From assembly GCA_903858015.1 (NCBI GenBank), contig CAIOGZ010000045.1, positions 7,178-71,177 on the forward strand: a DNA stretch of 64,000 nt, given 5' to 3'. The notes under the pieces are model-generated. The model made no database searches and was not told the origin of the DNA. It saw only the letters and a list, made by a program, of their open reading frames with translations. Each line of letters starts with the position of its first letter. Position 1 is the first letter of the stretch. Below are positions 1 to 64,000 of this stretch, piece by piece. The position numbers were made by a program, and so were the translations under genes. The DNA comes from an uncultured cyanobacterium. Lineage in GTDB: Bacteria > Cyanobacteriota > Cyanobacteriia > PCC-6307 > Cyanobiaceae.

Positions 1-712
1 GCGGTGGGCTGACTGGCGGGGGCGGCAGCGAAGGGCAGAGCTGGGCAATGATCGAGGGCGATGGGCGCCCTGCCAAGAGGCGCAAGGTCATGGCGCTGGG
101 GGTGCGACTCGCTGCTGAAAAGCGCAAATCAAAACTAACGCGGCTGCTATCGGTTTCGTTGGCGACACTGCCATGGGACAGCAAGCCACCGTCAAAAAAG
201 AGGGCCTGACCAAGGCGAACTTGAATCGGTTGATAATGTTCGCTTCCGTAGTTGTCCTCCACCCAGAGGGTGTTGCCAGCGAAGCAATTGGTGGCTGGCA
301 GCCAGATGTTGATCTGCTCCAATCGACCGGTGACGTTGGCGTCACGGTGCCAGCGACTCACCGAGCCTGAGCCGGCGAGATGGACCCGCATTTTGGGGCG
401 GGCCGCATAGGATATGCGACCACCAAAATAACGGACCACCAATTCATGCACAAAGCGTGTGTAGATTGTATAGAATTCCGAGCTCAATGGCAGGCGTTGC
501 ATCGCTTGGCGCAGGCGCAGATTATCCGGGTAGCCAGGCGGAGTGCCTGGCTTGCAAAGGTTACTTTGATGCAGGTTTTCCAGGTCATCAACCCGGAAAA
601 CCTGATCGCGAAGATAGCGAGCAAAGGGATAGAGTTCTGGGTCGTAGTTGAGCAACCAGGCCGATTGCATTCCAGGCACCTGGCTCCAGCTCTTGAGCGA
701 GTTGTCAGTCAT
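1..712 (-). CDS. Fe(II)/2-oxoglutarate dioxygenase (StrG/PhyH-like), 3' end runs off the window; absent from ORF track
   Basis: Hand translation from the ATG at 712 gives an open frame to the window edge (MTDNSLKSWSQ...). It has HxD in SRWHRDA and a distal His plus RxS in LSHGSVANETDSSRVSFDLRF. The ATG overlaps the TGA of the upstream methyltransferase (ATGA, 709-712). Confidence 0.75.
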   Translation of the reverse strand, partial: MTDNSLKSWSQVPGMQSAWLLNYDPELYPFARYLRDQVFRVDDLENLHQSNLCKPGTPPGYPDNLRLRQAMQRLPLSSEFYTIYTRFVHELVVRYFGGRISYAARPKMRVHLAGSGSVSRWHRDANVTGRLEQINIWLPATNCFAGNTLWVEDNYGSEHYQPIQVRLGQALFFDGGLLSHGSVANETDSSRVSFDLRFSAASRTPSAMTLRLLAGRPSPSIIAQLCPSLPPPPVSPP

Positions 713-3051
713 GGCAATAGCTTGACCAGGCTACGATTCACGATCTGGGCATAGAGAGAGGCACGCTCCCACTTATGCCAGATCATCCCGCCCATCGCCC
801 AGGGCGATTGGGCCTGGGCGCCATACAACTGCTGCCAGGCAACAGGTGTAAGACCAAACTCCGGTTGAGGTCGCAGCACCCCCTCGCTCACCGGCACCAG
901 GCCCACGAGCGCTTGACCATCCACCTGGCCATGGAGCATGGGGTGCAAGGTGATCGGATCAAGCAATAGCGATACTTGCCCCTGCCGCGCCCAGGCCGGT
1001 CCATCGCTCCAACTAATCTGATCGTGCTGCCACTGGCCTGGGGTAGCGATGCCATTCAGGGCCAGACTGTCCGCAGTGAGCCGCAGGCTGCGCAGCACAG
1101 GATGCCCCTTGAGCACAAATTCGCCGCGAAGGGATTGGGCCACTTGAGCATCCTTCTGCCAACAGCCATCGAGTGCAAAACGCTGGTTGCCGCAGAGCAG
1201 GTGGCGGCCCTGCAAGGCAAGAGCACCGGCTAGCTGGCTGCCATTGAGGCTCAGGTTCAAGCAACGGCCCTGGTCGCCCTGGTCGCAGACCTCCAGTACC
1301 AAACGGCCGGCGTCGGAGCGATAGCTGCCCACCGCCATCGCCGGATGCTGGCGGCCAGGAAGCACCTCATGGAACACGAGGCGGTGGTCGGCCGGTACGG
1401 CCTCGCCAGCGGGCCAGATACTGCCCAGCAAGCGCCGCTGGCCGCGGGTATCAACATCAACCCGTAGAAATCCGTGACTGGGTTGCGCCGACGTTGCCTG
1501 CCAACGCAAAACACCGCGCTTAAAGCGGAAATTGCTAATCAGCTTGCCCTGCAGCAACAACCGGGCCCGCGGGCCCTCGCCCAGCAACACCAACAACTGG
1601 TCGGGTTGGTTGGCCTGGTAGACGCCATTCCAGGGGAACAACAGATCGCGCTGGAGTAGGTCGATGTCGGTGCGCAACCTGCCCCATTCGCAATCGCCAT
1701 GGCCCGAGGCGGCCGCGAAAGCCTCCAAATCGGTGGTATCGCAGCGGCCCTGGCTAAGCAGTTGGGCGAGGCGGCGCAGCAAAGGGCGCTGCCGGAACAG
1801 GGCCTCCAACAACTGCCGATTGGCGGCGCAAACCACCTGGCTACCCTTGGCCGCCACCTGGAGAGCGCCGGCATCACGGCTGGCCAACAGGGTGCGCTCA
1901 CGGGCCGTGAGATCGGCAAATTCGGCGCTGGCCAGGGCGGCGTGGGGATTATCCCGGTAGCGATCGGCCAGTTCCTGATCGAGGCGCAGGGCGATCAAAA
2001 ACCGATTGGCGGCGGTTTCGCCTTGCCAGTGGTAACCAGCGGGCACCTGGAACTGGTGAAAGGCAGGAAAAGCCTTACGCTCCCGCGGGCCGTAGGTGCC
2101 GATCTGGCGCAGCGGCGTGGCCACCGGTTTGGGTTGCTGGCCAGGCTGCAACATGCCCAGCTGCTGCATCATCGTGGCGCAGGGAGCGGCGGTGTCTTTC
2201 GGGGCTAGATAAAAGGTGGAGATGCCCGTCACCTTGGCTTGGGTGTCGGGATCGTGCAGGGCACTGAGGGGATAGTGCTCGATCACGGGCGCGATCGTGG
2301 GGAAGCGGGAAGCGATGTAGTTGGTAACCTGGTAGTCGGGGCCATAGTGCTGCTGTAGATAGGAAACAAAAATGGAGAAATTATCATTGATATAGCCCTT
2401 GCGGCGATAGCCCATCTCACCGATCAAGCCCACCTGCCAGAGCACCACATGCAGCTGGGTCGAGGGCAGCCGTTTGCGGATCAGCATGTCGGTAGCCTCA
2501 TGCATTTGCATGCCTGGATGGGCGGGATCCACGCCGAGATCGGCGCACAGACAATCCAAGGCCGACACACTGGGCCGCATCACGGCATGGTGGCCCTCGC
2601 GCCGGGCGATCTGAATGGCACGGTGGGTGGAAAGAACAAAAATACCGGGATGGCCGTAGTAAATCGCCACTACCTTCTTGCCCTGACGAAGCGGGAATAA
2701 CATCGCCTCGGTCATCTGCATGTAGGTGGTGTAACGCACCTTGCTGTCGTCATAGAGCACATAAAGATCGAGGGCGTCCGGCCGCCGTTGCTTGATCCAG
2801 GTAACGGTGGCGGGATCGGCCACGCAGAAGAACACGGCGTCGGCGCCAAGAATCAGCTCTTCATCGCCGAGGGTGAAGCCGAGGATGCCGATGCCCGAGC
2901 CGATGATCGTGAGGCTGCCGGGCTGCTGGGGAGGGGTGGCGGCAGGTGCTTCCTGAATGGCATCGGCCTGGGCGGCGATCTGGGCAGCCAGCTGCTGCCA
3001 GGCCCGGGCATGGTGCTCCTGGCTGGGTAAACGATTGGGGGTGATGGTCAT
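709..3051 (-). CDS. Borosin-family SAM-dependent peptide alpha-N-methyltransferase with BBD/LigA-like helical bundle and long C-terminal extension
   Basis: GSLTIIGSGI, VADPAT, LYDDSKVRYTTY (Tyr/Arg/Tyr catalytic set as in OphMA), YYGHPG, SALDCLCADLGVDP, EAT, WQVG and STFYLAP all follow the borosin methyltransferase pattern. A BBD-like segment follows (ANRFLIALRLDQELADRYRDNP...LTARERTLL). Likely start is the ATG at 3051. Confidence 0.85.
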   Translation of the reverse strand: MTITPNRLPSQEHHARAWQQLAAQIAAQADAIQEAPAATPPQQPGSLTIIGSGIGILGFTLGDEELILGADAVFFCVADPATVTWIKQRRPDALDLYVLYDDSKVRYTTYMQMTEAMLFPLRQGKKVVAIYYGHPGIFVLSTHRAIQIARREGHHAVMRPSVSALDCLCADLGVDPAHPGMQMHEATDMLIRKRLPSTQLHVVLWQVGLIGEMGYRRKGYINDNFSIFVSYLQQHYGPDYQVTNYIASRFPTIAPVIEHYPLSALHDPDTQAKVTGISTFYLAPKDTAAPCATMMQQLGMLQPGQQPKPVATPLRQIGTYGPRERKAFPAFHQFQVPAGYHWQGETAANRFLIALRLDQELADRYRDNPHAALASAEFADLTARERTLLASRDAGALQVAAKGSQVVCAANRQLLEALFRQRPLLRRLAQLLSQGRCDTTDLEAFAAASGHGDCEWGRLRTDIDLLQRDLLFPWNGVYQANQPDQLLVLLGEGPRARLLLQGKLISNFRFKRGVLRWQATSAQPSHGFLRVDVDTRGQRRLLGSIWPAGEAVPADHRLVFHEVLPGRQHPAMAVGSYRSDAGRLVLEVCDQGDQGRCLNLSLNGSQLAGALALQGRHLLCGNQRFALDGCWQKDAQVAQSLRGEFVLKGHPVLRSLRLTADSLALNGIATPGQWQHDQISWSDGPAWARQGQVSLLLDPITLHPMLHGQVDGQALVGLVPVSEGVLRPQPEFGLTPVAWQQLYGAQAQSPWAMGGMIWHKWERASLYAQIVNRSLVKLLP

Positions 3052-3223
3052 GGTGTTGTGAAACGGTGGGGAAGTTTTAAAAGGCAGGATGAGCAAAAGA
3101 ATGCAGCAAAAGGTTCGCCGCAGCCATAACGATCAAATGGCTGCGAGTCTTCAAATAAGCGAATGAATGCCACGCCACGCCTCAATAGCCAACAACGGTT
3201 GCTAGCCGGAAGCGAAACGGAAA

Positions 3224-5569
3224 CTAAGCGGCGCTACTGCCACTCAGGGTCATAAGGCTCCACTGGGCACTGGCGCAGTTGATCGCTGAACCCCAGCCGG
3301 TGGCCTGCAGCTGGCTCCAGCCGCTGCCGTTGTAATACTCCACCGCACCACTCCCGAGCCCTACCAGCACCTGGGGCTGGCCACTGGCGAGCCAGTTCGC
3401 CTCCATGCAGGTGACGGCAGACCCCCAGCCGATGCCCTGCAGCTGGCTCCAGCCGCTGCCGTTGTAATACTCCACCGCACCACTCCCGAGCCCCACCAGC
3501 ACCTGGGGCTGGCCACTGGCGAGCCAGTTCACCTGCATGCAGGTGACAGCAGACCCCCAGCCGGTGGCTTGCAGCTGGCTCCAGCCGCTGCCGTCGTAGT
3601 ATTCAACAGCTGAATCACCTAGGCCCACAACGAGTTGGAGCAGCGCATAGGGAGAGGTGATGGCCGAGAGATAGTTCAGTGATGTCTGGCACCCCACCAA
3701 GACCGGCGGGGAAACGTTGTTGTAGGTGTAGTTTGCCAAAAGATTATAGGCTTCGTATTGCTCACTGCTGCTGGCAAAGGCACTCATTTGGTTCACGAGC
3801 GCTGATTGCGCCTGCGGCGTCCATTGCCAACTATTGGCGGCATTTTGGGCTGTGCTATTTGGAGTAGAGAGAATGGAGCTAAGCACCATTTGCTGGCTGG
3901 TGATCGAAGGCTGCGCTTGCTGAACCCAATCGGCAAAGGTGCTCCAGCACTGCTGCGGGGTGTTGTTGGGATTGAGCATGTAATTCACCAGCAGCCCCAA
4001 GCCTGTGGATTGCTGTGGTGCCATCGAATTCATATCGTCGACCGCAGCTGTTTTCCAGACGCCAAGCAATTTCTGGGCCGAAATCATGCAAAACACAATT
4101 GCCAAATTGTCCACAAGGGCTGGGAAACCCTTGTCCATGATCCAGCCGCCAAGCTGATTGAGCAGGGTGTTGACCCCGCCCTTGGGCACCTCAACGTCCG
4201 TGTCGGTATCCGTATCGATATCGGTGTCGGTATCTGTATCGGTATCCGTGACATTGTCGGTATCGGTGACAACGTCTACGTCGCTATCAATATCAACGTC
4301 AATATCAACATCTACATCAATGATGGCAAATACATCTACGTCAATATCAACATCTACATCAATATCGACATCCGTATCCACATCGGTATCAACAACGGTG
4401 TCAGTGTCTTCCACGATATCTGTGTCGATGTCCGTGTCAACATCAACATCCACATCAACATCGACATTGATCGGATCGATGTCTTCGCCCAGCTCCGCGA
4501 TCGGATCGGCGGTGGCAGCTTGGCTGGAAAGATTTTCATTGATCGAGGCTACCAGCTTGCCGAGGTTGCTGTAGAGGAAAGCCATGCCATTGGCTACACC
4601 CTCTAGTACAAATGCCGCCATGTTTAGCACCATCAGCAACTGCACGGTGCGAAACGACACGAAGGCCATGTCGTAGGCCGCCACCCACCAGGGGATGGTG
4701 GGATTGGCATAGGGCTGGGCGATCAGGCTGGTGCCATTCAACGTGCCGCTCAGACAGAGCACGATCTGATCAGGACTGCCCTCCCAGGACAAACTGCGCG
4801 GGATACCAGCCAGCCATAATCCTTGGGTACTGCTGCCCCCGCTTGAACTCAACACCCCACCGCTGACGCTTAGGGGTGGCGTGAATGCGGATGCGCTGGA
4901 GGTTTTGGCAGGTGCATAGCTGGCGGCGCCATTGGCAATCGTAAGGGTGCCAACGCTGACGGTGGGCAGCACCAGATTGCTGGTGGAGGTGGTATCTGGC
5001 TCAAAGCAGAAGTAGGTGCCACTCCAGGGGAAGAGGGTGTTGTTGGCCCAGTAGGCCAGGGCTGCCATCTGCGGTTCCGTGCCGCCAGCCATGCCGTTGG
5101 CAGTACAAAAGGCGGCAACGTTGGTTTCCAGCTCAGCCGGGCTGGTGGAGGTATAGTAAATTTCGCTAAATTGCAGGGCCAGTGGTGAATAGGGCTGGGC
5201 CATGGTCTGCAGGTAAAAGCTCCAGCAGGTCTGGGCTATGGCTAGATCTGCCTGGGTGACTGTGGTGGCCGCTTTCTTGCTGAGGGGGGGCACCCAGACC
5301 AGCACAGGAAATTCGTTGTCTTGTTGCGCCAGTACGAGCCGGCTGCTGGAAGTTGATGGTGTAAAAGTGCCACTGCCATTGGCGGGAATGACGGCAATCT
5401 GGGTGTAGGTCGGCGCATAGTCAGCCGATTCCGTGCTGGGCGGTGAGCTGGGGGGGTTGGCACTGAAGGTGTAGTACACAATCAGCGGGGTGGCCAGCTG
5501 GTTGGTTACCGTGAGAAGGTTACTACTGCTCGATGAACTGGAACTGGTCGAACTTCCTGAAGCTGTCAT
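3224..5569 (-). CDS. Large protein with internal Asp-periodic (D-V/I/T)n tract, flanking hydrophobic helices and 3 C-terminal Trp-rich repeats; candidate borosin substrate
   Basis: ORF 3224..5608, likely start ATG 5569. About 95 aa of DVDVDTDID-type tract sit between two apolar helices. No signal peptide. Lies directly upstream of the methyltransferase on the same strand. Confidence 0.7.
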   Translation of the reverse strand: MTASGSSTSSSSSSSSNLLTVTNQLATPLIVYYTFSANPPSSPPSTESADYAPTYTQIAVIPANGSGTFTPSTSSSRLVLAQQDNEFPVLVWVPPLSKKAATTVTQADLAIAQTCWSFYLQTMAQPYSPLALQFSEIYYTSTSPAELETNVAAFCTANGMAGGTEPQMAALAYWANNTLFPWSGTYFCFEPDTTSTSNLVLPTVSVGTLTIANGAASYAPAKTSSASAFTPPLSVSGGVLSSSGGSSTQGLWLAGIPRSLSWEGSPDQIVLCLSGTLNGTSLIAQPYANPTIPWWVAAYDMAFVSFRTVQLLMVLNMAAFVLEGVANGMAFLYSNLGKLVASINENLSSQAATADPIAELGEDIDPINVDVDVDVDVDTDIDTDIVEDTDTVVDTDVDTDVDIDVDVDIDVDVFAIIDVDVDIDVDIDSDVDVVTDTDNVTDTDTDTDTDIDTDTDTDVEVPKGGVNTLLNQLGGWIMDKGFPALVDNLAIVFCMISAQKLLGVWKTAAVDDMNSMAPQQSTGLGLLVNYMLNPNNTPQQCWSTFADWVQQAQPSITSQQMVLSSILSTPNSTAQNAANSWQWTPQAQSALVNQMSAFASSSEQYEAYNLLANYTYNNVSPPVLVGCQTSLNYLSAITSPYALLQLVVGLGDSAVEYYDGSGWSQLQATGWGSAVTCMQVNWLASGQPQVLVGLGSGAVEYYNGSGWSQLQGIGWGSAVTCMEANWLASGQPQVLVGLGSGAVEYYNGSGWSQLQATGWGSAINCASAQWSLMTLSGSSAA
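3260..3640 (-). repeat. Three tandem 44-aa repeats (VGLGxxAVEYYxGSGWSQLQxxGWGSA), beta-propeller-blade-like
   Basis: Near-identical 132-bp tandem units are visible at DNA level. Confidence 0.85.
4190..4485 (-). repeat. Coding low-complexity (Asp-X)n tract, X = V/I/T
   Basis: DIDPINVDVDVDVDVDTDIDTDIVEDTDTVVDTDVDTDVDIDVDVDIDVDVF...DTDTDVEV, with mixed synonymous codons. Confidence 0.9.
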
Positions 5570-5646
5570 CACAAGGGGGCTGCAATGGTATTGAGGGGAA
5601 AGCCCCACTCCCTTAGAGGTGGGGCTGCAGATTGACCTTTAGCGGC

Positions 5647-8607
5647 TTATTCGAGATCAGCTAAATCACCAAGGTCACCATCCCCATCTCCATCCCCATC
5701 TCCATCCCCATCTCCATCACCATCACCATCACCATCACCATCACCATCTTCATCTTCCTTTTCCTGCTCATCCGATTCGTCAGCCTCTTCTTCTGACACC
5801 GTATCTTGTTGTTTAATAACATTGGCTGATGCTGCATCGCCTAAAGAGACATTCTCGTCTGCGATTGCTGTTTGATTGTCAGCAATACTAGTCTGAATAT
5901 TTTCCAGAGTTTCGCTAGCTTCACTTGATTCAGGATCAACCTCTTCTAGTTGATCCCTATCGGATTCTATTGTGGAGTTTTCAGCTTCGGTTGCCGGGTC
6001 GTTTTCTAATTCTTGCTGACTATGCACTTCACCGGCTTGTTGTGAGAGCTCTGCCTCCTCAATTGCCTCGTCATTTGCGTTAATGACAGTATCTTCACTG
6101 ATTTCACCTCCATCAACCGCCTCATCCTCTTCGTTTTCGGCGTTCTTGACCGACGGCTCGTCACTGGCTTGTGCCTCGCTCAGGCTATCGCCTGTCTTTA
6201 CCTCTTCATCAATGCCGGCGTCTTCCGCTTTCTCCTGAGCATCGTCCCTGAGCTCAGCTTCCTTGTCAGCGATCTCCTCTGAAGATGGATCCTCCCCACT
6301 CTCGCATTTTTCTTTGATCCAATCAAAGGTATCTCTCATGCAATCTATTCCAAATTTGAGCACCATGAGCAGCTGAAAAGCTTTAAATGCGTTAGAATTC
6401 ATAGCCCTATCAAAGGCTTTTCCTTCCTTGGCTGAAAATGTCCTGCTCAAATCTATTGGCGAGCCTATGACATTGGTACCGTTGATCAACCCAACTAACG
6501 CTTGAATGGGTATGCCCGTATCGTCTGAATTACCAGTCATTTGGGCCATGTCCACAAAGGTGCATTGCAGGCAGATGGCGGTGAATCCATCGCTATTGGC
6601 GTTAACCAACTGTTCATCCACGAAGTTGAGGCTAACGGACTTACTGCCTGTTGGATTCCAGTTGATTGAGTACCCCGCATTGGCATCGGAAACTGCAGCC
6701 AGCGTGGGTCCTGATTGGGTGAATACCACTGTGCCCAAGGATTTATATTGCTCATTAACTTTCACACTTGTGCTGCCAGTGGTACTGCTGCTATCACTGG
6801 TATCTGGAGTGACAGTGTAAAAGTTGTATGTATAAGTGGGCTGAAAATTTGCCCAGGCGTAGGCGTAGGCCGAGAGGTAGCTGCAGACCGCGCTATAAAT
6901 CTGGAAATTTACATTCTGGTAATTGCTTGTCTGTGCAAAGAACAGATCGACATTTGTAGCTTCAGCTGTTCCAGCACTACAATCTGCGTTCAACGCAGCC
7001 GTAAACTGCTGGGCCTGAGCGGATGAAGGATAAGCCATTATGTTCTGCTGAAATACATAGGCATTGGCAGCAGAACTTGAGTTGCATGGTGCTAGCGGCA
7101 ATACCGGTATGGCCGGAAATGTAAACATTCCCTTATCTTCAGCAACGGTAGCAACCGGAAAGTAATTATTGGATTGGGAAAGAAGAAGGGTGTAGCTTTG
7201 ATTAACTTGAGTGTCGTTTTCAGGTTCAAGATAGGGCAATAAATCAAGGGTCCCAGTTTCGCCTAGCGGTAGAACATTCGACATTGTATTAATCTCATTT
7301 TGGCTGGTAGTGCCCTCAGAGATGAAGCTGAGTAGAATCAGATTGCTCTGGAGATAACAGACTGTAGTTGCATTGGTGGTGTTATAGCCGCTTATGACCA
7401 CGATGCCTCCGTCCCATCCTGTTTGGGCTGGCGTATTTGGGTTGGTGGGCAGAATCAGATTGTTGTTGACGGAGCAGGTGTTTTGTGGCGTGGTGCTGCC
7501 ATTCAAGGGCGACACGGCCCACTGGGCACTGCCGCATGCAATCGCCGAGCCCCAACCCGCGCCCTGTAGTTGACTCCAGCTCGAGCCGTCAAAAGACTGA
7601 ACGGAACTATCGGCCAGGCCAACAATGATCTGGGGGTTCTCAAGACCGAGCCAACTCACCTGCAGGTAGCCTGCGGAGCTGCCCCAGCCGCTGCCTTGCA
7701 ACTGGCTCCAGCTGCTGCCGTTGTAATACTGCACCGAGCCATCACTCAGAGCCACCACCACCTGGGGAGCGCCACTAGCCGGCCAGTTCACCTCCATGCC
7801 AGTCACAGAGGAGCCCCAGCCCGTGCCTTGCAGCTGGCTCCAGCCATTGCCGTTGTAATACTCCACCGCGCCGCTGTTCAGACCCACCACCACCTGCGGA
7901 TCGGCTGATGTCCACTGCACCGCCAGCTGGCCGGCATTGGAACCCCAGCCCGTGGCCTGCAATTGGTTCCAGGAGCTGCCGTTGTAGTACTGCACCGATC
8001 CGTTGCCCAAACCCACGACGACCTCAGGCGTGCCGGAACCGTTCCAATTCACCGCCAGCGAACCTACGGAGTTCTTCCAGCCTGTGCCTTGCAACTGGCT
8101 CCAGCTGCTGCCGTTGTAGTACTGCACGGAGCTGTTGCCCAGCCCCACCACCACCTGGGGATTGCCACTGGCCGGCCAATTTACCTCCATGCAATTGACA
8201 GAGTTGTCCCAGCCCGTGCCCTGCAGCTGGCTCCAGCCACTGCCGTTGTAATACTCCACCGCACCACTGCTGAGCCCTACCACCACCAACGGATTGGCGG
8301 ATGTCCACTGCACCGCCAGCTGGCTGGCACTGGAATCCCAGCCCGTGCCCTGCAGCTGGCCCCAGGAGCTACCGTTGTAATACTGCACGGAACTGTTCCC
8401 GAGCCCGACGACGATCTGCGGCGTGCCGTACTCACTGAAAGTCACCGCCATCGACTTCACAGAGCTGGACCAACTCGTGTCTTGTAATTGACTCCAACCG
8501 CTGCCGTTGTAGTACTCCACGGCAGCATCGCCGAGTCCCACGACGATCTGAAGCTGCGGGGAAGTTGGACTGGTGGTGCTGGTGACTGATGCTGAAGATT
8601 GAGTCAT
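5647..8607 (-). CDS. Large protein: 8 N-terminal Trp-rich propeller-like repeats, central domain paralogous to the 3224 protein, long acidic tail ending in (DG)12
   Basis: 986-aa ORF. FQQNIMAYPSSAQAQQF aligns with FYLQTMAQPYSPLALQF, and AFKAFQLLMVL aligns with SFRTVQLLMVL of the neighbour. No signal peptide. Confidence 0.75.
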   Translation of the reverse strand: MTQSSASVTSTTSPTSPQLQIVVGLGDAAVEYYNGSGWSQLQDTSWSSSVKSMAVTFSEYGTPQIVVGLGNSSVQYYNGSSWGQLQGTGWDSSASQLAVQWTSANPLVVVGLSSGAVEYYNGSGWSQLQGTGWDNSVNCMEVNWPASGNPQVVVGLGNSSVQYYNGSSWSQLQGTGWKNSVGSLAVNWNGSGTPEVVVGLGNGSVQYYNGSSWNQLQATGWGSNAGQLAVQWTSADPQVVVGLNSGAVEYYNGNGWSQLQGTGWGSSVTGMEVNWPASGAPQVVVALSDGSVQYYNGSSWSQLQGSGWGSSAGYLQVSWLGLENPQIIVGLADSSVQSFDGSSWSQLQGAGWGSAIACGSAQWAVSPLNGSTTPQNTCSVNNNLILPTNPNTPAQTGWDGGIVVISGYNTTNATTVCYLQSNLILLSFISEGTTSQNEINTMSNVLPLGETGTLDLLPYLEPENDTQVNQSYTLLLSQSNNYFPVATVAEDKGMFTFPAIPVLPLAPCNSSSAANAYVFQQNIMAYPSSAQAQQFTAALNADCSAGTAEATNVDLFFAQTSNYQNVNFQIYSAVCSYLSAYAYAWANFQPTYTYNFYTVTPDTSDSSSTTGSTSVKVNEQYKSLGTVVFTQSGPTLAAVSDANAGYSINWNPTGSKSVSLNFVDEQLVNANSDGFTAICLQCTFVDMAQMTGNSDDTGIPIQALVGLINGTNVIGSPIDLSRTFSAKEGKAFDRAMNSNAFKAFQLLMVLKFGIDCMRDTFDWIKEKCESGEDPSSEEIADKEAELRDDAQEKAEDAGIDEEVKTGDSLSEAQASDEPSVKNAENEEDEAVDGGEISEDTVINANDEAIEEAELSQQAGEVHSQQELENDPATEAENSTIESDRDQLEEVDPESSEASETLENIQTSIADNQTAIADENVSLGDAASANVIKQQDTVSEEEADESDEQEKEDEDGDGDGDGDGDGDGDGDGDGDGDGDLGDLADLE
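5674..5748 (-). repeat. (Asp-Gly)12-Asp coding repeat
   Basis: GAT-GGN hexamer repeats; 25 codons counted directly. Confidence 0.9.
7519..8559 (-). repeat. Eight tandem 43-44 aa repeats (PQVVVGLxxxxVxYYNGSxWSQLQGTGW), probable 8-bladed beta-propeller
   Basis: Eight units counted in the translation; same consensus as the 3260-3640 repeats. Confidence 0.85.
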
Positions 8608-8753
8608 GACTGCAAAGAAAAAATGGTGAGGAAAAGCGATCTGGATGAGGCCCCATGCAATGCAGGGAGCCAGATGTGCCTGCAGTCAGGGGGGACGACA
8701 GAAAGAATGGAGTTGATGCAAGAGCTTGATTGCTCTTGTGTGGCTGATTTGAA

Positions 8754-10733
8754 TCATCGCTGCGCCACTAGATACCAGCCGCCACTTCCTTGAGGCCGCC
8801 AGCGCGGTTCCCAGTTGGCATAGGAATAGTGCTGGCGGGCACCATTGTGGTTTTGGGGATAGCCGCCATTCACCAAATCACAGCTGCCGTAGGGATCATT
8901 CATGATCACGCCGCTGGCGTCGTAGCCGATCACCACGGTCCAGTGGCCCCCGCCGCTCGGCGCCGATGGCGGGCCGTTGATCAGCCAACCCACCGCCACC
9001 GGGCGGCCCGCATCGATCTCACTTTTGATGGTCTGTAAGGTGCCATCGGTACGGAACTCCGCCTTCAGGCCCAGGTGCCGCAGCGCCGCAAGCTGGGCCT
9101 CAGAGGTGGTGGAGTCGCCGTATTGTTGGCGCAGAGCGTTGTAATCATCTTCGTTGGGTTCCTTGCCCCAGTAGGCGGCAAGCATGGCCGAACTGGCTGA
9201 GAAGCAATCGCGCCATCCCTGGCCATCGTCCATGGCCAGTTGGTCGAACCAGGGCACGTTGAGCGGATTGGGATGGGGGGCAGCAACTGCAGTGGCTGCT
9301 GTGGCAGGCCGATCGACTGCCCTAGGCCCGCCGCCGGTACCGAGCTGGCCTGGAGGGGTTCGGCTGGGTTGGCCGGCGCTAGCGGGTTGGGCCGCTGCGC
9401 TAGCCAAGCTGGCCATCCCCTGCTGCCACAGATCGGCCTCCGCCTGACGGCGCCGTAGGAGCCCCGCCTGCACCGAACTGCCCGGATCGCAATACAGCAG
9501 GAGGGCTTCGGGTACCTCAGCCCAATCCTTTTCCCTGAGACGGCGGCTGATCGTATCGAAGCCGGCACCGCCATAGAAATCTTCACCCAGATTCCAGGCA
9601 AAGGAGATCAGGCAGCAGCGCTGATCTTCCGCCATGCCGCTCCAGTAGGGAACGCGGCTGGCTAGATGGCGGGCGCAGGCATTGACACCAGCGAGCAGTT
9701 GGGCATCGGCCTCGGCGCGGCTAAGGGTGTCACCGGGCTGCACCGGACGCCCATCAAGACTGGTGAAGCCGTAGCCGATCGTCCAGGGTTCATCGCCGCT
9801 GGCCGGATCCGGATAGGCGTGATCCACAAATCCTTCGAACTCGGCAATCAACTGCAAGGCGGGTTCATAGGCAGGCGCGGCATCGCGTTGGCCAACGGCA
9901 GGGTGGGCGGCAAGGGAGGCGGTAGGGGAGGTAGTAGGGGAAGCTGCAGTGGGCTCCGCAGCCAGTAGGGGCAGGCTCGCCGCCGGGCCTGCCAGCCGAT
10001 GGGGTGGGGTGATTGCGCCGTTCGGAGGCGCGGATCGGGCCAGGATTGGGCGCAACACTGGCCCAGGGCTGGACTCTGGAACCAGGGGCGCTGGCCGGGG
10101 CTGCAGCGCGATCGGATCCACAGCAACGGCAGCCGCTGCAGGCGACGGGCGCGATGGTTGCAGAAGGCCGGAAAACTTGTTGGCTACGTAGGGGGCAAAC
10201 AGGGTGAGACCCGAATAAAGAAAAGTGCTAACAGCCACACTGGATGCGGGCATCTGACAGGTGAGTCCAAAGGTGTAGAGCGAAAAAACACCAAAGCCCA
10301 GATAGATCAAAAGAATCGCCACCATGCCCGCCAGGGCAATCAGTCGGCTGCTGCTGGCCTCCATTAGGATCACCGACGTGGGAGGGCCGTGCGGCGCGAG
10401 GGCCTTGATGCGAGCCTGGCTATCCCCCTGGGATTGCGCCCAGTGCTCGTCTAAAGGAATCGAGAGATGGGTGGGCTCGGAGATGGCATTGGCAAGCGAC
10501 CAGCCACTGCGCTGCAGCCGCCAATAAATCACGAAAAGCGTGACAACAACAGCGGTGAAAATGCCGGTGCTGATCGCCATCACCAGCTCGGGCCCCATGC
10601 TTCGGCAGAGGCCAGCGGCACCACCTAGCTGCTCCTGGGCCGCCGCAGGAAGCGAAAAGCCAAGCAACAACAAACAGACCATCAGCTTGGATCTGGATGG
10701 CATGATCAGCCGAACAAGTTTCAGATTCTTCAT
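8754..10733 (-). CDS. Membrane-anchored fusion: N-terminal multi-TM region, Pro-rich linker, GH24 (phage-type) lysozyme, C39-like peptidase
   Basis: Signal-like and 3 TM-like segments at the N-terminus. LIAEFEGFVDHAYPDPASGDEPWTIGYG fits GH24 E..D..T. LNVPWFDQ...DCFSAS, GHWTVVIGYD and NDPYG fit Peptidase_C39_2-like Cys/His/Asp. Confidence 0.8.
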   Translation of the reverse strand: MKNLKLVRLIMPSRSKLMVCLLLLGFSLPAAAQEQLGGAAGLCRSMGPELVMAISTGIFTAVVVTLFVIYWRLQRSGWSLANAISEPTHLSIPLDEHWAQSQGDSQARIKALAPHGPPTSVILMEASSSRLIALAGMVAILLIYLGFGVFSLYTFGLTCQMPASSVAVSTFLYSGLTLFAPYVANKFSGLLQPSRPSPAAAAVAVDPIALQPRPAPLVPESSPGPVLRPILARSAPPNGAITPPHRLAGPAASLPLLAAEPTAASPTTSPTASLAAHPAVGQRDAAPAYEPALQLIAEFEGFVDHAYPDPASGDEPWTIGYGFTSLDGRPVQPGDTLSRAEADAQLLAGVNACARHLASRVPYWSGMAEDQRCCLISFAWNLGEDFYGGAGFDTISRRLREKDWAEVPEALLLYCDPGSSVQAGLLRRRQAEADLWQQGMASLASAAAQPASAGQPSRTPPGQLGTGGGPRAVDRPATAATAVAAPHPNPLNVPWFDQLAMDDGQGWRDCFSASSAMLAAYWGKEPNEDDYNALRQQYGDSTTSEAQLAALRHLGLKAEFRTDGTLQTIKSEIDAGRPVAVGWLINGPPSAPSGGGHWTVVIGYDASGVIMNDPYGSCDLVNGGYPQNHNGARQHYSYANWEPRWRPQGSGGWYLVAQR

Positions 10734-10754
10734 TTCAATAACTGCGATAGTTTC

Positions 10755-11666
10755 TCAATGGGTGGAATCAGTTGTCGACGCTTTGTGGATCAAGACGGCG
10801 GCCTCTTTGACAGCGAATTGATCATCCATGACAAAGACTGGAGTGTCATTGAGGGCTAATTGCTGATCAACAAAATCGAGGAAAGCGCCCAGCTGATAGC
10901 GATCACGCAAGGACAGCCGCTCGGATCCACTCCCATACTCCTGATTGGCAATCGCTGTAGCAAAGCTGCGGGTTAGTGCAATCGTCTGCTTGTAAAGACG
11001 AGCGCTTATCTGTTGATTGCTTTTCAGATTGAAGGTGTTGATCGTCACCACCGCCATACCCAAGGCGAAGCCCGAGGCCACCAGCACGCTGAAGGGCCAA
11101 CGGATCTCCGTCTGCAAGCCATGCAGACTGAGCAATGCCAGCATCGTTGCCGACAGCATTGCCGCCGCATTGGCCATGCCAACCAAGGCCTGATAGTTTG
11201 CAGAAAAAATCTGCATACTCTGGCAATGGTATTGATAAAGCTCCTTCAATTCAATGGCCTGTCGCACTAGGCGTTGCCTCTGCAGAGGAGACGCGGTTGG
11301 CAATGCCAAACCCAACTGCTGAAGATTGATGCTGGTGCCCAGCGGCAGCGGGTCGCCTGGTTGTTGGTGCTGCTGGGGATCGGGTTGCAGCAACTTGATT
11401 GGGACCCTGTTGCAATAACCTAAATTGCGTTGGCGGCTCTGGGCCGCCTGGCGGTATACCACAACGAGGGCGAAGGCCAACGCCAGGATGGCGCCCGCCA
11501 GCAGCAGATGGCCAGCCGTACTGAGCCGTAGTCTCCGGCCAGCTTGCTGCATCCCTTGGCCCACCAACCTGGCATGGTTGGGTAGCTCGCCTGCATCCAC
11601 GCTTGCCTCCATCAGCAACCGCCTGATCGCCATGCCTGGGCCTTGGCGCTCGATCGCCTGGGTCAT
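10755..11666 (-). CDS. Hypothetical membrane protein (3 predicted TM helices; C-terminal 2TM part SLATT-like)
   Basis: Hydrophobic segments LLLAGAILALAFALVVVY, NAAAMLSATMLALLSL and FSVLVASGFALGMAVVTI. First gene of the minus-strand run. Confidence 0.55.
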   Translation of the reverse strand: MTQAIERQGPGMAIRRLLMEASVDAGELPNHARLVGQGMQQAGRRLRLSTAGHLLLAGAILALAFALVVVYRQAAQSRQRNLGYCNRVPIKLLQPDPQQHQQPGDPLPLGTSINLQQLGLALPTASPLQRQRLVRQAIELKELYQYHCQSMQIFSANYQALVGMANAAAMLSATMLALLSLHGLQTEIRWPFSVLVASGFALGMAVVTINTFNLKSNQQISARLYKQTIALTRSFATAIANQEYGSGSERLSLRDRYQLGAFLDFVDQQLALNDTPVFVMDDQFAVKEAAVLIHKASTTDSTH

Positions 11667-12322
11667 GGGCTGCAGCCGTTACAGGAACTAGCCAGCAAGG
11701 GCAAAGCGATGCAATAACAGCTTGAGGCGCCGGCGGGGGTGAATGAACTGGAACTTGCTAGCAATGCCATGGGTGATGCACCTGCTGGAAGGTTCTGGAG
11801 CTGATTTTCTCTGTCTAAGGTGAATCAATGGACAGCATTCGAATGGGCTGGGTTGAGTCCGGCTCAAGCGATTGCCGTATCCATCGATCGAACAATGAAC
11901 CACCTCGCCCCAGCTGGCCAATCATTTCTGAAATCTTTCAAAGCCCTGCCCCATCCAGCTCGCCGCGGCCCTTCAGCTTCGGTACCAGCTCCAGCTCCAA
12001 CCCCAGCTCCAGCCTCGGCTGCAGCCCGAGCCCCGGCATCGCCTGCCCATCGACCGACAGGGCGAGGAAGAGAAGCATAGGAATAAGAGTATAAACTCAA
12101 CATTCGCAAGTAAAGTACAATTTCAACCCCAACATCGAAACCCTGCCCCAAAGGTCCAGTTTCGGCTTGACAGCATGGCCACAGTTTTGCCAAAATAGTT
12201 ACTGGTATGCTTAAAATAGCCTCACCCGCCTGCGCCCCCCCTAGCCATGCATGCATACTGATCGGCCAGCTTTTGCCATCAATGAGGATGTCCGATTCTT
12301 GTTTCGCTAGCCATGGCAGCTC

Positions 12323-13714
12323 TTGGCCCCAACTCCTCGTGCTGGCTGGCTAATCGGCCCCTATCGGCTGACCATTTTAGGAGAGCTGAGCCTAGGTGGA
12401 TCCGGAATCAATATCATGCCTTTGCAGCGAGAGTTGCTGCTCATTTTTGCGCTACAACCCAGACAAATCCTAACGCAACAGGAGCTTATTAGCCGGCTCT
12501 GGCCGGATCAACAACCAACCAAAACCCAACGCCCTGCCCTCAGCTTAGCCGTGCACCGCCTGCGCCAGGTCTTCGCCCAGGGCCCCCTGGGGACCGAGGT
12601 GATTCGGAGCATCTACGGCAAGGGATACAGCTTTGAGGCCCCAGTTGAACCGATGGATACGCCCGAACCGAAGCCGAATGGGTCGCCATCTGCCCCGGCA
12701 AGCGCCAGCAACGAAACCGCTGTCCAAGCCTATGATCGCAGCATGGCCAGTCGTCTGTTTTATTTTGAGGCCCATGATTACTGGCCCAATCGCGATCCCT
12801 ATCGCCTGCCTCGTCAGCAATGGCTGCTGCAGCAGAGCGTTGAACATGATCCCAACTTCAACCAAGGCCGGCTGGAGCTTTGTTATTTTCAGCTACTCCA
12901 ATGTCTCTGGGGTGTGCGTACCGCCGCCAGCACGCTGCCCGATTTACAACAGTGCCTCGATCTAGGCGATCAGCAGGACAGCCAAGCCCCGGGCTGGGCC
13001 GCGATCAAAGCGGAAACCTTGTCGTTACTGCTCTGGCAACCGCAAACCAGTCAGCGCCTTTATGGCAGCTGGCTGGGTCCAACCCTGCCTGCCGGATTGC
13101 CGCGCTTTGCCTGGGCCCGCCACCTGATTTTCACAGGAAAAGCGCGCCAGGCCCTGCGGCTGCTTGCTCAACTACTGCACCAAGACCTCAGCCAGGGCTG
13201 GTTGGTGCTATCGCTGGCCCATTGTGCCCTCGGCGACATTGCGGCCGCCGAGCAGGCGGCCGAACAACAGTTGCGGGTGAATCCAGCCCTGGTGGGCAGC
13301 AAATTGTTTCTGGCCATGCTGGTGGCCCTGCGGGGCGAAGCTGAGCTGGCCACGAAGCTGGTGGAAGAGAGTGGCATCCTGGAACGGCCGTTTCAAGGCT
13401 CCCTTTCGATGGTGGCCTATGCGCTGGCCCACGGCAGGTTGGCCAAACGAGCCCACCAACTCTTGGATGAGGCCCTGGCCCTGATTAGCCAGGATCCCGA
13501 TGCGGCCGGCGCCCTCGGCTACTGGGGGTTGGCGGCCCTGGCCCTGGGTCGCTCCTATGAAGCGATCGGCTTGCTCAAGCTGAGCGTGCGGCGCCGCTGT
13601 TATGCCGCCCCGGTGTTGATGGCCACCCCCTTTCTCCACCCCCATGCGCCAACCCCGGCCGGCCAACTATTTCGCGAGCGCATGGGCCGTGCCTTCGTGA
13701 TCGCCCCCAAATAA
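12323..13714 (+). CDS. Transcriptional regulator, OmpR/PhoB-type winged helix plus TPR-like sensor
   Basis: ILTQQELISRLWP...LSLAVHRLRQ...IRSIYGKGYSF (Trans_reg_C pattern), then helical TPR-like repeats. Divergent from the borosin cluster. TTG start uncertain. Confidence 0.8.
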   Translation: MAPTPRAGWLIGPYRLTILGELSLGGSGINIMPLQRELLLIFALQPRQILTQQELISRLWPDQQPTKTQRPALSLAVHRLRQVFAQGPLGTEVIRSIYGKGYSFEAPVEPMDTPEPKPNGSPSAPASASNETAVQAYDRSMASRLFYFEAHDYWPNRDPYRLPRQQWLLQQSVEHDPNFNQGRLELCYFQLLQCLWGVRTAASTLPDLQQCLDLGDQQDSQAPGWAAIKAETLSLLLWQPQTSQRLYGSWLGPTLPAGLPRFAWARHLIFTGKARQALRLLAQLLHQDLSQGWLVLSLAHCALGDIAAAEQAAEQQLRVNPALVGSKLFLAMLVALRGEAELATKLVEESGILERPFQGSLSMVAYALAHGRLAKRAHQLLDEALALISQDPDAAGALGYWGLAALALGRSYEAIGLLKLSVRRRCYAAPVLMATPFLHPHAPTPAGQLFRERMGRAFVIAPK

Positions 13715-13756
13715 AGCCCCCAACTGAAAGCTTGCCCAACAGCCCCGCAGATGCGA

Positions 13757-15472
13757 TTAAAACGCCGCGATCGGCATGCGCCAACCGGTGCCGAAGGAGC
13801 GGCGGCTTACCTTCAAGCTGGGCGCCGCCTGGCGCCGCTTGAACTCCGAGCGCCGCAGCAGGGTCCAGATCCGCTCCACCAACACCGCATCGGCACCCTC
13901 CGCCACCAGCTGCTCGGGGCTGGCTAGATCCTCCACCAGCCGCTTCAAAATCGGATCGAGCTGGGCGTAATCGGGCAGCGAATCACTATCGCGTTGGCCG
14001 GGCCGCAGTTCGGCGCTGGGGGGTTTGGTGCGAATCGCCGCGCCAATCAACGCCCCCTCGGCCGGCAGCCCCAGGGAGCGGCGGCAGGCGCTGGCGGCCG
14101 CTGAATCGATCCACTCGCAGAGCTCAAACACGGTGGTTTTGTAAAGATCGCCGATCACGGCCAGGCCACCATTCATGTCGCCATAGAGGGTGCAATAGCC
14201 CACCGCCAGCTCGGATTTATTGCCGGTGGCCAACAGCAACTGGCCCTGCTGGTTGGCCACCGCCATCAGCAGCGTGCCCCGCAGCCGCGATTGCAGGTTT
14301 TCGGCGCACAGCCCCGCCGGGGGCTCCCCCAAGGCGGGCGCCAACGCCGTATCCATGGCCTGCATCAACGGCGCAATCGGGAGTGTGTCGAGCACCAGGC
14401 CCAAGCGCGCCGCCAGATCGGCCGCATCGCCCAGCGAGCCCGGCGAACTCCAGGGGGAGGGCAGGCGCAGGGCCCGCACCCGCTGGGCGCCAAGGGCCGC
14501 GCAGGCGATCACCGCCACCAGGGCCGAATCGATGCCACCGCTGAGCCCCAGCAGGCCGCCGTTGAAGCCGCACTTGCGGGCGTAGTCGCCCAGGCCCAGC
14601 ACCAGGGCCCGCAGCAGCTGCTCCGGCGCCGCTGGTTCGCCGCCGCAGGGCGCTTCGGCCGGGGCGAGGCGATTGGCGGGCGCGGGCGCTGGGGTCGGGG
14701 CATCCCAAAAGCTCAAATCTTCGGCGGCCCAGGCCTGTTGCAGCACCACCACGCCGGCAGCATCCACCACAAAACCGCCGCCGTCGAACACCAGGTCGTC
14801 GTTGCCGCCCACCTGGTTGACGTAGACCACCGGCACGCCCAGCCGGCTCGCCGCCCGCGCCGCCAACCGCCGCCGCAGCGCCGCCTTGCCCTGGCCGAAG
14901 GGGGAAGCCGAGAGGTTGAGCAGCAGGTCGAGGCGCTGGCCCGCCAGCTCGGCGATCGGATCGGCCCCGGCCAGGCGGTGGCCCTGCAGGCCCTCCTCCA
15001 CCCAGAGGTCTTCGCAGATGGTGAGGCCGAAGCGCCAGCTGCGCGCGCCCCGCTCCAGCTCCAGCACCGCCGCCGCCTCACCGGGGCGGAAGTAGCGGCG
15101 TTCATCGAAGACGTCGTAGCTGGGCAGCAGCCGCTTGCGGGCCACCACCCGCCAACCGCCGGCTTCCACCAGGGCCAGGGCGTTGTGCAACGCCGGCAGC
15201 TCCGAGCTGGCGATCGGCTCCACCATCCCAACCAGCAGCGCCATGCCAGGCGGCAGCTGGGCAACGAGCCGATCGAGGGCCCGGCCCTGGGCCGCCAGCA
15301 GCGAGGGCCGCAGCAGCAGGTCGCGGGGGGGATAGCCCCAGAGGGAGAGTTCGGGGCTGAGCAGCAGCTGGGCCCCGGCCGCCGCCGCCCGCTGGCTGGC
15401 CGCCAGGATCCGCTCGGCATTGCCGGCCAGATCACCCACCACGGCATCGAGCTGGGCCAGGGCCAGGCGCAT
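13757..15472 (-). CDS. nadE: Glutamine-dependent NAD+ synthetase
   Basis: Nitrilase-like domain (PELSLWGY, RKRLLP, ICEDLW) plus SGGIDS synthetase domain. Start MRLALAQ at 15472. Confidence 0.95.
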   Translation of the reverse strand: MRLALAQLDAVVGDLAGNAERILAASQRAAAAGAQLLLSPELSLWGYPPRDLLLRPSLLAAQGRALDRLVAQLPPGMALLVGMVEPIASSELPALHNALALVEAGGWRVVARKRLLPSYDVFDERRYFRPGEAAAVLELERGARSWRFGLTICEDLWVEEGLQGHRLAGADPIAELAGQRLDLLLNLSASPFGQGKAALRRRLAARAASRLGVPVVYVNQVGGNDDLVFDGGGFVVDAAGVVVLQQAWAAEDLSFWDAPTPAPAPANRLAPAEAPCGGEPAAPEQLLRALVLGLGDYARKCGFNGGLLGLSGGIDSALVAVIACAALGAQRVRALRLPSPWSSPGSLGDAADLAARLGLVLDTLPIAPLMQAMDTALAPALGEPPAGLCAENLQSRLRGTLLMAVANQQGQLLLATGNKSELAVGYCTLYGDMNGGLAVIGDLYKTTVFELCEWIDSAAASACRRSLGLPAEGALIGAAIRTKPPSAELRPGQRDSDSLPDYAQLDPILKRLVEDLASPEQLVAEGADAVLVERIWTLLRRSEFKRRQAAPSLKVSRRSFGTGWRMPIAAF

Positions 15473-15483
15473 CGGGATTCGGC

Positions 15484-16134
15484 TCAAGGGGGCGACGGCC
15501 CTTGCAGGCCATAAAGATTGTGCTGCAGCAACAGCGGCCATAACGCCGCCGGCACCTCCTGGAGGGCAGCAGGCACGGGCTCGGCCAGGGGCGTGGCTGG
15601 GGGCTGGGCCTGCGGGGCGGCGGGGGCCTGCTGGGCGGCGGGGGCCTGCTGGCGAACGCGGCTGCTGGCGGTGGCAGGCACCGCCACATCAAGGATCTCC
15701 GTACGGGCCCCGAGCTGCTGCAGGCTGGCCAGCTCGGGGCTCTGCAGCGGCCAGCCGCCGCGGGGCGCGATCGCCAGCCGGCAGCCCTGCAGCAGCCGCG
15801 CCGCTTGCCGCCAGCGGGGGATCTGGGCCACCAGATCGCTGCCCACCACAAACACCAGCGGCTGCCCAGGCCAGCGCCGCCCGGCCCGCTCCAGGGTCTC
15901 GATCGCCCAGGGGCTGCTCAACTCCGGCTCCAGGCTGAGGCGCGGGTTGTGGATCGCCGCCACCAGGGTGCCCAACAGCTCGGAGCGCAGGGCCAGGGGG
16001 GCGCCGTGCTGCTTGAGCGGGTTGTCACTGGCCCAGGTCGCCACCTGGGGATAGCGCTGCAGCAACCCCTCCAGCAGCACCCGGTGGCCTTCGGTGGGCG
16101 GATCGGCGCTGGTGCCGAACAGGGCGACGGTCAC
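15484..16134 (-). CDS. nadD: Nicotinate-nucleotide adenylyltransferase
   Basis: LFGTSADPPTEGH, FVVGSDL and SSRVR motifs; adjacent to nadE. Confidence 0.92.
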   Translation of the reverse strand: MTVALFGTSADPPTEGHRVLLEGLLQRYPQVATWASDNPLKQHGAPLALRSELLGTLVAAIHNPRLSLEPELSSPWAIETLERAGRRWPGQPLVFVVGSDLVAQIPRWRQAARLLQGCRLAIAPRGGWPLQSPELASLQQLGARTEILDVAVPATASSRVRQQAPAAQQAPAAPQAQPPATPLAEPVPAALQEVPAALWPLLLQHNLYGLQGPSPP

Positions 16135-16204
16135 GATGGCATTCGGGGCTGCACAGGGCGTTCGTCACGATCGCATCCAGGCCAGCAGCTTCAGGGCCAG
16201 AACT

Positions 16205-17557
16205 TCAGGGCAGGAGCGGATCGAGCGCGCCGCTGGCCGCCGATGCCTGCCAGGCGCCCAACCAGCGGCGGGTTTCGGGGTCCTGGGCCAGCAGGCGCCG
16301 CAGCAGGGCGCCCGGTTGGCCGGCGGCGGCGCTGGAGCGCAACAGCTCCGCTGCCGCCAGCCGACCGGTGCGGCGGGTGGTCTGCACCGCCAAGGCGGCC
16401 TGGGCCAGGGCGACGGGGGCGGCCGGGGCGAGGCTGAGCCCACCGCTGAGCGGCACCGCCAGCAGCAGCAGCTGGCGCATGCCGCCCAGCAGCAGCTGCA
16501 GCCCCAGCTGGGTGCCACCCAGCAGGGCGTTGTGACCGGAAAGGCGGGCCAGCAGCTGGCGGGCGCCGCGGCGGCCCATCGGCAGGCCATAGAGCTGGCT
16601 GAGCTGCAGCACCAGGGCGCTATCGCAGGCGATGCCACCGGCCAGATCGAGCAGCAGCAAGGGGTTGATCGCCACGGCGGTGGCCTTGGCCACGGCGAAG
16701 CGACCGATCAACTCCTGGGCCCGGCGCCGGCCCTGCTGGAGGCGAAAGCGATGCAGCGTCTGGCTGAAGCGGTCGGCGGCGCGCAGGGCATTGAGGGCGA
16801 GCAGCAGGGCGCCCTGCTGTTCGAGCAGCTCCAGCAGCGCCGTTTCCAACGGGGCGACCTGGGCCGGGCCGGCCTCGCTGCGTACGCGGCCATCGGCGAG
16901 CACCCGGGGCTGGCGCGGGGCCGCCGCCACGGCGATCGGCTCGAGATGGGCGGCGGCGGCGGGCAGCCGGCGGCGGATGCTGGCCTGCAGGGCCGGCAGC
17001 TCGGCGGCGGGCCAGCAATCGCTGCGGTTGAGCACCAATAGCAGCGGTTTGCCGCTGGCCAGCAGGATTTCGAGCGCTTCGAGCTCGACCCGGCCCAGGT
17101 CGGCGTCGATCACCAGCAGCACCAGATCGGCCCCCAGCGCCAGCCGCCGCGCCAGCCGCGCCCTGGCGGCGGCGGCGATTTCATCGATGCCGGGCGTATC
17201 GACCAGCTCAACGCCGGCCAGGCCGCTGATCGGGCGGCGCCAGGCCCGGGCCTGCTGGCGCCGGGTGCAGCCGTGGGCCACATCGGTGGCGAAGTGGCTC
17301 TCCCCCAAAAGGGCATTGAGCAGGCTCGACTTGCCCACCCCCACCCGGCCGAACACCGCCACCCTCGGGCGCCGCTGCAGCAGGCGCTCCAGCTGGCGGT
17401 CCAAAGCCGCCAGCTCGGCGGCCAGCAGGCTGCGTTCGCGGCCGCTGAGCTCCAGATCCTGGCGCCACTGCTGCAGCAACAAGCGGCAACGCTCCGGGGT
17501 GGAGGGCGTGCCGGGGGGAGGCCCCGCCGCTGCAGCCTGGCCAGGGGCGGCGCTCAT
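16205..17557 (-). CDS. GTP-binding protein with DUF697-type C-terminal region
   Basis: G1 GRVGVGKS, G3 DTPG, G4 NRSD. Likely start ATG 17557 overlapping the upstream stop. Confidence 0.85.
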   Translation of the reverse strand: MSAAPGQAAAAGPPPGTPSTPERCRLLLQQWRQDLELSGRERSLLAAELAALDRQLERLLQRRPRVAVFGRVGVGKSSLLNALLGESHFATDVAHGCTRRQQARAWRRPISGLAGVELVDTPGIDEIAAAARARLARRLALGADLVLLVIDADLGRVELEALEILLASGKPLLLVLNRSDCWPAAELPALQASIRRRLPAAAAHLEPIAVAAAPRQPRVLADGRVRSEAGPAQVAPLETALLELLEQQGALLLALNALRAADRFSQTLHRFRLQQGRRRAQELIGRFAVAKATAVAINPLLLLDLAGGIACDSALVLQLSQLYGLPMGRRGARQLLARLSGHNALLGGTQLGLQLLLGGMRQLLLLAVPLSGGLSLAPAAPVALAQAALAVQTTRRTGRLAAAELLRSSAAAGQPGALLRRLLAQDPETRRWLGAWQASAASGALDPLLP

Positions 17558-18567
17558 GGCGGCGCCTCCGCGGCACTCGGGGGGCGCCGCCACCAGCCCG
17601 CCAGCACCGCCAGCACCGCTTCAGGACCGATCACCCCGACAAACCCACCGAACTCATCCACCACCACCCGCACGGCGGCGCTGTTGCGGCGAAAGCTGGT
17701 GAGCAAACGATCGGCGCGGATCATCTCCGGCACAAATTCCACCGGATCGACTAGGTCGGCCACCAGCGATTCGCCCCGGCCCTCCAGCAGCAGGCCGAGC
17801 AGCTGCTCGCGGCTGGCGACACCCAGCACCTCATCGACCTCCTCGCCGAGCACCACCCACCAGGCGGCCTGCTGGCGCAGCAGCAAGGGTTGCTGCTCGG
17901 CCAGGCTGGCGCCGCCCTCGAGGGTGGGGGCCGCCACCCGCGGCAGCATCAGATCGCGGGCGGTGAGGTCGTTGAGCTGGAACACCTTGGCGATCATCGC
18001 CGCCTCATCGGCCTCGATCTGACCCTTCTGGGAGCCGAGCCGCGCCAGCAGCCGGATCTCCTCTTCATCGGTGCTGATCTCATTCAAGGCGGTGATCGAG
18101 GGCAGCAGCCGCTCCAGCAGCAGCACCAGCGGTGACATCAGCCACACCACCAGGCCCACGGCCGGGGCGCTGGATAGGGCCACGGGCAGGGCCAGGCGGC
18201 TGCCGATCGACTTGGGCAGGATCTCGCCCAGCAGGATCAACACCACCGTCAGCGCCACCGAGAACAGCGGCAAAACCGGTCCTGTCAAGCCCCGCTCGGC
18301 AAACACCGAGGCGGCAAAACCGCCGACCATGACGCTGCCGAAAATGTTGAACACGTTGTTGGCGATCACCAGCACCGCCAGGGTGCGGCCGAGCCGCAAG
18401 CGCAGGCGTTCGAGTTCGCGGGCGCCGGCCACGGCCCGCGGTCGCCGCGCCAGCTCATGCACCTTGACCGGGTTCACGGTGAGCAGGGCCGCCTCGACGC
18501 CCGAGCAGAGGAAGGAGCCCACCAGCATCAGCGCTACCACCAGAGCAAGTAGCAGCAGGTCGTTCAT
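17554..18567 (-). CDS. CNNM/DUF21 plus CBS domain membrane protein (hemolysin/CorC-like)
   Basis: SFLCSGVEAALL, LVIANNVFNI, GEILPKS, VVDEFGG. Start MNDLLLL at 18567. Confidence 0.9.
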   Translation of the reverse strand: MNDLLLLALVVALMLVGSFLCSGVEAALLTVNPVKVHELARRPRAVAGARELERLRLRLGRTLAVLVIANNVFNIFGSVMVGGFAASVFAERGLTGPVLPLFSVALTVVLILLGEILPKSIGSRLALPVALSSAPAVGLVVWLMSPLVLLLERLLPSITALNEISTDEEEIRLLARLGSQKGQIEADEAAMIAKVFQLNDLTARDLMLPRVAAPTLEGGASLAEQQPLLLRQQAAWWVVLGEEVDEVLGVASREQLLGLLLEGRGESLVADLVDPVEFVPEMIRADRLLTSFRRNSAAVRVVVDEFGGFVGVIGPEAVLAVLAGWWRRPPSAAEAPP

Positions 18568-18721
18568 CGGGCGGCCTGCGCAGCGATCGGCACGGAGCGG
18601 GGTGGTTGCATCGTCCGTATTTAATCGGTTGTGCGATCGTCGCGCTGTAGTGGTTGCCGGATCAAGCGATGGCTGGATCCCTGCCCGCCCCGCTTCGCCG
18701 CCTGTTCGCCGCCGCTTCGCC

Positions 18722-20056
18722 GTGCCCAACCCCGCCGCCAGCCCTGATCCGGCCCTATTCGCCGACCGGCGCGACCGTTTTCTGCACCGGCTGGGGGGGG
18801 CGGCGGCGGTGATCCCGGCGGCGCCGCTGGTCACCCACCACGCCGATGTCGAGCACCCCTTCCGCCAGAACAGCGACTTCTGGTACCTCACCGGCTTTGA
18901 TGAACCCGGCGCGGTGGCCCTGTTCCTCCCCCACAAACCCGACCATCCCTTCGTGCTGTTTGTTGCGCCGAAGGAGGCGAGCGCCGAGGTTTGGCATGGC
19001 TTCCGCTGGGGCTGCGAGGGGGCGGTGGAGCAGTTCGGCGCCGATCTGGCCCATCCGATCGGGGAGTTGGCCGAACGGCTAGGCGGCTACCTGGAGGGGG
19101 CCGAGGGCATCGCCTTCCGGGTGGGGCGCCATCGTGATGTGGAGCCGCTGGTGCTCAAGGCCTGGGGGCAACAGCTGGATCGGGCCCCCCGCAGCGGCCG
19201 CGCCGCCCTCGGCCTGGTGGCCCCCTGCCCGCTGTTGCATGAGCTGCGGCTGCGTAAATCGCCGGATGAGCTGGCGCGGCTGCGGGAGGCGGCCCGGATT
19301 TCGGCCGAAGCCCACGAGCTGGCCCGCCAGGTGGCGCGGCCGGGCCTCAATGAGCGGCAGGTGCAGGCGGTGATCGAGCAGCATTTCCTTGAGCAGGGGG
19401 CGCGGGGGCCGGCCTACGGCTCGATCGTGGCCGGCGGCGACAACGCCTGCGTGTTGCACTACACCAGCAATAACGCCCTGCTGCAGGGGGGCGACCTGCT
19501 CCTGATCGATGCCGGCTGCAGCCTCAACGATTACTACAACGGCGACATCACCCGCACCTTCCCGATCAACGGCCGCTTCAGCGGCGAACAGCGGGCCCTG
19601 TATGAGCTGGTGCTGGCGGCCCAGGAGGCGGCGCTGGCGGTGGTGGCCCCCGGCCAGACGGCCGAAGCGGTGCACGAGCGGGCGGTGCGGGTGTTGGTGG
19701 AGGGTCTGGTGGAGCTGGGTTTGCTGGTGGGCGATGTGCAGGGCCTGATCGAGCAGGGTGCCTACCGGCACCTGTATATGCACCGCACCGGTCATTGGCT
19801 GGGGCTCGATGTGCACGATGTAGGCGCCTACCGGCTCGGCGAACACCACGTGGAGTTGGAGCCCGGCATGGTGCTCACCGTGGAGCCGGGGTTGTACATC
19901 AGCGACCGGCTGGCGGTGCCCGAAGGCCAGCCCGCCATCGACGCGCGCTGGAAGGGGATCGGCATCCGCATCGAAGACGACGTGGCCGTCACCGACCGCG
20001 GCCACGAGGTGCTGACGGCGGCGGCCTTGAAGGCGCCGGCGGCGATGGAGCGGTAG
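18722..20056 (+). CDS. pepP: Xaa-Pro aminopeptidase (M24B)
   Basis: FRQNSDFWYLTG, LHY, DAGC, DITRT, HWLGLDVHD, TVEPG, GIRIEDD. GTG start 18722 inferred. Confidence 0.93.
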   Translation: MPNPAASPDPALFADRRDRFLHRLGGAAAVIPAAPLVTHHADVEHPFRQNSDFWYLTGFDEPGAVALFLPHKPDHPFVLFVAPKEASAEVWHGFRWGCEGAVEQFGADLAHPIGELAERLGGYLEGAEGIAFRVGRHRDVEPLVLKAWGQQLDRAPRSGRAALGLVAPCPLLHELRLRKSPDELARLREAARISAEAHELARQVARPGLNERQVQAVIEQHFLEQGARGPAYGSIVAGGDNACVLHYTSNNALLQGGDLLLIDAGCSLNDYYNGDITRTFPINGRFSGEQRALYELVLAAQEAALAVVAPGQTAEAVHERAVRVLVEGLVELGLLVGDVQGLIEQGAYRHLYMHRTGHWLGLDVHDVGAYRLGEHHVELEPGMVLTVEPGLYISDRLAVPEGQPAIDARWKGIGIRIEDDVAVTDRGHEVLTAAALKAPAAMER

Positions 20057-20316
20057 GGGGGATGGCAAGCAACAGGTGGCTGCCTGATGCGAAGCGCGAG
20101 AAATAGGCAGCTGGCGCCTTGGTTTGCAGCAGTAAGGATGGAAAACAACTGGTTTTTGCTGCGGTTCTGCAGTAGAAGGATGCAGGATGGCTTGAGCTGG
20201 CGTCAGCGCATGGGGAACCGGGGCAGCAGGGTTGATCGCGAGGGGCATGGGCGCTGGCATCTCGCGATTCCTGGCGGCATCCCCCGCTGCTTGCACGCCC
20301 TGGCCGGGGCCCTGCG

Positions 20317-23300
20317 ATGAGCGAGCGCTTCTTCAACGACCCGATCCTCAACTCCCCCTACGAGCGCCCCAGCAGGCATTGGGAGCTTGTGAAAGGCATC
20401 CCCACGCAGGTGGAGTTGGCGGGGCGCCGGGAGTCGCAGCTGATCACGCCGATCCCCAAGCCCAGGAAGCGGGGAGGCAAGGACGAGCAGCGCGAGCTGG
20501 AGTTCGGGGCCCAGGGGCTGTCGGATAGCGACCAGCAATACGAGGTCACCCAGCAGATCAACTCGATCCGGGCGCTGGTGGAAGAGTGGCGGCAGGCGCC
20601 CGAGAGCCAGTGGAAGGTGTCAGCGGAGACGGCCCGGCTGCTGAAGCACTGGCGCCACCACGAGTTCCAGGGTATTCGGCCCTTCTACTGCCAGATCGAA
20701 GCGGCCGAAACCGCCATCTGGCTCACGGAGGTGGCACCGGAAATCGGCAAGCGCGGCAAGGACATCCTCGAGAAGCTCGAGAGCGCCAACGACGAAGCCA
20801 ACCCGGACCTGTTGCGGATGGCCCTGAAGCTGGCCACTGGCGCAGGCAAGACCACGGTGATGGCCATGCTGATCGCCTGGCAAACCATCAACGCCGCCCG
20901 CCATCCGGGCAGCAGCCGCTTCACCAAGGGATTCCTGGTGGTGGCGCCGGGGCTCACGATTCGCGACCGCCTACGGGTGCTGATGCCGAACGACACCGAG
21001 AGCTACTTCAAGCGGATGGAGCTGGTGCCGCAGGATCTGGTGCCGGAGCTGGGCAAGGCCCGGATCGTGATCACCAACTACCACGCCTTCCGCAAGCGGG
21101 AGCTGCTTGATCTGGCCAAGGGCACCCGCCAGTTCATGGAGGGTTGGCGGCAGGAAACGATGGTCACCACCGAGACCGAAGGCCAGATGCTGCAGCGCGT
21201 CATGAGCGAGCTGATGGCGATGAAGCAGGTGCTGGTGATCAACGATGAAGCGCACCACTGCTACCGCGAGAAGCCGCTCAGCGATGAGCAACGGGAGCAG
21301 ATCCAGCTGACCTCCGAGGAGAAGGCCGAGGCCAAGAGCCACCGGGAAGCAGCGCGGATGTGGATCTCAGGTCTGGAAGCGGTGAGCCGCAAGATCGGCA
21401 AGGGTCAACAGCGGGTGATTGACCTTTCGGCAACGCCCTTTTTCCTGGCCAGCTCGGGCTACAAGGAAGGCACGCTGTTCCCGTGGACGGTCAGCGACTT
21501 TTCGCTGATGGATGCGATCGAATGCGGCATCGTCAAGCTGCCGCGGGTTCCTGTAGCCGACAACATTGCCCAGGATGTGCCGCGCTATCGGGAGCTATGG
21601 AAGAACATCAAGAGCAAGATGCCCAAGAAGGGGCGGGGCAAGGGGGGTAGCAAGGATCCTGAAAGCCTGCCCACGGAGCTCAAAACAGCAATCGAAGCCC
21701 TGTATGGGCATTATGAGAAAACCTTTGAGGAGTGGAAGAAAGCAGGATTCGATGTGCCGCCCTGCTTCATCATCGTCTGCAACAACACCTCCACCTCCAA
21801 GCTCGTCTACGACTATGTATCTGGATATGGGATCAAAGATGATCGTGGTGATGACAAGCATCGCAAGGGAGCTTGCCCGCTGTTCTCCAACTTCGATGAC
21901 TACGACCAAGCCCTGCCCCGCCCGCGCACCTTGCTGATCGACAGCGAGCAACTGGAAAGTGGTGAGGCGTTGGATGCCAATTTCCGTGAGATGGCGGGGC
22001 CGGAGATTGAGCAGTTCCGCAGGGAGATCATCCAGCGCGAAGGCGCCGGTGCTGCCGCCAACAAGATGACTGATGCCGATCTGTTGCGGGAGGTGATGAA
22101 CACTGTGGGCAAACCGGGCAAGCTCGGCGCCGAGATCCGTTGTGTGGTGTCGGTGGCGATGCTCACCGAGGGCTGGGATGCGAACACCGTGACCCATGTG
22201 CTGGGGTTGCGCGCCTTCAGCACCCAGTTGCTGTGTGAACAGGTGGTGGGCCGCGCCCTGCGCCGCCAGAACTACATCCTCAACACCGACAAGAGGCCGG
22301 CTCGCTTTGATGTGGAGTATGCCGATATTCTCGGCATCCCGTTTGATTTCACCTCCCAGGCCGTGGCAGCGCCGGTCAAGCCGCCGCCCCAGACCATCCA
22401 GGTGAAGGCGATCAGCCCTGCACGCGATGGCCAGGAGATCCGCTTCCCCCATGTGATCGGATACCGGGCCGAGCTGCCTGATGATCAGGTGAAAGCCACC
22501 TTCAACGAGGACCACATCCTGGAACTCACCCCCGAACTGATTGGCGCGACAGTTACTAACAACCAGGGGATTATTGGCGAGGGTGTAAATCTGACAATTG
22601 AACGAATCAAAGACCCGAGAAAATCCACTGTGATCATGAATCTTGCCAAGCATTTAGTGTATACGCAATATCGAGACGCTGATGAACTTCCCAAGACCTA
22701 TCTGATCATGCCAATGAAGAAGCTTGTGCGTGAGTGGCTGGATCAATGCCTGATCTGTAAGGGCGGCACCAACCATGGTGTGTTGACCTACCGAGAAATC
22801 GCTGATATAGCCTGCGAGAAGATGGTTCACGCCATCATGGTGAGCCCCGGCCAAAGCAAGCGGCAGCAGGTGATTCTTGATCCCTACAACCCAAGTGGCA
22901 GCACGAGGTACGTGAACTTCAACACATCAAAGCTGATACGCTGGCAAACCGATTCCAGGCGTTGCCAGGTGAATTGGGCCATCTGCGATAGCAATTGGGA
23001 GAATGAGTTTTGTCGGGTGCTCGACCACCATCCCCGCGTGCGCCGCTGGGTGAAGAACCATGGCTTGGGCTTTGAGGTGCCTTACCGCATGGGTGGCGTA
23101 GCCCGCAAGTACATCCCCGATTTCATCGTGGTGGTGGATGACGGTCGGGGCGATGACGACCTGCTGCACCTGGTGTGTGAGGTGAAGGGTTACCGGGGAG
23201 AGGATGCCAAGGTGAAGAAAACCACGATGGAGGCCTTCTGGGTGCCAGGCGTCAACAACTCAGGCCGCTTCGGACGCTGGGGCTTTGCGGAGTTCCGGGA

Positions 23301-23391
23301 GGTGTATGCCATGGAAACTGATTTCGCCTCGGCGGTGGACGACGAGGTGAATCAGGTGCTGGATCAGGTGCTCACCGTGGAGGTGGTCTGA
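20317..23391 (+). CDS. res: Type III restriction enzyme Res subunit (SF2 helicase plus PD-(D/E)xK nuclease)
   Basis: ATGAGKT, NDEAHH, LSATP, MLTEGWD, QVVGRALR, YIPDF...EVKG. Confidence 0.9.
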   Translation: MSERFFNDPILNSPYERPSRHWELVKGIPTQVELAGRRESQLITPIPKPRKRGGKDEQRELEFGAQGLSDSDQQYEVTQQINSIRALVEEWRQAPESQWKVSAETARLLKHWRHHEFQGIRPFYCQIEAAETAIWLTEVAPEIGKRGKDILEKLESANDEANPDLLRMALKLATGAGKTTVMAMLIAWQTINAARHPGSSRFTKGFLVVAPGLTIRDRLRVLMPNDTESYFKRMELVPQDLVPELGKARIVITNYHAFRKRELLDLAKGTRQFMEGWRQETMVTTETEGQMLQRVMSELMAMKQVLVINDEAHHCYREKPLSDEQREQIQLTSEEKAEAKSHREAARMWISGLEAVSRKIGKGQQRVIDLSATPFFLASSGYKEGTLFPWTVSDFSLMDAIECGIVKLPRVPVADNIAQDVPRYRELWKNIKSKMPKKGRGKGGSKDPESLPTELKTAIEALYGHYEKTFEEWKKAGFDVPPCFIIVCNNTSTSKLVYDYVSGYGIKDDRGDDKHRKGACPLFSNFDDYDQALPRPRTLLIDSEQLESGEALDANFREMAGPEIEQFRREIIQREGAGAAANKMTDADLLREVMNTVGKPGKLGAEIRCVVSVAMLTEGWDANTVTHVLGLRAFSTQLLCEQVVGRALRRQNYILNTDKRPARFDVEYADILGIPFDFTSQAVAAPVKPPPQTIQVKAISPARDGQEIRFPHVIGYRAELPDDQVKATFNEDHILELTPELIGATVTNNQGIIGEGVNLTIERIKDPRKSTVIMNLAKHLVYTQYRDADELPKTYLIMPMKKLVREWLDQCLICKGGTNHGVLTYREIADIACEKMVHAIMVSPGQSKRQQVILDPYNPSGSTRYVNFNTSKLIRWQTDSRRCQVNWAICDSNWENEFCRVLDHHPRVRRWVKNHGLGFEVPYRMGGVARKYIPDFIVVVDDGRGDDDLLHLVCEVKGYRGEDAKVKKTTMEAFWVPGVNNSGRFGRWGFAEFREVYAMETDFASAVDDEVNQVLDQVLTVEVV

Positions 23392-23392
23392 C

Positions 23393-26197
23393 ATGCCCAA
23401 GAAGCCCGCCAGCGAGAAGCAGATCGAGAGCTTCGTGCACGATGACGCCTCACGCCGGAACATCCCTCCGGCTGAGTTCCAGACGATGGTGTGCAACCAG
23501 GAGAAGACTCCCATCCAAGTCGCCTACGAGCGGCGGAATCCGGATCTGGATCCCCAGCTGATCTGGCGCGGCAAGGATCTGCTGGATGAATCACCGCTGG
23601 TGGTCAATGCACCACCGCTATACATCCAGGAGAAGATTCACCCGAAGGTGTTGATCGATAATCTGAAGCGACGTAATAAGGAAGGAGACACCGCCAAAGC
23701 CGAACAGATTGACCTGTTCGCAGCCTTCAACGGATTGCCCTCGGAGGAAGCCAAGACTGAGTTCTATCAGCACGATCAGAACTGGTCGAATCGGATGATT
23801 CTTGGGGATTCCCTGCAGGTGATGGTTAGCCTGGCAGAGAGGGAAGGCATGAGGGGAAAGATTCAGTGCATTTTCTTTGATCCCCCGTATGGAATCAAGT
23901 TTAACTCCAACTTTCAGTGGAGCACTACAAGTCGAACAGTGTCAGATGGGAAAAGAGATCACATTACAAGGGAGCCGGAGCAAGTAAAGGCCTTCCGCGA
24001 TACATGGAGGGATGGGATCCACAGCTACCTTTCTTATCTTAGAGATCGCCTGCTCGTCGCACGGGACCTCTTATCCAGCACGGGGTCTATCTTTGTTCAG
24101 ATCGGAGATGAGAATATCCACTTGCTCAGATCATTGCTCGACGAAGTGTTTGGCAGAGAAAGTTCATGCAGTCTAATTACGTACTCCAAAACGACAGGAA
24201 CCACCGGAGATCTCTTGCAGGCCACCACTGATTACATCTTGTGGTATGCCAAAGATAAAGATAAAGTCAAATACCGAAATCTCTGTATAGATAAAGTAAT
24301 GGGCCAGGCCGGATCCTCGAAGTATGACCAGGTAGAAATGCCTTGTCTTTCCAGAAGGCCTATTACCACTTTAGAAAGGCAAAGGCCTGAGACATTGCCC
24401 CGGGGTGCCAGGATTATGAGGGTAGATAACCTAACCTCGCCAAGGATCCGCGAAGCAAGGACAGGCTATTTCCCAATATCGGTAAGCGGCAGATCGTTTC
24501 TCCCTCGGCAAGGCGAATGGAAGACGCATCAAATTGGGATGCAGCGGCTAATTATGGCAAGTAGGGTAGCTGCTCTGCGTGGAACCGCTGGATACATAAG
24601 GTACATTAATGACTTTCCGGCCATGATGCTGACAAATGCATGGATGGATATAGGAGGAATACAAAGCAGGTCAGATCCAAAGATATACGTTGTGCAGACA
24701 TCTACGACTGCCATACAACGCTGTATGCTCATGACTAGCGATGCTGGAGACCTCGTCCTTGATCCCACTTGTGGATCTGGAACTTCTGCAACAGTTGCAG
24801 AGCAGTGGGGGCGACGCTGGATCACGATTGATACTTCTCGTGTTGCATTGGCACTGGCGCGAGCCCGAATTATGGGAGCACGCTATCCGTACTATCTTCT
24901 GGCTGATTCGTCAGAAGGAAAGCTTAAAGAGGCTGAGCTGACTAGCTCGTTCCCAAGTGCTGAACCCGTCTCGCGCAACATCCGTCAAGGCTTTGTCTAC
25001 GAGCGTGTTCCTCACATCACCCTCAAGTCAATCGCCAACAACATCGAGATCGATACGATCTGGGAAAAGTGGCAATCCACCCTTGAGCCCTTGCGCGAAC
25101 AGCTGAACACAGCACTTGGTAAGGCCTGGCAGGAATGGGAGATCCCCCGCGAAGCCCAGCCCACCTGGTCCGTCGAAGCCAAGAGCATTCATACCAACTG
25201 GTGGGATGCCCGCATCGCCCGCCAGAAGGAAATTGATGCCTCTATCGCCTCCAAGGCCGATTCCGAATACCTCTACGACAGGCCCTACGAAGACAAATCC
25301 AAGGTCCGAGTCGCCGGTCCATTCACGGTGGAGAGCCTCAGCCCCCACCGCACGATGATCGTCAACGACGACGACACCATCACCGATCCCCTCAAGCAGG
25401 GAGCCACCGCAGAGGGAGCCACGGATTTCGCCCAGATGATCCTCAACACCCTGCGAGTGGCCGGGGTGCAACAGGCCCACAAGGAAGACCGCATCAGCTT
25501 TGAGTCGCTCGATGGCTGGCCCGGTGTTCTGCTGGCAGGCAAGGGCAGCTACCGAGATGCCGATGGCACGCTCAAGTCGGCTGGCATCTTCATTGGTCCA
25601 GAGTTCGGCACTGTTACTCGCGTGGATTTGGTGGAAGCTGCCCGCGAATGTGCTGATGCAGGCTTTGATGTGCTGATCAGTTGCGCCTTCAACTACGAGG
25701 CCCAGTCCACCGAGTTTGACAAGCTTGGCCCCATCCCCGTGCTCAAGGCGCGCATGAACGCTGATCTGCACATGCAGCAGGATCTCGCCAACAGCGGCAA
25801 GGGCAACCTTTTCGTGATCTTCGGCGAACCCGACATCGACATCCTCTATGCTCCAGACAATCAGATCCAGGTACAGATTAACGGCGTCGACGTCTTCGAT
25901 CCCTCCACCGGCGAGGTCCGCAGCGACGAGCCCGACAACATCGCCTGCTGGTTCATCGACAGCGACTACAACGGCGAGAGCTTCTTCGTTCGGCAGGCCT
26001 ACTTCCTCGGACAGAACGACCCTTACAAGAGCCTTAAAACCTCTCTCAAGGCCGAGATCGACCTTGAGGCCTGGGAATCCCTCAACAGCGACACGTCTGT
26101 TCCGTTCGCCAAGCCTTCAACAGGGCGCATCGCCGTGAAGGTGATAAATCACCTTGGGGATGAGGTGATGAAGGTTTATCGATCAGGAGACCGTTAG
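23393..26197 (+). CDS. mod: Type III R-M Mod subunit, N6-adenine DNA methyltransferase (beta class)
   Basis: DPPYG (motif IV) precedes VLDPTCGSGT (motif I), with an AT-richer target-recognition region between them. Starts 1 bp after res. Confidence 0.9.
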   Translation: MPKKPASEKQIESFVHDDASRRNIPPAEFQTMVCNQEKTPIQVAYERRNPDLDPQLIWRGKDLLDESPLVVNAPPLYIQEKIHPKVLIDNLKRRNKEGDTAKAEQIDLFAAFNGLPSEEAKTEFYQHDQNWSNRMILGDSLQVMVSLAEREGMRGKIQCIFFDPPYGIKFNSNFQWSTTSRTVSDGKRDHITREPEQVKAFRDTWRDGIHSYLSYLRDRLLVARDLLSSTGSIFVQIGDENIHLLRSLLDEVFGRESSCSLITYSKTTGTTGDLLQATTDYILWYAKDKDKVKYRNLCIDKVMGQAGSSKYDQVEMPCLSRRPITTLERQRPETLPRGARIMRVDNLTSPRIREARTGYFPISVSGRSFLPRQGEWKTHQIGMQRLIMASRVAALRGTAGYIRYINDFPAMMLTNAWMDIGGIQSRSDPKIYVVQTSTTAIQRCMLMTSDAGDLVLDPTCGSGTSATVAEQWGRRWITIDTSRVALALARARIMGARYPYYLLADSSEGKLKEAELTSSFPSAEPVSRNIRQGFVYERVPHITLKSIANNIEIDTIWEKWQSTLEPLREQLNTALGKAWQEWEIPREAQPTWSVEAKSIHTNWWDARIARQKEIDASIASKADSEYLYDRPYEDKSKVRVAGPFTVESLSPHRTMIVNDDDTITDPLKQGATAEGATDFAQMILNTLRVAGVQQAHKEDRISFESLDGWPGVLLAGKGSYRDADGTLKSAGIFIGPEFGTVTRVDLVEAARECADAGFDVLISCAFNYEAQSTEFDKLGPIPVLKARMNADLHMQQDLANSGKGNLFVIFGEPDIDILYAPDNQIQVQINGVDVFDPSTGEVRSDEPDNIACWFIDSDYNGESFFVRQAYFLGQNDPYKSLKTSLKAEIDLEAWESLNSDTSVPFAKPSTGRIAVKVINHLGDEVMKVYRSGDR

Positions 26198-26218
26198 GCT
26201 TGGTGACTATCCTTTGCA

Positions 26219-27724
26219 ATGAGCAACTTTCAAATGCCCCGATTAACATTTAACAGCCCAGGGGCAAAGAGGTTGTATGACGAGCTTGCTTCCACAGATA
26301 GCAATCACGCCTTTGCGAACTACGTCCGTAGACGCACAGATCAGGTAGAGGCTACTAATAGCCTAAGACTAGGTGATACTTTTGACTTGAAGCGTATCAT
26401 CTCGCTTGAGTTCTATACTCTATCTGATCTTCACCGATTGCATGCGGCCCTGATTGGAGCAGTATTACGGGCGCAAGCCATCGACAAGATCGACCGTCTC
26501 AACTTCATTGATCAAGTCGACAAATTTGCCATTGCTGCCGATCGAGGCTTTGATACTGAAAGATCATCCTTTATCAAGGAGATTCCATTCCATAGAAGTT
26601 CAGAACTCTTTAGTGGATTTTCTCTGCGCCTGGATCTCGTAGGTGGATCCCTAGTGCGTATTATTGCCACTCTTAGGCCATCGGAAATACTCATCGATTT
26701 TTTCAGTGATATCTCCAAAGTTCAGATAGACACATTGCTTGACCTTCGTCGACGGTGGGCTGGTTTTCCCTGGGAGGATATTCACATTTCAGTCGACAAA
26801 GGAAACGATCGCAAGCAGCGTCTCATTGAGGAGATTGATAGAGATATTACGCAGAATGTTGTCGGGTTTTTCATGAGGGACCTTTGTCCAGGGATTTACA
26901 TGGAAAGCTTTGGTGGCACTCCCATCCTTCAGGTTTTCTACCATAGAGACACGGGACCGGCGACTTCTTTTAATGATGTGGTTGCTGAGCGCATTCAGCA
27001 CAGAACTTCATTCTTCCAGATTTTAGCGCAGTCTGGTGTGGACCTTGACTACAGGACAGCCTCATCTATTGATGGCGATGAGATTATCGAACAGAGCCCC
27101 AGGAATCGATCCGCACTTGTGGCGACGGGAAAGATTATCGGGAGGAGTTCGTCGTTTTCACTTATAGAGATCGATCTCTTGACCATGCTTGGCGAAAAAG
27201 CCAGGTTATGGCTACAGCTTTGTCAACTGCATGATATTGAAAGAAGTTATGTCCGGCTGATGCTGAAAAAAAAGACAGCTGACCTCAGGGCCAAAAGACT
27301 TGAGACTTACAAGCTTAGAGCAACCCACAACCTTATTATATCTGCAACTGAGAAACGCGATAGGTTTTTAAAAACGGCTAGCAGCCAGCCCGCACTGTCT
27401 AAGTTCTTTTACGATGGTATGGCAAATAGGTCTGACTACGCCACGCAAAACTATGGCTACATATCCTCCCTAGGCAAGCAGCTAACAAGCAAGCTCTCTG
27501 CCATTCTTGACGACTCGGATGTTGTCCGTGATGAAGCTGATTCGGTGTTTCAAAGAAATATCCAGTGCATTGCTGTTGCAGTAGCAGTTTTCTCGGTACT
27601 TGCAGCCCTGTTCACTCCGATGCTTCAGATTCGTATTGAGCGTTGGGTGGGTGAGTGCTCCACTGCTGGGCAACAATGCCCTGCCACCTACACTACTTGC
27701 TGGTGGCTGCAGCCATTGCGCTAA
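26219..27724 (+). CDS. AT-rich hypothetical protein with one C-terminal TM helix
   Basis: 501-aa ORF, composition unlike flanks, TM segment IAVAVAVFSVLAALFTPML. No recognised family. Confidence 0.6.
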   Translation: MSNFQMPRLTFNSPGAKRLYDELASTDSNHAFANYVRRRTDQVEATNSLRLGDTFDLKRIISLEFYTLSDLHRLHAALIGAVLRAQAIDKIDRLNFIDQVDKFAIAADRGFDTERSSFIKEIPFHRSSELFSGFSLRLDLVGGSLVRIIATLRPSEILIDFFSDISKVQIDTLLDLRRRWAGFPWEDIHISVDKGNDRKQRLIEEIDRDITQNVVGFFMRDLCPGIYMESFGGTPILQVFYHRDTGPATSFNDVVAERIQHRTSFFQILAQSGVDLDYRTASSIDGDEIIEQSPRNRSALVATGKIIGRSSSFSLIEIDLLTMLGEKARLWLQLCQLHDIERSYVRLMLKKKTADLRAKRLETYKLRATHNLIISATEKRDRFLKTASSQPALSKFFYDGMANRSDYATQNYGYISSLGKQLTSKLSAILDDSDVVRDEADSVFQRNIQCIAVAVAVFSVLAALFTPMLQIRIERWVGECSTAGQQCPATYTTCWWLQPLR

Positions 27725-27748
27725 ATGTTATTATTGGGTTAATTGGTA

Positions 27749-28231
27749 ATGCCTTTTCTGCTTTCGGAAACTTTTCAAACAAGTCTGCTGAAGCTCAACG
27801 GCGAGGAGCAGAAAGCGGCCAAACTTGCCGCATTCGAGCTCCAGATCAACGCTGCCAATCCTGGTCTGCAGTGCCACCGGCTCGACAACATCAAGGACAA
27901 GAACTTCTGGTCTGCTCGCGCCAGCCGTGACATCCGTCTGATCTTCCATCGGGTCGAGAGCAGCGCCATGCTCTGCTACGTCGACCATCACGATTCCGCC
28001 TACGACTGGGCTTCGCGCCGCAAGATCGAAACCCATCCCGTCACCGGTGCCGCCCAGATCGTGGAGATCCGCGAAACGGTTCGCGAGATCCAGATCCCCC
28101 TCCATGTCCCCGCTGAATCTCCGGCCACGCCGGAGCCCAAGCGGCCGCTCTCCAACCTCACGGAAGCCGACCTGCTCAGCTACGGCGTTCCTGCCGAGTG
28201 GATTCCTGATGTCCGCACAGCGGACGACGAC
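27749..28231 (+). pseudogene. 5'-only copy of the RelE-UvrD helicase gene
   Basis: Near-identical to 29901-30409 up to GCGGACGACGAC, then unrelated sequence. Confidence 0.9.
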
Positions 28232-28712
28232 TCTCCGCTATTGGATGGACCCGGAATCCACCTTGCAGCAAGGCTCCGCCTGCCCTTACTTCTCCCAATG
28301 CGCTCGCCGAAAAGCTAAAATCTTCGATTTGCAAGCACCTTGCCAAGCGAGAAACAAGCCATTCGCTATGCTCAGACATTAGGTCAAACTGTCGTATTGC
28401 CTCGTTGGTCATATGAAGGGTTGAAATGTCGATACCGACTTGAATTAGAGATCGAAACATCGCTACCAGCGGATGATCGCGATACGTCTTAGGGGAACGC
28501 CATATGCGACCAATAGATGGCTCATCCAATTTGCTGCCAAGTGCGGGTGCCCGCTCGACAAGGTTTCGATAGATTCTATCTACGGTCATTGGTTGGTTTT
28601 ATTTCTTATCCTACGTGAGCCGTATTGGCCTGCGGGTGGCAGGCCACCATGGACGGGTCCTTACATCTCTTACGATCAGGGGCTAGACTGAGCAAGGTTC
28701 TTGGCGCAGCTG

Positions 28713-29291
28713 ATGACCCCACAAGCTGAGTTTCAGGCCGCTGTTCTCGATCAGCTTCGCCGTGCACCGCTCGATCCTCCAGCCCAGGCAGCACTGCTGC
28801 AGGCGCTGACCTCTGTGGCCCCGCGGGAAGGTGCCGTTACCGCCAAGGCAGACGGCCCGCTCGCCGAATGGCTGGGAGAGCCCCCTGCCAATGCCGCACA
28901 GCTCGAGTTCGAAGCACTCCGGCGCAGCTTTGCCCTCCGCCACCAGCTCCTGGCCTCCACTATCGGTACAGCCGAGGTGAACGAGCTCCTCGCCGCCGGC
29001 AGCCGCCAGACGGTGCACGACCGCCTCAGGGCCGGCACCCTGCTGGGGATCCTTGATCAGGGGAAATGGCGCTTCCCCCTCTGGCAGTTCGACGCCGATG
29101 GCCCCAACGGTGTGATCGACGGACTGGCCCAGGTGCTGCAGGCCCTGCAGGTCTCCAACCTGGCCAAGGCCCGCTGGCTGCAAAAGCCCCATGCGGTTTT
29201 CGGCGGCTTCACCCCCTTGGATCTGCTCCGCCACGGCCGTCTCGAAGACGTATTGGCGGAAGCGGGCCAGGTGGGTCGTGGTCAGGATTGA
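28713..29291 (+). CDS. Xre/MbcA/ParS-like antitoxin (HTH plus toxin-binding C-terminus)
   Basis: SRQTVHDRLRAGTLL, WRFPLWQF, WLQKPHAVFGGFTPLDLL. Overlaps a RES gene. Confidence 0.75.
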   Translation: MTPQAEFQAAVLDQLRRAPLDPPAQAALLQALTSVAPREGAVTAKADGPLAEWLGEPPANAAQLEFEALRRSFALRHQLLASTIGTAEVNELLAAGSRQTVHDRLRAGTLLGILDQGKWRFPLWQFDADGPNGVIDGLAQVLQALQVSNLAKARWLQKPHAVFGGFTPLDLLRHGRLEDVLAEAGQVGRGQD

Positions 29292-29889
29292 TCCGCCCCC
29301 TCCCCGCAGGTCCACGTCTCCGCTGATCGAGATCCTGCCGATGGCAGCACCGTTGCTCCGCATCTACAGACCGCAGCCCTATGGCAGCAGTGCTTGCAGC
29401 TTCCGTTACGAGGGGCCGTTCTCACGCTTTGATCACCACGCCGATGGCCACTTGCGTGGAATTCACTACAGCGCACCTTCCTTGTCGTCTTGTGTCGTCG
29501 AAGTCTTCGGTGACACAGGGCTGATTGAACCACAGGGTTGCCAGCTGGTCCTGCTGCGCACAAACCGCCCCATGGCCCTGCTCGATCTACGAGGCAGCGG
29601 CGCCATGCGAGCCGGGAGTGTTGTTGCACTCAATGCCACAGCTGATCGATCGCTGAGTCAGCAGTGGTCTCGCTTTTTCTACGGCACAGCCGTAGCCGAT
29701 GAAAGACCGATCGATGGCTTGCTCTACAGCAATGCTCACAACGGCGAATCGGCCCTGGCCCTCTACGAACGGGCCGAAGCAGCGATCCACTGTGATGCCG
29801 AGCTGTCGCTTGCGGCGGACGAGCTTCGCAGCCGCCTGCTGGCTATCGCCAACGACCACGGCATGACCATGGCCTCATCCGGCTCCTGA
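29278..29889 (+). CDS. RES-domain toxin
   Basis: RIYR, RFDH, CVVEVFG, GLLYSNAHN. GTG start overlapping the antitoxin. Confidence 0.8.
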   Translation: MVRIDPPPPRRSTSPLIEILPMAAPLLRIYRPQPYGSSACSFRYEGPFSRFDHHADGHLRGIHYSAPSLSSCVVEVFGDTGLIEPQGCQLVLLRTNRPMALLDLRGSGAMRAGSVVALNATADRSLSQQWSRFFYGTAVADERPIDGLLYSNAHNGESALALYERAEAAIHCDAELSLAADELRSRLLAIANDHGMTMASSGS

Positions 29890-29900
29890 ACCACAATCCC

Positions 29901-32006
29901 ATGGCTTTCCTCCTCGCCGACAGCTTCCAATCCAGCCTTGAGAAGCTCAGTGGAGAAGAGCAGAAAGCTGCCAAGCTCGCCGCCTTCGAGCTGCAAATCA
30001 ACTCTGCCAATCCTGGTCTGCAATGCCACCGCCTCGACAACATCAAGGACAAGAACTTCTGGTCTGCCCGCGCCAGCCGTGACATCCGGCTGATCTTCCA
30101 TCAGGTTGAGAGCAGCGTGATGCTCTGCTACGTCGACCATCACGATCTCGCCTACGACTGGGCCTCACGGCGCAAGATCGAAACCCATCCCGTCACCGGC
30201 GCCGCCCAGATCGTGGAGATCCGCGAAACGGTTCGCGAGATTCACATCCCCATTCACGTCCCCGCAGCAGCGGCCACAGCTACATCCGCAGCCACAACCA
30301 CAGCAGCCCCTGAGCCCAAGCGGCCTCTTTCCAACCTCACGGAAGCCGACCTGCTCAGCTACGGCGTTCCCGCCGAGTGGATCCCTGATGTCCGCACAGC
30401 GGACGACGACATGCTGCTGGTGATCGCCTCCCATCTCCCCGGTGAGGCTGCCGAAGCGATCATCGATCTGGCCACCGGCACCACACCCACCAAGCCGGTG
30501 GTAAGGCAGCCAGACCAGAGCAATCCTTACGAGCACCCCGATGCTCAGCGCCGCTTCCGGGTGCTCACCGGCACCGAAGAGCTGGCCCGGGCGCTGGACT
30601 ACCCCTGGGAGCGCTGGATCGTCTTCCTTCACCCCAGCCAGGCTGACTGGGTGAGCCGCTCCTTCAATGGCCCCACCCGCGTGCAGGGCTCTGCTGGTAC
30701 GGGCAAAACCGTTGTGGCCCTGCACCGCGCCGTTCATCTGGCTCGTAGAAAACCCGAAGCCAGGGTGTTGCTGACCACCTTCTCCGAGCCCCTGGCGGCC
30801 CTACTGCAGGACAAACTCCATCGCCTGATCCAGGGGGAGCCCAGGCTGATTGAGCGCCTGGATGTGCTGGCCATGCAAGAACTTGGCGAGCGGATGCACG
30901 CCGCCCAGCTCGGTAAGCCGCAGCTCATTACTCCCGAGGACCTTCGCGCATTGATTCAGCGGTATGCGCCGGTGGAGATCAGCCGCGTCTATGGCGAGGC
31001 CTTCGTGGTGGAGGAGTTCAGCGAGATCGTCGATGCTTTCGGGCTGCGCGACTGGGACAGCTACCGCGATGTCCGCCGCCTCGGCCGTAAGAGCCGCCTC
31101 AATGAGGCCAAGCGCCGTTTGCTCTGGGAGGGCTTCGAGGCCGTCCTCCAGGAGCTGGAGCGCTCAGGCCAGATCACGCCCCAACAGCTCTTCCATCGCA
31201 CCGCCGAACAGCTGCACCGCAGCGGCGTCAGGCCCTACCAGCACATCGTGGTGGACGAATGCCAGGACATCACAGCCGCCCAGCTCCGTCTCCTGGCAGC
31301 TCTGGCGGGGACCGGCCCCGATGCCCTTTTCTTTGCGGGGGATCTCGGTCAGCGCATCTTCCAACAGCCCTTCTCCTGGACCCAGTACGGCGTGGACATC
31401 CGCGGCCGCTCGCGCACCCTCCGCATCAATTACCGCACCTCCCACCAGATTCGCAGCCAAGCCGATCAGCTGCTCGATCCCGAGTCCCGCGACGTGGACG
31501 GCAACGTGCAGGACCGGCGCGGCGCCATCTCCGTGTTCAACGGACCGGAGCCCGACATCCGGGAATGCGAGGACTCAGGCAGCGAAACCGAGCAGGTGGC
31601 GGGCTGGATTGAACAGCGCCGCAGCGAAGGCCTCACCCCCAGGGAGTTCGGCATCTTCGTGCGCAGCGAGGCCGAGATCACCCGTGCCGAGGCTGCTCTC
31701 CAGCTAGCTGAGCTGCCCTACGAGCGTCTGCAGCCTTCGGCCATCCGTCTTGGCAGCAAGGCCACCCTCTCCACCATGCACCTGGCCAAAGGGCTGGAGT
31801 TCCGCGCCGTGATCGTGATGGCCTGCGATGAAGACGTAATCCCCAACGCCGAGCGCATCAAGGCCATCACCGACGACAGCGACCTCGATGAAGTGGTGGC
31901 CACCGAACGCCACCTGCTCTACGTGGCCTGCACCCGCGCCCGGGATCACCTGCTGATCACCAGTGGTGACACCTGCTCGGAGTTCGTGGAGGATCTGCGC
32001 GGGTGA
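29901..32006 (+). CDS. UvrD/Rep-like SF1 helicase with N-terminal RelE/ParE-fold domain
   Basis: GSAGTGKT, VVDECQD, AGDLGQRIF, INYRT, AKGLEF, LYVACTRAR. N-terminal FWSARASRDIRLI...LCYVDHHD is RelE-like. Confidence 0.88.
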   Translation: MAFLLADSFQSSLEKLSGEEQKAAKLAAFELQINSANPGLQCHRLDNIKDKNFWSARASRDIRLIFHQVESSVMLCYVDHHDLAYDWASRRKIETHPVTGAAQIVEIRETVREIHIPIHVPAAAATATSAATTTAAPEPKRPLSNLTEADLLSYGVPAEWIPDVRTADDDMLLVIASHLPGEAAEAIIDLATGTTPTKPVVRQPDQSNPYEHPDAQRRFRVLTGTEELARALDYPWERWIVFLHPSQADWVSRSFNGPTRVQGSAGTGKTVVALHRAVHLARRKPEARVLLTTFSEPLAALLQDKLHRLIQGEPRLIERLDVLAMQELGERMHAAQLGKPQLITPEDLRALIQRYAPVEISRVYGEAFVVEEFSEIVDAFGLRDWDSYRDVRRLGRKSRLNEAKRRLLWEGFEAVLQELERSGQITPQQLFHRTAEQLHRSGVRPYQHIVVDECQDITAAQLRLLAALAGTGPDALFFAGDLGQRIFQQPFSWTQYGVDIRGRSRTLRINYRTSHQIRSQADQLLDPESRDVDGNVQDRRGAISVFNGPEPDIRECEDSGSETEQVAGWIEQRRSEGLTPREFGIFVRSEAEITRAEAALQLAELPYERLQPSAIRLGSKATLSTMHLAKGLEFRAVIVMACDEDVIPNAERIKAITDDSDLDEVVATERHLLYVACTRARDHLLITSGDTCSEFVEDLRG

Positions 32007-32268
32007 TCCCGCAAACCTGTCGTCGAGCCCGGCCTGGAATCAGCGTTGCGGCAATGTAGGCGAATTGGCTTAGAGCGACACCAGATGGGGTGTCGGGCGG
32101 TGCAGCGACGAGCGAGCATTCGGGCTGTGTCTCCAGAAGCAATTGTCGGCGGGATGGTGCTCGCCGCCGGGGCTCGATCAAGGAGGCGGAGGCACAACCC
32201 ATGGCGGCACATCTGGCGCCCGGCAGCCGCCCTGCCTAACCTGATTCGGATTACCACCATGGCCCCGC

Positions 32269-35200
32269 TTGCGCCCCGCCTCCCCCGCCACGCCCAAGCC
32301 TTACCGCCGCTGGAGTCCGCCGTCACCAGCCAGGGCGGCAAGTTCCCGGCTGACCCGGCCCTGGTGGGCCCTATCCCTACTGCTGGCGGCGGCAGCCGTC
32401 ACATCCCCACTGCTACTGCCCCCCGCCCGAGCCCAAGCCCCCCCAGCCCCAGCTGCCGGCCAGTCCGGCCCCCCCGCCGACCCGCGCCCCTTCCCGGCCC
32501 TTGACCCCGGCATGCATACCGCGATCATCAAGCGTCTCGCGGTGGACCGGGCCGGCCGCTGGCTGGTCACCGCCTCCGACGACAAGACCGCCCGGGTGTG
32601 GGACCTGGCCAACGGCGGCCGGCTCGCCGCGGTGCTGCGGGTGCCGGTGGGGGAGGGCAATGAAGGCAAGCTCTACGCCGTGGCCCTCAGCCCCGTTGGC
32701 GCCCTGGTGGCCCTGGGCGGCTTCACAGGGCCTGATGGCAAGGAACAAGCGATCTACCTGTTCGATCGCGCCAGCGGCCGCCTCCTTCAGCGCCTCGGCG
32801 GCCTGCCCAGCTCTGTCAACCATCTGGCCTTCTCCGCCGACGGCCGCCGCCTCGCCGCCGCCCTCGGCTGGGCCAACGGCCTCCGGGTGTATGAACCCGG
32901 CGCCGACGGCCGCTGGGCCCAGGTGGCCGCCGATGCCGCCTACGGGGATGACAGCTACAGCGTGGAGTTCGACGCCAGCGGCCGCCTGCTCGCCACCAGC
33001 AGGGACGGTGATCTGCGGCTCTACGCCGCCGGCCAGCGGGGCCCCCTCACCCCCCTGCAGCGCCGCCCCGCCCCCGGTGGCCGGGAGCCGTTCTTCGCGC
33101 GGTTTTCGCCTGATGGTCGCCGCATTGCCGTGGGGTTCTACGACAGCAGCGCCGTCACCGTGCTCGATGGCGCCAGCCTGGCCCCCCTCCCCTCCCCCGA
33201 CACCAGCGGGTTACGCAACGGCAATGTGAGCTCCATGGACTGGAGCGCCGACGGCCAGCGCCTGCTCGCCGCCGGCAAGTACGGCCAGGACGATGGCAGC
33301 AATCCTCTGGTGGCCTGGCCCAGCGCCGGAGGCGCCCCCCGATTCCTGCCCCTGGGGATGAGCGACACCGTGATGGACCTGCGGCCCTTGGCCGACGGAC
33401 GACTTGTGTTCGGCGGGGGAGGGCCGGCCTGGGGGGTGCTCGACGCCCAGCTCCAGCGCACCTCCCTCTTCCGCGGCCCGCCGGTGCTCGACCATCGCAG
33501 CAATGCCGCCAGCAGCAACAGCCACGCGGGCTATGAGGCGTTCCGCCTGGCCCCCGCCGGCGAGGGCCACTGGCTTGAATTCCGCGCCGTGAGCCGCGAC
33601 GCCGCCGGCGCCCGCGCCCGCCTGGTGCGTTTCGACCTGGCCGAGCGCCGCCTGCTTCTGCCCACCTCCCCCGCCCCCGCCGGCCTCGCCCCCCGCACCA
33701 CCGGCCTGCCCATCGACGGCTGGGAAGACACCACCACCCCCACCCTGGCGGGCAAGCCCCTGCCGCTGAAGCCGTACGAAGCCTCCCGCAGCCTGGCGAT
33801 CAGCGCCGATCGCCAGCGCTTTGCCCTCGGCAGCAACTGGGCCGTGCGCCTGTTCGGCGCCGAAGGCCAGCGCCGCTGGCGCACCCCCACCCCCGCTGCC
33901 GCCTGGCTGGTGAACCTCAGCCCCGACGGCCGCTTTGTGGTGGCCGCCCTCGGCGATGGCACGATCCGCTGGTATCGCACCCAGAAAGAAGGCTCCGCGG
34001 CGGCCGGCAGCGAGGCCCTCGCCCTGTTTGTGCATCCCGATCTGCAGCGCTGGATCCTCTGGACCCCCGAGGGCTTCTACGACGCCTCCCCCGGCGGCGC
34101 CGAGCTGTTCGGCTACCAGCTCAACAACGGCCGCGAGGCCGCCGGCAGCTTCATCCGCTCCGCCCAGCTGCAACGCCAGTTCCTGCGGCCCGATCTGATC
34201 GCTCGCCGCCTTTCCGGCCGCGCAGACGATGACGCTGCCATCGCCGCCGCCGTGGCCGAGGTGGGTGATGTGCGCCAGGTGCTGATGGCTGGCCGGCCGC
34301 CCCTGGTGCGGCCCGACACCCGCAACGGCGAGGCGGTGCGCACCCTGCCCAACGGCGATCTGGAGATCCATTTCCAGGTGGTGGATCAGGGCGGCGGCGT
34401 CGGCGATCTGGAGGTGCGGCTCAACGGCGTGCGGATCGAGGCCCGCCAGAACCTGCGCATCGGCGATCGCCCCGCCCTGGTGTTCACCCCGCCGCCACGC
34501 CGGCCCAACCAGCCGAGCAAGCCGGTGCTCACCATCGCCGCCGGCAACAGCCGCGGTGTGCTCGGCGAGCCCCTGCGTTTCGAGCTCACGACCACCATCA
34601 GCCAGGAGCCCCCCACCCTGCATGTGCTGGCGGTGGGAATCACCAACTACAAGAGCACGGTGCTGCAATCCGGCGTGCGCTTTGCGGCCGCCGATGCCCG
34701 AGCCCTCGTCACCACCCTGCAGTTGCCGGGCATCCTGGCCGATGCCCGACTCGGCTCCGTGGTGCTCATTCCCGAGGGGGAGGCCAGCCGCGACCGCATC
34801 CGCCAGGAGCTGCGGGTGATGGCCGGCAAGGTGAAGCCCGGCGATCGCTTCGTGCTCCACCTGGCCGGCCACGGCACCGCCCTCAATGGCGAGTACTACT
34901 TCCTCACCCAGGAGCTGGACAACGACAGCGAGGCGTCCATTCGCCGCCAAGCCCTCTCCGGCAACGAGCTGCGGGAGCTGCTGCGGCCGATCCAGGCCAG
35001 CGGCGGCACCCTGCTGCTGCTCGATACCTGCAGCTCCGGCACCTACGGCTCCCCCGCCCAGCGGGATCTGCAGGCCGCCGTGCGCCGCTTCGAAGAACTC
35101 GATGGCCGGCTGATGCTGGCGGCCGCGGGCGATCGCAGGATGGCCCTGGAAAGCCCCTACCAAGGGAGCGGCATCTTCACGGCGGTGGTGATCGAGGGGC

Positions 35201-35376
35201 TGCTCGGCAAGGCCGACAAATACGGCAATGACCGGGTGGTGCGGGCGAGCGAACTGCTCGGCTACGTGGTGGAGACGGTGCCGGAGATCACCGCGCGGGA
35301 GTTCCAGGGGGTGCGCCAGCAGCCCTACCAGAGCTCCCAGGGCAACTTCCCTCTCACCCGCTCCGGTGCTCGATGA
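32269..35376 (+). CDS. Secreted WD40-repeat protein with C-terminal caspase-like (C14) protease
   Basis: Signal-like WWALSLLLAAAAV...PARA-Q; WD40 blades (TASDDKTARVWD); dyad HLAGHG and LLLDTCSSG. Start uncertain. Confidence 0.85.
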   Translation: MRPASPATPKPYRRWSPPSPARAASSRLTRPWWALSLLLAAAAVTSPLLLPPARAQAPPAPAAGQSGPPADPRPFPALDPGMHTAIIKRLAVDRAGRWLVTASDDKTARVWDLANGGRLAAVLRVPVGEGNEGKLYAVALSPVGALVALGGFTGPDGKEQAIYLFDRASGRLLQRLGGLPSSVNHLAFSADGRRLAAALGWANGLRVYEPGADGRWAQVAADAAYGDDSYSVEFDASGRLLATSRDGDLRLYAAGQRGPLTPLQRRPAPGGREPFFARFSPDGRRIAVGFYDSSAVTVLDGASLAPLPSPDTSGLRNGNVSSMDWSADGQRLLAAGKYGQDDGSNPLVAWPSAGGAPRFLPLGMSDTVMDLRPLADGRLVFGGGGPAWGVLDAQLQRTSLFRGPPVLDHRSNAASSNSHAGYEAFRLAPAGEGHWLEFRAVSRDAAGARARLVRFDLAERRLLLPTSPAPAGLAPRTTGLPIDGWEDTTTPTLAGKPLPLKPYEASRSLAISADRQRFALGSNWAVRLFGAEGQRRWRTPTPAAAWLVNLSPDGRFVVAALGDGTIRWYRTQKEGSAAAGSEALALFVHPDLQRWILWTPEGFYDASPGGAELFGYQLNNGREAAGSFIRSAQLQRQFLRPDLIARRLSGRADDDAAIAAAVAEVGDVRQVLMAGRPPLVRPDTRNGEAVRTLPNGDLEIHFQVVDQGGGVGDLEVRLNGVRIEARQNLRIGDRPALVFTPPPRRPNQPSKPVLTIAAGNSRGVLGEPLRFELTTTISQEPPTLHVLAVGITNYKSTVLQSGVRFAAADARALVTTLQLPGILADARLGSVVLIPEGEASRDRIRQELRVMAGKVKPGDRFVLHLAGHGTALNGEYYFLTQELDNDSEASIRRQALSGNELRELLRPIQASGGTLLLLDTCSSGTYGSPAQRDLQAAVRRFEELDGRLMLAAAGDRRMALESPYQGSGIFTAVVIEGLLGKADKYGNDRVVRASELLGYVVETVPEITAREFQGVRQQPYQSSQGNFPLTRSGAR

Positions 35377-36950
35377 GCGCCACGCCCGCAGCGCCGGGGG
35401 CTGACCAGCCCTTGAAGGTGTTCGTGTCCTACTCCCATCAAGACGACGCCCTGCGGCAGCGGCTCGATGTGCACCTCAGCCTGCTGAAACGCCAGGGGGT
35501 TCTGGAGGTGTGGCACGACCGGCGCCTGCAGGGCGGCGAGCACTGGGAGGAGGCGATCGACCAGGCCCTGGAGGAGGCCGACATCGTGCTGCTGCTGATC
35601 AGCCCCGATTTCCTCGCCTCCGACTACTGCTACGGCCGCGAACTCACGGCGGCACTGGAGCGCGACCGGCGCAACGAGGCGGTGGTGGTGCCGCTGCTGC
35701 TCCACCCGTGCGACTGGCAGAGCGCCCCCTTCGCCCGCTGCCAGGCCTTCCCCCGCGACAACCAGCCGATCAGCATCCACCCGCGGGGTGAGAACGCGGC
35801 CTTCAGCCTGGTGGCGGCCGAGCTGCGCCGCCTCGCCGAAACCCTGCGCAAGCGGCGGCGGGGCGAGGCGCACCAGCCTCCCTCTGGCGCGGCGCACGAT
35901 CCGGGCGGCACGGCGGCGGCAAGGCGGTGGCGGCGCTGGTGGCTGGCGCCGCTGGCCACCCTGGCGGTGGCGGTGCCGGCCGGGATGCTGCTGAGCCAGG
36001 CGCGGGTGACGGCCGGGCTGGCGGATCTGCGCCTGGGGGCCTATACCCGTGCCCTCACAGCGTTCGAGGCGGCCCGCCTGCTCAACCCCCTCCACCCCCT
36101 AGCCCGCTGCGGCGCCCGGGCGGCCGCCATCGGCAGCGGCCTGGCGGCGATGGCCAGCAACAGTCCGGATCTGGCCCGTGATGTGGCGGCCCTGCCCCAG
36201 AGCGGCCCCTGCGGCGCCCAGCGCGAGCTGTTCCACGGCGATCTCACCCTCGAGCGCTATCTGCTCAACCGCGACCGGAAGGACTGGGACCTGGCGGCGG
36301 CCGCCTTTGAGCGCGCCCTGGTGATGGATCCGGAGCTGGCGGAGGCGGAGCAGCGGCTTGGCACCCTCGCGGATCTGCAGAACGACCTGCCCGCGGCGCA
36401 GCGCCGCTTCGAGAGCGCCCGACGGCTGGCGGCAGGGCAGCCCCTGCTGGCCAAACGCTACCGCAATGGTCTGGCGAAGGTGCTGCTGCAGGGCAGCGCC
36501 GCCGAGCGGGAGCGGGCTTTGGTGTTGTTCGACGGCGACCGGGGCAACCCGGCCTCGGATGTGGAGGCGGCGATGCAGCGCTGGCGCCAGGGGGGCGGAG
36601 CGCCGCTCGGCCAGGCCCTGGAGCGTCTGCCACGCGAGCCGCCGCCCTCCCTGCGGGGCGAGGGCGGCGGCGAACCCTGGGGCTTCAAGCTGCGCGATGG
36701 CCAGGTGGTGGCGGTGGGGCTGCTTCGCGACCAGCGCTGCCTTCTGGCCCAGGCCCGTGCCGCGACCCTCCATCTGGACGGCCAGCTGGCGGAGGCGAAC
36801 AACGAGCGGGCCAGCAGCCGCGCCACCTGCAGCGGCTCCGCCTCCACCATCAACCTCGTGGTCTGCGACCGACTCTCCCAGGCCGCCAGCAGCGGCGCGC
36901 CCACCACCGCCACCCGTGCCTGGTTGCGCTGCGCCGACTTCAGGGGTTGA
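35373..36950 (+). CDS. TIR-domain / single TM / TPR membrane protein
   Basis: KVFVSYSHQD...LLISPDFLASDYCYGREL (putative catalytic Glu kept), RRWRRWW then a TM helix, TPR-like helices. ATGA overlap with the caspase gene. Confidence 0.85.
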   Translation: MSATPAAPGADQPLKVFVSYSHQDDALRQRLDVHLSLLKRQGVLEVWHDRRLQGGEHWEEAIDQALEEADIVLLLISPDFLASDYCYGRELTAALERDRRNEAVVVPLLLHPCDWQSAPFARCQAFPRDNQPISIHPRGENAAFSLVAAELRRLAETLRKRRRGEAHQPPSGAAHDPGGTAAARRWRRWWLAPLATLAVAVPAGMLLSQARVTAGLADLRLGAYTRALTAFEAARLLNPLHPLARCGARAAAIGSGLAAMASNSPDLARDVAALPQSGPCGAQRELFHGDLTLERYLLNRDRKDWDLAAAAFERALVMDPELAEAEQRLGTLADLQNDLPAAQRRFESARRLAAGQPLLAKRYRNGLAKVLLQGSAAERERALVLFDGDRGNPASDVEAAMQRWRQGGGAPLGQALERLPREPPPSLRGEGGGEPWGFKLRDGQVVAVGLLRDQRCLLAQARAATLHLDGQLAEANNERASSRATCSGSASTINLVVCDRLSQAASSGAPTTATRAWLRCADFRG

Positions 36951-37261
36951 TCCTGGCAACGCCTGAAGTGGCCGTTGGGGCTGGTGGAAGCAGCGCCCGT
37001 CCGCCCGCCTGCCGATCAACGCCCGAGCGAAGCGCTGCTTGTCCTTCAAAAATCAGCAGACACACCGAATCCGGGGAGAGTTAGCTCGCCCCAATCGCTA
37101 GCTGAGAATCAACTCCTGCGCTGGCGGCCTCGGCCCCCCCACGTTGCAACGCGCCAACATGGCAATCCTGCTGGTGCCACCGCCGCTCGATCCGCCCTCC
37201 CATGCGGCCCTGCTGCAGGCGCTCTTCTGTTTGGCGCAGCCGTCGCAGCCGCATTTGCGTC

Positions 37262-37275
37262 TACATTGGTATGTA
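37262..37275. promoter_or_regulatory. Inverted repeat TACAT-N4-ATGTA just upstream of vapB; probable autoregulatory operator
   Basis: Perfect 5-bp arms 8 bp before the ATG at 37284. Confidence 0.45.
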
Positions 37276-37283
37276 CACACAAG

Positions 37284-37550
37284 ATGACTCGCGTCATGGA
37301 CGTCCTCCCCAGCCGGGTGTTCATGAACGGCAACAGCCAGGCCGTGCGCATCCCCGCGGAGTTCCGGCTTTCCACAGACCGGGTGCAGATCAGTCGCACG
37401 GCTGAAGGTGATCTGCTCATCCATCCCTGTCCACCTCAGCGGGGCAAGGCCCTGCTCGATCTGCTGGCCCGCTTCGACGCCGACTTCGTGGCGGCTCTGG
37501 AACAGCAGCAGCAGGAGCAACTGCCGGTTCAGGAACGTGAATCGCTGTGA
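37284..37550 (+). CDS. vapB: AbrB/MazE-type antitoxin VapB
   Basis: VFMNGNSQAVRIPAEFR; overlaps a PIN toxin gene. Confidence 0.88.
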   Translation: MTRVMDVLPSRVFMNGNSQAVRIPAEFRLSTDRVQISRTAEGDLLIHPCPPQRGKALLDLLARFDADFVAALEQQQQEQLPVQERESL

Positions 37551-37955
37551 TCTACCTGCTTGATACCAACATCCTCATCTACCTGGTCAAAAATCGCCCG
37601 CCCCAGGTGGCCGAACGGATTGATGCCCTCAAGGACCAGGATTCCCTGGCGATGTCGTTCATCACCTGGGCGGAGCTGCTCCAAGGCGCCCAAGGCAGCC
37701 AACGCCGTGAGGCAACCCTTGCGCAACTCGATGCGCTCTCCCGGCAGGTGCCCGTGCTCTACCCCGAAGGGCAGGCCATCTGCCGCCATTACGCTCAGCA
37801 GGCCACAGTGCTCAAGCGCCTGGGCACGCCGATTGGGGCCAACGATCTCTGGATCGCTTGCCACAGCCTCGCCGTTGGTGCCACCTTGGAGCCACAATAT
37901 TCGCGAGTTTGCTCGTATTGAGGGCCTCACCCTGATCGACTGGGCGGTTGCCTGA
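37547..37955 (+). pseudogene. vapC: PIN-domain toxin VapC with 2-bp deletion frameshift near the 3' end
   Basis: YLLDTNI and IGANDLWIACH are intact. At about 37889 TTGGAGCCAC replaces the expected TTGGTGAGCCAC; the normal tail SHNIREFARIEGLTLIDW continues in another frame. Confidence 0.8.
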
Positions 37956-37959
37956 GGCC

Positions 37960-38305
37960 ATGCCATTTCTCCTCGCCGTCAGCTTCCAATCCAGCCTTGA
38001 GAAGCTCAGTGGATAAGATTAGAAAGCCGCCAAGCTCGCCGCCTTCAAGCTGCAAATCAATCCCGCCAACCCTGGTCTGCAATACCACCGGCTTGACAAC
38101 ATCAAAGCTAAAAACTTCTGGTCAGCCCACGCCAGCCGCGACATTCGTCTGATCTTCCGCCGGGTCGAGAGCAGCGTGATGCTCTGCTAAGTCGACCATC
38201 ACGACCTTGCCTACGTCTGGGCTTCGCGGCGCAAGATCGAAACCAATCCCGACACTGGCGCCGCGCAGATCGTCGTGATCCTTGAAACGGTTCGCGAGAT
38301 CCAGA
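37960..38305 (+). pseudogene. Degenerate 5' copy of the RelE-UvrD helicase gene with in-frame stops
   Basis: Homologous to 29901-30245; TAA/TAG at about 38014-38022 and later. Confidence 0.88.
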
Positions 38306-38380
38306 CCCCCTACCAGTTTTCCTTTCGCCTTGAGAAAGCGTCACTGGGGTTCGTCTTGGGTTTCAGAGGTGAGGTCCAGA

Positions 38381-38692
38381 TCAAAAAGCTTCTTCGTTAT
38401 CCTCAGTATCATCAACTTCCTCAAACTCATCGCGAGTCCAAAAGCGGACAAAGACCCAGCGATCATCGCCGGCATCCGCGATTGTTTTGCGAATCAGACT
38501 CTCGGCCTGACGCGCCGCTTCAAGATCCACTTCTACAACGTCATACACTGCCCATACCCAAATGGCTGGTTCGCCAACGGAATCGAGCTCACTTTCCACT
38601 CTCCATTCGTAGACGGGTGGAGACCAGCTCTGCCCACTGAGGAGGCTCTTGATCTCTTCAGTGGAGAGTGCGTATGATCGAGTTGAAGCCAT
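38381..38692 (-). CDS. Small acidic protein, possibly minimal nucleotidyltransferase-like
   Basis: 103-aa ORF with ELDSVGEPAIWVWAVYD and WVFVRF pattern. Family call is weak. Confidence 0.4.
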   Translation of the reverse strand: MASTRSYALSTEEIKSLLSGQSWSPPVYEWRVESELDSVGEPAIWVWAVYDVVEVDLEAARQAESLIRKTIADAGDDRWVFVRFWTRDEFEEVDDTEDNEEAF

Positions 38693-38775
38693 GAGAGCGC
38701 ATGATTGACCACTTTATTTGACTCTAGCTTGTTAAGGGTTGATTGAGGGCTTGTGCAACCCGTCGACGTTGCACG

Positions 38776-39279
38776 TTACATGGGATCTGATGTTGCTGTT
38801 CCCACCAGCCAGTTGAAGGGTATGCGAACCCAGTCAGCAACCCTGTACTTCTCACCCTGGCGTGGATCCAGCAGCACATGGCAATCCGTGGTGCTGATCA
38901 CCGAGGGAACCCGCACTCCGCAGATCTGGTGCCCTTCAGCAGCAGCCTGATCTACTACCTTCAGGAATTCACCCCCAATCCTCTGGGCGTTTGGCCCCGC
39001 TGGTCTCACATTCCAATTGGTGGGGAGCAGCATTCCTAGCTCTTCCAGGCTCAAAACGGATCCCTCCGGCACCGCAATGGCCGCGATCGTGAGCTCCGCC
39101 ACGGTGGCCCAACCTGGACGACTGACCACTTCGAGAATCGCCAGCGACTGTACTTCTGCCGTATAAAGAATGGTGCTTCGCTTGTCATTGAAACGCCAGC
39201 CATCGCGTGCCACGGACGCACTGGCATCAAGCGGATCAAACGCAGACCGTGGCTTGCGACTGGCGCGATACACCAACAT
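38776..39279 (-). CDS. RES-family NAD+ phosphorylase-type toxin
   Basis: VYR, GWRFN, LAILEV, VPSVI, VLLDP. Confidence 0.85.
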   Translation of the reverse strand: MLVYRASRKPRSAFDPLDASASVARDGWRFNDKRSTILYTAEVQSLAILEVVSRPGWATVAELTIAAIAVPEGSVLSLEELGMLLPTNWNVRPAGPNAQRIGGEFLKVVDQAAAEGHQICGVRVPSVISTTDCHVLLDPRQGEKYRVADWVRIPFNWLVGTATSDPM

Positions 39280-39287
39280 CCTTCGCT

Positions 39288-39881
39288 TCAGAGAGGCCCG
39301 CCCTCGGCTTGGGTTTGCAGTTCATTGAGCACGATGCGCTCGCCCTCACTGGTTTTAATCAACTCTGCTGGTGTATGGCCGCCCAGGGCATAATTAGAAG
39401 TGTGCATATAAGCTCGGGCGGCTTCGAAGTCTCCAAAAACCTCAGCGGCTGTCAGAGTGGCTCGCGCGCCACGCATGGCCCGTTCGCTTGCCGCCGTGTC
39501 CAGGGCGCGTCCAAGACGCGACTTGATCGTTTTGAAGCTGAGCTCAAAGAATCCTTCCGCCTCTGAGAGGGTATCCAGGAACATGGATGAGGAAACCAGT
39601 AGCGATTCCCCGGCCAAGCCCGCGATCAGGCGACGATGCACATCCAAAGGATCAGGGTGGGCAGGCACCCTGCTGTGGCGAAGCAGGAGAAAGCTGCGGG
39701 TCAGCTGCCAGACAGTCGCCAACTCCACCTTTTTGAGCTGCCTCACCTGCTGACGCAGCTCCTCGTCTTCCAAAACCGCGAGCAGCCAGGCATCGATCGA
39801 GGCGCTATCGGGCCCACCAGAACCCAATAGCACCTCGTGCCCAAGCTCCGCTTCGGCACCCACCGCACCAATCACCGCCAT
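39288..39881 (-). CDS. Xre/MbcA/ParS antitoxin
   Basis: SERAMRGAR...AEVFGDFEAARAYMHTSNYALGGHTPAELI...GERIVLNEL; upstream of RES. Confidence 0.85.
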   Translation of the reverse strand: MAVIGAVGAEAELGHEVLLGSGGPDSASIDAWLLAVLEDEELRQQVRQLKKVELATVWQLTRSFLLLRHSRVPAHPDPLDVHRRLIAGLAGESLLVSSSMFLDTLSEAEGFFELSFKTIKSRLGRALDTAASERAMRGARATLTAAEVFGDFEAARAYMHTSNYALGGHTPAELIKTSEGERIVLNELQTQAEGGPL

Positions 39882-39956
39882 TGGAACTTTCCATGACTGT
39901 TCATGGATTATGGCACACCTGACCACTGAGCGTCCTTGTGCGCATCAGCTTGGCCG

Positions 39957-39977
39957 TGTACAGTTGCTTTGTACAAT
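39957..39977 (+). promoter_or_regulatory. Twin TGTACA palindromes overlapping a TACAAT -10 box; probable Phd-type operator
   Basis: TGTACA at 39957 and 39970, TACAAT at 39972-39977, 14 bp before the antitoxin ATG. Confidence 0.5.
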
Positions 39978-39991
39978 GGAGTGCGCCTGGC

Positions 39992-40234
39992 ATGATTCGC
40001 GTCTCCGTATCCGATCTACGGCAAAACCTTCCCGCCTTCCTTAAGCGAGTTCAGGCCGGCGAGCAGCTGCAGATCACATCCCGTGGACGGGTCATCGCCC
40101 GCATCGAGCCAGAGCGCGACCCGGCTGAGGAGGCACGCCAATGGCTGCTCGCTCTTCGTGATCGCGTTTCCCTGGGTGACGTGGTTAACCCCATTCCCGA
40201 TCTCGAATGGAGTGGTGATGCGAATCATCTGTGA
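39992..40234 (+). CDS. Phd/YefM-family antitoxin
   Basis: VSVSDLRQNLPAFLKRVQAGEQLQITSRGRVIARI. Confidence 0.88.
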   Translation: MIRVSVSDLRQNLPAFLKRVQAGEQLQITSRGRVIARIEPERDPAEEARQWLLALRDRVSLGDVVNPIPDLEWSGDANHL

Positions 40235-40619
40235 CACCCACATCCCCCTGTTCTGGGCGAATGCTCCCTCACGGCTCAGCAGGAGTGCTACCGCAGCCCT
40301 TGAAAAAGGCCGGCAAGACGGCCAGCTCGCCATTGCCGATATTTCCCTTTGGGAAATGGCCCTTCTTCATGAACGCGGTCGTCTTCTGCTTCCTGATGAT
40401 GTCCCAGCCGTTAACTATCTCTCCCATCTCCTTCAAGCTCTGAGCCTGAATGTCTTGCCGATCACGACGGAAATCGCTGTTCTCTCTCGCAGCTCCATCT
40501 TTCAGCACGGGGATCCTGCTGATCGCCTGATCGCGGCCACTGCGCTCCACGGCCGCTGGCCGCTGATCACAGCTGATGAAAAGCTGCGTGCCCTTCCTGA
40601 TCTCCAGTGTATTTGGTAG
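40218..40619 (+). CDS. vapC: PIN-domain toxin VapC
   Basis: ICDTH, SLWE, HGDPADRLIAATA, LITADEKL. Confidence 0.88.
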   Translation: MRIICDTHIPLFWANAPSRLSRSATAALEKGRQDGQLAIADISLWEMALLHERGRLLLPDDVPAVNYLSHLLQALSLNVLPITTEIAVLSRSSIFQHGDPADRLIAATALHGRWPLITADEKLRALPDLQCIW

Positions 40620-40626
40620 CCGCCCC

Positions 40627-41534
40627 ATGGCTCTGCCAATCCAGGCCTGCATTGCCACCGGCTCGACAACATCAAGGACAAGAACTTCTGGTCTGCACGT
40701 GCCAGCCGTGATATTCGTCTGATATTCCATCGGGTCGAGAGCAGCTTGATGCTCTGCTACGTGGCCTACCACGATTCTACCGACGAATGCCAGGACATCA
40801 CCGCCGCCCAGCTCCGGCTCTTGACCGCTCTAGCGGGCACCAGCACCGATGCCCTGTTCTTCGCGGGGGATCTCGGCCAGCGCATCTTCCAGCAGCCCTT
40901 CTCCTGGACCCAATACGGCGTGGACATCCGCGGCCGCTCGCGCACCCTGCGCATCAACTACCGCACCTCCCATCAGATTCGCAGCCAAGCCGATCAGCTG
41001 CTCGATCCGGAGTCCCGCGACGTGGACGGCAACGTCCAAGAGCGGCGCGGCGCCATTTCCGTCCTCAACGGACCGGAGCCCGACATCCCAGAATGCGAGG
41101 ACTCAGGCAGCGAGACCGAGCAGGTAGCTGCCTGGATTGAGCAGCGCCGCAGCGAAGGCCTTACCCCCAGGGAGTTCGGCATCTTCGTGCGCAGCGAAGC
41201 CGAGAGCCCCCGTGCAAAATCAGCTCTGGAGTTAGCTGGGCTGCCCTACGAACGGCTGCAGCCCTCGGCCATGCGCCTTGGCGGCAAGGCCACCCTCTCC
41301 ACCATGCACCTGGCCAAAGGGCTGGAGTTCCGGGCCGTGATCGTGGTGGCCTGCGATGACGACGTAATCCCCAACGCCGAGCGCATCAATGCCATCACCG
41401 ACGACAGGGACCTCGATGAAGTGGTGGCCACCGAACGCCATTTGCTCTACCTGGCCTGCACCCGCGCCCGCGATCACCTGCTGATCACTAGCGGCGATAC
41501 CTGCTCGGAGTTTGTGGAGGACCTGCTCGGGTGA
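40627..41534 (+). pseudogene. RelE-UvrD helicase copy with two internal deletions
   Basis: ATGGCT is joined to CTGCCAATCC (about 95 bp lost), and the CACGAT region is joined to GACGAATGCCAGG (about 1.1 kb lost). The remainder matches 31254-32006. Confidence 0.9.
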
Positions 41535-41742
41535 ACCAGCCAGCAGGGACCAGCTTCAGATTGCGCAAACCGCCCGCACCATCGCCCTCCAGACGCAGCC
41601 GGTGGAGCAAGCCTTGCAAATCCGGCGGAGGGTTCGCAATGCCTTCGCCCACACCACCACAACGGCCACCCTCGCTTGTGTGACACCTTACCGGCGTCAT
41701 TGCGGGGAGGCCATGATTCTATAGCGCGATCGCGATCATGTG

Positions 41743-41915
41743 GATGAGCAGGCACGACAACGGCATCCAAGGCGATGGACAAGCGCCACCCGCTGTTGGC
41801 ATCAACCTGAAGTCTTGTGGGCTAACCAGCCACCGGAGGATCCCGCCATCCAGTCTGCTACTCTGAGATTGACCGCCTAGCCAGAGGCAGAGACATCATC
41901 TTTGCTGGCAGTCAC
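41743..41915 (+). mobile_element. IS3-family transposase 3' remnant
   Basis: Encodes an EQARQRHPRRW-type tail; similar to 47692-47870. Confidence 0.65.
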
Positions 41916-41959
41916 CGCGGCAGAAAACGATTAGACTTTTTTTGATAAATGGAACGACA

Positions 41960-42193
41960 ATGTCTGAATCCTGTTTGATGCTGCATGTGGAGCGGCTTCC
42001 GGAGGGTGGCTATCTGGCCACATCGGAAGCCATCCAGGGCCTGGTCGCCCAAGGCCGTACCGTTGCCGAAACTCTGGAAATCGCCCGTGATATTGCCCGG
42101 CGGTTGCTTGAAGCGCAGCAAGGGCGAAACCTAGACAACAGTCTGACAGCCATTTCCGAGAGCTTTGACTATCCGCTCATCGTCAGTGCCTGA
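41960..42193 (+). CDS. hicB: HicB-like antitoxin (DUF1902-type)
   Basis: EGGYLATSEAIQGLVAQGRTVAETLEIARD. Confidence 0.8.
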   Translation: MSESCLMLHVERLPEGGYLATSEAIQGLVAQGRTVAETLEIARDIARRLLEAQQGRNLDNSLTAISESFDYPLIVSA

Positions 42194-42417
42194 TGGGCAG
42201 GCTTTCAGGCTTTCGTTACCGCGAAATCACTAAAAAGCTGCGTAGCTTCGGCTTTGTATTTGATCGCCAGGCGGCCGGTTCTCATGAGATCTGGTATTGC
42301 GCGGCAAGCAATCGATACACCACCATCCCCAATCATCCAGGGGATATGCCCGAGGGCACACTCCGGGCCATCCTTAAGCAGGCTGATGTTGATGTTGATG
42401 ATTTTATTGGAAGCTGA
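42193..42417 (+). CDS. hicA: HicA mRNA interferase toxin
   Basis: GSHEIW, TIPNH, MPEGTLRAILKQA. TGATG overlap with hicB. Confidence 0.88.
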   Translation: MGRLSGFRYREITKKLRSFGFVFDRQAAGSHEIWYCAASNRYTTIPNHPGDMPEGTLRAILKQADVDVDDFIGS

Positions 42418-42689
42418 GCTTTCGCTGCTGTAGCAGTAAGTCTTAAGCAAGCAAGCTATAGCTTGAATCAGCACAAAGAACTTCCCAGAGCTGCTGGCAT
42501 TCCTTCTGCGTCCACAAATAGGTGCGCTGGTAGATCGGGATGATGAACCGGGAGACGGCGACCAGGATTTGGAGGAGTTTGGCTTCTGTGGCTTTCATTG
42601 AGAGACTGAGGCGGCCTGGAATACCCTCGACTGAAAGGCTGAAATCATGGTGCTAGACTGAGCTGGGTGCCTTTTACTGGACAGTTCCA

Positions 42690-43335
42690 ACCTCTGACAT
42701 CGTTAACCCCGGGCGGGAGGAACAGTGATCGGGCTCAGTATAGACCTTATGGGGAGTTCTGCCTCCCAGCCATCGCTGTAAGCGCGCAGATACACCGCCT
42801 CATACATGCCCGTTCTCCACAGCCGTTCCATGAGGATGTTGTCGTAGCAGCGCTTCCTTCCTGACCAGATGATCTTAATCTCCTCAGCCTATAGCTTGGC
42901 CACGAAGGCTGATGACGTGAACCGGCAACCCTGATCGTAGTGGAAGACCTCAGGCCTGCGGCCACCTCCCAACGCCATCTCCAGGGCCTCCAGGCAGAAC
43001 TCCGTGTCAAGGCTGTTGGAGTCCTTCCAGCTGAACACATGCCTGGAGAAGAGATCCACGATCGCCACCAGATAGAGGAAGCCTTTCTGTAGCGGGATAT
43101 AGGTGCTATCGGTGGCCCATGCCTGATCCACGCCCGTAAGTTGATCGAGATCCACCAAGCGGGAAAAGCGCTCAGATGGAGTCCCTGGAATGGTGGTGCG
43201 GGGTTTCTGGTAGATCGCCCGTAACCCCATGCAGCGCATCAGGATTCGCACTCGGTCACGGCTAATCGGGATCCCTTCTCTGGCCAGATACCCCACCATC
43301 CGGCGGCTGCCGCTGCAGGGATCCTCCAGGTAGGG
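42690..43335 (-). mobile_element. Degenerate IS3-family transposase (OrfB fragment)
   Basis: VDQAWATDSTYIPLQKGFLYLVAIVDLFSR and DQGCRF, with frameshifts and stops. Confidence 0.85.
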
Positions 43336-43447
43336 ACTCCTGAAAAAGCCAGATCCCCTGCGGCGCAGCTTGTTTCAGTGATCGAGAGCCGGTAAACTGA
43401 GCTTGATTACGGCAATTCACGATTGCTGCAAACTCTGAACGCTGCAA

Positions 43448-43747
43448 ATGTACCGAATACACCATAACGGCCAGCTCTCGATCGAGGAGTTCCATGTGCC
43501 TTTTGGGGGCAAGTTAAACCCGGACAACCGCTGGGTGCTCTTCTCGTCTCTGATGCCATGGGAAGCGCTGGAAGAAACATATGCCTCTCAGTTTAACCCC
43601 ACGACTGGCGCCCCTGCGAAGCCAGTGAGGCTGGCGTTTGGAGCGCTGCTCATCAAGCAGCGGCTTGGCTTGACCGATGAGGAGGCCGTCGGGCAGATCC
43701 GAGAAAATGTTTACATGCGTGTGCCACGAGGCATAGATTCTTCATGA
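43448..43747 (+). mobile_element. IS5-family transposase 5' fragment
   Basis: PFGGKLNPDNRWV...GAPAKPVRLAFGALLIKQRLGLTDEE, then truncated. Confidence 0.8.
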
Positions 43748-43879
43748 ACTATGCCGCAACTGTATCGAGGATGTGAGTGTGGCCTCCCGATGTCTGACTG
43801 CAGGGACTGACATCAAACGACCCCATGCTGCTGCGGTCAAAAGACGTGGTAGGGAGTGATGGGGAAAAGGCGGACTGGA

Positions 43880-43970
43880 TCCGGCCTCGCATCTCTCCTC
43901 GGTGCCATACAGCTCAAGGAACTGCGTCAAAGACATTCCAGGTTGGAACTGGGATCCGGTTCATAGGCAT
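43880..43970 (-). mobile_element. IS1595-family transposase 5' scrap
   Basis: MPMNRI (frameshift) QFQPGMSLTQFLELYGTEERCEA. Confidence 0.6.
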
Positions 43971-44061
43971 GAGATCGGAATTGGTACATGTGTTCCAGGC
44001 TAGCCCGAAAGATCGCTAGCGGAGCTTTCCACATAATCAGGACAGGTGATAAAATCGAATA

Positions 44062-46182
44062 CTATTCATCGGCCAGGAGGTGGCCATAAGCCTTCCTAAA
44101 GATGTCTTGATCATCGACGTGCGAGTCATTCAAGACAGAACAGATAGAGCTTGCCACGCTCAAAATATGCTCATCCGAAAGAAATCTTTGGCGATAAGTC
44201 TCATCAAGATGGCAAAATTCTATTTTCCTTTGATCTCGAGCACACCTCGCATAAAGATGGCGCATAAAACTGATGACGGTTACAGCTGCAGAACCAATAT
44301 AGCCACTCCTCTGTAAGCGATTTGAATGGACCAAGAATAGCCCATCGGAGATAAAGCGTTCAGGAATTTGCGTGTCGATGGCAAGCATATACAAAACATC
44401 TAAATCGTATAAAAGTATATTAATCAGATACTTGCCCGTAGCGCTTAATTCGTATACGATCTCATCGCCTTCCAGCTTGATGGAATCAATCCACCCAAAG
44501 GCCCGAGAGTCCTTAAGAGTCTGCTCTACACAGCTTCTATCGTACCCAAATGCATAAACCAAGGAATCACAAAGGTGCCCATGGCTCATTGTCCCGTTCC
44601 AAAGTATCTCTAAGATTCTAATCCTTAAGAATAAAAGAGAGGTTTTACTTTGGGATTGAGGAAATTGCCGCAAGTCAATCCAAAAAGGGTTGATATAGGC
44701 TAAGCCTTTATCACGATTTTTTTCATAGTATGTATCATTAGTCTGCAACAAAAAATCTCCATTTAGGAACAGGTTTCTTTTCATCATTTGTTGGGCCTGT
44801 CTAGAGAGATCAACGGATGGATCCTTTCCAAGCTGGTGCCAACGATATCTAACTTGATCAGCCAGAGTAGCAGAGTTCACAATTATGTTTCGGATATTAC
44901 TGTGCATGATATCTAAGGAGGGCAGCGCTGAAACGGCTGATTTAATGGTGTCGGTGGGAAAGAAAGAGGAATTGCTTGCAAGCAAATGACTTGACATCTT
45001 CTCGTTAAGCCAATCAGTCCGTTTTCGGGCTATTTCATTTACGTTAGGGACTTGGTGAATAATCTTTTTTGGTTTTGAAACGCTATTGCATCCTGTAGTG
45101 CTATGATCTTGTTTCAAAATATCTATCCATGTTCGATTTCGCATGACGGTTAGCCTTAGCTCATTAGCCGGCGCTACGCGTAACACAAAATTTACAAGCT
45201 CAGGGAGCAAGCGATTATAAGGTGCAACGCCATATTCTGTATTCAGGTGAAGGTTATCGACGCCATCTAGGATAAACAAAATATGAATTCCAATCTCGTC
45301 TAAGTATTTGCGAGTCATCTTACTGCATTCCTTCCATCGAAAGAATTGTCTTCGCTTTGATACTTTATCAGGGAATAATGTTGAGAATATGTATTTTTCA
45401 TCAGACTCGAGCATTTCACGTATATGCGTGTCAATATACTCATAGACGCCTCTAAGGTTGTACTCGACGCGATCTTCAGCTCTGCTTTGCTTGTGCCGAA
45501 ATAGTATCCCCGCATCTTTAATTCTCGCCATGAGTCGCCTAGCTATCCCGTTATATCTATTATGATCGGCAAGTATTGCAAGAAGTTGGAAATCAAAATA
45601 ATCATTAATTGTTGGATATAAATCTGCTGGGACACCATGCTTTACTGATGCCCATGCATCGAAGAGGGTCTGTGCATTGCAGCGAAGATAGAATATGTTA
45701 TTATTTTCAAGATATTCATGATTTCTGCTGAGCCAATAGTTTTGCATAGAGGTTTTTCCACTTCCTTTTGGGCCTATATAAACAATATTACCATACTTCC
45801 ATTTTCCTCTTTCGTCGAGCTCCAGGTATTGATTTAGGTCGACATACGTGCCAGTAATCACAAAGTATGAACATAGCTCATCTGGCGGCAGATGTGGAGT
45901 ATACGGGGCGGAGTCGGATGTTGATTCATAGGAGCTTACTGCGTTCCAGAAGGTCTTCTCTTCTTTGGCCAAGAAGTCACGAGGACTATTGTATCCATCT
46001 GGCTTAAGCCTCCTCAATATATTTTCATCATGATAAGGATAAACCAAAGTATCATACGAATACCTGGATTCATCAAATGATTGCAAGGTTTCATGGAGCA
46101 AGCGAATATCTATGCAGATTTTGGAATTTGTAGAGGATTTTTCACGCTTCTCTGAATTCAGAGAGTTTTCTGTGGAAGTCAT
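44062..46182 (-). CDS. AT-rich P-loop NTPase (STAND-like) with C-terminal winged-helix-like region
   Basis: Walker A IGPKGSGKT, Walker B ILFILDGVDN, C-terminal LRIRILEIL...YELSATGKY. Confidence 0.7.
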   Translation of the reverse strand: MTSTENSLNSEKREKSSTNSKICIDIRLLHETLQSFDESRYSYDTLVYPYHDENILRRLKPDGYNSPRDFLAKEEKTFWNAVSSYESTSDSAPYTPHLPPDELCSYFVITGTYVDLNQYLELDERGKWKYGNIVYIGPKGSGKTSMQNYWLSRNHEYLENNNIFYLRCNAQTLFDAWASVKHGVPADLYPTINDYFDFQLLAILADHNRYNGIARRLMARIKDAGILFRHKQSRAEDRVEYNLRGVYEYIDTHIREMLESDEKYIFSTLFPDKVSKRRQFFRWKECSKMTRKYLDEIGIHILFILDGVDNLHLNTEYGVAPYNRLLPELVNFVLRVAPANELRLTVMRNRTWIDILKQDHSTTGCNSVSKPKKIIHQVPNVNEIARKRTDWLNEKMSSHLLASNSSFFPTDTIKSAVSALPSLDIMHSNIRNIIVNSATLADQVRYRWHQLGKDPSVDLSRQAQQMMKRNLFLNGDFLLQTNDTYYEKNRDKGLAYINPFWIDLRQFPQSQSKTSLLFLRIRILEILWNGTMSHGHLCDSLVYAFGYDRSCVEQTLKDSRAFGWIDSIKLEGDEIVYELSATGKYLINILLYDLDVLYMLAIDTQIPERFISDGLFLVHSNRLQRSGYIGSAAVTVISFMRHLYARCARDQRKIEFCHLDETYRQRFLSDEHILSVASSICSVLNDSHVDDQDIFRKAYGHLLADE

Positions 46183-46669
46183 ACAGATTGTTCACAAGAT
46201 CTGACAACCATTCCTCACCTCCATGATAGTGAATTCTATGGTCATCTTCGATCGTATAGTCAAGTTTTTTTAGAAGTTCATAGAATCCCTTGCCTCGTAG
46301 CAATTCTTCATACTCTATGATCTCGCTGTAACAGTTTCGTGAAATCAATAATCGCTTGTCGATGTCACGTGTTGTACTGAGGCTTAGAATACAAAAATTG
46401 ATCGACGACATAATCTTTTCAATTCTGTTACGGTTACGATCTTCTACTTCTAGTCTCCGCTTAAAAGACTCAACGTCTTTCAGGAGTGCTGTCTTGTACT
46501 TTTCAAGCATTCGGCTTGCACATAAATCAGTAACTTTGGGAATTACTAAAGCTCCAAGCGCCACAAGTCCTCCCAGGTTCCCAACAAAATCGAATAGATT
46601 GCCAAAATAGGTAAAAAAGAAATTTGACATAGTCAATTTATGTAGATCAGACCTATTGCAGAAGAACAC
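46142..46669 (-). CDS. AT-rich small protein with N-terminal TM helix and coiled coil
   Basis: FVGNLGGLVALGALVIP then RMLEKYKTALLKDVESFK; overlaps the NTPase start. Confidence 0.55.
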   Translation of the reverse strand: MFFCNRSDLHKLTMSNFFFTYFGNLFDFVGNLGGLVALGALVIPKVTDLCASRMLEKYKTALLKDVESFKRRLEVEDRNRNRIEKIMSSINFCILSLSTTRDIDKRLLISRNCYSEIIEYEELLRGKGFYELLKKLDYTIEDDHRIHYHGGEEWLSDLVNNLYDFHRKLSEFREA

Positions 46670-46971
46670 TAGCCCAAGAATAGCACTGAATGCTTGATAA
46701 ATTAGAAAATCTTATCATACTCAGATCGGAGCTAAGGAGCCTCTGATCAAGAAGGCTCTTGATTAAGTACCAAGCTCCTCTATGTTCAAGAAGAGATCGG
46801 ACCATGTGTGGCAGTTAGAGATGGCCCGGAGGCTTCCTCCCAGTCATACCTTCGAGGTTGAAGCGGCGATTGAAGCGATAACAGAAGGTGCCAAGGCCCC
46901 TTCTGCCAGCAAAAGCAACGCCTCTCCATCCCGTTCATCTTCACCACCAGGGGGCTGGATGGAGCCATTCA

Positions 46972-47880
46972 ATGCGTCGTTACAGCGAGACCGTAAAAGC
47001 TGAGGTGAAAAGGCGTATGGGCCCACCGCAGCGGCAACGAATTGCTCAGATTTCCCAAGAGTTCGGCATCCATGTCGCCACCCTCTACAACTGGCGGCAT
47101 CACTGGCGTCTGCAGGGGGAAGTGGTGCCGGCATCAGCGAAAGACCCAGAGGGCTGGAGCACTGCCGACAAGTTAACGCTCGTGCTGGAGACCGCCGGGT
47201 TGAATGCCACTGAGCTGAGTGCTTACTGCAGGGAGCGGGGCCTGTTCCCCGAACAGGAGTAGCTGCTCCAGCAGGAGCTGCGCCGTAAGGACAAGGCCCT
47301 GGCGGCGGCGGCGGCCCTGCTGTAGCGGAACGCTTCTGCGAAGCAGTACGCCACTAAAAAAAAAGATCCAAGCCCCACTGCCGCCGTGGCCGCCGGAGCA
47401 CGGACCCTACGCCGTGGCCAAGCCAAACTTCCCCAGCAGCCAAAACCAGTTCCCAAGCTGAGGGCCGATGGCCCAAATCAAGTGGGAAGCTGGGATATCA
47501 GCTATTTGCCTACCAAAATCAAGGGGATCTGGCTCTATCTCTATCTGGTGGTTGATGTCTGGAGCCGAAAGATCGTGGCTTGGGATGTGGAGGAGAAGAA
47601 GGATCCTAAAATCACTGCCAAACTCGTCACACGAGCCTGCTTAAGTGAACAGATCAGCCGCCGCCGCCAGCAGCCGCTAATCTTGCACGCGGATGAGCAG
47701 GCACCACAACGGCATCCAAGGCGATGGACAAGCGCCAGCCGCTGTTGGCATCAACCTAAAGACGTATCGGTTAATCAACCACCCTACGATCCCGTGATCC
47801 AGAGCGCTACTCTGGCGTTGGCCGCAAAGCCGGCGGCAGAGACGTCATCGTTGCTGCCAATCACCGCCTTAGGTTTGCCG
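46972..47880 (+). mobile_element. Degenerate IS3-family element (OrfA plus internally deleted OrfB)
   Basis: MRRYSETVKAEVKRRM...TLYNWR; WDISYLP; LILHAD joined directly to EQAPQRHPRRW. Confidence 0.85.
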
Positions 47881-47930
47881 CAGCCTCTTCTCGTTTCCAC
47901 GGTGATACTCAGCTCTGCCGCACCCGGCTC

Positions 47931-48692
47931 ATGACTGATCCTCATACAGACGAAACCTCGCGATTGCGCTCACTTGGTTGGCCAGCTGCTGAGGTGAGCC
48001 GCTTTCAGAACCTGCAAGACTACAAGCATCGCTGGGGTGCAGCCAATTTGGAAAGAGAGGATCGTCTCTTCCTGAAAAAAGCTGAGTTAGCATTACTCCA
48101 GACTGGCGTGAGCCCGTTACGTCGTGAGGCGCGTTCGTCTTCCTCGCCGCGGTCGTCGGCAAGTTCAACCAGCCACTTGCCAGCAGTTTCCAATGCTGCC
48201 TCGTACGTTGCGCTTGACTTTGAAACCGCTAACAGCTCTCGTAACAGTGCCTGCTCGTTGGCGATCATTCGCGTTGAGGCACACCAGATTGTTTCACGCA
48301 CCTACCGATTGATCCGGCCGCCTTCAACCCATTTCATGTTCACACATATTCATGGCATCACCTGGAATGACGTGAGAAGCGAGCCAACATTCAAGGATCT
48401 CTGGCCTGAATTCAGGCCGCTGTTTGATGGCGTTAACTTCATCGCCGCCCATAACGCAAGCTTTGACAGCAATGTCATGAAGGCCTGCTGTCATACCTAT
48501 GGACTGGTTCCACCAGGCGCCCCCTACCTTTGCACCGTCAGGCTGGCACGACAGACCTGGCAGTTGAAGCCAGCCAATCTGCCTAGCGTTTGTTCCTACC
48601 TAGGCTTGCGCCTTGAGCATCACAACGCCCTCTCAGATGCCGAGGCCTGTGCGAACATCGTACGGGCAGCAGCTGGTTGCAAGGTCAAATGA
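47931..48692 (+). CDS. DEDDh 3'-5' exonuclease (DnaQ-like) with extra N-terminal helical domain
   Basis: VALDFETAN, AHNASFD, HHNALSDA, preceded by a 60-aa helical extension and Ser-rich linker. Confidence 0.85.
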   Translation: MTDPHTDETSRLRSLGWPAAEVSRFQNLQDYKHRWGAANLEREDRLFLKKAELALLQTGVSPLRREARSSSSPRSSASSTSHLPAVSNAASYVALDFETANSSRNSACSLAIIRVEAHQIVSRTYRLIRPPSTHFMFTHIHGITWNDVRSEPTFKDLWPEFRPLFDGVNFIAAHNASFDSNVMKACCHTYGLVPPGAPYLCTVRLARQTWQLKPANLPSVCSYLGLRLEHHNALSDAEACANIVRAAAGCKVK

Positions 48693-48697
48693 TTATT

Positions 48698-48780
48698 CAA
48701 AGGCCGCCAAACTCGCAGCATTTGGCCTATAGATCAATCCGGCTTATCCAGGCCTGCATTACCACCGGCTCGACAACATC
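48698..48780 (+). pseudogene. Short degenerate fragment of the RelE-UvrD helicase 5' end
   Basis: AAGGCCGCCAAACTCGCAGCATTT...CCACCGGCTCGACAACATC matches 27811-27893. Confidence 0.75.
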
Positions 48781-49205
48781 GCGGAGGCGGAGCCGCTGAT
48801 GGCCCGTGGATTTGCGGTCTTCTGGAAGAGCTTGGGCTTGGATCACCACCAACACCAAATCCGTGGGAGACAACTACATCGCCCTTCTCCAAGCCATGGG
48901 CCTTTGCGAACCCGAAATCCAAGCCAAACTACAGGCTCTCATCTCCCCCACCTAACCCTGGTCTGCATCGTCTGCATGTTTTCGCGCAGTCCATGCAGAC
49001 CTAGGGTCCTCCAGTGCTGCCACGCAGCTGGCCGGGGCGTCGGTGCCTAGGTGATCTGACTCAGCGGTGCGCCAGCAGCAGCGGTGCATAGCCGGAGAAA
49101 ACCAGCAAGACCGCAGAGTTGAGTTGCCTTATTTTGAGGGAGAGATCACTGGCGATCCTTTGGTCTGGTGCCATCGGCGAGATTGAAGGCTTGAAGTTAC
49201 TTGCC

Positions 49206-50107
49206 TTAATCCCGCTGCAGCGGTTGGCCTAAAATCCACTGCCGCCACGGCTCGCGCAGCCGCCAGCTGCGGATCCGCTGCCCCGGCCGGGTGGGCTCCA
49301 GCAGCCCATGCTCCTGCCACTGGTGCAGCCAGTCCTGTGCCGTTGTCGACGACACCGCAAACCACTCCTCCAGGTCTGTGGGCTTGAACTGATCCGCCGA
49401 CTCCTGCCCCGCCGCCACCCGCGCCCGCAGGCGCGTGAGCAACTGCTGGCTGCGGCGGTCGAGCCCCTCCCAGGGGTGGGGCTCCGGAGGCTCCTGGCGG
49501 GCCTGCAGGGCCTGGGCCCGCAGGGATGGATCGAGATGAAGCGATGGCTGAGCAAGGCGGCGCGGACCAGCGGCGGCAGCCACCCACTGGCTTGCCACCA
49601 GGCGCAGAGCTGATGCATCAGGGGGCCCACATCCTCGGGGCGTGGTGGGGCGTAGTCGATGCGGCGGCTGAGGGTGTCGACCACCGGCACCTCGTGATCG
49701 CGGAAGGACGTGCGCTGTCGCCGCCGGCCCCGGCCGCGGACGATCACCACGGCATGCAACTCCTGAATCCAGGCTTCGCTCAACGGTCCGCTGCCCTGGG
49801 CCCACTCCTCCACCCGATCGAGGGCGCGCCAGTAGTTGCGCACCTCCTGTTCCGCCTTGCTGCCCTCCCGATCGGCCGCCGCCACCGCCTGGCGCACGCC
49901 ATCGTCGTCGAGAGAATTGCCCTCGATGCGGGTGCTGCTGCGGGTGCTGCGTTGATAGGCCGCATGGCGCAGCCGCAGGCTTTCATCGGGTGGCAGGGGC
50001 AGAAGCTCCACCCTGGCCTTGGCTTCGGCCACGGCACAGAGGGTCAGCACCAGCGGATCGCTGTAGGTGTAGCGGGGGGCCCAGATCGGTGCTGCGCTGC
50101 TCACCAA
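49206..50107 (-). pseudogene. Fic-domain/wHTH protein with internal deletion through the catalytic motif
   Basis: SSTRIEGN and SHRFISIHP, then a break at about 49524 (FxDGNGR absent). The wHTH tail continues in a different frame to 49206. Confidence 0.8.
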
Positions 50108-50109
50108 CC

Positions 50110-50360
50110 CTATCCACTGATCGGCCAGAAATGCACAAGCCCCGCAGGCCCCAGCCGGTGGGGCACCGCCCGGCGGATCCGCTCGCGCAACAACATCTCC
50201 CGCAGGATCAGCTCCGATTCGAGGGTCTTGCCCAGGCCAACGTCGTCGGCGATGAACAGGCCCACCCTTGGCATCAGCAGGGCCTTGCGCAGCGGTTCCA
50301 GCTGGTAGGTCTTCCCGTCGATGCCGGCCCGATAGGGCGCCGTGATCCGATCGTGTGAGG
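50110..50360 (-). pseudogene. drmD: Collapsed remnant of a DISARM DrmD-like SNF2 helicase
   Basis: APYRAGI...YQLEPLRKALLMPRVGLFIADDVGLGKTLE joined to the C-terminal GLVHFWPISG. Confidence 0.65.
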
Positions 50361-50783
50361 CTGCTGCCGTCATCGCATGGGCTCCCTGCGGTCGCCGTGG
50401 CCCAAAAACAACTTGATGGTGGCGGTGGGCATGGGACTCACCCAATGGGCTCAGGCAACTGCAGCCAGGGCAGTCGGCCGCTGGGGTCACCGGCCACCAG
50501 CAGGGGGCGAGTGGGGTGGGACAGCAAGACAGTAACAACGCTTGCGCAGAATAGAATACGCTAAGGCTTTGAATTTCAGCGCATAGCATATTCCCAATAG
50601 AGGCCGAAGGCCTCGGGTAAACGGATGCATGAGATCGCACCAAACTTTTTAGTTGATCAACTTTCAGTGGCGGTTCAATAGTCATCATCAACTGTCTCAG
50701 CATCCTCCTCGATAAAAGCCAGCGCCGCTTCCAACGCCGTCCTGCCCCTGTCTATTTAATGCTTAAAGGATAGATTGTCCGGC

Positions 50784-51057
50784 ATGATCCACGACTCCGT
50801 CTCCGATCTGCGGCAGAACCTCCCCGCCTTCCTCAAGCGGGTCCAGGCCTGCGAGCAGCTGCAAGTCACCTCTCGCGGCCAGGTGATCGCCCGTATTGCT
50901 CCAGAACGCGATCCCGCCGCAGGGGCTCGCCAATGGTTGCTTGATCTCCGTGACCGCGTGTCTCTTGGCGAGGTGGTACTTGGGCTTGCTGATCACGAAT
51001 GGAGCGGCGATGCAGATATTCTGTGACACCCACATCCCCCTGTTCTGGGCCAACGCT
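50784..51057 (+). pseudogene. Second copy of the Phd antitoxin (50784-51026, intact) plus a 16-codon stub of vapC
   Basis: Diverged duplicate of 39992-40265; vapC stops after CDTHIPLFWANA. Confidence 0.85.
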
Positions 51058-51170
51058 GTGGGAGCTGGCCGCCGATGGGCAGCTCGATCCCGAATCCCAT
51101 GTCACGGGCGGCAACGGGCAGGAAGGCAGGCCCTTTGCTGGGGATGCTCGATGCCGCTGCCGCAGGCTGG

Positions 51171-52076
51171 TCAGTCCCAACCTCTGATTGGGTACGAATC
51201 ATCAACGCCCTCCACCAAAAAAAGTAATTCACTCGACACCGCAACGGTGCTGGCCAGGATCCGATCCGCCCCAGCCGCCAGCAGCTGCTGTTCATAGCGG
51301 CTGCGGTTTTGTCCTTGATCCGGCCCGTGCAGGTGCGGCGGGGCCACCGCCAAACTGAAGAAACGTTGCTCTGGCCGCTGGCGCCGGGCCCGGATCACGG
51401 TGTGGACATCGGCCACCGTGTCGCCGAGGTAGGCCACCGGCGGCGCCGCCGGCCCCAGGGCCAGGCCCCAGCGCTCGCTCAGCAGCTGCTCAGCCAGGCG
51501 CAGCAAGCCGCTGGGATCGGGTTTATCGGGCGCATCCCCCATCGCGATCAAGGGCGGCGCATCCAACCCCAGCCGCTGCTGCAGCACATAGCGCGCCGAG
51601 GGGGGTTCGGCGCCGCTGACAAATCCCCACAGGATCCCGGCCGCATCGAGCTCCCGAAAGAAGCAGGGCTCCACCAGCAGCGGCTCCTGGCCGATCAACC
51701 CCCGCCACAGGGCCGGATCGCCCTCGGGATCACCGCCAAAATAGAAGCCGCCAAACACCTCGACCAGCTCCGCAAAGGGCGGCAGCCGCAACGGGGCGCT
51801 GGCTGGGGCTTCGGCACAGCCCTCCGGGTTGGCCAGGCTGGCCGGGCCGTCCGAACTGGCCTGGGCCAGGGCCAAGCTGCGGCGCCGCAGCAGCTCCGCC
51901 GAGGCCTCCCAGTCGTTGTTCCAGCAGCCTTCGGCCTTGAGCGCATCGATCTGGCCCGGATCCGGCCGCCAACCGCTGTAGTGGTGCACCGTCTCGGCGA
52001 TTGCCCGGCGGTAGCTGCCGCCGACATCCCGGATCACACCGTCGATGTCGAACAGCAGAACAGCGCGGGGATCCAC
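51171..52076 (-). CDS. HAD-superfamily hydrolase (TIGR01548-type)
   Basis: LLFDIDGVIRDV, WNNDW, DKPDP, YLGDTVAD. Confidence 0.88.
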   Translation of the reverse strand: MDPRAVLLFDIDGVIRDVGGSYRRAIAETVHHYSGWRPDPGQIDALKAEGCWNNDWEASAELLRRRSLALAQASSDGPASLANPEGCAEAPASAPLRLPPFAELVEVFGGFYFGGDPEGDPALWRGLIGQEPLLVEPCFFRELDAAGILWGFVSGAEPPSARYVLQQRLGLDAPPLIAMGDAPDKPDPSGLLRLAEQLLSERWGLALGPAAPPVAYLGDTVADVHTVIRARRQRPEQRFFSLAVAPPHLHGPDQGQNRSRYEQQLLAAGADRILASTVAVSSELLFLVEGVDDSYPIRGWD

Positions 52077-52122
52077 GGCATGGCATGCGGCTCAGCTGGT
52101 ACGGTAGTTGTTTGCTCATTAG

Positions 52123-52638
<516 letters not shown>

Positions 52639-52674
52639 TTCCGGCCCCCGGCCAGGCCCCAAGGCGGGCTGCGT

Positions 52675-53856
52675 TCAGCGAAGAGCGGCTCGGGCGCGCA
52701 CCACACTCACAAAGGCGCTCTGGATCACCCGCGGCGCCGTGCCGTTGGTCTCCAGGGTGAAGGAGCGGGTTTCCTGTTGCAGCGTGCCATCGGGATACAC
52801 GAAGGTGACCACGCCTTCGAGACTGATGCTGGTCGCGGAGCTGCCGCTGAGCTTCAAATCCCCCACCTCCACCCGCTCGAACTGGCGGAAAAAGGCGGGC
52901 TCGAACTGGTCAGCGGCCCCAGCACTGACATAGGCGCCAGCTGCGCTGAAATCCTGGCGCGACAGGGCCGCATAGAGATCCTGCAGCCGAGCGATGGCCA
53001 GGGTTGTGGTGGTGGCATCAGGCCCCGCCGCCGAGGGCTGGGAGGGGGGAAGCTCTGGAGCCGGTGGCGTTGGCAGCGATGCAGGGGCCCCGGTTTCGGA
53101 TGCCAGCCCTTGGGGGGTTCCGGCCGGAGGAGCTTGCCCCTCGGGGTTACCCCCGGGCGGTGATACCAGCTCCTGGGGCGGCGATGCCGGGGCCGGCGGC
53201 TCCCCCCGAGCAAAACCGGAACCTGCAGCCTCGCTGAGGGCCCCCGGATTGGGCGGCTTGGGGCTGGAGTCCAGAGCGTTGGCGTTGGGGTTGGCATTGG
53301 GGTTGCGGTTGGGACTGCGGCCTTCGATCAGCCAAAACAGCCCCGCCGCCAGGGCAAGCAGCAGCAGAAATCCGGCCAAAAAGCCTGCCAAGGCGTAGTC
53401 CCAGGCCCGCGGCGGCTGGGCTGCGGCGGCAACCGGCACCAGGGGCTGGGGATTGGGCAGGGGCTGCGGCTGCGGCTGGGGCTGCGGCGCAGGCTGGGTC
53501 GCCGCCCCTGCAACCGCCAAACCCGAATCCCTTGCTTCGTTGGCAGGTTCCCAACCCAACAATCCCTGGATCACGGTCTCCATCCGCGCGCAGAGCGGCG
53601 GCGCGAACACCGCCCGCAACTCCTGATTGAAACGCAGCCGGCTGCGGGCCTCGCCCAGCGGTGGGGTGCGCTGCAGGGCACTCAAAAAAGCTGGCGACAG
53701 CAGCAGATGGCGCAACGGGGGCAGCAAAACCTGCTGCTCCTGTCCGCAGAGATCAGCCACCAGGGCCTGCAGCCGCCTGCCATCTGGGGGCTGGCCCCGG
53801 GCCTGCTCCCGAATCAGGATCTGGCGCAGACGTAGGCCCAGCTCGTGGTCACCCAT
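52675..53856 (-). CDS. Single-pass membrane protein with Pro-rich linker and C-terminal IMS/NTF2-like domain
   Basis: TM LAGFLAGFLLLLALAAGLF; C-terminal YAALSRQDF...FFRQF...VTFVYPDG. Confidence 0.65.
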   Translation of the reverse strand: MGDHELGLRLRQILIREQARGQPPDGRRLQALVADLCGQEQQVLLPPLRHLLLSPAFLSALQRTPPLGEARSRLRFNQELRAVFAPPLCARMETVIQGLLGWEPANEARDSGLAVAGAATQPAPQPQPQPQPLPNPQPLVPVAAAAQPPRAWDYALAGFLAGFLLLLALAAGLFWLIEGRSPNRNPNANPNANALDSSPKPPNPGALSEAAGSGFARGEPPAPASPPQELVSPPGGNPEGQAPPAGTPQGLASETGAPASLPTPPAPELPPSQPSAAGPDATTTTLAIARLQDLYAALSRQDFSAAGAYVSAGAADQFEPAFFRQFERVEVGDLKLSGSSATSISLEGVVTFVYPDGTLQQETRSFTLETNGTAPRVIQSAFVSVVRARAALR

Positions 53857-55429
53857 GGCGGCGGCGGGTCATAGGCGGAGACTGCGGCGGCATGGCGGCG
53901 GCGGGGTCCGGTTGGAGCAATGGGTCCGGGCGAAGCAGGGGGTCCGGCCGGAGCAGTGGGGCTGGCCAGAGGGCGTTGAGGGCGTTGCGCAGGATCGGAC
54001 AGGGCGCCAAGGATTGGAGGGCATTCTGTTGGTTCGGCCCCTGGCCGCCCGGTTCCGCACTCGCCGCGATCAGGGCGCCGAGGGGATCCCGCGCCGCCGC
54101 CGCCAACAACTCGGCCCGCTGGAGGCTCCCCTGTTGCAACCCCAGCACCTGGCTGCGGCGACTGCGCAGGCTGGGATCCACCAACCCAGGGCTACGGCAG
54201 AGGCGCTCCACTTCCAGGCGCAGGGGCGTGCGGGCATCCGCCGGCAGGGCGGGTTTTAGCAACGGCTTGGGCCGGCTGCTGGGGAGCCAAACCAAGCCGT
54301 ACCAAAGCCCGCCGGCCCCGGCCAACAACGCCAGCAGGCCCGTCGCCACGGCCCAGGGCCTCCCCGCCATTGCCCGCGGCCGCCCCGCCACGGCCAACGG
54401 CCGCCCCGCCGCAGCCTGCCTGCCCGCCGCCGATCCCCAGGCCAACCGGACCGGCCACGGGGCAAAAGCCCCTGGCTGAGTTGTTTGCTGAGCTGCTCGC
54501 TGATCGATTGGCTGAGCAAGTTGCTGAGCTGATTGCTGAGCCGCCTGCTGAGCCCCTGGCTCAACAAAAGCAGCTTCACTCCAGCGCGCGATCGCCACGC
54601 TGACATCATCGCCGCAGCCTTCGGCACTGACCCGATCCAGGTCGGCAGCCAACCTCGCCGCCACCGCCTCGGCTGCGGCGTTGCTGCCATCGCGGCAGCT
54701 GGGCTGGGATGGGGCCAGCCAACTGGCTAGGGCGAGGAAATCCGCGTCGCTGGCGCAGGATTTGCGCAGTCCATCGGTGCCCAGCAGCAGGGCAAAGGGG
54801 GGCGTGGATGGATCCAGCGGCCAGAGGCCCGAGCGAAAGGCCGCCGCCGCCGCCATCCCCTGGCAAAGACTGGCGGTGGCCTCTGGCCCGCCGGCCATCT
54901 CCTGCTCCTGGCTTAGCAATTCAGCGGCACCACCCTGGCCGATCCGCACCAGGTCCCAGTCACCGAGGCCGCTGTAGCCCCACCACCCGGGCGCCAGCAG
55001 CAACAGGCCCAAGGTGGTGCCATAGGGCTGGGCCGTGAACCGGCCCGGGCTGGGGCCAGGCTCAGAGCGTCCATGCCGTTCCACCGCCGCCAGCCAGCGG
55101 CCACAGATCGCCGCGGGCAGCTCCTGCTGCAGCCAGCGGCGCAAGCTGGCTGGATCGGCAGCAGGCAAGCCGGGCCCGCCCAGCCCCCCCACCGCCAGGG
55201 CCGCCTCAACGGCCCCAAGCGCAGCCCGACAGGCCAGGGCGCTACCCACGTCGCTGCGGCTATAGGCGGCGGCGCCATGGCCGTCGGCCACCGCCAGCAG
55301 GGTCAACGGCTGGCCAGCGCCAGTGCTGAACTGGTGCAGCAGAGAAGCGTCCTGACAGGGTTGGCCGCGGCGCTGATGGCCGGCACCGCGGCGGCTGCAA
55401 GTCAGGGGCGGCGACCAGCGATTCAGCAC
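53849..55429 (-). CDS. PP2C-like protein phosphatase with C-terminal TM region
   Basis: GAGH...PCQD, VADGHG, LGTDG, GDDVSV. Confidence 0.85.
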   Translation of the reverse strand: MLNRWSPPLTCSRRGAGHQRRGQPCQDASLLHQFSTGAGQPLTLLAVADGHGAAAYSRSDVGSALACRAALGAVEAALAVGGLGGPGLPAADPASLRRWLQQELPAAICGRWLAAVERHGRSEPGPSPGRFTAQPYGTTLGLLLLAPGWWGYSGLGDWDLVRIGQGGAAELLSQEQEMAGGPEATASLCQGMAAAAAFRSGLWPLDPSTPPFALLLGTDGLRKSCASDADFLALASWLAPSQPSCRDGSNAAAEAVAARLAADLDRVSAEGCGDDVSVAIARWSEAAFVEPGAQQAAQQSAQQLAQPIDQRAAQQTTQPGAFAPWPVRLAWGSAAGRQAAAGRPLAVAGRPRAMAGRPWAVATGLLALLAGAGGLWYGLVWLPSSRPKPLLKPALPADARTPLRLEVERLCRSPGLVDPSLRSRRSQVLGLQQGSLQRAELLAAAARDPLGALIAASAEPGGQGPNQQNALQSLAPCPILRNALNALWPAPLLRPDPLLRPDPLLQPDPAAAMPPQSPPMTRRRHG

Positions 55430-55459
55430 GGCCGATTCAGCAACGGCTCAGAAACCCAT

Positions 55460-55543
55460 GGCATCGGCAAGTTCAGCATTGGCAACAGCAAGCTCAGTTT
55501 TTGCAACAGCAAGCTCAGCTTTTGGAACAGCAAGCTCACCATT
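55460..55543. repeat. Four tandem 21-bp units (core CAACAGCAAGCTCAG) between vWA and PP2C genes
   Basis: Units start at 55460, 55481, 55502 and 55523; no spacers. Confidence 0.8.
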
Positions 55544-56435
55544 TCAGCGGGCCCAAATTGTTGATCGAGCCTGAATGATCCACCGAATCGCCCTCCAGCA
55601 GCGGATCAAAATCCTCGAACGGATCGAGCTCGGTGGGGGGCAGATCGGGCAAGGGCACGCCGCCAGCCCAACTGCCAGCCCAGCTGTCAGCCCCACTGTC
55701 AGCGCCATTGGCAGCCCCACGCTCGGAAATCAACCGACTGGAACTGCTGGAGGCGGCCCCCACCACGGCGGTGGAGGCCCATTGGATATAACGGGCCAAG
55801 GTGGTGGCATTGCTGGCCTGCAGCGGCCGCCGCGCTGAGCGCCCCCGCCGCTGGCGGGGCAGCTCGCCACTGGCTCCCGGCACTTCAGCCTCGGCAGCGG
55901 CCGGGGCCGGCAGCTCGCGGCCGGGCTCGGAGCCGATGAAGCGCTGCAACACCTCCGCATCGGCGTCATCGCCCATGGCGATCGCCAGCCGCACCGCCCG
56001 CCGCGCCCAGGCTTGGGCCATCAAAGCCGCGAGCCCCAGCTCGAAATCGTCGGTGGGCTGGCCATCGGAGATCAGCACCAGCACCGGCGGCAGCGCCCGC
56101 GCTTCCATCGGCGGACTGCGCAGCTCCGCGGCCACCAGTTCGAGCGCCTCCCCCATGGCGGTCACGCCAGCGGCCTGCAGATCAACCCACTGCAGCTGCT
56201 CCACCGGCGTGGGCGTGGCGATGTGCCAGGCGGCCCGATCGGCGAAGCGCACGGCCCGCACCAACACCCGCGCTTCCGGATTCTCCCGGGCCACGGCCAC
56301 CATCCCCGGCAACGACTGCCGGATCGCCTGATTGAGCGCCTGGATCTTGCCCTCGGCCTGCATCGACCCGGAGCAGTCACACAAATAGATGAAATGCAGC
56401 GGACGGCTGGCCAACCGGACGTTGGGGAAGGGCAT
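55536..56435 (-). CDS. vWA-domain protein (TerY-like)
   Basis: MIDAS DCSGSM, GVTAMGEAL, LISDGQPTD. Confidence 0.88.
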   Translation of the reverse strand: MPFPNVRLASRPLHFIYLCDCSGSMQAEGKIQALNQAIRQSLPGMVAVARENPEARVLVRAVRFADRAAWHIATPTPVEQLQWVDLQAAGVTAMGEALELVAAELRSPPMEARALPPVLVLISDGQPTDDFELGLAALMAQAWARRAVRLAIAMGDDADAEVLQRFIGSEPGRELPAPAAAEAEVPGASGELPRQRRGRSARRPLQASNATTLARYIQWASTAVVGAASSSSSRLISERGAANGADSGADSWAGSWAGGVPLPDLPPTELDPFEDFDPLLEGDSVDHSGSINNLGPLKW

Positions 56436-56477
56436 CAGAACGGGGCAGCGCGGGGCGTTAGCGGGGAACGGCGGGGC

Positions 56478-57809
56478 TCAGGCCAGCACCCGCAGCTGAC
56501 CCTCCGGGCTGCTGATCTGCAGGGCCGCAGCGAGGCTACCGGTTTCGCCGGGGGCCACCGTGATCGCCTCGCCGCCGGCCAAGTGGAGGGTCCAGGGGTG
56601 GCAGGAGAGGTTGCGCAGGCCGAGCAGCTGGGGCCGTTGGGGATGGGCCACCACCTGGGCCAGGGGCTGGGCCAGGTCTTCCGGCGCCAGCGGATCGAAG
56701 TGGTGGGCATGCACTTCGTTGCCGGCGGCCACACTCACCACCCCGGCCGCACCCAGCAGCCGCGCTGGCGGCGGCAACGGCGCCGCGCAGGCCCAGCACA
56801 AACTGGCGGCCTGGGGCTCGGCGAAGTTCTCCTGGCCGCAGGCCCCGCAGAGGCGCCGTTGGTCGAGGCTGGCGGAGAGCACCTGGCGCCATTGGCCGGT
56901 GAGGCTGCGGCGGCCGGGATCCCGCAACCCCGCGCCAAACGTCTGCTCAAACAGCTGCTGCAGCTCCCGGGGGTAAATCGGCCAGGTGAGCAGCGCCGCC
57001 GCGTGCTCGATCGGATCGGGACGGTTGCGGCCATCGCGCCGGTCGAACACGAACACCGGATCCTCGGCGTAGAGGCGACGCCGGGCTGCTAGGTCGAGGC
57101 AGGGCATGGCCCGTTCCAGGGCCCCCTTGAAGGGGTCGTGGCGGGTGAGCATGTAAAACAGCAGCACCGCCAACGAAAACAAATCCGAACCGCCATCGGG
57201 CCTGGAGAGGCCCAGGGCCACCTCCGGTGCCATGAAGCCCCAGGTACCGATCACGGCGCCACCACCGCGGCCACTCACCTCGACGTTGTCGTTATCGCCG
57301 ATCAGAATGCGGCCCGCTTCGGCATCAAGAAACACATTGCCGAGCGATACATCTTTATAACAAAAGCCGCGACTATGCAGGGCATGGAATGCCGTGGCCA
57401 GGCCAAAGGCGGCCTTGAGCACATTCTGCAGGCTGATCGTCAGCCGCCCCGCCGCATGCTCCACCGCGCCGCGATAGCTGGCGGGCCGCAGGGCCATCAG
57501 ATAGCCGAATCCCCGGCCCGCCGGGCCCAGGGCTGCGCGCTGCGCCGCTTTGGGGCGCACCAGGGCCAGGGGCCAGAGGAAATCAGCATTGGGGGAACCG
57601 CGGCGGATGCTTTCCTGCAAGCGCTCGGCCAGGCCCGGATCCCGGCCGAGACAACTCGGCCAATACCACTTCAAAGCCAGGCTCTCCCCCCCCACCTGCA
57701 CCTTGAACACCTGGCCCTGGCTGCCACTCCCCAGCCCTTGCACAATCCGCACGGGCTGATCGAGGCCCAGGAAGTGATGGCTGCTATTGCTGGGAAGGAG
57801 CCAGGACAT
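56478..57809 (-). CDS. Ser/Thr protein kinase with C-terminal Zn-ribbon
   Basis: LGSGSQGQV, ALKWY, YKDVSLGN, DNDN, GTWGFMAPE, DLFSLA, CGAC/CWAC. Confidence 0.88.
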   Translation of the reverse strand: MSWLLPSNSSHHFLGLDQPVRIVQGLGSGSQGQVFKVQVGGESLALKWYWPSCLGRDPGLAERLQESIRRGSPNADFLWPLALVRPKAAQRAALGPAGRGFGYLMALRPASYRGAVEHAAGRLTISLQNVLKAAFGLATAFHALHSRGFCYKDVSLGNVFLDAEAGRILIGDNDNVEVSGRGGGAVIGTWGFMAPEVALGLSRPDGGSDLFSLAVLLFYMLTRHDPFKGALERAMPCLDLAARRRLYAEDPVFVFDRRDGRNRPDPIEHAAALLTWPIYPRELQQLFEQTFGAGLRDPGRRSLTGQWRQVLSASLDQRRLCGACGQENFAEPQAASLCWACAAPLPPPARLLGAAGVVSVAAGNEVHAHHFDPLAPEDLAQPLAQVVAHPQRPQLLGLRNLSCHPWTLHLAGGEAITVAPGETGSLAAALQISSPEGQLRVLA

Positions 57810-57837
57810 CGGCGGGGGCGGCGGGCTGGGGCCGCGC

Positions 57838-58608
57838 TCAAGGATCCAGCGACTGGCCGAGGGCACGGCGCACGCCATTGCGGTGGGCCAGGGCGGTGGC
57901 GCGATCGGTGAAGCTATGGCGATAGGCCTGGCCATCGCGCAGGCTGAGGATCAGCCGGTGCTCCTGGCGGCGAGCCAACAGGATCGCCAGGGCTAGCGAA
58001 CCAATCTGCCAGGGCCAAAAGAGCAGGGGGAAGGGCAGCAGCAGCAGGCCCCCCAGGCAGGCCAGCAGCCACCAGCTGAACAGGTGGGGATGGAGGGCCT
58101 CATGGCGCAGCTCCACCGCCCGGATCTGGTCGAGCGGCAGGCGTCTGCCGGCCACCACGATGCTGCCCTCCAGCAGGGCCGGCCCAGGCGATGGGCCAGG
58201 CGATGAGCCAGGAGATGGGCCGGGAGGTGGGATGGCTGGGGCGGGGCTGCCCCGCTCGGGTGCTGGGGCGGGCCTGGCCCGCTGGGGCGCTGGGGCGGGG
58301 CTGGCGCTGAGGAACTGCAGCAGCGGGCCGCGGCGGCCGAGGCGGATGCGATCCCCAGGGTTGAGCAGCCGGCAGCCCTGCAGCCGCTCCCCCTCCAGGA
58401 AGGTGCCATTGCTGCTGCCCAGATCGCACAGCAGCCACTGGCCGTTGCCGCTGGGCCGCAGCTCGGCATGGCGCCTGGACACGCCAGCCACCCCCGCCAA
58501 ACAAAAGCCATTGGCCGGATCGCGGCCGATCGTGAGCGGGCTGGCCGCCCCAAGGCTGACGCTGCCAGCGGGCCCATCGAGCCGCACCAGCCGGGCCGCG
58601 GCAGCCAT
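57838..58608 (-). CDS. FHA-domain membrane protein
   Basis: IGR, VSRRHA, DLGSSNGT; C-terminal TM segment. Confidence 0.85.
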   Translation of the reverse strand: MAAAARLVRLDGPAGSVSLGAASPLTIGRDPANGFCLAGVAGVSRRHAELRPSGNGQWLLCDLGSSNGTFLEGERLQGCRLLNPGDRIRLGRRGPLLQFLSASPAPAPQRARPAPAPERGSPAPAIPPPGPSPGSSPGPSPGPALLEGSIVVAGRRLPLDQIRAVELRHEALHPHLFSWWLLACLGGLLLLPFPLLFWPWQIGSLALAILLARRQEHRLILSLRDGQAYRHSFTDRATALAHRNGVRRALGQSLDP

Positions 58609-58609
58609 C

Positions 58610-58837
58610 TCAGCGCCCCTCCCGCCAGCGCTCGACCCGACCGGGCCGCAGCAGGGCCAGGGCCGCCAGCAACAGCGCCACCAGCAGCATCAGCAGCAGC
58701 ACGAAGCCCGGAATCGCCCCGAGCGGCGTGGTCACGAAGGTTGCCCTGAGGGCATAGAGCCCCAGGCAGAGGGCGATCCAGATCCGAAAAGGGCCCCAGG
58801 GATCCCGCCGTCGCTGCACCGAATCGGTCCGATCCAC
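58610..58837 (-). CDS. Small 2-TM membrane protein
   Basis: 75-aa hydrophobic ORF, 1 bp from the FHA gene start. Confidence 0.55.
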   Translation of the reverse strand: MDRTDSVQRRRDPWGPFRIWIALCLGLYALRATFVTTPLGAIPGFVLLLMLLVALLLAALALLRPGRVERWREGR

Positions 58838-58879
58838 CCCGGTAGCCTATGGGGCCCGGGACCAGCCCGCAGCCCTGCG

Positions 58880-61249
58880 ATGGCAGCCTCCCCGCCCCAG
58901 CAGCCCCCACCCCCAGCCCAGGCCGCTGCCGCCGCTGCCTCGCCCCCGCCTGCGATCGGCCCTCGCCTGGGCCCTGCGGCCCTGGCTCCGAGGCTTAGCG
59001 CGGGCTTGGCGCCTTGGCGGCGCCTGGGCCAGGCCCTGCTGCAGCCGGCCCCCTGGCCCCGCAAACGCTCGGCCCTGGCCGCCGCCTGGGCCCAGCTCAG
59101 CCACCACCAGGCCGAGCTGGAGCTCTGGCAGGGGGATCAGTGCAGCGGCCGGGTTGTGCTTGCCGAGCAGCGGCTGCGGATCGGCCGCGACCCTGGCTGC
59201 GAGCTCGCCTGCCAGGCCGCGGGGCTCAGCCGGGTCCATGCCGTCGTCGAGCGCCAGTACCGCGCCGACCGGGACCACCGCCTCGAGGATTTCAATTCCG
59301 CCAATGGCCTGTTCTGGCGCGACCAGCGCATCGGCGCCATCACGCTGCGCCATGGCGACCGGATCCAGCTGGGCTCGCCCCTCAAGGGGGTAACCCCCAC
59401 CCTGCGCTACCTGCACCGCCGCAGCCCGCTGGAGCAGGTGCTGCGGCTCAGCGGCCTGGCCGCCCTGGGGGGCTCGGCCCTGCTGCTGGCGGCCCTGCTG
59501 GGCGCCAGCAGTGTGGCCGGCGGCTCGAAGATCCGCTTCTACGGCGGCCCGGTGAAGATTTTTTCGGCCGATGGCCGCCGCATCGACGACCGCGAAGGCG
59601 CCGCCACGGCCTTGCCCGGCCTGGCCGACTACCCCAACCATCTACGGCTTGCCCTGCTGGCCTCGGAGGATGCCCGCTTCGGCTGGAACAGCGGACTCGA
59701 CCTCTTCGGCACGCTCAGGGCCTGGCTCCAGGGCAGCGGCGGCGGCAGCGGCATCACCCAGCAGGTGGCGCGCCTCTACGACCCGGCGGTGGGTAACGAT
59801 GTAAGCATTCAGCGGAAACTACGCGAACTCTGGGTAGCCTTGCAACTGGAAACGGGATATAGCAAAAACCAGATCCTCAAGATGTATCTCGATCGAGCCC
59901 CCCTCGGCCTGGGCAGCGAGGGCTTCGAGCAGGCGGCCCAGCTCTACTTCCGCAAATCCGCCCGCCAGCTCGACCTGGCTGAATCAGCCTTTCTGGTGGG
60001 CTTGCTGCCGAGCCCGAATGGCTATAGCCCCTGCTTTGCCCGCCAAGACAGCCAAGCCCCGGTAGCCAGCTGGGTGCCGCTACAGCGCCGCAACCTGGTG
60101 CTCAGGCGCCTCTATGCCGAGGGCTACATCAACCAAGACAGCCTGCGGGATGCCAGCCGCCGGCCCCTGAACATCGACCCATCCGCCTGCCGCGAATCCA
60201 GCATCGAAACCTATCCCTTCTTCGCCGATTACATCCGCGGCGAACTGGAGGGTCGCCGCTTCGCCCTCAACCTCGATCCCCAGCGCGGCGGCGGCAACTA
60301 CGCCGTGGTCAGCACGGTGAATCCCCGCCTGCAGCAGCTGGCCCAGCGCGAGGTGGCGCGCTTTTTGAGGCAGCAGGCCAAGCCCGCCGGTCTCAACCAG
60401 GCGGCCCTGATCAGCCTGGAGGTGCGCAGCGGCAAAATCCTGGCCTACGTGGGTGGGGGCGACTACCGCAGCAGCAGCTTCGATCGGGTCCAGGCCCTGC
60501 GCCAGCCCGGCTCCACCTTCAAGCTGTTCACCTTTCTGGCGGCCCTGGCCCGGGGGGTGGAACCGGCGGAGCAGATCAGCTGCGCCGGGCTGGGTGCCGT
60601 GGCGGGCTGTAGCCATGGGCCCGGGGCGGCCAGCACCAGCGTCGCCGCCGGCTTCGCCAATTCCGACAACGTGGTGGCGCTGCGGCTGGCGGAGCGGCTA
60701 GGGCTGGATCGGGTGATCGCCCAGGCGCGGCGGCTTGGCATCAGCACTCCCCTCCATCCCGACCACAACATGGTGCTGGGCGGCGATGCCACCTACCTCT
60801 ACGAACTGGCGCGGGCCTATGCGGTGGTGGCCAATGGCGGTCGTTCGGTGCCCATGCACGGGGTGGAACGCATCATCGACCTGGGCCTCTGTCCGGCCTA
60901 TGAACAGCTGGCCAGCTGTCCGCCGCAGGCGATCAGCGACCCGGTCGGCGAAGAACCGCGCCAACTGATCGAGGCCAGCGTGGCAGCCCAGATGGACCAG
61001 CTGCTGCGCTTGGCGGTCGTGCAGGGCACGGGCCAAGCGGCGCGGGGGATCGCCGATGCCCGCGGCAAGACCGGCACCACCAACGACGGTGTCGATGTGT
61101 TGTTCATCGGTTACTCACCGGCGAGCGGCATCCTCACCGCGATCTGGATGGGCAACGACGACAACCGCCCCGCCGAGGCCGCCAGCAGCGCCCTGGCGGC
61201 CCGGCTCTGGGGCCAGTTCATGCAGGCCGCCCGGGTGAGCGCCGCCTGA
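58880..61249 (+). CDS. FHA-domain class A penicillin-binding protein (transglycosylase/transpeptidase)
   Basis: FHA (IGR, LSRVHA, SANG), TM, SEDARF and ITQQ, then STFK, SDN, KTGT. Confidence 0.9.
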   Translation: MAASPPQQPPPPAQAAAAAASPPPAIGPRLGPAALAPRLSAGLAPWRRLGQALLQPAPWPRKRSALAAAWAQLSHHQAELELWQGDQCSGRVVLAEQRLRIGRDPGCELACQAAGLSRVHAVVERQYRADRDHRLEDFNSANGLFWRDQRIGAITLRHGDRIQLGSPLKGVTPTLRYLHRRSPLEQVLRLSGLAALGGSALLLAALLGASSVAGGSKIRFYGGPVKIFSADGRRIDDREGAATALPGLADYPNHLRLALLASEDARFGWNSGLDLFGTLRAWLQGSGGGSGITQQVARLYDPAVGNDVSIQRKLRELWVALQLETGYSKNQILKMYLDRAPLGLGSEGFEQAAQLYFRKSARQLDLAESAFLVGLLPSPNGYSPCFARQDSQAPVASWVPLQRRNLVLRRLYAEGYINQDSLRDASRRPLNIDPSACRESSIETYPFFADYIRGELEGRRFALNLDPQRGGGNYAVVSTVNPRLQQLAQREVARFLRQQAKPAGLNQAALISLEVRSGKILAYVGGGDYRSSSFDRVQALRQPGSTFKLFTFLAALARGVEPAEQISCAGLGAVAGCSHGPGAASTSVAAGFANSDNVVALRLAERLGLDRVIAQARRLGISTPLHPDHNMVLGGDATYLYELARAYAVVANGGRSVPMHGVERIIDLGLCPAYEQLASCPPQAISDPVGEEPRQLIEASVAAQMDQLLRLAVVQGTGQAARGIADARGKTGTTNDGVDVLFIGYSPASGILTAIWMGNDDNRPAEAASSALAARLWGQFMQAARVSAA

Positions 61250-61277
61250 GCTGCTGGGCCAGCGCTGCCGGACCGCT

Positions 61278-62747
61278 TCAGGCCAGCCGCTGCCGCCACC
61301 AGAGCTGCACCAGGGCCGAACCCCAGCTCAGCAGCGCCCAGGCCAAGCCCAGTAGCAGGCCCCACCACCACTGGGATGCCAGCAGCCGTTGGCCTGGCCT
61401 GGCGCCATCGTCAGGGTGGCGCCGGGGCAGGATCCAGGCCAGCTGCAGGCAGCCCACCACCACCAGCAGCACCCAGGCAGGAATCGTGATCCTGCCGAGG
61501 CCAAAGCCAATCTCCCGCCAGCGCAGCAGCGCCTGGCCCACCGCCAGACCGATCAGGCCCCCCACGGCCCCGGAAGCGCCGCCCCACTCCTGATGGCGCA
61601 GGCCAAGCCAGCGGGCGGTGAGGGCTGCCAACGCCAGGCTGGCCAGGCTGGTGAGGCAATAGCGCAAGACCAGCTCGTTGAGGGCCAGGGGCGAGCGGCC
61701 CAGGATCAGCAGCAGCAGCAGGCCGTTGAGTAGCGCCTCCAGCGTGCGGGCATGCAACCAGGGGGCGGTGACCCAACGCCAGGCCAGGCGGGGGTCGGCG
61801 CTGGCCTGCTGGCTCAGTAGCCCCCAAAGGCGCAGGCGGCGTAGGGGGCCGAGGCTGGCGAGCTGGCCGGCGGCGAGCAGCAGAACCAGCACCACACCCC
61901 CACCGATGGGCGAGGGCCGCAACAGCCCGTGATCGAGCACCTTGGCCAACCAGGAGAGCACCAGGGCCATGGCGGCAGCTAAGGCCAGGCCGGGAGCGAG
62001 ACGGCGGAGGTCCCTGCCAAGCCGGCGCAGCGATGCGGGCAGCTGGTGCAGCGCCCCTGCCGCCGGGGGCAGGGTGCTGGCCTCCCCCGGGGCCATGGCT
62101 AGCTCCAGTCCCCTGGGAAACGTTTGATGGGAGCGGGTTGCTCTCTTGAAGGACTCCTTGCTGAGGGATTCCTTCAAGCGGGAGTCCAGCGAGCCGGAGT
62201 CCGGCGGTTCGGAGTCCGGCGAGTCGGAGTCGATCGAATCGGAGTCGATCGAATCGGAGTCGATCGAATCGGAGTCGATCGCGACCGGTCCGATCGCACC
62301 CGGTCCGATCGCGACGGCTCCCTGCAGGGGGAGCGGGCTCGATCCGGCTTGCTTGAAGCCGCGGTTTCCCAATCCGGGGTGCCCCGATACGGGGTGCCCC
62401 GATGCGGGGTGCCCTGATCCGGCGGGGTGCCCCAGTCCTGGCTCGAGCAGTCCGGTCTCGAGTAGATCGATCAGTTCGGCCAGCACGGCCGGCGCATAGG
62501 TGAGCTGCAGGTCAGCGACAAGGGCCTGCAAAGCGCTGCGCCGAGCCAGGCCTTCGGACCTCAGCGCTTGCTGCAGCAGCGGCCGCCGGGCCAGATCCCG
62601 CAGGGGTCCAGCCAGGAATTGGTCGGCGCCGAGCAGATCAACCAAGCGGTTGCCGAGCACCACGCCATTGTCGAGGCCGGCGGTGCCAACCTCCCGCCAG
62701 GCGGCGAGCGATCCGCCCAACTTGCGCCCGATTCCCAAGCAGTCCAT
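61278..62747 (-). CDS. Rhomboid-like membrane protein with N-terminal domain and repeat-rich linker
   Basis: WRWVTAPWLH...N and GGASG are present; no His visible at the TM6 position. Confidence 0.7.
   Translation of the reverse strand: MDCLGIGRKLGGSLAAWREVGTAGLDNGVVLGNRLVDLLGADQFLAGPLRDLARRPLLQQALRSEGLARRSALQALVADLQLTYAPAVLAELIDLLETGLLEPGLGHPAGSGHPASGHPVSGHPGLGNRGFKQAGSSPLPLQGAVAIGPGAIGPVAIDSDSIDSDSIDSDSIDSDSPDSEPPDSGSLDSRLKESLSKESFKRATRSHQTFPRGLELAMAPGEASTLPPAAGALHQLPASLRRLGRDLRRLAPGLALAAAMALVLSWLAKVLDHGLLRPSPIGGGVVLVLLLAAGQLASLGPLRRLRLWGLLSQQASADPRLAWRWVTAPWLHARTLEALLNGLLLLLILGRSPLALNELVLRYCLTSLASLALAALTARWLGLRHQEWGGASGAVGGLIGLAVGQALLRWREIGFGLGRITIPAWVLLVVVGCLQLAWILPRRHPDDGARPGQRLLASQWWWGLLLGLAWALLSWGSALVQLWWRQRLA
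62226..62280. repeat. 15-bp VNTR GGAGTCGATCGAATC x3.7 (coding DSIDS), with neighbouring 15-bp repeats
   Basis: Read directly; further degenerate 15-mers at about 62375-62430. Confidence 0.85.
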
Positions 62748-62762
62748 TCCGTTGGGGGGAGC

Positions 62763-63431
62763 TTAAAGTGCGCCAGCGTGGGCATCCTGCTCGAATTGGG
62801 CGACGGCGGCGGCGCTGGCCTCGGAATCGATCAGGGCTGCCGCCAGGGGCGGAGCCAGGGTGAAGCAGCTGAGGCCCTCAGCGGCAAGACGCGTTATGTC
62901 GCTGGGGTGCCGCAGGCTGGCCACCAGCAGCCGGGTGGTCGCGGCCACCCCGTCCAAGGCCCGCTGCATGGCAATCAGTTCGGCGTGGCCATCGCGGCCG
63001 AGGTCGCCGATGCGGCCGAGGTAAGGGGCGATGTAACGCACCCCCAGGGCGGCAGCCACGAGCACCTGGGCCACCTCGTAGCAGGCGGTGAACGTCAGGG
63101 GTGTGCCAGCGTCGATCAGGGGTCGGGCCGCCGCCACGCCGGCGCGCGTCATCGGCAGCTTGACCACAACCCGACCAGGAGCAATGGCCGCCAATGAGGC
63201 TGCGCAGCGAGCAAGCGCTTCGACGTCGCCCCCCCAAGCCTGCAGGTGGATCTCAGCCATGCCCTGGTCGAAGGCGGCATGGCTGAGGGCCGTCAGCTCC
63301 GCCAGGGTGCAGGGGCGGCCGGCGCGCTGGAGCAGGGTGGGGTTGGTGGTCACCCCCTGGAACAGACCGATGGCGCGCCAGTCAGCCCAGGCGGCTGGAT
63401 CGGCCGAATCGAGCAGGAGACGCAAGGTCAT
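62763..63431 (-). CDS. Transaldolase/fructose-6-phosphate aldolase family protein (small type)
   Basis: LLLDSAD, GVTTNPTLL, VVVKLP, YIAPYLGR, LVASLR. Confidence 0.88.
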   Translation of the reverse strand: MTLRLLLDSADPAAWADWRAIGLFQGVTTNPTLLQRAGRPCTLAELTALSHAAFDQGMAEIHLQAWGGDVEALARCAASLAAIAPGRVVVKLPMTRAGVAAARPLIDAGTPLTFTACYEVAQVLVAAALGVRYIAPYLGRIGDLGRDGHAELIAMQRALDGVAATTRLLVASLRHPSDITRLAAEGLSCFTLAPPLAAALIDSEASAAAVAQFEQDAHAGAL

Positions 63432-63512
63432 GGCTGGGTAGCCCAAACAGCGAGTTGGGCAGCCCTAGCCTGGCTAGGGAAGGCTAAGCAGCCGGCTAGG
63501 TAGGCACCAGGA

Positions 63513-63920
63513 TCAGCCGCCGCGGCTAGCAGAAAGCCGGGCTTTGGCGCGGGCCAGGAGCTGGTCAGCCTTGACTTTCTCGGGGCTCGGGGGCTTCCCT
63601 TCGAAGCCAGCAGCACTCTGACGGGCCGCTTCGAGCTCCTGCTCAGCAGCGGCGGGATCAATGGTGCTGCCGAGTTCGGCAGCATTCACGAGCACGGTGA
63701 CCTCATTGGCTTCGACTTCAGCAAAGCCGCCGGTAAGGGCGATCGCTGTCCAGCTGTTGCCTTCGCGCAGGCGCAAGACGCCGTTGTCGAGGGCGGTGAG
63801 GATGGAAACATGGCCGCTGAGGATGCCGATCTGTCCAGAGATGCTGGGCAGAATCACCTCGTCGGCGCTGCCGTCGAAAACGCTTTTGTCGGGGGCTAGA
63901 ACACGCAGGTTGAGGGTCAT
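63513..63920 (-). CDS. atpC: ATP synthase F1 epsilon subunit
   Basis: LRVLAPD...LPSISGQIGILSGH...GGFAEV. Confidence 0.95.
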   Translation of the reverse strand: MTLNLRVLAPDKSVFDGSADEVILPSISGQIGILSGHVSILTALDNGVLRLREGNSWTAIALTGGFAEVEANEVTVLVNAAELGSTIDPAAAEQELEAARQSAAGFEGKPPSPEKVKADQLLARAKARLSASRGG

Positions 63921-63934
63921 CAGGATGGCTCCGA

Positions 63935-64000
63935 TCAAGCCTTGGCTTCGGACGTAATCTTGGCTGCCTTTGCCTTCACTTCCTCAATGTTGCCAACGAG
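63935..64000 (-). CDS. atpD: ATP synthase F1 beta subunit, 3' end only
   Basis: LVGNIEEVKAKAAKITSEAKA*, directly upstream of atpC. Confidence 0.85.
   Translation of the reverse strand, partial: LVGNIEEVKAKAAKITSEAKA

Follow-up and report, generated by a model that had tools for sequence, protein, structure and literature searches.

Ribosomal products are rarely N-methylated on the backbone, and the modification is of use in biotechnology. For the borosins of types VI–VIII, in which the precursor is large, no product or biological role has been reported.

A described system of this kind is the type VIII pair PmoM/PmoA of Pseudomonas mosselii CIP 105259, for which backbone N-methylation of Asp in PmoA was demonstrated by experiment (bioRxiv 10.1101/2021.12.24.474128; ACS Chem Biol 2022). 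In the reported co-expressions of types VI–VIII, N-methylation was the sole modification, and the inclusion of an oxygenase was not stated (bioRxiv 10.1101/2021.12.24.474128). PmoM is an α-N-methyltransferase (NMT) of about 800 aa with a fused borosin-binding domain (BBD) and a long C-terminal extension. PmoA, the large precursor, is encoded separately; its D[V/I]D[V/I] core lies mid-chain and is followed by about 175–200 residues.

Here we describe a picocyanobacterial locus from the window (the whole 64,000-nucleotide stretch of DNA that was analysed), in which a methyltransferase, M, and a large protein, A1, are built in the same way. Very probably, the locus belongs to the type VIII split borosins; it sits on a horizontally acquired island of 13.8 kb. 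The core of the initial annotation, which had proposed a split borosin cluster acting on large proteins, is supported, but this architecture had already been published as type VIII; since the kind is already known, the novelty is less than first thought. What the present analysis adds is that the validated enzyme–precursor pair is part of a conserved four-gene cassette, together with an acidic paralogue of the precursor (A2) and a coupled Fe(II)/2OG oxygenase (Ox).

Organization and Genomic Context of the Locus

The genes Mem303, LC, A2, A1, M and Ox follow one another on the minus strand with gaps of 21–146 bp, and all genes that the initial annotation had listed were recovered in place (Table 1). 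Promoter and terminator scans of the locus revealed no enrichment relative to shuffled sequences.

The block is inserted between nadE and ald, the latter located just before the window start. The spacing between these two genes is 32–65 bp in at least 20 genomes of the genus, which have the empty ald–nadE site; the spacing is 13.8 kb here and 13.4 kb in one relative (G002). The relatives carry the names Cyanobium and Synechococcus. Only 2 of the 36 other genus genomes contain M; in a third (G023), A1, A2 and LC are encoded on a contig that stops short of M. The block had been described as richer in AT than the nadE side, and its GC content is indeed 48–65% against 72–75% there (about 70% on the ald side). 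With its empty site defined, the locus can be regarded as a clear-cut example of horizontal gene transfer into freshwater picocyanobacteria.

Table 1. Predicted features of the island and its nadE flank (nucleotide positions in the window).
Feature	Residues (aa)	Position	Strand	Basis or remark
Ox, small Fe(II)/2-oxoglutarate oxygenase, 243 aa		1..712	-	ORF extends 21 nt past window start
M, borosin α-N-methyltransferase (predicted), 795 aa		709..3096	-	TTG at 3096; likely ATG at 3051
M, NMT domain	57-300	2197-2928	-	
M, clasp/BBD region	about 301-433	1798-2196	-	
M, conserved beta-rich C-terminal domain	486-795	712-1641	-	
A1, type VIII precursor protein (predicted), 794 aa		3224..5608	-	Homology to P. 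koreensis protein, synteny
A1, predicted core	381-471	4196..4468	-	Alternating Asp-Val/Ile/Thr, broken by 'FAII'
A1, three C-terminal 44-residue propeller-like repeats	about 657-790	3239..3640	-	57-63% identical to A2 repeats
A2, A1 paralogue, 986 aa		5647..8607	-	hhalign, P. koreensis homology
A2, eight propeller-like repeats	19-370	7498-8553	-	
A2, mid-domain	375-760	6328-7485	-	
A2, E/D-rich tail ending in (DG)12	766-986	5650-6312	-	
LC, membrane-anchored (2-3 TM) muramidase + papain-like C39_2 peptidase fusion, 659 aa		8754..10733	-	Pfam, TM segments
Mem303, 3-TM protein		10755..11666	-	First gene of minus-strand run; hydropathy
Reg, winged-helix + TPR regulator, 463 aa		12323..13714	+	Pfam Trans_reg_C 2.5e-10
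nadE		13757..15541	-	NF010588 4.8e-187; island flank, outside the system

The Methyltransferase M

In a phmmer search against PDB, M matched dbOphMA with an E-value of 2.5e-71 over aa 55–433 and SonM with 4e-40. All 25 sequence matches in PDB were borosin NMTs, and the same was true of the top 50 Foldseek matches of the M model. The assignment to borosin NMTs rather than to cobalamin/siroheme methylases, on which the initial reading depended, was thus upheld by sequence and structure searches alike, and all of the borosin motifs that it had cited are present. Residues Y112, Y115, R121 and Y125 align with Y63, Y66, R72 and Y76 of OphMA; YGHPG at 147–151 corresponds to the OphMA Y98 motif, and DxLCADL at 181–187 to the DCLFAD-type motif. 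None of these motifs varies among 25 homologues. The searches yielded more than 350 full-length homologues of M, and the closest non-cyanobacterial relative in them was from Sorangium (63% identity).

The clasp of M aligns to that of dbOphMA up to aa 433. The AF2 model (pLDDT 82 overall) contains a helical bundle at aa 362–448 and a folded C-terminal domain. A profile of the latter gave no match against PDB sequences (best E 0.84), and Foldseek with the full-length model returned matches to the NMT domain only and none to the C-terminal domain. Sequence and modelled structure together indicate that M belongs to the borosin α-N-methyltransferase family.

The Predicted Precursor A1 and Its Paralogue A2

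A1 is 41% identical (E 4e-85) to a 598-aa protein encoded upstream of M in P. koreensis. It consists of an N-domain (aa about 28–335), a borderline hydrophobic helix (317–339), the core, a post-core domain (aa 475–650) and the repeats. The core starts with 'DPINVDVD', finishes with 'TDVEV' and contains 39 D, 21 V, 16 T and 9 I over its 91 residues. [quoted passage not shown]

The N-methylated PmoA peptides IAVVDVDVDVDIDVDID and ADPVNVDVDIDVDID... were matched at equivalent positions in A1 homologues of Pseudomonas and Burkholderia, the published peptides differing from the A1-family members of P. fontis (L030) and Burkholderia (L027) by 0–4 mismatches. A1 of the window is 36–41% identical to these homologues. 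On sequence comparison, A1 can be assigned to the PmoA family, the link running through congeneric homologues and the published peptide fragments; the sequence clusters of six Pseudomonas and Burkholderia homologues did not include PmoM (WP_051555776.1).

A2 is a paralogue of A1 by sequence: hhalign aligned the A1 N-domain with the A2 mid-domain at 99.5% (E 6e-23), and A2 is 26% identical (E 9e-29) to the protein encoded first in the P. koreensis cassette. Two Asp-periodic partners had been proposed for M. The proposal holds for A1 with its D[V/I/T] core and fails for A2, which has an E/D-rich tail and no D[V/I] core. The large proteins had also been called secreted-type, a description that we do not retain, given that A1 and A2 have no signal peptides and the locus has no exporter gene. 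As for a small precursor like SonA, its absence was borne out by a scan of the short intergenic gaps, of 38–146 bp, and the 656-bp divergent region, where no credible ORF was present. A 130-aa ORF at 11864–12256 was considered in this role and set aside as a low-complexity sequence without support.

The 'VVGLGxGAVEYYNGSGWSQLQ' repeats of 44 residues, three in A1 and eight in A2, occur only in picocyanobacterial loci among the cassette loci surveyed. Beta-propellers are built of tandem blades of about 40–50 residues that close into a ring; against PDB and Pfam, the 44-residue repeats gave only sub-threshold matches to WD40/RSE1 propellers. They are probably binding modules. The initial annotation did not tell them apart from the Asp repeats. 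The 44-aa repeat is also found in a giant lectin-bearing protein of picocyanobacteria.

The Oxygenase and the Conserved Gene Cassette

The start of Ox overlaps the stop of M (ATGA), and Ox is 40% identical to the protein encoded downstream of M in P. koreensis. Sixteen homologues from many phyla all retain the Ox residues H122-x-D124, H180 and R191, and the positions of the iron triad and the Arg align with the motif regions of PtlH. The AF2 model (pLDDT 92.4) has a double-stranded beta-helix (DSBH) fold. Foldseek yielded 206 matches at E<=0.001, including SptF, AndA, FtmOx1, AusE, PrhA, CytC3 and ThoJ with E-values of 1e-8 to 1e-5. Since the scores of Ox are below the curated cut-offs (21.6 bits vs 22 for PhyH; 41.1 vs 150 for TIGR04324), it is a divergent relative outside these two families.

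The gene order A2-A1-M-Ox is kept in about 35 loci, whose hosts include Sorangium, Methylococcaceae, Massilia, Paenibacillus, Acidobacteriaceae and Flavobacteriaceae, as well as Burkholderia, Pseudomonas, Nannocystis, Hahella and Vibrio. Partner genes were counted only in loci with a full-length M and enough flanking sequence; A1 was found in 28/39 of these, A2 in 21/39 and Ox in 37/47. A conserved D-X repeat partner, which the initial annotation had suggested looking for beside M homologues, is thus borne out: A1 is syntenic with M in many phyla. Several more distant NMT loci in the survey also retain the Ox gene. The present analysis establishes to which families M, A1, A2 and Ox belong, that the cassette is syntenic and that the island is an insertion.

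Among the searchable papers, we found no mention of Ox or A2 in the borosin literature and no report that connects borosins with 2OG oxygenases or beta-propellers. The two conserved partner genes are useful new leads, Ox and A2 being the obvious places to look for a second modification and a partner, both of which have been missing so far.

Accessory Genes of the Picocyanobacterial Loci

Three further genes accompany the cassette in picocyanobacteria. C39 leader peptidases have a papain-like domain, are classically fused to ABC exporters and cut after Gly-Gly. In LC (Phage_lysozyme 1.9e-19; Peptidase_C39_2 5.3e-13, 50.2 bits vs a cut-off of 24), the C39_2 domain is joined to a muramidase and TM helices instead of an ABC transporter, and A1 and A2 have no evident double-Gly leader. 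Mem303 gave no match in Pfam or NCBIfam; it accompanies LC and Reg in three other loci (L011, L012 and L105), where copies of Reg with 54–89% identity adjoin the cassette. Reg has an OmpR/PhoB-type DNA-binding domain, lacks a receiver and is transcribed divergently. The picocyanobacterial loci are specific in the 44-residue repeats on both large proteins, in the LC, 3-TM and Reg genes and in the ald–nadE insertion.

It is quite possible, although we incline slightly to the opposite view, that LC, Mem303 and Reg make up a separate picocyanobacterial module that shares the island and takes no part in borosin chemistry. Full-length LC homologues (70–73% identity) are encoded in three genomes without M (G013, G004 and G018), and the genome studied has an additional LC paralogue on another contig (C12). 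In L101, which contains no cassette, copies of Reg and LC flank three small paralogous genes that are unrelated to it, and none of the 74 non-cyanobacterial loci has LC, Mem303 or Reg. On the other hand, LC adjoins the cassette in four cyanobacterial loci with two different gene orders (window, L012 and L105 vs L011), LC and Mem303 belong to the same closely spaced minus-strand run as the cassette, and all three genes lie within the same ald–nadE insertion. Taking LC as part of the borosin locus, we can propose a processing role for it only tentatively, because its homologues are common without M and the non-cyanobacterial cassettes have no protease.

Proposed Pathway and Nature of the Product

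Based on the above results, we infer the activity on the present A1, the roles of Ox, A2 and LC, and the final product and its biology as follows. M would be an OphMA-like SAM-dependent α-N-methyltransferase, probably a dimer, as other borosin enzymes are, and distinguished from SonM by its own fused clasp/borosin-binding domain and its beta-rich C-terminal domain. It would bind the separately encoded A1 and iteratively methylate backbone amide nitrogens, chiefly those of Asp, along the 91-residue D[V/I/T] repeat. Ox, translationally coupled to M, would most likely add a second modification to the same substrate, probably a hydroxylation, possibly of Asp. A2, with an E/D-rich tail replacing the D[V/I] core, may serve as a second substrate or as a partner or scaffold of A1. 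The cassette travels with the regulator and the 3-TM protein, and LC may process or release the product.

A released peptide is not the only conceivable outcome. The end product could instead be intact, modified A1/A2, that is, a protein-level modification system and not an excised RiPP peptide, with poly(N-methyl-Asp-Val) as a structural or metal-binding element of the A1/A2 complex and the propeller modules targeting the complex. We consider this possible, if on balance doubtful. None of about 30 non-cyanobacterial cassettes contains a protease, folded domains on either side of the A1 core are conserved in all members, and the paralogous partner A2 is conserved as well. Moreover, a different, BNR-like tail of A1 was found in Methylococcaceae, Lamprocystis and Paracraurococcus, so that A1 has acquired two unrelated propeller-type tails in separate lineages; such fusions would be senseless unless A1 stays in one piece, and the protein rather than a released peptide may therefore be the working product. 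However, wherever the product of a characterised borosin is known, as for omphalotin and the Shewanella product, it is a released peptide, a protease could lie elsewhere in the genome, and the cyanobacterial loci do encode a C39-like peptidase.

A bolder extension of the intact-protein reading seems unlikely to us, yet it can be put as follows. Type VIII 'borosins' would not be peptide natural products at all; the four genes, as a widespread system, would build a modified protein machine in which A1 and A2 stay intact and a poly(N-methyl-Asp-Val/Ile) stretch of 60–95 residues, oxidised by Ox, acts as a rigid, non-aggregating, cation-binding strand. The lineage-specific propellers, the 44-aa repeat in picocyanobacteria and the BNR-like one in methanotrophs, would direct the complex to a target, for instance a glycan or cell surface, and the picocyanobacterial muramidase/peptidase would help it to cross or attack the cell wall.

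Two other readings concern M itself. It is highly improbable that M works autocatalytically, as the fused borosins of types I–III do, with its own C-terminal extension as the substrate. M does align to fused OphMA through the clasp, with 360 residues beyond, but this extension is confidently predicted as a folded beta-rich domain with terminal helices (pLDDT about 90) and has no repetitive or hydrophobic core. Its last 310 aa are conserved as a domain in 25 homologues, and bacterial NMTs expressed alone showed no self-methylation (Imani et al., bioRxiv 10.1101/2021.12.24.474128). We rejected this reading on the grounds that the C-terminus is folded and conserved. That M is a tetrapyrrole (cobalamin/siroheme) methylase with the large proteins as unrelated neighbours is barely conceivable and was rejected on the PDB matches and catalytic residues: Pfam places M in PF00590 TP_methylase only, and the database name is 'SAM-dependent methyltransferase', but the PF00590 match has an E-value of only 2.4e-9 vs 1e-71 to borosin NMTs, not one PDB match is a cobalamin/siroheme enzyme, the borosin catalytic residues are complete, the synteny with A1 is conserved and tetrapyrrole genes are absent nearby. 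We therefore retain the trans-acting reading, with M as the enzyme and A1 as the putative substrate.

Comparison with Known Borosin Systems

The closest structures to M are those of the fused OphMA/dbOphMA (types I–III; PDB 5N0Q, 6MJG), in which the NMT and clasp align end to end with M at 37–38% identity. Enzymes of the fused types carry the core as their own C-terminus and act autocatalytically, whereas here the C-terminus is folded and the predicted core is on another protein. The type IV pair SonM/SonA (Shewanella oneidensis; PDB 7LTC) is trans-acting and of the same catalytic family as M. However, SonM has 263 aa and no BBD, which is located on the small precursor, whereas M has 795 aa and its own clasp/BBD.

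In types VI and VII (SliM/SliA of Spirosoma linguale and AinM/AinA of Achromobacter insuavis), an NMT-BBD acts in trans on alternating acid/hydrophobic repeats, as proposed here. Their precursors have either 300 aa, with TEVX repeats that are methylated consecutively, or about 110 aa with an NMT that exceeds 1000 aa, so that the position of the core and the protein sizes differ from those of the present locus.

With regard to the oxygenase, the PhyH-like Fe(II)/2OG enzymes ThoJ (a RiPP-tailoring hydroxylase; PDB 6ZYK) and PtlH (2RDN) share with Ox the predicted DSBH fold, the HxD...H triad and the 2OG-binding Arg, but only 12–19% sequence identity.

The likeness to type VIII extends to the details of the core. 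In type VIII and in A1 alike, it starts with 'DP[IV]NVDVD', has an internal hydrophobic break ('IAVV/FAII') and ends with 'TDV[NE]V', and Pseudomonas loci congeneric with PmoM/PmoA have the same A2-A1-M-Ox order. Compared with PmoM/PmoA, the locus described here, known from its sequence, differs in its unusual added domains: A1 carries three additional C-terminal repeats and A2 eight N-terminal ones, and the core is richer in Thr. It also has an additional regulator, a 3-TM protein and a TM-lysozyme-C39 gene, and it resides in a picocyanobacterial host on an ald–nadE island. Whatever the new features of the cassette, the classification stays that of a type VIII split borosin.

Organization of the gene block

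Within its first 13.7 kb, the window contains six minus-strand genes in one run and a divergent regulator, Reg. The run is transcribed in the order Mem303 (a membrane protein), LC (a TM-lysozyme-C39 fusion), A2, A1 (the candidate precursor, of which A2 is a paralogue), M (methyltransferase) and Ox (oxygenase-like), with intergenic gaps of 21, 146, 38 and 127 bp and an ATGA overlap between M and Ox. The GC content is 48–65% in the block, 72–75% in nadE and beyond, and ~70% in the genes before the window. Gene positions, domain matches and the low GC of the block confirm the gene run proposed in the initial annotation.

Genes of the block and its nadE flank (window positions)
Gene	Position	Strand	Features
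Ox	1-712	minus	complete at 243 aa with 21 nt before window start
M	709-3096	minus	795 aa, PF00590
A1	3224-5608	minus	794 aa
A2	5647-8607	minus	986 aa
LC	8754-10733	minus	2-3 TM helices; Phage_lysozyme 1.9e-19; Peptidase_C39_2 5.3e-13
Mem303	10755-11666	minus	three TM helices, no family match
Reg	12323-13714	plus	OmpR/PhoB-type winged helix without receiver domain, plus TPR-like helices
nadE	13757-15541		compared with G009 junction; ald precedes window start

The methyltransferase M

Among all PDB sequences, M matched borosin alpha-N-methyltransferases only: dbOphMA (2.5e-71) and OphMA (1e-70), aligned over residues 55–433, which span the catalytic domain and the clasp/borosin-binding region, as well as MroMA (4e-60) and SonM (4e-40). 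Y112, Y115, R121, Y125 and Y147 of M are the counterparts of OphMA Y63, Y66, R72, Y76 and Y98 (within YGHPG); 25 aligned homologues, drawn from many phyla, show no variation at these catalytic positions or in the DxLCADL motif. The top 50 Foldseek matches of the AlphaFold2 model (pLDDT 82) were likewise borosin enzymes only. M does not group with cobalamin/siroheme methylases, the alternative raised in the initial annotation; this reading is excluded by the borosin-only PDB and Foldseek matches and by the conserved OphMA residues.

Since more than 350 homologues of 730–830 aa align across 97% of the length of M, its 360-residue extension is a family feature. It is modeled as a beta-rich domain (aa 490–735, pLDDT ~90) followed by two helices, and a sequence-profile search for its relatives among known structures found none. 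The closest non-cyanobacterial M is from Sorangium (63% identity).

The predicted A1 core

Bacterial split borosins have been sorted into types IV–X; in types VI–VIII the binding domain is fused to the enzyme, the precursors carry alternating acid/hydrophobic repeats, and N-methylation was the sole modification observed (Imani et al., bioRxiv 10.1101/2021.12.24.474128). The hallmark of type VIII is a run of D[V/I]D[V/I] repeats, methylated on the acidic residues, that lies mid-protein in a precursor of ~600 aa; the pair used to validate the type was PmoA/PmoM from Pseudomonas mosselii (Imani et al., 10.1101/2021.12.24.474128). A1, with its mid-protein D[V/I/T] repeat, fits this published definition. 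Its residues 381–471 (39 Asp, 21 Val, 16 Thr, 9 Ile) alternate strictly, with a single break (FAII), DPINVDVD at the start and TDVEV at the end.

The N-methylated PmoA peptides listed in the supplement of Imani et al. (10.1101/2021.12.24.474128), 'ADPVNVDVDIDVDID...', 'IAVVDVDVDVDIDVDID' and 'TDTETDIDIDVD...DTDVN', match A1 homologues of Pseudomonas fontis and Burkholderia at equivalent positions with 0–4 mismatches, and the window A1 shares 36–41% identity with these homologues in both flanking domains. Drawn through these homologues, the link from A1 to PmoA appears tight, if indirect. Judging by the family of M, the type VIII fit of A1 and the PmoA peptide matches, the earlier proposal of a split borosin enzyme acting on a very large Asp-periodic protein was probably right.

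The conserved A2-A1-M-Ox cassette

A total of 80 genomic loci with M relatives were each searched with every window protein; the cassette counts cover only loci with the full-length M type and enough flanking DNA. At such loci, A1 lies directly upstream of M in 28 of 39, A2 upstream of A1 in 21 of 39, and Ox directly downstream of M in 37 of 47; the order A2-A1-M-Ox holds without exception. Among the hosts are Sorangium, Methylococcaceae, Massilia, Paenibacillus, Acidobacteriaceae, Flavobacteriaceae, Pedobacter, Burkholderia, Pseudomonas, Nannocystis, Hahella and Vibrio; the P. koreensis proteins are 26% (A2), 41% (A1), 46% (M) and 40% (Ox) identical to those of the window. The A1 homologues (n = 35) are usually 600–650 aa long, with a core of 58–96 residues that starts near residue 355 and is followed by 174–208 residues.

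The N-domain of A1 and the middle domain of A2 are homologous (profile-profile probability 99.5%, E 6e-23, 305 columns), so that A2 is a paralogue of A1. Instead of the D[V/I] repeat, A2 has an E/D-rich tail, ending in (DG)12 in the window. Our borosin literature search found no mention of this second large protein, nor of the oxygenase.

Ox falls slightly below the curated cut-offs (PhyH, 21.6 versus 22 bits). H122-x-D124, H180 and R191 are invariant among its 16 homologues, whose profile gives a weak match to PtlH, a 2OG hydroxylase, around these motifs, and its AlphaFold2 model (pLDDT 92) matches PhyH-like Fe(II)/2OG dioxygenases with E down to 1.4e-8, including SptF, AndA, FtmOx1, AusE, PrhA, the halogenase CytC3 and the RiPP enzyme ThoJ. 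Residues, profile and model thus support the prediction of Ox as an Fe(II)/2OG oxygenase.

An adjoining Ox is also kept at more distant loci of NMT-BBD enzymes (N-methyltransferase with borosin-binding domain) without an A1 match, so a small 2OG oxygenase may be a general partner of such enzymes. These loci (L045, L046, L049, L050, L057–L059, L064, L066, L072, L075 and L078; from Planctomycetaceae, Pseudoalteromonas, Bacteroidota, Actinomycetota and Pyrinomonadaceae) have no A1 N-domain match and carry the oxygenase homologue 2–4 kb downstream; L050 and L059 weakly match (27–28%) the post-core domain of A1 only.

Propeller-like repeats

A 44-residue repeat (VVGLGxGAVEYYNGSGWSQLQGTGW) occurs in eight copies at the A2 N-terminus and three at the A1 C-terminus. 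It is limited to cyanobacterial loci (0 of 74 others), and its copy number and position differ between close relatives: eight copies on A1 and none on A2 in L012, about eight on A1 with N-terminal copies on A2 too in L009, and three on A1 and none on A2 in G002. Against propeller models it gave sub-threshold WD40-like matches only. In another species of the genus, four copies of this same 44-residue repeat ('VVGLGSGAVEYYNGSGWSQL') lie inside a 10,440-aa ORF (L095, G003:C70:15868-16515 region), beside a C-type lectin domain (PF00059, 1.5e-6); the repeat is therefore a module shuffled among giant proteins of picocyanobacteria.

On A1 of Methylococcaceae, Lamprocystis and Paracraurococcus, another repeat tail, BNR-like, occupies the same place; this is an independent fusion, so a propeller-type module has been joined to the precursor more than once. 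The tailed homologues (L015, L017, L019, L021, L031) have 880–1105 aa, with PALAVFNGxLYLAFTGTDNxIYLxSSxDGxxFS and weak BNR_2 matches after the usual post-core domain.

Genomic context and accessory genes

Of 36 further species in the genus, only 2 carry M; in a third, G023, the A1/A2/LC part is present and the contig ends before M. The genes for alanine dehydrogenase (ald) and NAD synthetase (nadE) are 32–65 bp apart in at least 20 genomes of the genus, 13.8 kb apart in the window genome, 13.4 kb in G002 with the same block, and 6.8 kb in G009 with a different insert (G009:C1:52397-62335); in G032, G013 and G004 they are on separate contigs. The junction looks like an insertion hot spot for recombination, and the entire Ox-to-Reg block is thus one insertion there. 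Window positions 20000–31000 and 38000–50000, with GC down to 48% and 41% against a background of ~70%, are probably additional islands.

At four cyanobacterial loci the cassette has LC, Mem303 and Reg as neighbors, arranged in two gene orders; full-length LC homologues are also present in genomes of the genus without M. At L101 (6885–8933, G018:C33), three paralogous genes of ~190–200 aa ('MSSNSSSTVGYKFTS...FYFQNNTSSPFDYDVSS') lie between homologues of Reg (54%) and LC (71%), and a borosin enzyme is absent, a layout suggestive of variable cargo framed by Reg and LC. The genome from which the window comes also contains a second LC-type gene (G000:C12:121824-123953; TM-lysozyme-C39, 968-aa open frame, 57% identical), and its contigs C6 and C58 carry several C39-like copies that stand alone. 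In a Synechococcaceae MAG (JBKDSQ010000076.1; L002/L011, 9100–13157), a YcaO/TfuA pair with small ORFs, a thioamide/azoline-type RiPP module, comes right after the borosin genes, the regulator, the membrane protein and LC; since the pair directly adjoins the borosin run, two RiPP-like systems share one island there.

No signal peptide or strong TM segment was found in A1 and A2, and no exporter was found, so the "secreted-type" label given to these proteins earlier was not established.

Proposed pathway and relation to known borosins

The following pathway is the most probable one. M, probably as a dimer like other borosin enzymes, would dock on A1 and methylate Asp amide nitrogens along the core, by analogy with PmoA/PmoM. 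Ox would then add a second modification, for which Asp or Val hydroxylation is the obvious guess, and A2 may serve as a second substrate or as a partner of A1. Since nearly all cassettes lack a protease, folded domains flank the core on both sides and propeller fusions recur, we consider it possible, though less likely than not, that the product is the intact modified protein and not an excised core.

The conserved partners A2 and Ox and the propeller fusions offer leads to the borosin field. That giant proteins undergo backbone methylation is itself an already published idea, and the locus belongs to an already known kind of borosin, with architectural variation.

Follow-up and report, generated by a model that had tools for sequence, protein, structure and literature searches.

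The cassette and its proteins

At one end of the window (the whole 64,000-nucleotide stretch of DNA that was analysed), four genes on the minus strand, to which all coordinates below refer, form a cassette encoding a partner protein, a precursor, a borosin-type α-N-methyltransferase (NMT), and a small Fe(II)/2-oxoglutarate (2OG)-oxygenase-like protein. The precursor gene (3224..5608), identified by its homology to the PmoA family, spans 794 aa as the longest open reading frame; its start is probably the ATG at 5569 (Met14), the point where its homologues begin. The protein is ~41% identical to full-length PmoA (P0032) and collinear with it and 28 others in the order N-domain, helices, tract, and C-domain, with identities to these 29 aligned homologues of 33-54% over their whole ~600-aa length.

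The N-terminal folded domain (4691..5521; aa 30-306) is predicted by AlphaFold2 to be a β-sandwich with a helical insert (pLDDT mostly 80-97), and its invariant residues include T69, P101, P139, P142, and W187. As the preliminary description had proposed, apolar helices flank the repetitive tract. Those just upstream (4508..4690; aa 307-367; hydropathy 1.7) are modelled by AlphaFold2 at 307-336 and 341-367, the latter composed of helices 341-347 and 349-367, while downstream (3656..4177) an apolar helix (aa 478-517, modelled at 478-499) leads into an all-helical C-domain (aa 518-651), with Kyte-Doolittle peaks at 315-345 and 497-515. G487, W518, G538, Y543, W555, T557, W596, and P635 are invariant in this downstream helix and C-domain; outside the tract, 21 positions are invariant in all. 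A Foldseek search of the AlphaFold2 precursor model against the PDB returned no match with E <0.01, leaving the N-domain without a known fold relative, and Pfam and NCBIfam assigned the precursor to no real family, matching it only compositionally, and far below cut-off, to staphylococcal Ser-Asp repeat adhesins.

The PmoA-like body stops near aa 651, beyond which lie three propeller-like 44-aa repeats (3245..3640; period 132, 94% matches). These are lineage-specific: homologues from other phyla lack them, most homologues end earlier, and a few carry different C-terminal extensions. AlphaFold2 predicts β strands for the repeats at pLDDT 50-70, for which Foldseek returns generic β-propeller matches only, and a PDB sequence search with the repeat region gave nothing significant. 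They are 57-63% identical to the eight 44-aa repeats (7492-8556) of the partner protein (5647..8607; 986 aa), which further comprises a PmoA-N-like domain with an apolar helix (6340-7188) and, over ~225 aa (5650-6324), a tail rich in D/E that closes in a (DG)n run (5674-5745). The paralogy was seen only with a profile restricted to the PmoA N-domain, which matches partner aa 474-756 at 28.1 bits versus ≤6.5 in 500 shuffles; hhalign of the whole family alignment gave just the shared 44-aa repeats. The N-domain profile is also the sole match to some 40 proteins, the lengths of which range from roughly 440 to 600 aa and in most cases lie between 520 and 575.

Separated from the precursor gene by a 127-nt gap, the neighboring NMT gene (709..3096; 795 aa) encodes a TP_methylase domain (PF00590, 37.9 bits vs. 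a cut-off of 27.8), a putative OphMA-like clasp region, and a ~360-aa C-terminal extension. It aligns with OphMA/dbOphMA over aa 55-433 (E 2.5e-71), with SonM (E 4e-40), and, at 43% identity over 795 aa, with the NMT of Pseudomonas mosselii, PmoM, of which it is the predicted orthologue. The OphMA/dbOphMA sequence alignment passes through the clasp region of OphMA/dbOphMA, reaching residue 419-433 of the window NMT; in borosin types V-VIII, the borosin-binding (clasp/BBD) region is fused to the NMT. Residues Y112, R121, Y125, and Y147 reproduce the 9/4/22 spacing of SonM Y58, R67, Y71, and Y93, the importance of which was shown by mutagenesis. The enzyme also carries YGHP at 147-150 and, at 181, DCLCAD, which corresponds to DCLFAD with Phe replaced by Cys as in other Type VIII NMTs; both motifs are used in published HMMs (Imani et al., bioRxiv 10.1101/2021.12.24.474128). 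Judged by its predicted fold, active-site residues, and motifs, this is a borosin α-N-methyltransferase.

The last gene (2..712; ≥237 aa) overlaps the NMT stop by 4 nt and reaches the window edge. Its product can be described as a putative Fe(II)/2OG oxygenase on the basis of partial, sub-threshold family matches (PhyH, 21.6 bits vs. a cut-off of 22, E 3e-4; TIGR04324 2OG-Fe(II) oxygenase, E 1.5e-10, partial and below cut-off) together with an HxD...H...R pattern (H122-x-D124, H180, and R191) invariant in seven orthologues. Comparison of the oxygenase profile with the PDB yielded nothing significant, the AndA dioxygenase alone appearing at E 0.5. No RNA element from Rfam was detected around the cassette, and promoter and terminator scans were at chance level.

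The same arrangement recurs elsewhere. Synteny was drawn from contigs that encode homologues, because scanning genome contigs with that alignment of the family mostly picked up degenerate D-X patterns: at least 600 stretches matched, and among the matches listed only 3 encode a relative. Precursor, NMT, and oxygenase-like gene follow one another in this order in all seven split loci (window, Lac Pavin MAG, Pseudomonas, Massilia, Vibrio, Nannocystis, and Hahella), each of which also has a homologous partner (~560 aa). Actinobacteria encode ~1200-aa proteins in which the same NMT is fused to a C-terminal tract of like anatomy (NVDVDV..DFIAVVD..VVDNVTDN). With these included, tract and NMT are linked at 9/9 loci examined, and the oxygenase-like family lies after the NMT in 9/9. 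As a unit, NMT, oxygenase-like gene, and tract occur at all nine, both where the tract is part of a PmoA-like protein and where it is joined to the enzyme. The family is rare: a search of 1.84 billion representatives gave ~49 clusters at E ≤ 1e-30, of which many are fragments and roughly 13-20 appear full-length. Of the genes of ~380 and ~560 aa downstream of the P. mosselii cluster, the former (388 aa) was not counted as core because it has no counterpart adjoining the Lac Pavin cassette; the ORF found there is unrelated and seems to encode a dehydrogenase-like protein. The window cassette has the look of an island gained by horizontal transfer.

Anatomy and conservation of the Asp-X tract

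The (Asp-Val/Ile/Thr)n tract, the putative core, lies at 4187-4471, corresponding to aa 380-474 of the precursor; the preliminary description had recognized a genuine feature but placed it at 4190-4485, that is, residues 375-473, and its extent and minus-strand position are corrected here. The 96-residue tract sequence, INVDVDVDVDVDTDIDTDIVEDTDTVVDTDVDTDVDIDVDVDIDVDVFAIIDVDVDIDVDIDSDVDVVTDTDNVTDTDTDTDTDIDTDTDTDVEVP, contains 39 D, 23 V, 16 T, and 10 I. Runs of at least two D[VIT] units cover 72 of the 96 residues; when residues of this composition were shuffled 10,000 times, the mean was 14.6 and the maximum 40. The alternation of Asp with β-branched residues that had been called strict is not perfect, being interrupted by about five register breaks (IVED, TVVD, VFAIID, DVVTD, and DNVTD), the majority of which also occur in homologues. 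Its landmarks are a P-I-N-V-D start, a central hydrophobic break (VFAII), a second break (VVTDTDNVTD), and a DIDTD..V.VP.G end, of which the start and end are conserved.

Could such a tract simply be an unmodified acidic spacer or a cation-binding (Ca2+/mineral) region of low complexity that arose by repeat slippage, its adjacency to a methyltransferase being coincidental? The DNA does contain local repeats, which Tandem Repeats Finder resolves only into short imperfect arrays (period 6-42, 67-88% matches), and tract length varies from 58 to ~175 aa among homologues. There is also a compositional resemblance to the Ser-Asp stalks of staphylococcal Clf/Sdr proteins, likewise long X-Asp dipeptide repeats that are enzymatically decorated, whose NCBIfam models match the tract weakly; this likeness is far below cut-offs, and the stalks carry O-GlcNAc on Ser and reside in the cell wall, so that the relation is one of analogy, not homology. 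Glycosylation of these stalks by SdgA and SdgB protects them from proteolysis.

Against a slippage origin, the tract is encoded by mixed synonymous codons (Asp, GAT 27 and GAC 14; Val, four codons; Thr, four; Ile, two), bearing out an earlier observation on this sequence. The comparison across orthologues that the preliminary description had called for, in which a missing or random tract would have spoken against it, found the tract at the equivalent position in 59/59 full-length homologues, with an internal anatomy common to almost all. Asp columns are invariant or nearly so, with conservation of ≥90% in at least 24 of them, whereas V, I, and T replace one another at the X positions; both the Asp register and the anatomy are held across phyla. 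Between the window and its Lac Pavin relative, the tract codons show 0 nonsynonymous and 4 synonymous differences. The conserved Asp columns and this synonymous-only divergence are counted as support for protein-level selection on the tract. Considering further its linkage to the NMT in every locus, its fusion to the enzyme in Actinobacteria, and the experimental methylation of the homologous PmoA tract described below, the unmodified spacer is strongly disfavoured, and we assign it very little probability. A 2931-aa protein with 12 matches to the tract (P0085) was set aside as a false positive of composition, being repetitive but unrelated.

Structurally, AlphaFold2 gives the tract a pLDDT <50 and predicts no secondary structure for it, lending no support to the β-strand suggested earlier; in the model, the tract is a loop lacking structure between confident domains and hence accessible. 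One may nonetheless imagine the two arms around the FAII tip forming a long amphipathic β-hairpin that oligomerizes into a membrane-inserting barrel, as in β-pore-forming toxins. The polar/apolar alternation, hydrophobic center, and flanking apolar helices would suit such a device, and Foldseek detects a faint likeness to cholesterol-dependent cytolysins (E 0.15-0.6, TM <0.13). However, the hairpin is not predicted by AlphaFold2, no known stem resembles arms of such length (~45 residues) and Asp content (some 20 per arm), the precursor is without a signal peptide, and N-methylation at alternate amides would block barrel hydrogen bonding on one edge. This extremely improbable proposal was dropped because the cytolysin matches were very weak and not significant.

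A probable cyanobacterial Type VIII split borosin

The tract very probably constitutes the core of a precursor that is homologous to PmoA and belongs to the Type VIII split borosins. In this type, a ~600-aa precursor bears a mid-protein core of D[V/I]D[V/I] repeats that are methylated on acidic residues, and the PmoA/PmoM pair from P. mosselii CIP 105259 has been validated by co-expression (Imani et al., bioRxiv 10.1101/2021.12.24.474128). LC-MS/MS showed the PmoA core to be α-N-methylated by PmoM, mostly on Asp; the methylation was obtained in E. coli and is incomplete, and no mature product of the type is known, the same study having come upon none (Imani et al., bioRxiv 10.1101/2021.12.24.474128). 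The published PmoA MS peptides (IAVVDVDVDVDIDVDID, ADPVNVDVDIDVDIDV..., and TDTETDIDIDVDVDIDTDVN) occur letter for letter in P0032. In PmoA, the methyl groups fall mainly on residues of the Asp register, rather than on the β-branched ones.

Split genes, a mid-protein core, D[V/I]D[V/I]-type repeats, and homology to PmoA and PmoM are all evident in the window sequence and assign it to this type. The system is thus one already described, a rare bacterial type, of which the window holds a cyanobacterial member with extra domains. The earlier proposal of a borosin core lying in mid-protein and methylated by a neighboring enzyme gains support from the published Type VIII definition, the collinear PmoA homologue, and the full-length PmoM orthologue, from which the tract in this organism would likewise be backbone N-methylated. 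Shared with PmoA/PmoM are the collinear precursor (N-domain, apolar helices, D[V/I/T] tract with a hydrophobic center, helix, and helical C-domain), an adjacent ~800-aa NMT, a downstream oxygenase-like gene, and a partner family in the cluster. In contrast, the window proteins have extra 44-aa repeats, three at the C-terminus of the precursor and eight in its partner; Thr is more frequent at the X positions of the tract; the partner gene is located upstream, whereas that of P. mosselii is downstream; and the host is an oxygenic cyanobacterium.

Acidic repeat cores do have precedents, as had been noted for PgiMA1 and RceA, but the closest are PmoA (Type VIII), AinA (Type VII), and AboMA (Type III). 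The Type VII split system AinA/AinM of Achromobacter insuavis likewise combines DVDV repeats methylated on acidic residues with a large NMT, and published AinA peptides suggest two DX sets flanking a hydrophobic stretch; however, the AinA precursor is only ~110 aa, without the PmoA N- and C-domains, and its NMT exceeds 1000 aa. The fungal Type III fused borosin AboMA also has a core of alternating acidic and other residues (DVDVT), which is fused to the C-terminus of the methyltransferase and methylated on Val/Thr, not Asp. Such a C-terminal fusion, unlike the arrangement in the window, also characterizes the bacterial fused relatives ("cluster 4" of PMC11395268; P0060, P0062, and P0066), while the actinobacterial fused proteins have the same tract anatomy as the window, followed by the same oxygenase gene. 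More distantly, OphMA/dbOphMA (omphalotin) and SonM/SonA (Type IV) share the methyltransferase fold, catalytic residues, and iterative backbone N-methylation, whereas their cores are short and hydrophobic and their products are known small peptides; OphMA, moreover, acts autocatalytically in trans within a dimer, and the SonA leader is a small helical bundle, as compared to a 600-aa protein.

In essence, reading the raw sequence has led back, correctly, to a RiPP class that was already published though little studied, and on its own this leaves the field unchanged. It does extend the range of Type VIII to oxygenic cyanobacteria, on an apparent horizontally acquired island. In published accounts of the type, we found no mention of the oxygenase-like gene tied to the NMT and tract, of the paralogous partner conserved across split clusters, or of the fixed two-arm tract anatomy with its conserved boundaries.

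Proposed modification and fate of the tract

We propose that the four genes work as one cassette. A SAM-dependent NMT of the OphMA/PmoM type, probably a dimer, would take the acidic loop held between the precursor's two apolar helices and methylate its backbone amide nitrogens iteratively at every second residue, in the Asp register, carrying on through the central hydrophobic break as in PmoA. In the resulting polyanionic stretch, methyl groups would cap one of the hydrogen-bonding edges, so that it should withstand proteolysis and not grow into sheets or aggregates. The conserved oxygenase-like protein probably places a second modification on the same tract: its invariant coupling to the NMT and tract suggests a modification that has been missed, one invisible to NMT-precursor co-expressions.

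What becomes of the modified tract is a separate question. It is possible, albeit rather unlikely, that with the same chemistry the tract is never excised, and that the mature form is an intact backbone-methylated, perhaps hydroxylated, protein rather than a released RiPP, its domains and partner forming part of the mature assembly. Several features would fit such a protein: the ~500 conserved, confidently folded non-tract residues (pLDDT 80-97) go far beyond the needs of a leader peptide; no protease or exporter is conserved among the nine loci; a paralogous partner with the same N-domain, apolar helix, and acidic tail accompanies all seven split loci; precursor and partner in this genome have gained the same propeller-like repeats; and the PmoA authors encountered no mature product. 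Conversely, the fused actinobacterial versions are without the PmoA N- and C-domains and the partner, all of which must therefore be dispensable for the tract's role; the gene for a protease may lie elsewhere, an arrangement reported for other borosins; and the conserved tract boundaries, DP-INVD and V.VP.G, could themselves be cleavage sites.

A broader and somewhat more doubtful idea is that Type VIII "borosins" are not peptide natural products at all, and instead constitute a three-part protein-modification module of NMT, 2OG oxygenase, and Asp-X tract. If so, the product of the module would be a polyanionic element, located beside an apolar helix, with permanent N-methylation and possibly hydroxylation (e.g., β-hydroxy-Asp). 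Such an element could serve as a protease-proof cation-binding or surface-active device acting with the acidic-tailed partner, and the matching propeller-like (perhaps lectin-like) repeats on both cyanobacterial proteins could target the assembly.

A mid-protein acidic tract in a Type VIII precursor

The tract of alternating Asp and Val, Ile or Thr, existing as first described, lies on the minus strand, at residues 380-474 (window 4187-4471(-), sequence INVDVDVDVDVDTDIDTDIVEDTDTVVDTDVDTDVDIDVDVDIDVDVFAIIDVDVDIDVDIDSDVDVVTDTDNVTDTDTDTDTDIDTDTDTDVEVP) of the longest minus-strand ORF over it, which encodes a 794-aa protein (3224..5608(-)). ORFs on the opposite strand across the tract, such as 4158-4574+ ('STSVSVS...'), mirror the repeat and lack support. 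The 96-residue tract contains 39 Asp, 23 Val, 16 Thr, and 10 Ile, and 72/96 positions fall within (D[VIT]) runs of at least two units, as against a mean of 14.6 and a maximum of 40 in 10,000 composition-preserving shuffles. The alternation, which the preliminary description called strict, is real but interrupted by ~5 register breaks, among them a central hydrophobic VFAII. Its synonymous codons are mixed, as had also been noted (GAT 27, GAC 14; Val and Thr each use four codons), and the arrays that Tandem Repeats Finder (TRF) detects are all short and imperfect (67-88% matches).

“Type VIII split borosins”, defined by a ~600-aa precursor, a core located mid-protein, and D[V/I]D[V/I] repeats with methylation at acidic residues, were validated through co-expression of PmoA and PmoM from Pseudomonas mosselii CIP 105259 (Imani et al., bioRxiv 10.1101/2021.12.24.474128). 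In the supplementary table of that study, the methylated PmoA peptides (IAVVDVDVDVDIDVDID, ADPVNVDVDIDVDIDV..., and TDTETDIDIDVDVDIDTDVN) bear 5-8 N-methyl groups each, marked at every second residue, which is the Asp register; at the hydrophobic center and the start, the Val and Asn occupying this register are marked too (bioRxiv 10.1101/2021.12.24.474128). Since these peptides are exact substrings of our P. mosselii hit P0032, this protein is PmoA, with which the window precursor aligns end to end at ~41% identity. The next gene downstream (709..3096(-), 795 aa) encodes the N-methyltransferase (NMT), which shares 43% identity along its entire length with PmoM, the product of the 806-aa gene after PmoA. 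It has a TP_methylase domain scoring above the Pfam threshold, and aligns, over the methyltransferase and clasp regions, with the OphMA/dbOphMA sequences from crystal structures (E 2.5e-71); it also matches SonM (E 4e-40). Its Y112, R121, Y125, and Y147 share the 9/4/22 spacing of SonM Y58, R67, Y71, and Y93, mutation of which weakens or abolishes catalysis; it also carries the YGHP motif, and DCLCAD replaces the DCLFAD motif used in the detection HMMs of Imani et al. (bioRxiv 10.1101/2021.12.24.474128). End-to-end homology to PmoA, the PmoM-like neighbor and the published mass spectrometry on PmoA together support the original reading of the tract as a borosin core. The system is already known; the window feature contributes additional repeats to Type VIII and extends it to another host phylum.

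Conservation and predicted conformation of the tract

Among 5.8 billion proteins searched, 59 proved to be full-length precursor homologues (~600-650 aa); they stem from Pseudomonas, Burkholderia, Massilia, Pseudoduganella, Vibrio, Hahella, Nannocystis, Methylumidiphilus, and metagenomes. Compared across these orthologues in length and pattern, the Asp-X tract is kept at an unchanged position in 59/59, usually spanning 90-110 aa (range 58 to ~175), and its anatomy is common to nearly all: a 'P-I/V-N-V-D' start, a central hydrophobic 'D-(V/F)-(F/I/L)-A-(V/I)-(V/I)-D' break, a 'VVTDTDNVTD'-like break, and a 'D-I-D-T-D-V-x-V-x-P-G' end. The central break is missing from a few (P0046, P0047, and Vibrio-type sequences). 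In an alignment of 30 sequences, 33-54% identical to the window precursor, seven tract Asp columns are invariant and another 17 reach at least 90% conservation, while the positions between them drift among V, I, and T. Against its relative in a cyanobacterial MAG from Lac Pavin (93-97% identical), the tract shows four synonymous and no non-synonymous codon differences. Judged from these sequence comparisons, the tract is shaped by protein-level selection and not by slippage noise, as had been argued earlier from its codons.

Divergence between the whole precursor gene (3224-5608) and its Lac Pavin counterpart (L004:7992-10355) is mosaic. Within N-domain codons 111-306, 79/196 differ (27 non-synonymously); the apolar helices differ at 14/66 codons, with divergence dropping from there on, and from the tract onward only 21/422 differ. 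This pattern suggests a putative recombination breakpoint within the gene.

An AlphaFold2 model built from the 30-sequence alignment (mean pLDDT 67) is confident for the N-domain (aa 30-300) and a helical C-domain (aa 540-650), and places long helices at 307-367 and 478-499, in agreement with the flanking helices proposed previously. The tract itself (372-472) is modeled at pLDDT <50 without secondary structure, which would fit an exposed substrate loop and is neutral toward the beta-strand put forward in the preliminary description. Considering backbone stereochemistry, methylation of every second amide would strip hydrogen-bond donors from one strand edge only, such that the other edge could still pair while sheet growth and proteolysis would be blocked, an effect on the strand that agrees with the preliminary suggestion.

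Methyltransferase, tract, and oxygenase-like gene

In seven split loci (the window, the Lac Pavin MAG, P. mosselii, Massilia, Vibrio splendidus, Nannocystis punicea, and Hahella), the order precursor, NMT, and a 213-262-aa gene holds in 7/7, with a 529-aa gene between the last two in Hahella. The small gene (2-712(-) in the window; 37-84% identity across the loci) has an invariant H-x-D...H...R pattern and partially matches the 2OG-Fe(II) oxygenase families PhyH (21.6 bits, cut-off 22) and TIGR04324 (E 1.5e-10). [quoted passage not shown] In both fused loci examined (genes at L014:7001-10636 and L015:7001-10660), a member of the same oxygenase-like family follows directly (L014:10633-11274 and L015:10663-11319; E ~1e-71 to 1e-73). 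A conserved ~934-aa PLD-like protein and a 180-aa protein flank the other side.

As the small gene follows the NMT in split and fused loci alike, the invariant unit comprises NMT, Asp-X tract, and oxygenase-like gene, found together in 9/9 Type VIII-like loci (seven split, two fused). Two alternatives, the tract as a simple acidic spacer or cation-binding element and the tract as a pore-forming hairpin, each have a low probability in view of its conservation, its linkage to the NMT, the fused proteins and the mass spectrometry published on PmoA. Because the oxygenase-like gene is present in 9/9 loci and published co-expressions comprised only NMT and precursor, with no further modification seen, a second, oxygenase-dependent tract modification may reasonably be inferred from gene content. 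The accessible borosin literature yielded no description of the oxygenase-like gene or of the partner protein discussed below; the sole related statement, in a 2024 preprint, is of “a previously unreported conserved region” in type VI-VIII clusters.

The partner (~560-600 aa) is encoded in 7/7 split loci. In the window, the PmoA N-domain profile matches the 986-aa upstream protein (5647..8607(-)) at aa 474-756 with 28.1 bits (≤6.5 bits in 500 shuffles), and in a 1.84-billion-protein library it is matched, over the N-domain only, by ~40 proteins whose lengths run from roughly 440 to 600 aa (mostly 520-575). Partners consist of the N-domain and an apolar helix, then a long D/E/Q-rich tail in place of the DX tract. 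The fused proteins likewise have a TM-like helix (e.g., GIAGIVLGTLAAGLLGTGYLLW) and an acidic linker immediately ahead of the tract, so precursor, partner, and fused forms all place an apolar helix before an acidic region. The same enzymes could also act on the acidic tail, as a second substrate. In the window it is D/E-rich over ~225 aa (5650-6324(-)) and its end is a perfect (Asp-Gly)n of ~13 units (5674-5745(-); TRF period 6, 12.3 copies); in other genomes the tails look coiled.

Three 44-aa repeats at the precursor C-terminus (3245-3640(-)) and eight at the partner N-terminus (7492-8556(-)) share 57-63% identity across the two proteins, with a consensus of about VVGLGxxAVEYYNGSGWSQLQGTGWGSxVxxMxVNWxASGxPQ. 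They have no Pfam, NCBIfam, or PDB sequence match, and are predicted to form beta-strand, propeller-like blades whose structural similarities are to generic propellers only. They are absent from homologues in other phyla; the Lac Pavin relative carries them on its precursor and not on its partner.

Host and genomic surroundings

The host is an oxygenic cyanobacterium (3.8 Mb, encoding PSII reaction-center genes), and the NMT, used as a probe for the cassette, occurs in only 2/25 genomes of the genus. The cassette's G+C of 51-62%, versus roughly 68-73% in most neighboring blocks (window 1-12000 vs the rest), points to a putative horizontal acquisition. G+C varies in patches over the whole window (0.41-0.73), which is thus probably a variable region built of islands. 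A terminator-like hairpin with a T-rich tail at the precursor stop codon, ahead of the NMT gene (3224-3247(-)), could attenuate read-through into the latter; the terminator scan overall ran at chance (12 found vs 10.3 expected). Beyond the partner lie genes for a 659-aa protein (8754-10733(-)), with N-terminal hydrophobic segments, Pro/Ala-rich linkers, and phage-lysozyme and C39-like/papain-like peptidase domains, and for a preceding 303-aa membrane-looking protein (10755-11666(-)). Both keep their synteny in the Lac Pavin MAG and are absent from Type VIII clusters elsewhere, and the former is more probably a cell-wall hydrolase than a borosin protease. Unrelated to the tract, a group II intron domain D1-D4 match (43773-43889(+); RF01999, 80.8 bits) adjoins a 41% G+C stretch that holds an opposite-strand 706-aa ORF (44062-46182).

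Follow-up and report, generated by a model that had tools for sequence, protein, structure and literature searches.

A cyanophage-type endolysin and a three-helix membrane protein as a possible type-10-like release pair in a picocyanobacterial gene island

Results

Genes A and B head a one-strand array within an inserted island

The window, i.e. the whole stretch of DNA analysed here, comprises 64,000 nucleotides of contig CAIOGZ010000045.1 from an uncultured cyanobacterium of the Cyanobiaceae. Within it, all genes from A through the oxygenase-like gene lie on one strand (Table 1). A is followed after 21 bp by B, after another 146 bp by the gene for a 986-aa protein, after 38 bp by that for a 794-aa protein and after 127 bp by the methyltransferase gene. 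The latter overlaps by 4 bp with the oxygenase-like gene, the final island gene before that for alanine dehydrogenase (ald). The intervals between A, B and the genes of the large proteins (here termed cargo) contain no extra open reading frame, no terminator-like site occurs on this strand in the gaps from A to the oxygenase-like gene, and no transporter gene is present within the island. By its layout, the array appears operon-like. The conserved region directly upstream of A, which did not match any family in an Rfam scan, probably contains the promoter and a 5' leader. The divergent regulator matches Pfam Trans_reg_C (E 2.5e-10) and, below the cut-off, NCBIfam HilA/EilA (E 1.1e-7). HilA/SARP-like transcription activators are known from secondary-metabolite and secretion clusters.

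Table 1 Features of the regulator-A-B-cargo island; positions refer to the window
Feature	Position	Strand	Description	Basis
2OG/Fe(II) oxygenase-like gene	2..712	minus		weak PhyH and TIGR04324 matches
Borosin-type N-methyltransferase	709..3096	minus	long C-terminal extension	TP_methylase PF00590, E 2.4e-9
Cargo 2	3224..5608	minus	leaderless 794-aa protein	
Cargo 1	5647..8607	minus	leaderless 986-aa protein	
Gene B, whole	8754..10733	minus	659 aa	open reading frame
B aa 489-659 and stop	8754..9269	minus	C39_2-like papain-fold peptidase	PF13529, phrog_10051
B aa 441-488	9270..9413	minus	second Ala/Pro-rich linker	alignment; dN/dS 0.46-1.5
B aa 290-440	9414..9866	minus	GH24 (T4/P22-type) muramidase	PF00959, invariant residues
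B aa 191-289	9867..10163	minus	Pro/Ala-rich linker, variable in length and sequence	alignment; dN/dS 0.46-0.66
B aa 1-190	10164..10733	minus	signal peptide and membrane module	alignment, charge and hydropathy counts over 113 homologues
Gene A	10755..11666	minus	303 aa, 3-TM, unannotated family	open reading frame
Region directly upstream of A	11667..11950	minus	~285 nt, conserved among five orthologous loci	DNA alignment
Divergent regulator	12323..13714	plus	OmpR/PhoB-type winged helix and TPR-like C-terminal region, no receiver domain (HilA/SARP-like)	

The 986-aa protein has eight Trp-rich blade repeats (with a weak beta-propeller Pfam match below the cut-off) along with a central domain and a hydrophobic helix, and its acidic tail terminates in (DG)n. 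The 794-aa protein carries a D[V/I/T] repeat tract, which reads as a Type VIII borosin-like core as defined previously (bioRxiv 10.1101/2021.12.24.474128), and three C-terminal blade repeats. Neither protein possesses an N-terminal hydrophobic segment, in agreement with the first-pass annotation of this DNA, which had described both as lacking signal peptides.

Housekeeping genes border the island at the orthologous locus, with nadD and nadE at one end and ald at the other. Regulator, A, B and cargo form one block of ~13.7 kb between nadE and ald. Two genomes of the same genus (G146 and G064) lack this block, and in them 65 bp separate nadE from ald. The island is one inserted unit. The site between nadE and ald is a hotspot for islands in general, as an unrelated 14.8-kb island occupies it in another genome (G093); the linkage of A and B to the cargo could therefore partly reflect hitch-hiking. 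In PHROG, A and the two large proteins matched no phage family and B matched only endolysin and unknown-function families; none of these four scanned proteins gave a spanin match. Together with the housekeeping flanks, this bears out the earlier statement that phage structural genes are not present nearby.

The catalytic half of B is of the cyanophage endolysin type

The first-pass annotation had also placed transmembrane helices, a GH24 domain and a C39-like domain in a single reading frame preceded by a 3-TM protein, and coordinates, Pfam matches and invariant residues all confirmed this architecture. B matches Pfam Phage_lysozyme (PF00959) at aa 298-432 (E 1.9e-19), and PDB matches of this domain are GH24 lysozymes and endolysins, with E down to 4.7e-15. 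E300 (FEG), D309 (YPDP) and T318 (WTIGYG), which we take to be the T4/P22-type triad positions of T4 lysozyme, are invariant in B homologues, in short forms of the protein and in phage gp054. The C-terminal domain matches Peptidase_C39_2 (PF13529) above the cut-off (aa 491-615, E 5.3e-13) and has invariant C510, H597 and D613; invariance of the catalytic residues was scored in a 10-sequence alignment. Among PHROG families, B matched phrog_10051 ('endolysin', E 8.9e-58) and phrog_3617 (E 9.8e-53). A tblastn search yielded matches in 98 Synechococcus phage records, and the lysins of S-PM2, S-CAM7 and S-CBS2 (gp054) are 40-45% identical to B over aa 292-653. By these sequence criteria, the catalytic half of B corresponds to the two-domain endolysin that is standard among Synechococcus cyanophages. 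Most likely, the muramidase cuts glycan strands, while the C39_2-like peptidase cuts peptide stems or cross-links.

B carries a separate membrane module on Pro/Ala tethers

The N-terminus of B is a signal-peptide-like segment with a conserved LPAAAQE, and the membrane module is marked by the motifs GWSLANALSEPT, EASSSR and LFAPYVANK. Hydrophobic helices lie at ~49-71, ~128-157 and ~165-183, and the module includes a loop of 57 residues. In a simple insertion-energy sum, helices 1 and 2 are strong (about -2 kcal/mol) and the third is marginal (+4.5 kcal/mol). The topology can be read in two ways: charge counts over the 113 homologues favour a cytoplasmic catalytic half, whereas the marginal third helix, together with the length of the Pro/Ala tethers, speaks for a periplasmic position. 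Selection is relaxed on the linkers and purifying on the membrane module (dN/dS 0.10-0.19), the GH24 domain (0.06-0.13), the C39-like domain (0.03-0.12) and A (0.22-0.35).

The module did not match anything in Pfam, PHROG or phage genomes. Its homologues also exist as stand-alone proteins of 175-236 aa in Undibacterium, Rhodoferax and a cyanobacterium, and the betaproteobacterial ones occur in housekeeping contexts, not beside lysis genes. The module is a separate, independent domain family. The term 'holin-like', which the first-pass annotation had applied to it, is an interpretation, and a recognisable holin was rejected as identity of the multi-TM domain on these same grounds.

Exchangeable leaderless cargo recurs beside A and B

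Full-length homologues of B with the same architecture number more than 200 and sit in chromosomal contexts. The scenario that homologues occur mostly in prophage lysis cassettes, named earlier as one that would speak against a release role, therefore fits the catalytic half, which is found in phage lysis genes, but not the full-length proteins. We examined 26 well-flanked loci, i.e. loci with a full-length B and 3 kb or more of sequence to either side of it. Cargo-type genes were present at nine of them, framed by A, B and usually a HilA/SARP-like regulator. A was adjacent on the same strand at 8 of the 9 loci with cargo versus 3 of the 17 without, and wherever the regulator was present in a well-flanked locus, so was cargo (6/6); as the cargo-linked loci are phylogenetically close, these counts do not represent independent events. 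The cargo varied between loci and comprised the borosin set, an 1800-aa Jacalin protein (E 2.3e-46), CVNH-like acid-tailed proteins, an NHLP peptide together with YcaO (E 1e-66) and TfuA (E 8e-42), or triple 200-aa paralogues. None of the cargo proteins examined has an N-terminal hydrophobic segment. The gene order is A-B in one group of loci and B-A in another, and two chromosomal sites are used. A conserved frame around exchanged leaderless cargo is the pattern that a module for release or processing would be expected to leave in genomes.

The same survey provides the main case for another function. B, with or without A, may be a general autolysin or peptidoglycan-remodelling enzyme, that is, a domesticated endolysin for wall turnover, cell separation or stress autolysis, which stands at the head of the island by insertion at a hotspot and has no role in product release. 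Most well-flanked full-length B homologues (17 of 26) have no such cargo nearby, and nine of these 17 occupy a conserved ndhH-thioesterase-B-menE slot, among them the source genome's own second copy of B, there without an A gene. The presence of its own signal peptide and a marginal third helix also fits, since a Sec-exported, tethered periplasmic hydrolase needs no holin, and the hotspot character of the nadE-ald site is as expected. However, full-length B is rare, being found in ~3 of 151 genomes of the family and missing from four same-genus genomes, and is therefore accessory rather than housekeeping. Moreover, in the cargo-linked class, regulator, A and B remain constant while the cargo is exchanged, in both gene orders and at both sites, and the short A-B and B-cargo gaps are free of terminator-like sites on that strand. 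We regard an autolysin as a serious but minority prospect.

A-like genes are often found apart from B. In the sample of 151 family genomes they were detected in 10 and are adjacent to B in the source genome only; elsewhere they are paired with an MpaB/Lcp-like oxygenase or solitary in the men slot. Short forms of B, which consist of the GH24 and C39-like domains without signal peptide or transmembrane helices, are directly preceded by a same-strand A-like gene in 6 of 9 well-flanked loci. An A-like gene before a leaderless short form is a holin-then-endolysin layout.

The predicted fold of A weakly resembles SLATT-type effectors

A has hydrophobic helices at ~52-70, ~161-179 and ~191-209, a pattern preserved in 27 of 27 relatives examined, and its AlphaFold model (pLDDT 74.6) also has three helices. 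In the alignment, C85 and C148, both within the TM1-TM2 loop, and an A-N-Q motif after TM3 are invariant. A gave zero matches in Pfam, PHROG or PADLOC, and a search for phage relatives found none. When the model was compared with BFVD by Foldseek, SLATT-domain proteins were the top matches, query and targets all being predicted models. The best of them had E 0.019, probability 1.00 and a TM-score of 0.62 by target and 0.43 by query, and 10 of the top 32 matches were SLATT-named. The aligned part covers the last ~190 residues (a long helix, a TM hairpin and C-terminal helices). Against PDB, nothing comparable was obtained. At sequence level, Pfam SLATT matched none of 14 A-family members at E up to 1 and none of 10 distant relatives, and hhalign of A against a genuine SLATT_1 protein was null. 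The fold of A may thus weakly resemble that of SLATT-type 2TM effectors, a likeness of predicted fold only, with E above 0.001 and absent from the sequence. SLATT-type 2TM effectors are predicted to perforate membranes.

This resemblance raises the possibility that A and B form a cell-suicide pair in abortive infection or conflict, in which a SLATT-like perforator and an endolysin would together lyse the cell in response to a danger signal and the cargo would be unrelated. In four loci, including that of the source genome's paralogue, B paralogues or C39-like genes adjoin TIR-nSTAND1-WD40 proteins, and in one genome (G092) a decayed C39-like gene is closely preceded by a genuine SLATT_1 gene; the sporadic, accessory distribution of A and B would be in line with such a function as well. 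On the other hand, A, B and the regulator lack PADLOC matches, genes for sensors or nucleotide signalling are absent from the island, the neighbouring regulator is of the transcription-activator kind, and the SLATT link is weak and limited to the fold. A suicide pair is therefore unlikely in our judgement.

A maturation protease and a prophage remnant fit the locus poorly

As its alternative, the first-pass annotation had offered excision of cores by the C39-like domain. In bacteriocin ABC exporters, C39 domains process precursors at the membrane, and the domain in B could similarly be a RiPP maturation protease cutting modified cores or NHLP leaders there. Neither the borosin island nor the NHLP/YcaO/TfuA islands encode any peptidase other than B, and a GG motif occurs in one NHLP-type peptide (L025). 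Type VIII borosin precursors, moreover, have their core mid-protein and no known protease (bioRxiv 10.1101/2021.12.24.474128). Yet the domain belongs to Peptidase_C39_2 rather than to the transporter-type C39 family, and no ABC transporter accompanies it. Its nearest kin form the C-terminal halves of cyanophage endolysins, a muramidase is fused to it in every case, and it is retained in B homologues and short forms without RiPP genes nearby; the GG motif is not conserved in the neighbouring NHLP peptide of L056. Excision of cores by this domain is hence unlikely, and we give a maturation protease little credence; assignment of B to the PCAT-type C39 peptidases was rejected for want of an ABC domain and a conserved GG motif.

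Finally, a decaying prophage lysis cassette, to which the cyanophage-type catalytic half might point, is highly improbable and was dismissed, given the lack of phage genes nearby, dN/dS of 0.03-0.19 on the folded domains of B, the many chromosomal homologues of identical architecture and membrane parts without phage relatives.

Discussion

We propose that A and B are a chromosomal, non-phage envelope-opening pair that mediates a type-10-like release of the island products. This is the best fit to the data, at a probability of about 45%, and it is supported by intact domains, purifying selection, a non-prophage context and recurrent linkage to variable leaderless cargo. In these respects the release route suggested by the first-pass annotation is partly supported; its weaker side is that no recognisable holin, spanin or outer-membrane component was seen, that most B homologues are cargo-free and that A mostly occurs without B.

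In the proposed mechanism, B, a three-part fusion of a Sec signal peptide and membrane module, Pro/Ala tethers and a two-domain endolysin, would be anchored in the inner membrane. A and B come first in an array that is probably driven from the conserved upstream region beside the divergent HilA/SARP-like activator. The array continues with the genes of the two large proteins, which are leaderless, lectin-like and acid-tailed, and with those of the enzymes that tailor them (the Type VIII borosin set). Once the activator switches the island on, A may perturb or gate the inner membrane and tethered B may locally open the thick cyanobacterial peptidoglycan, so that folded, modified large products could exit by lysis of a subpopulation or through a local breach. 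Such release would be functionally like type 10 secretion, with membrane parts that are not phage holins. We infer the enzyme activities, topology, co-transcription, membrane effect of A and cargo export from the genes. The acid-tailed proteins could instead be exported by a type 1 system encoded elsewhere.

The exit of large signal-less proteins from Gram-negative cells is partly understood, and the endolysin-based type 10 route has been described mainly in enterobacteria and clostridia, with prophage cassettes. Our findings suggest that freshwater picocyanobacteria independently assembled a type-10-analogous device, in which the phage enzyme was kept and the holin replaced by unrelated membrane parts, linked to exchangeable cargo including a Type VIII borosin set. 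If this is true, large-precursor RiPPs would have an export and activation step that can be tested, the role of the abundant leaderless lectin-like cyanobacterial proteins could be approached, and two unannotated membrane families, A and the membrane module of B, would gain a first functional context. In the literature searched, we found no link between type 10 secretion and cyanobacteria beyond one passing mention in a review. Should the release reading prove false, the B family would still clearly exemplify a cyanophage endolysin that was domesticated and is kept under selection in host chromosomes. More tentatively, and with some doubt, the tethered endolysin, a SLATT-like 3-TM gate in place of the phage holin and the HilA/SARP-like activator may constitute a portable picocyanobacterial release frame for large, folded, modified proteins, with swappable leaderless lectin-like and RiPP cargo, a set of parts not seen together before. 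Such a frame would give cyanobacteria their first type-10-like route and would be the first means of export associated with large-precursor borosins.

Comparison with known systems

With cyanophage two-domain endolysins, B has in common the order of GH24 and C39_2-like domains and the catalytic residues. The phage proteins are soluble and leaderless, ~340-385 aa long, and contain a helical middle domain; B instead has a 190-aa membrane module, Pro/Ala tethers and a location in a chromosomal island that carries no other phage genes.

Class I holins are small with a charged C-tail, as in lambda S105 with three helices and an N-out/C-in topology, and in SAR endolysins one N-terminal SAR helix immediately precedes the enzyme. 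After cleavage of the signal peptide, the module of B would likewise have a putative three helices, N-out/C-in, and a weakly hydrophobic Gly/Ser/Thr/Ala-rich helix precedes the catalytic part of B as SAR domains do. Unlike in SAR endolysins, however, this helix is the third of a multi-helix module and lies ~100 residues from the enzyme, and unlike class I holins, the module is 190 aa long, includes the 57-aa loop and is unrelated to holins in sequence. Both assignments were rejected on the basis of these sizes and distances and of the lack of adjoining lysis genes.

A differs from SLATT domains by its extra N-terminal TM helix and Cys-bearing loop, and the nucleotide-signalling partner is absent beside it. 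Like the peptidase-containing bacteriocin and RiPP ABC exporters (PCATs), B has a papain-fold Cys/His peptidase at the membrane adjoining RiPP genes, but its peptidase is C39_2 rather than C39, is fused to a muramidase instead of an ABC transporter and is closest to phage lysins.

Known type 10 examples are Serratia ChiWXYZ, Salmonella TtsA, the Yersinia Tc lysis cassette and clostridial TcdE/TcdL; the lysis cassette of Yersinia entomophaga is reportedly controlled by a PhoB-like regulator. Type 10 secretion is defined by a holin and an endolysin that make the wall locally permeable for secretion and are genetically linked to signal-less toxins (PMC9527704). In both these systems and the island, an endolysin-type hydrolase lies beside signal-less large products (here at 146 bp on the same strand), a dedicated transcription factor adjoins and a transporter is absent from the cluster. 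The island departs from them in that no phage-family holin or spanin was seen, the hydrolase combines two catalytic domains with a signal peptide and membrane module of its own, and its partner A, a 3-TM protein of 303 aa, has no phage relatives. The island belongs to a cyanobacterial host, and its cargo consists of lectin-like RiPP-type proteins rather than toxins or chitinases.

Gene array and chromosomal site of the island

In the source genome, a HilA/SARP-like regulator gene (winged helix and TPR), the genes A and B and the cargo lie as a block between nadE and alanine dehydrogenase. These two flanking genes are 65 bp apart in two genomes of the same genus (G146, G064), while a third (G093) carries an unrelated insert of 14.8 kb with IS elements/transposases, glycosyltransferase-like genes and a secreted Ser/Thr-rich protein, which marks the nadE-ald site as an island hotspot. 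The regulator runs divergently from the array. A and B are followed on the same strand by genes for a 986-aa and a 794-aa protein, a TP_methylase-type enzyme and a 2OG-oxygenase-like gene, with spacings of 21, 146, 38, 127 and -4 bp, and no terminator-like sites occurred in the same-strand gaps from A to the oxygenase. Neither of the two large proteins has an N-terminal hydrophobic segment. The ORFs, Pfam domains, alignment, gene spacing and leaderless cargo bear out what the first-pass annotation had seen, namely TM helices, GH24 and C39-like domains in one ORF, preceded by a three-TM gene and followed by large leaderless proteins. The regulator-A-B-cargo island is one unit.

The region directly 5' of the A start codon is conserved at five orthologous loci, and the remainder of that intergenic region is indel-rich among them. 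An Rfam scan of the conserved part returned nothing credible; it may contain a promoter, regulator binding sites or a 5' leader. The G+C content of both large cargo genes is 51-54% (window 4000-8000), compared to ~62% for B and up to ~73% for the surrounding genome. Type VIII borosin precursors are ~600 aa long with D[V/I] repeats mid-protein, and neither a lysozyme nor a peptidase or transporter is mentioned in the paper describing them (bioRxiv 10.1101/2021.12.24.474128).

In the best-supported reading, to which we assign a probability of roughly 0.45, a tethered endolysin and a non-holin partner release leaderless cargo. B would be a domesticated, membrane-tethered endolysin and A its membrane partner. 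The HilA/SARP-like activator would switch on A, B and the leaderless large products together, and A and B would open the wall, perhaps also the membrane, to release these products.

Positions of the features discussed (L, extracted locus; G, genome; G000, source genome)
Feature	Location	Position	Strand	Remark
A	window	10755-11666	minus	303-aa ORF
B	window	8754-10733	minus	659-aa ORF
Conserved region 5' of A	window	11667-11950	minus	~285 nt
Insert at nadE-ald site	L123	G093:C1:3459755-3474537
Second B copy	L014	9495-11963		G000:C12:121500-124000
C39_2-only genes	G000	C58:3400-4008; C6:44862-47498
Cargo: borosin set	L009, L010, L018, L022
Cargo: 1800-aa Jacalin protein	L011			Pfam E 2.3e-46
Cargo: NHLP-type peptide, CVNH-like acid-tailed protein, YcaO, TfuA	L023, L025, L027, L031, L056, L071	L025 12808-16706; L056 9002-13000
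Cargo: three 200-aa paralogues	L028, L030
A-like gene with MpaB/Lcp-like gene	L100	9292-11731
A-like gene with MpaB/Lcp-like gene	L101	6385-10061
A-like gene with MpaB/Lcp-like gene	L104	7223-9395
SLATT_1 gene and C39-like gene	L118	4950-6622		G092:C4
Stand-alone module	L108	7001-7678		Undibacterium
Stand-alone module	L110	7001-7645		Rhodoferax
Stand-alone module	L112	7001-7711		cyanobacterial contig

A and B in other genomes

From a species-level genome collection, 80 loci were extracted, their genes called and the neighbours clustered. Full-length B homologues occurred in three settings: with A and cargo, in a conserved ndhH-thioesterase-B-menE slot, and at other sites. In the setting with A, the regulator is usual and cargo was always present where flank was available. 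One subgroup has the oppositely oriented regulator first, then A, B and cargo; the other has B, A and cargo, then the oppositely oriented regulator, and the two occupy different chromosomal sites. In the NHLP-type loci, YcaO and TfuA were identified by Pfam at E 1e-66 and E 8e-42, respectively. This gene set adjoins B-A and looks like a thioamide-type RiPP cluster; its CVNH-like repeat protein (~220 aa) ends in a poly-acidic/(GDAA)n tail, which may be the substrate.

In the ndhH-thioesterase-B-menE slot cargo is absent and A sometimes present. The second full-length B of the source genome is of this type, without A and with a much longer (PPTPPPAPAA)n linker. It adjoins a 1271-aa TIR-nSTAND1-WD40 protein, and such proteins also neighbor B or C39-like genes in three further loci (L040, L061, L016). 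Among the loci grouped under other sites, four have a TIR-nSTAND1-WD40 neighbor.

Cargo was found at 9 of the 26 full-length B loci with at least 3 kb of flank on each side. Co-occurrence with borosin clusters, which the first-pass annotation had named as a check, was seen at four loci of the collection. The other 17 well-flanked B loci are cargo-free. A is adjacent in 8/9 cargo loci versus 3/17 cargo-free loci, and all six regulator-bearing loci have cargo; as the 26 loci are mutually related, these counts are not independent events. We consider it rather unlikely that B is an autolysin of general use which only happens to lie in the same island as the cargo.

Leaderless short forms of about 440 aa, in which a middle domain lies between GH24 and the C39-like domain, have an A-like gene directly 5' in six of nine well-flanked loci, in housekeeping surroundings. 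An A-like gene followed by a short form is the classic holin-then-endolysin layout. At L077 and L087, an MpaB/Lcp-like family member lies a few genes from such a pair. Across a family sample of 151 genomes, A-like genes occurred in 10 and full-length B in about three; outside the source genome, the A-like genes either adjoin the gene of an MpaB/Lcp-like oxygenase or occupy the men slot by themselves. This separate occurrence suggests that both families are able to work alone and that their pairing is lineage-specific. In B-free genomes, the A-like gene and that for a ~490-aa MpaB/Lcp-like oxygenase-domain protein form an apparent operon.

Protein A

Three hydrophobic helices are present in 27/27 relatives of A examined. 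Invariant features of A are two Cys residues of the first loop and the motif ANQ. A gave no match to Pfam, PHROG, PADLOC or a phage collection, Pfam scans of 14 members and 10 distant relatives yielded no family, and A-like proteins had no match among the PHROGs. A profile search over 1.8 billion representatives returned 278 clusters, none of them annotated. Foldseek with the AlphaFold model of A (pLDDT 74.6) gave only insignificant matches in the PDB, with MotA/ExbB/TolQ chains recurring at TM <0.35. Among predicted viral structures, SLATT-domain proteins headed the list (10 of the 32 top matches so named; best match E 0.019, probability 1.00, TM 0.62 by target length). For SLATT domains, a role as membrane-perforating effectors in conflict systems is predicted. 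The likeness is absent at the sequence level, and we therefore treat it as a lead only. A PADLOC scan of A, B, the regulator and the cargo returned no match, and a role of A and B as a suicide or conflict module appears improbable. In G092, a genuine SLATT_1 gene (243 aa) lies just 5' of a C39-like gene on the same strand in a low-GC patch; this pair was dropped as support because frame breaks and stops mark the C39-like gene as decayed.

Membrane module and topology of B

Within the first 190 residues of B are a segment resembling a signal peptide, whose LPAAAQE site is conserved, and three hydrophobic helices, between which lie the strongly conserved motifs GWSLANALSEPT, EASSSR, TCQMP and LFAPYVANK. 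Two Pro/Ala-rich linkers connect the domains of B. The module had initially been called holin-like; it matched nothing in Pfam, NCBIfam or PHROG, its stand-alone relatives matched no PHROG, and, having failed every sequence test run, it was rejected as a holin. A fusion with an A-like protein was likewise rejected, as hhalign detected no relation between the module and the A family. Stand-alone module proteins (175-236 aa) with the same hallmarks (signal peptide, WSLADALSEE, ASSSR, LFAPY..NK) occur in the freshwater Betaproteobacteria Undibacterium and Rhodoferax, among housekeeping genes and with no lysozyme nearby. In one cyanobacterium, the module gene lies directly 3' of an A-like gene (hhalign probability 98.9) in a men-gene slot. 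Judged by these sequence comparisons, the module is an independent, unannotated family.

The topology check split. Across 113 B homologues, positive charges concentrate at three places, ahead of the signal peptide and behind helices 1 and 3, and the helix 2-3 loop has none, which predicts a cytoplasmic catalytic half. A simple sum of insertion energies, using values reportedly those of the Hessa et al. 2005 scale, gave about -2 kcal/mol for helices 1 and 2 and +4.5 for helix 3; by the same sum, the signal-peptide core is too short as a stable anchor. Should helix 3 fail to insert, the catalytic half would be Sec-exported, periplasmic and tethered, and a Pro/Ala tether of ~100 residues would fit this. 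Three cysteines of GH24 (C353, C373, C415), checked as a periplasm-type disulfide, are absent from the source genome's B paralogue and are thus uninformative on location. The AlphaFold prediction of full-length B from a 10-row alignment (pLDDT 44.6) was unusable for topology or disulfides.

Catalytic half of B

Pfam placed Phage_lysozyme (GH24) at aa 298-432 (E 1.9e-19) and Peptidase_C39_2 at aa 491-615 (E 5.3e-13) of B. Residues E300, D309 and T318 of GH24 and C510, H597 and D613 of the peptidase are invariant among ten diverse homologues. The 'endolysin' family phrog_10051 matched aa 481-657 (E 8.9e-58) and phrog_3617 aa 293-437 (E 9.8e-53). By tblastn, 98 Synechococcus phage records contain both domains at 40-45% identity, including S-PM2, S-CAM7 and S-CBS2 (gp054, annotated lysozyme, 383 aa), and the catalytic residues are the same in B, gp054 and the leaderless bacterial short forms. 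On sequence grounds, the catalytic half is an ordinary Synechococcus cyanophage endolysin. These relatives and the shared residues make peptidoglycan the most likely substrate of the C39-like domain, for which a PDB sequence search found no match. The alternative that this domain is a RiPP protease excising cores, as also envisaged in the first-pass annotation, is weakened by this kinship and now seems very unlikely. Many family genomes encode between one and five C39_2-only proteins of ~260-350 aa, in which a short helical region resembling that of phage lysins precedes the domain.

Compared with four orthologues, dN/dS was 0.10-0.19 for the membrane module, 0.06-0.13 for GH24, 0.03-0.12 for the C39-like domain, 0.22-0.35 for A and 0.46-1.5 for the B linkers. 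The three-part architecture of B was found in more than 200 proteins, essentially all from Cyanobium-/Synechococcaceae-type genomes and freshwater metagenomes. With purifying selection, housekeeping genes on the island flanks and phage genes absent, a prophage relic was rejected as hardly credible.

Comparison with type 10 secretion

A release route akin to type 10 secretion had been suggested for these genes. In the literature covered, the link of that system to cyanobacteria consists of one passing mention in a review. Measured against the definition in PMC9527704, the A-B island differs in that no holin was found by the tests applied. No spanin was seen between A, B and the cargo or among the four proteins scanned against PHROGs. 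The island would thus represent a variant rather than a member of type 10 secretion, and the proposed release by A and B would work likewise.
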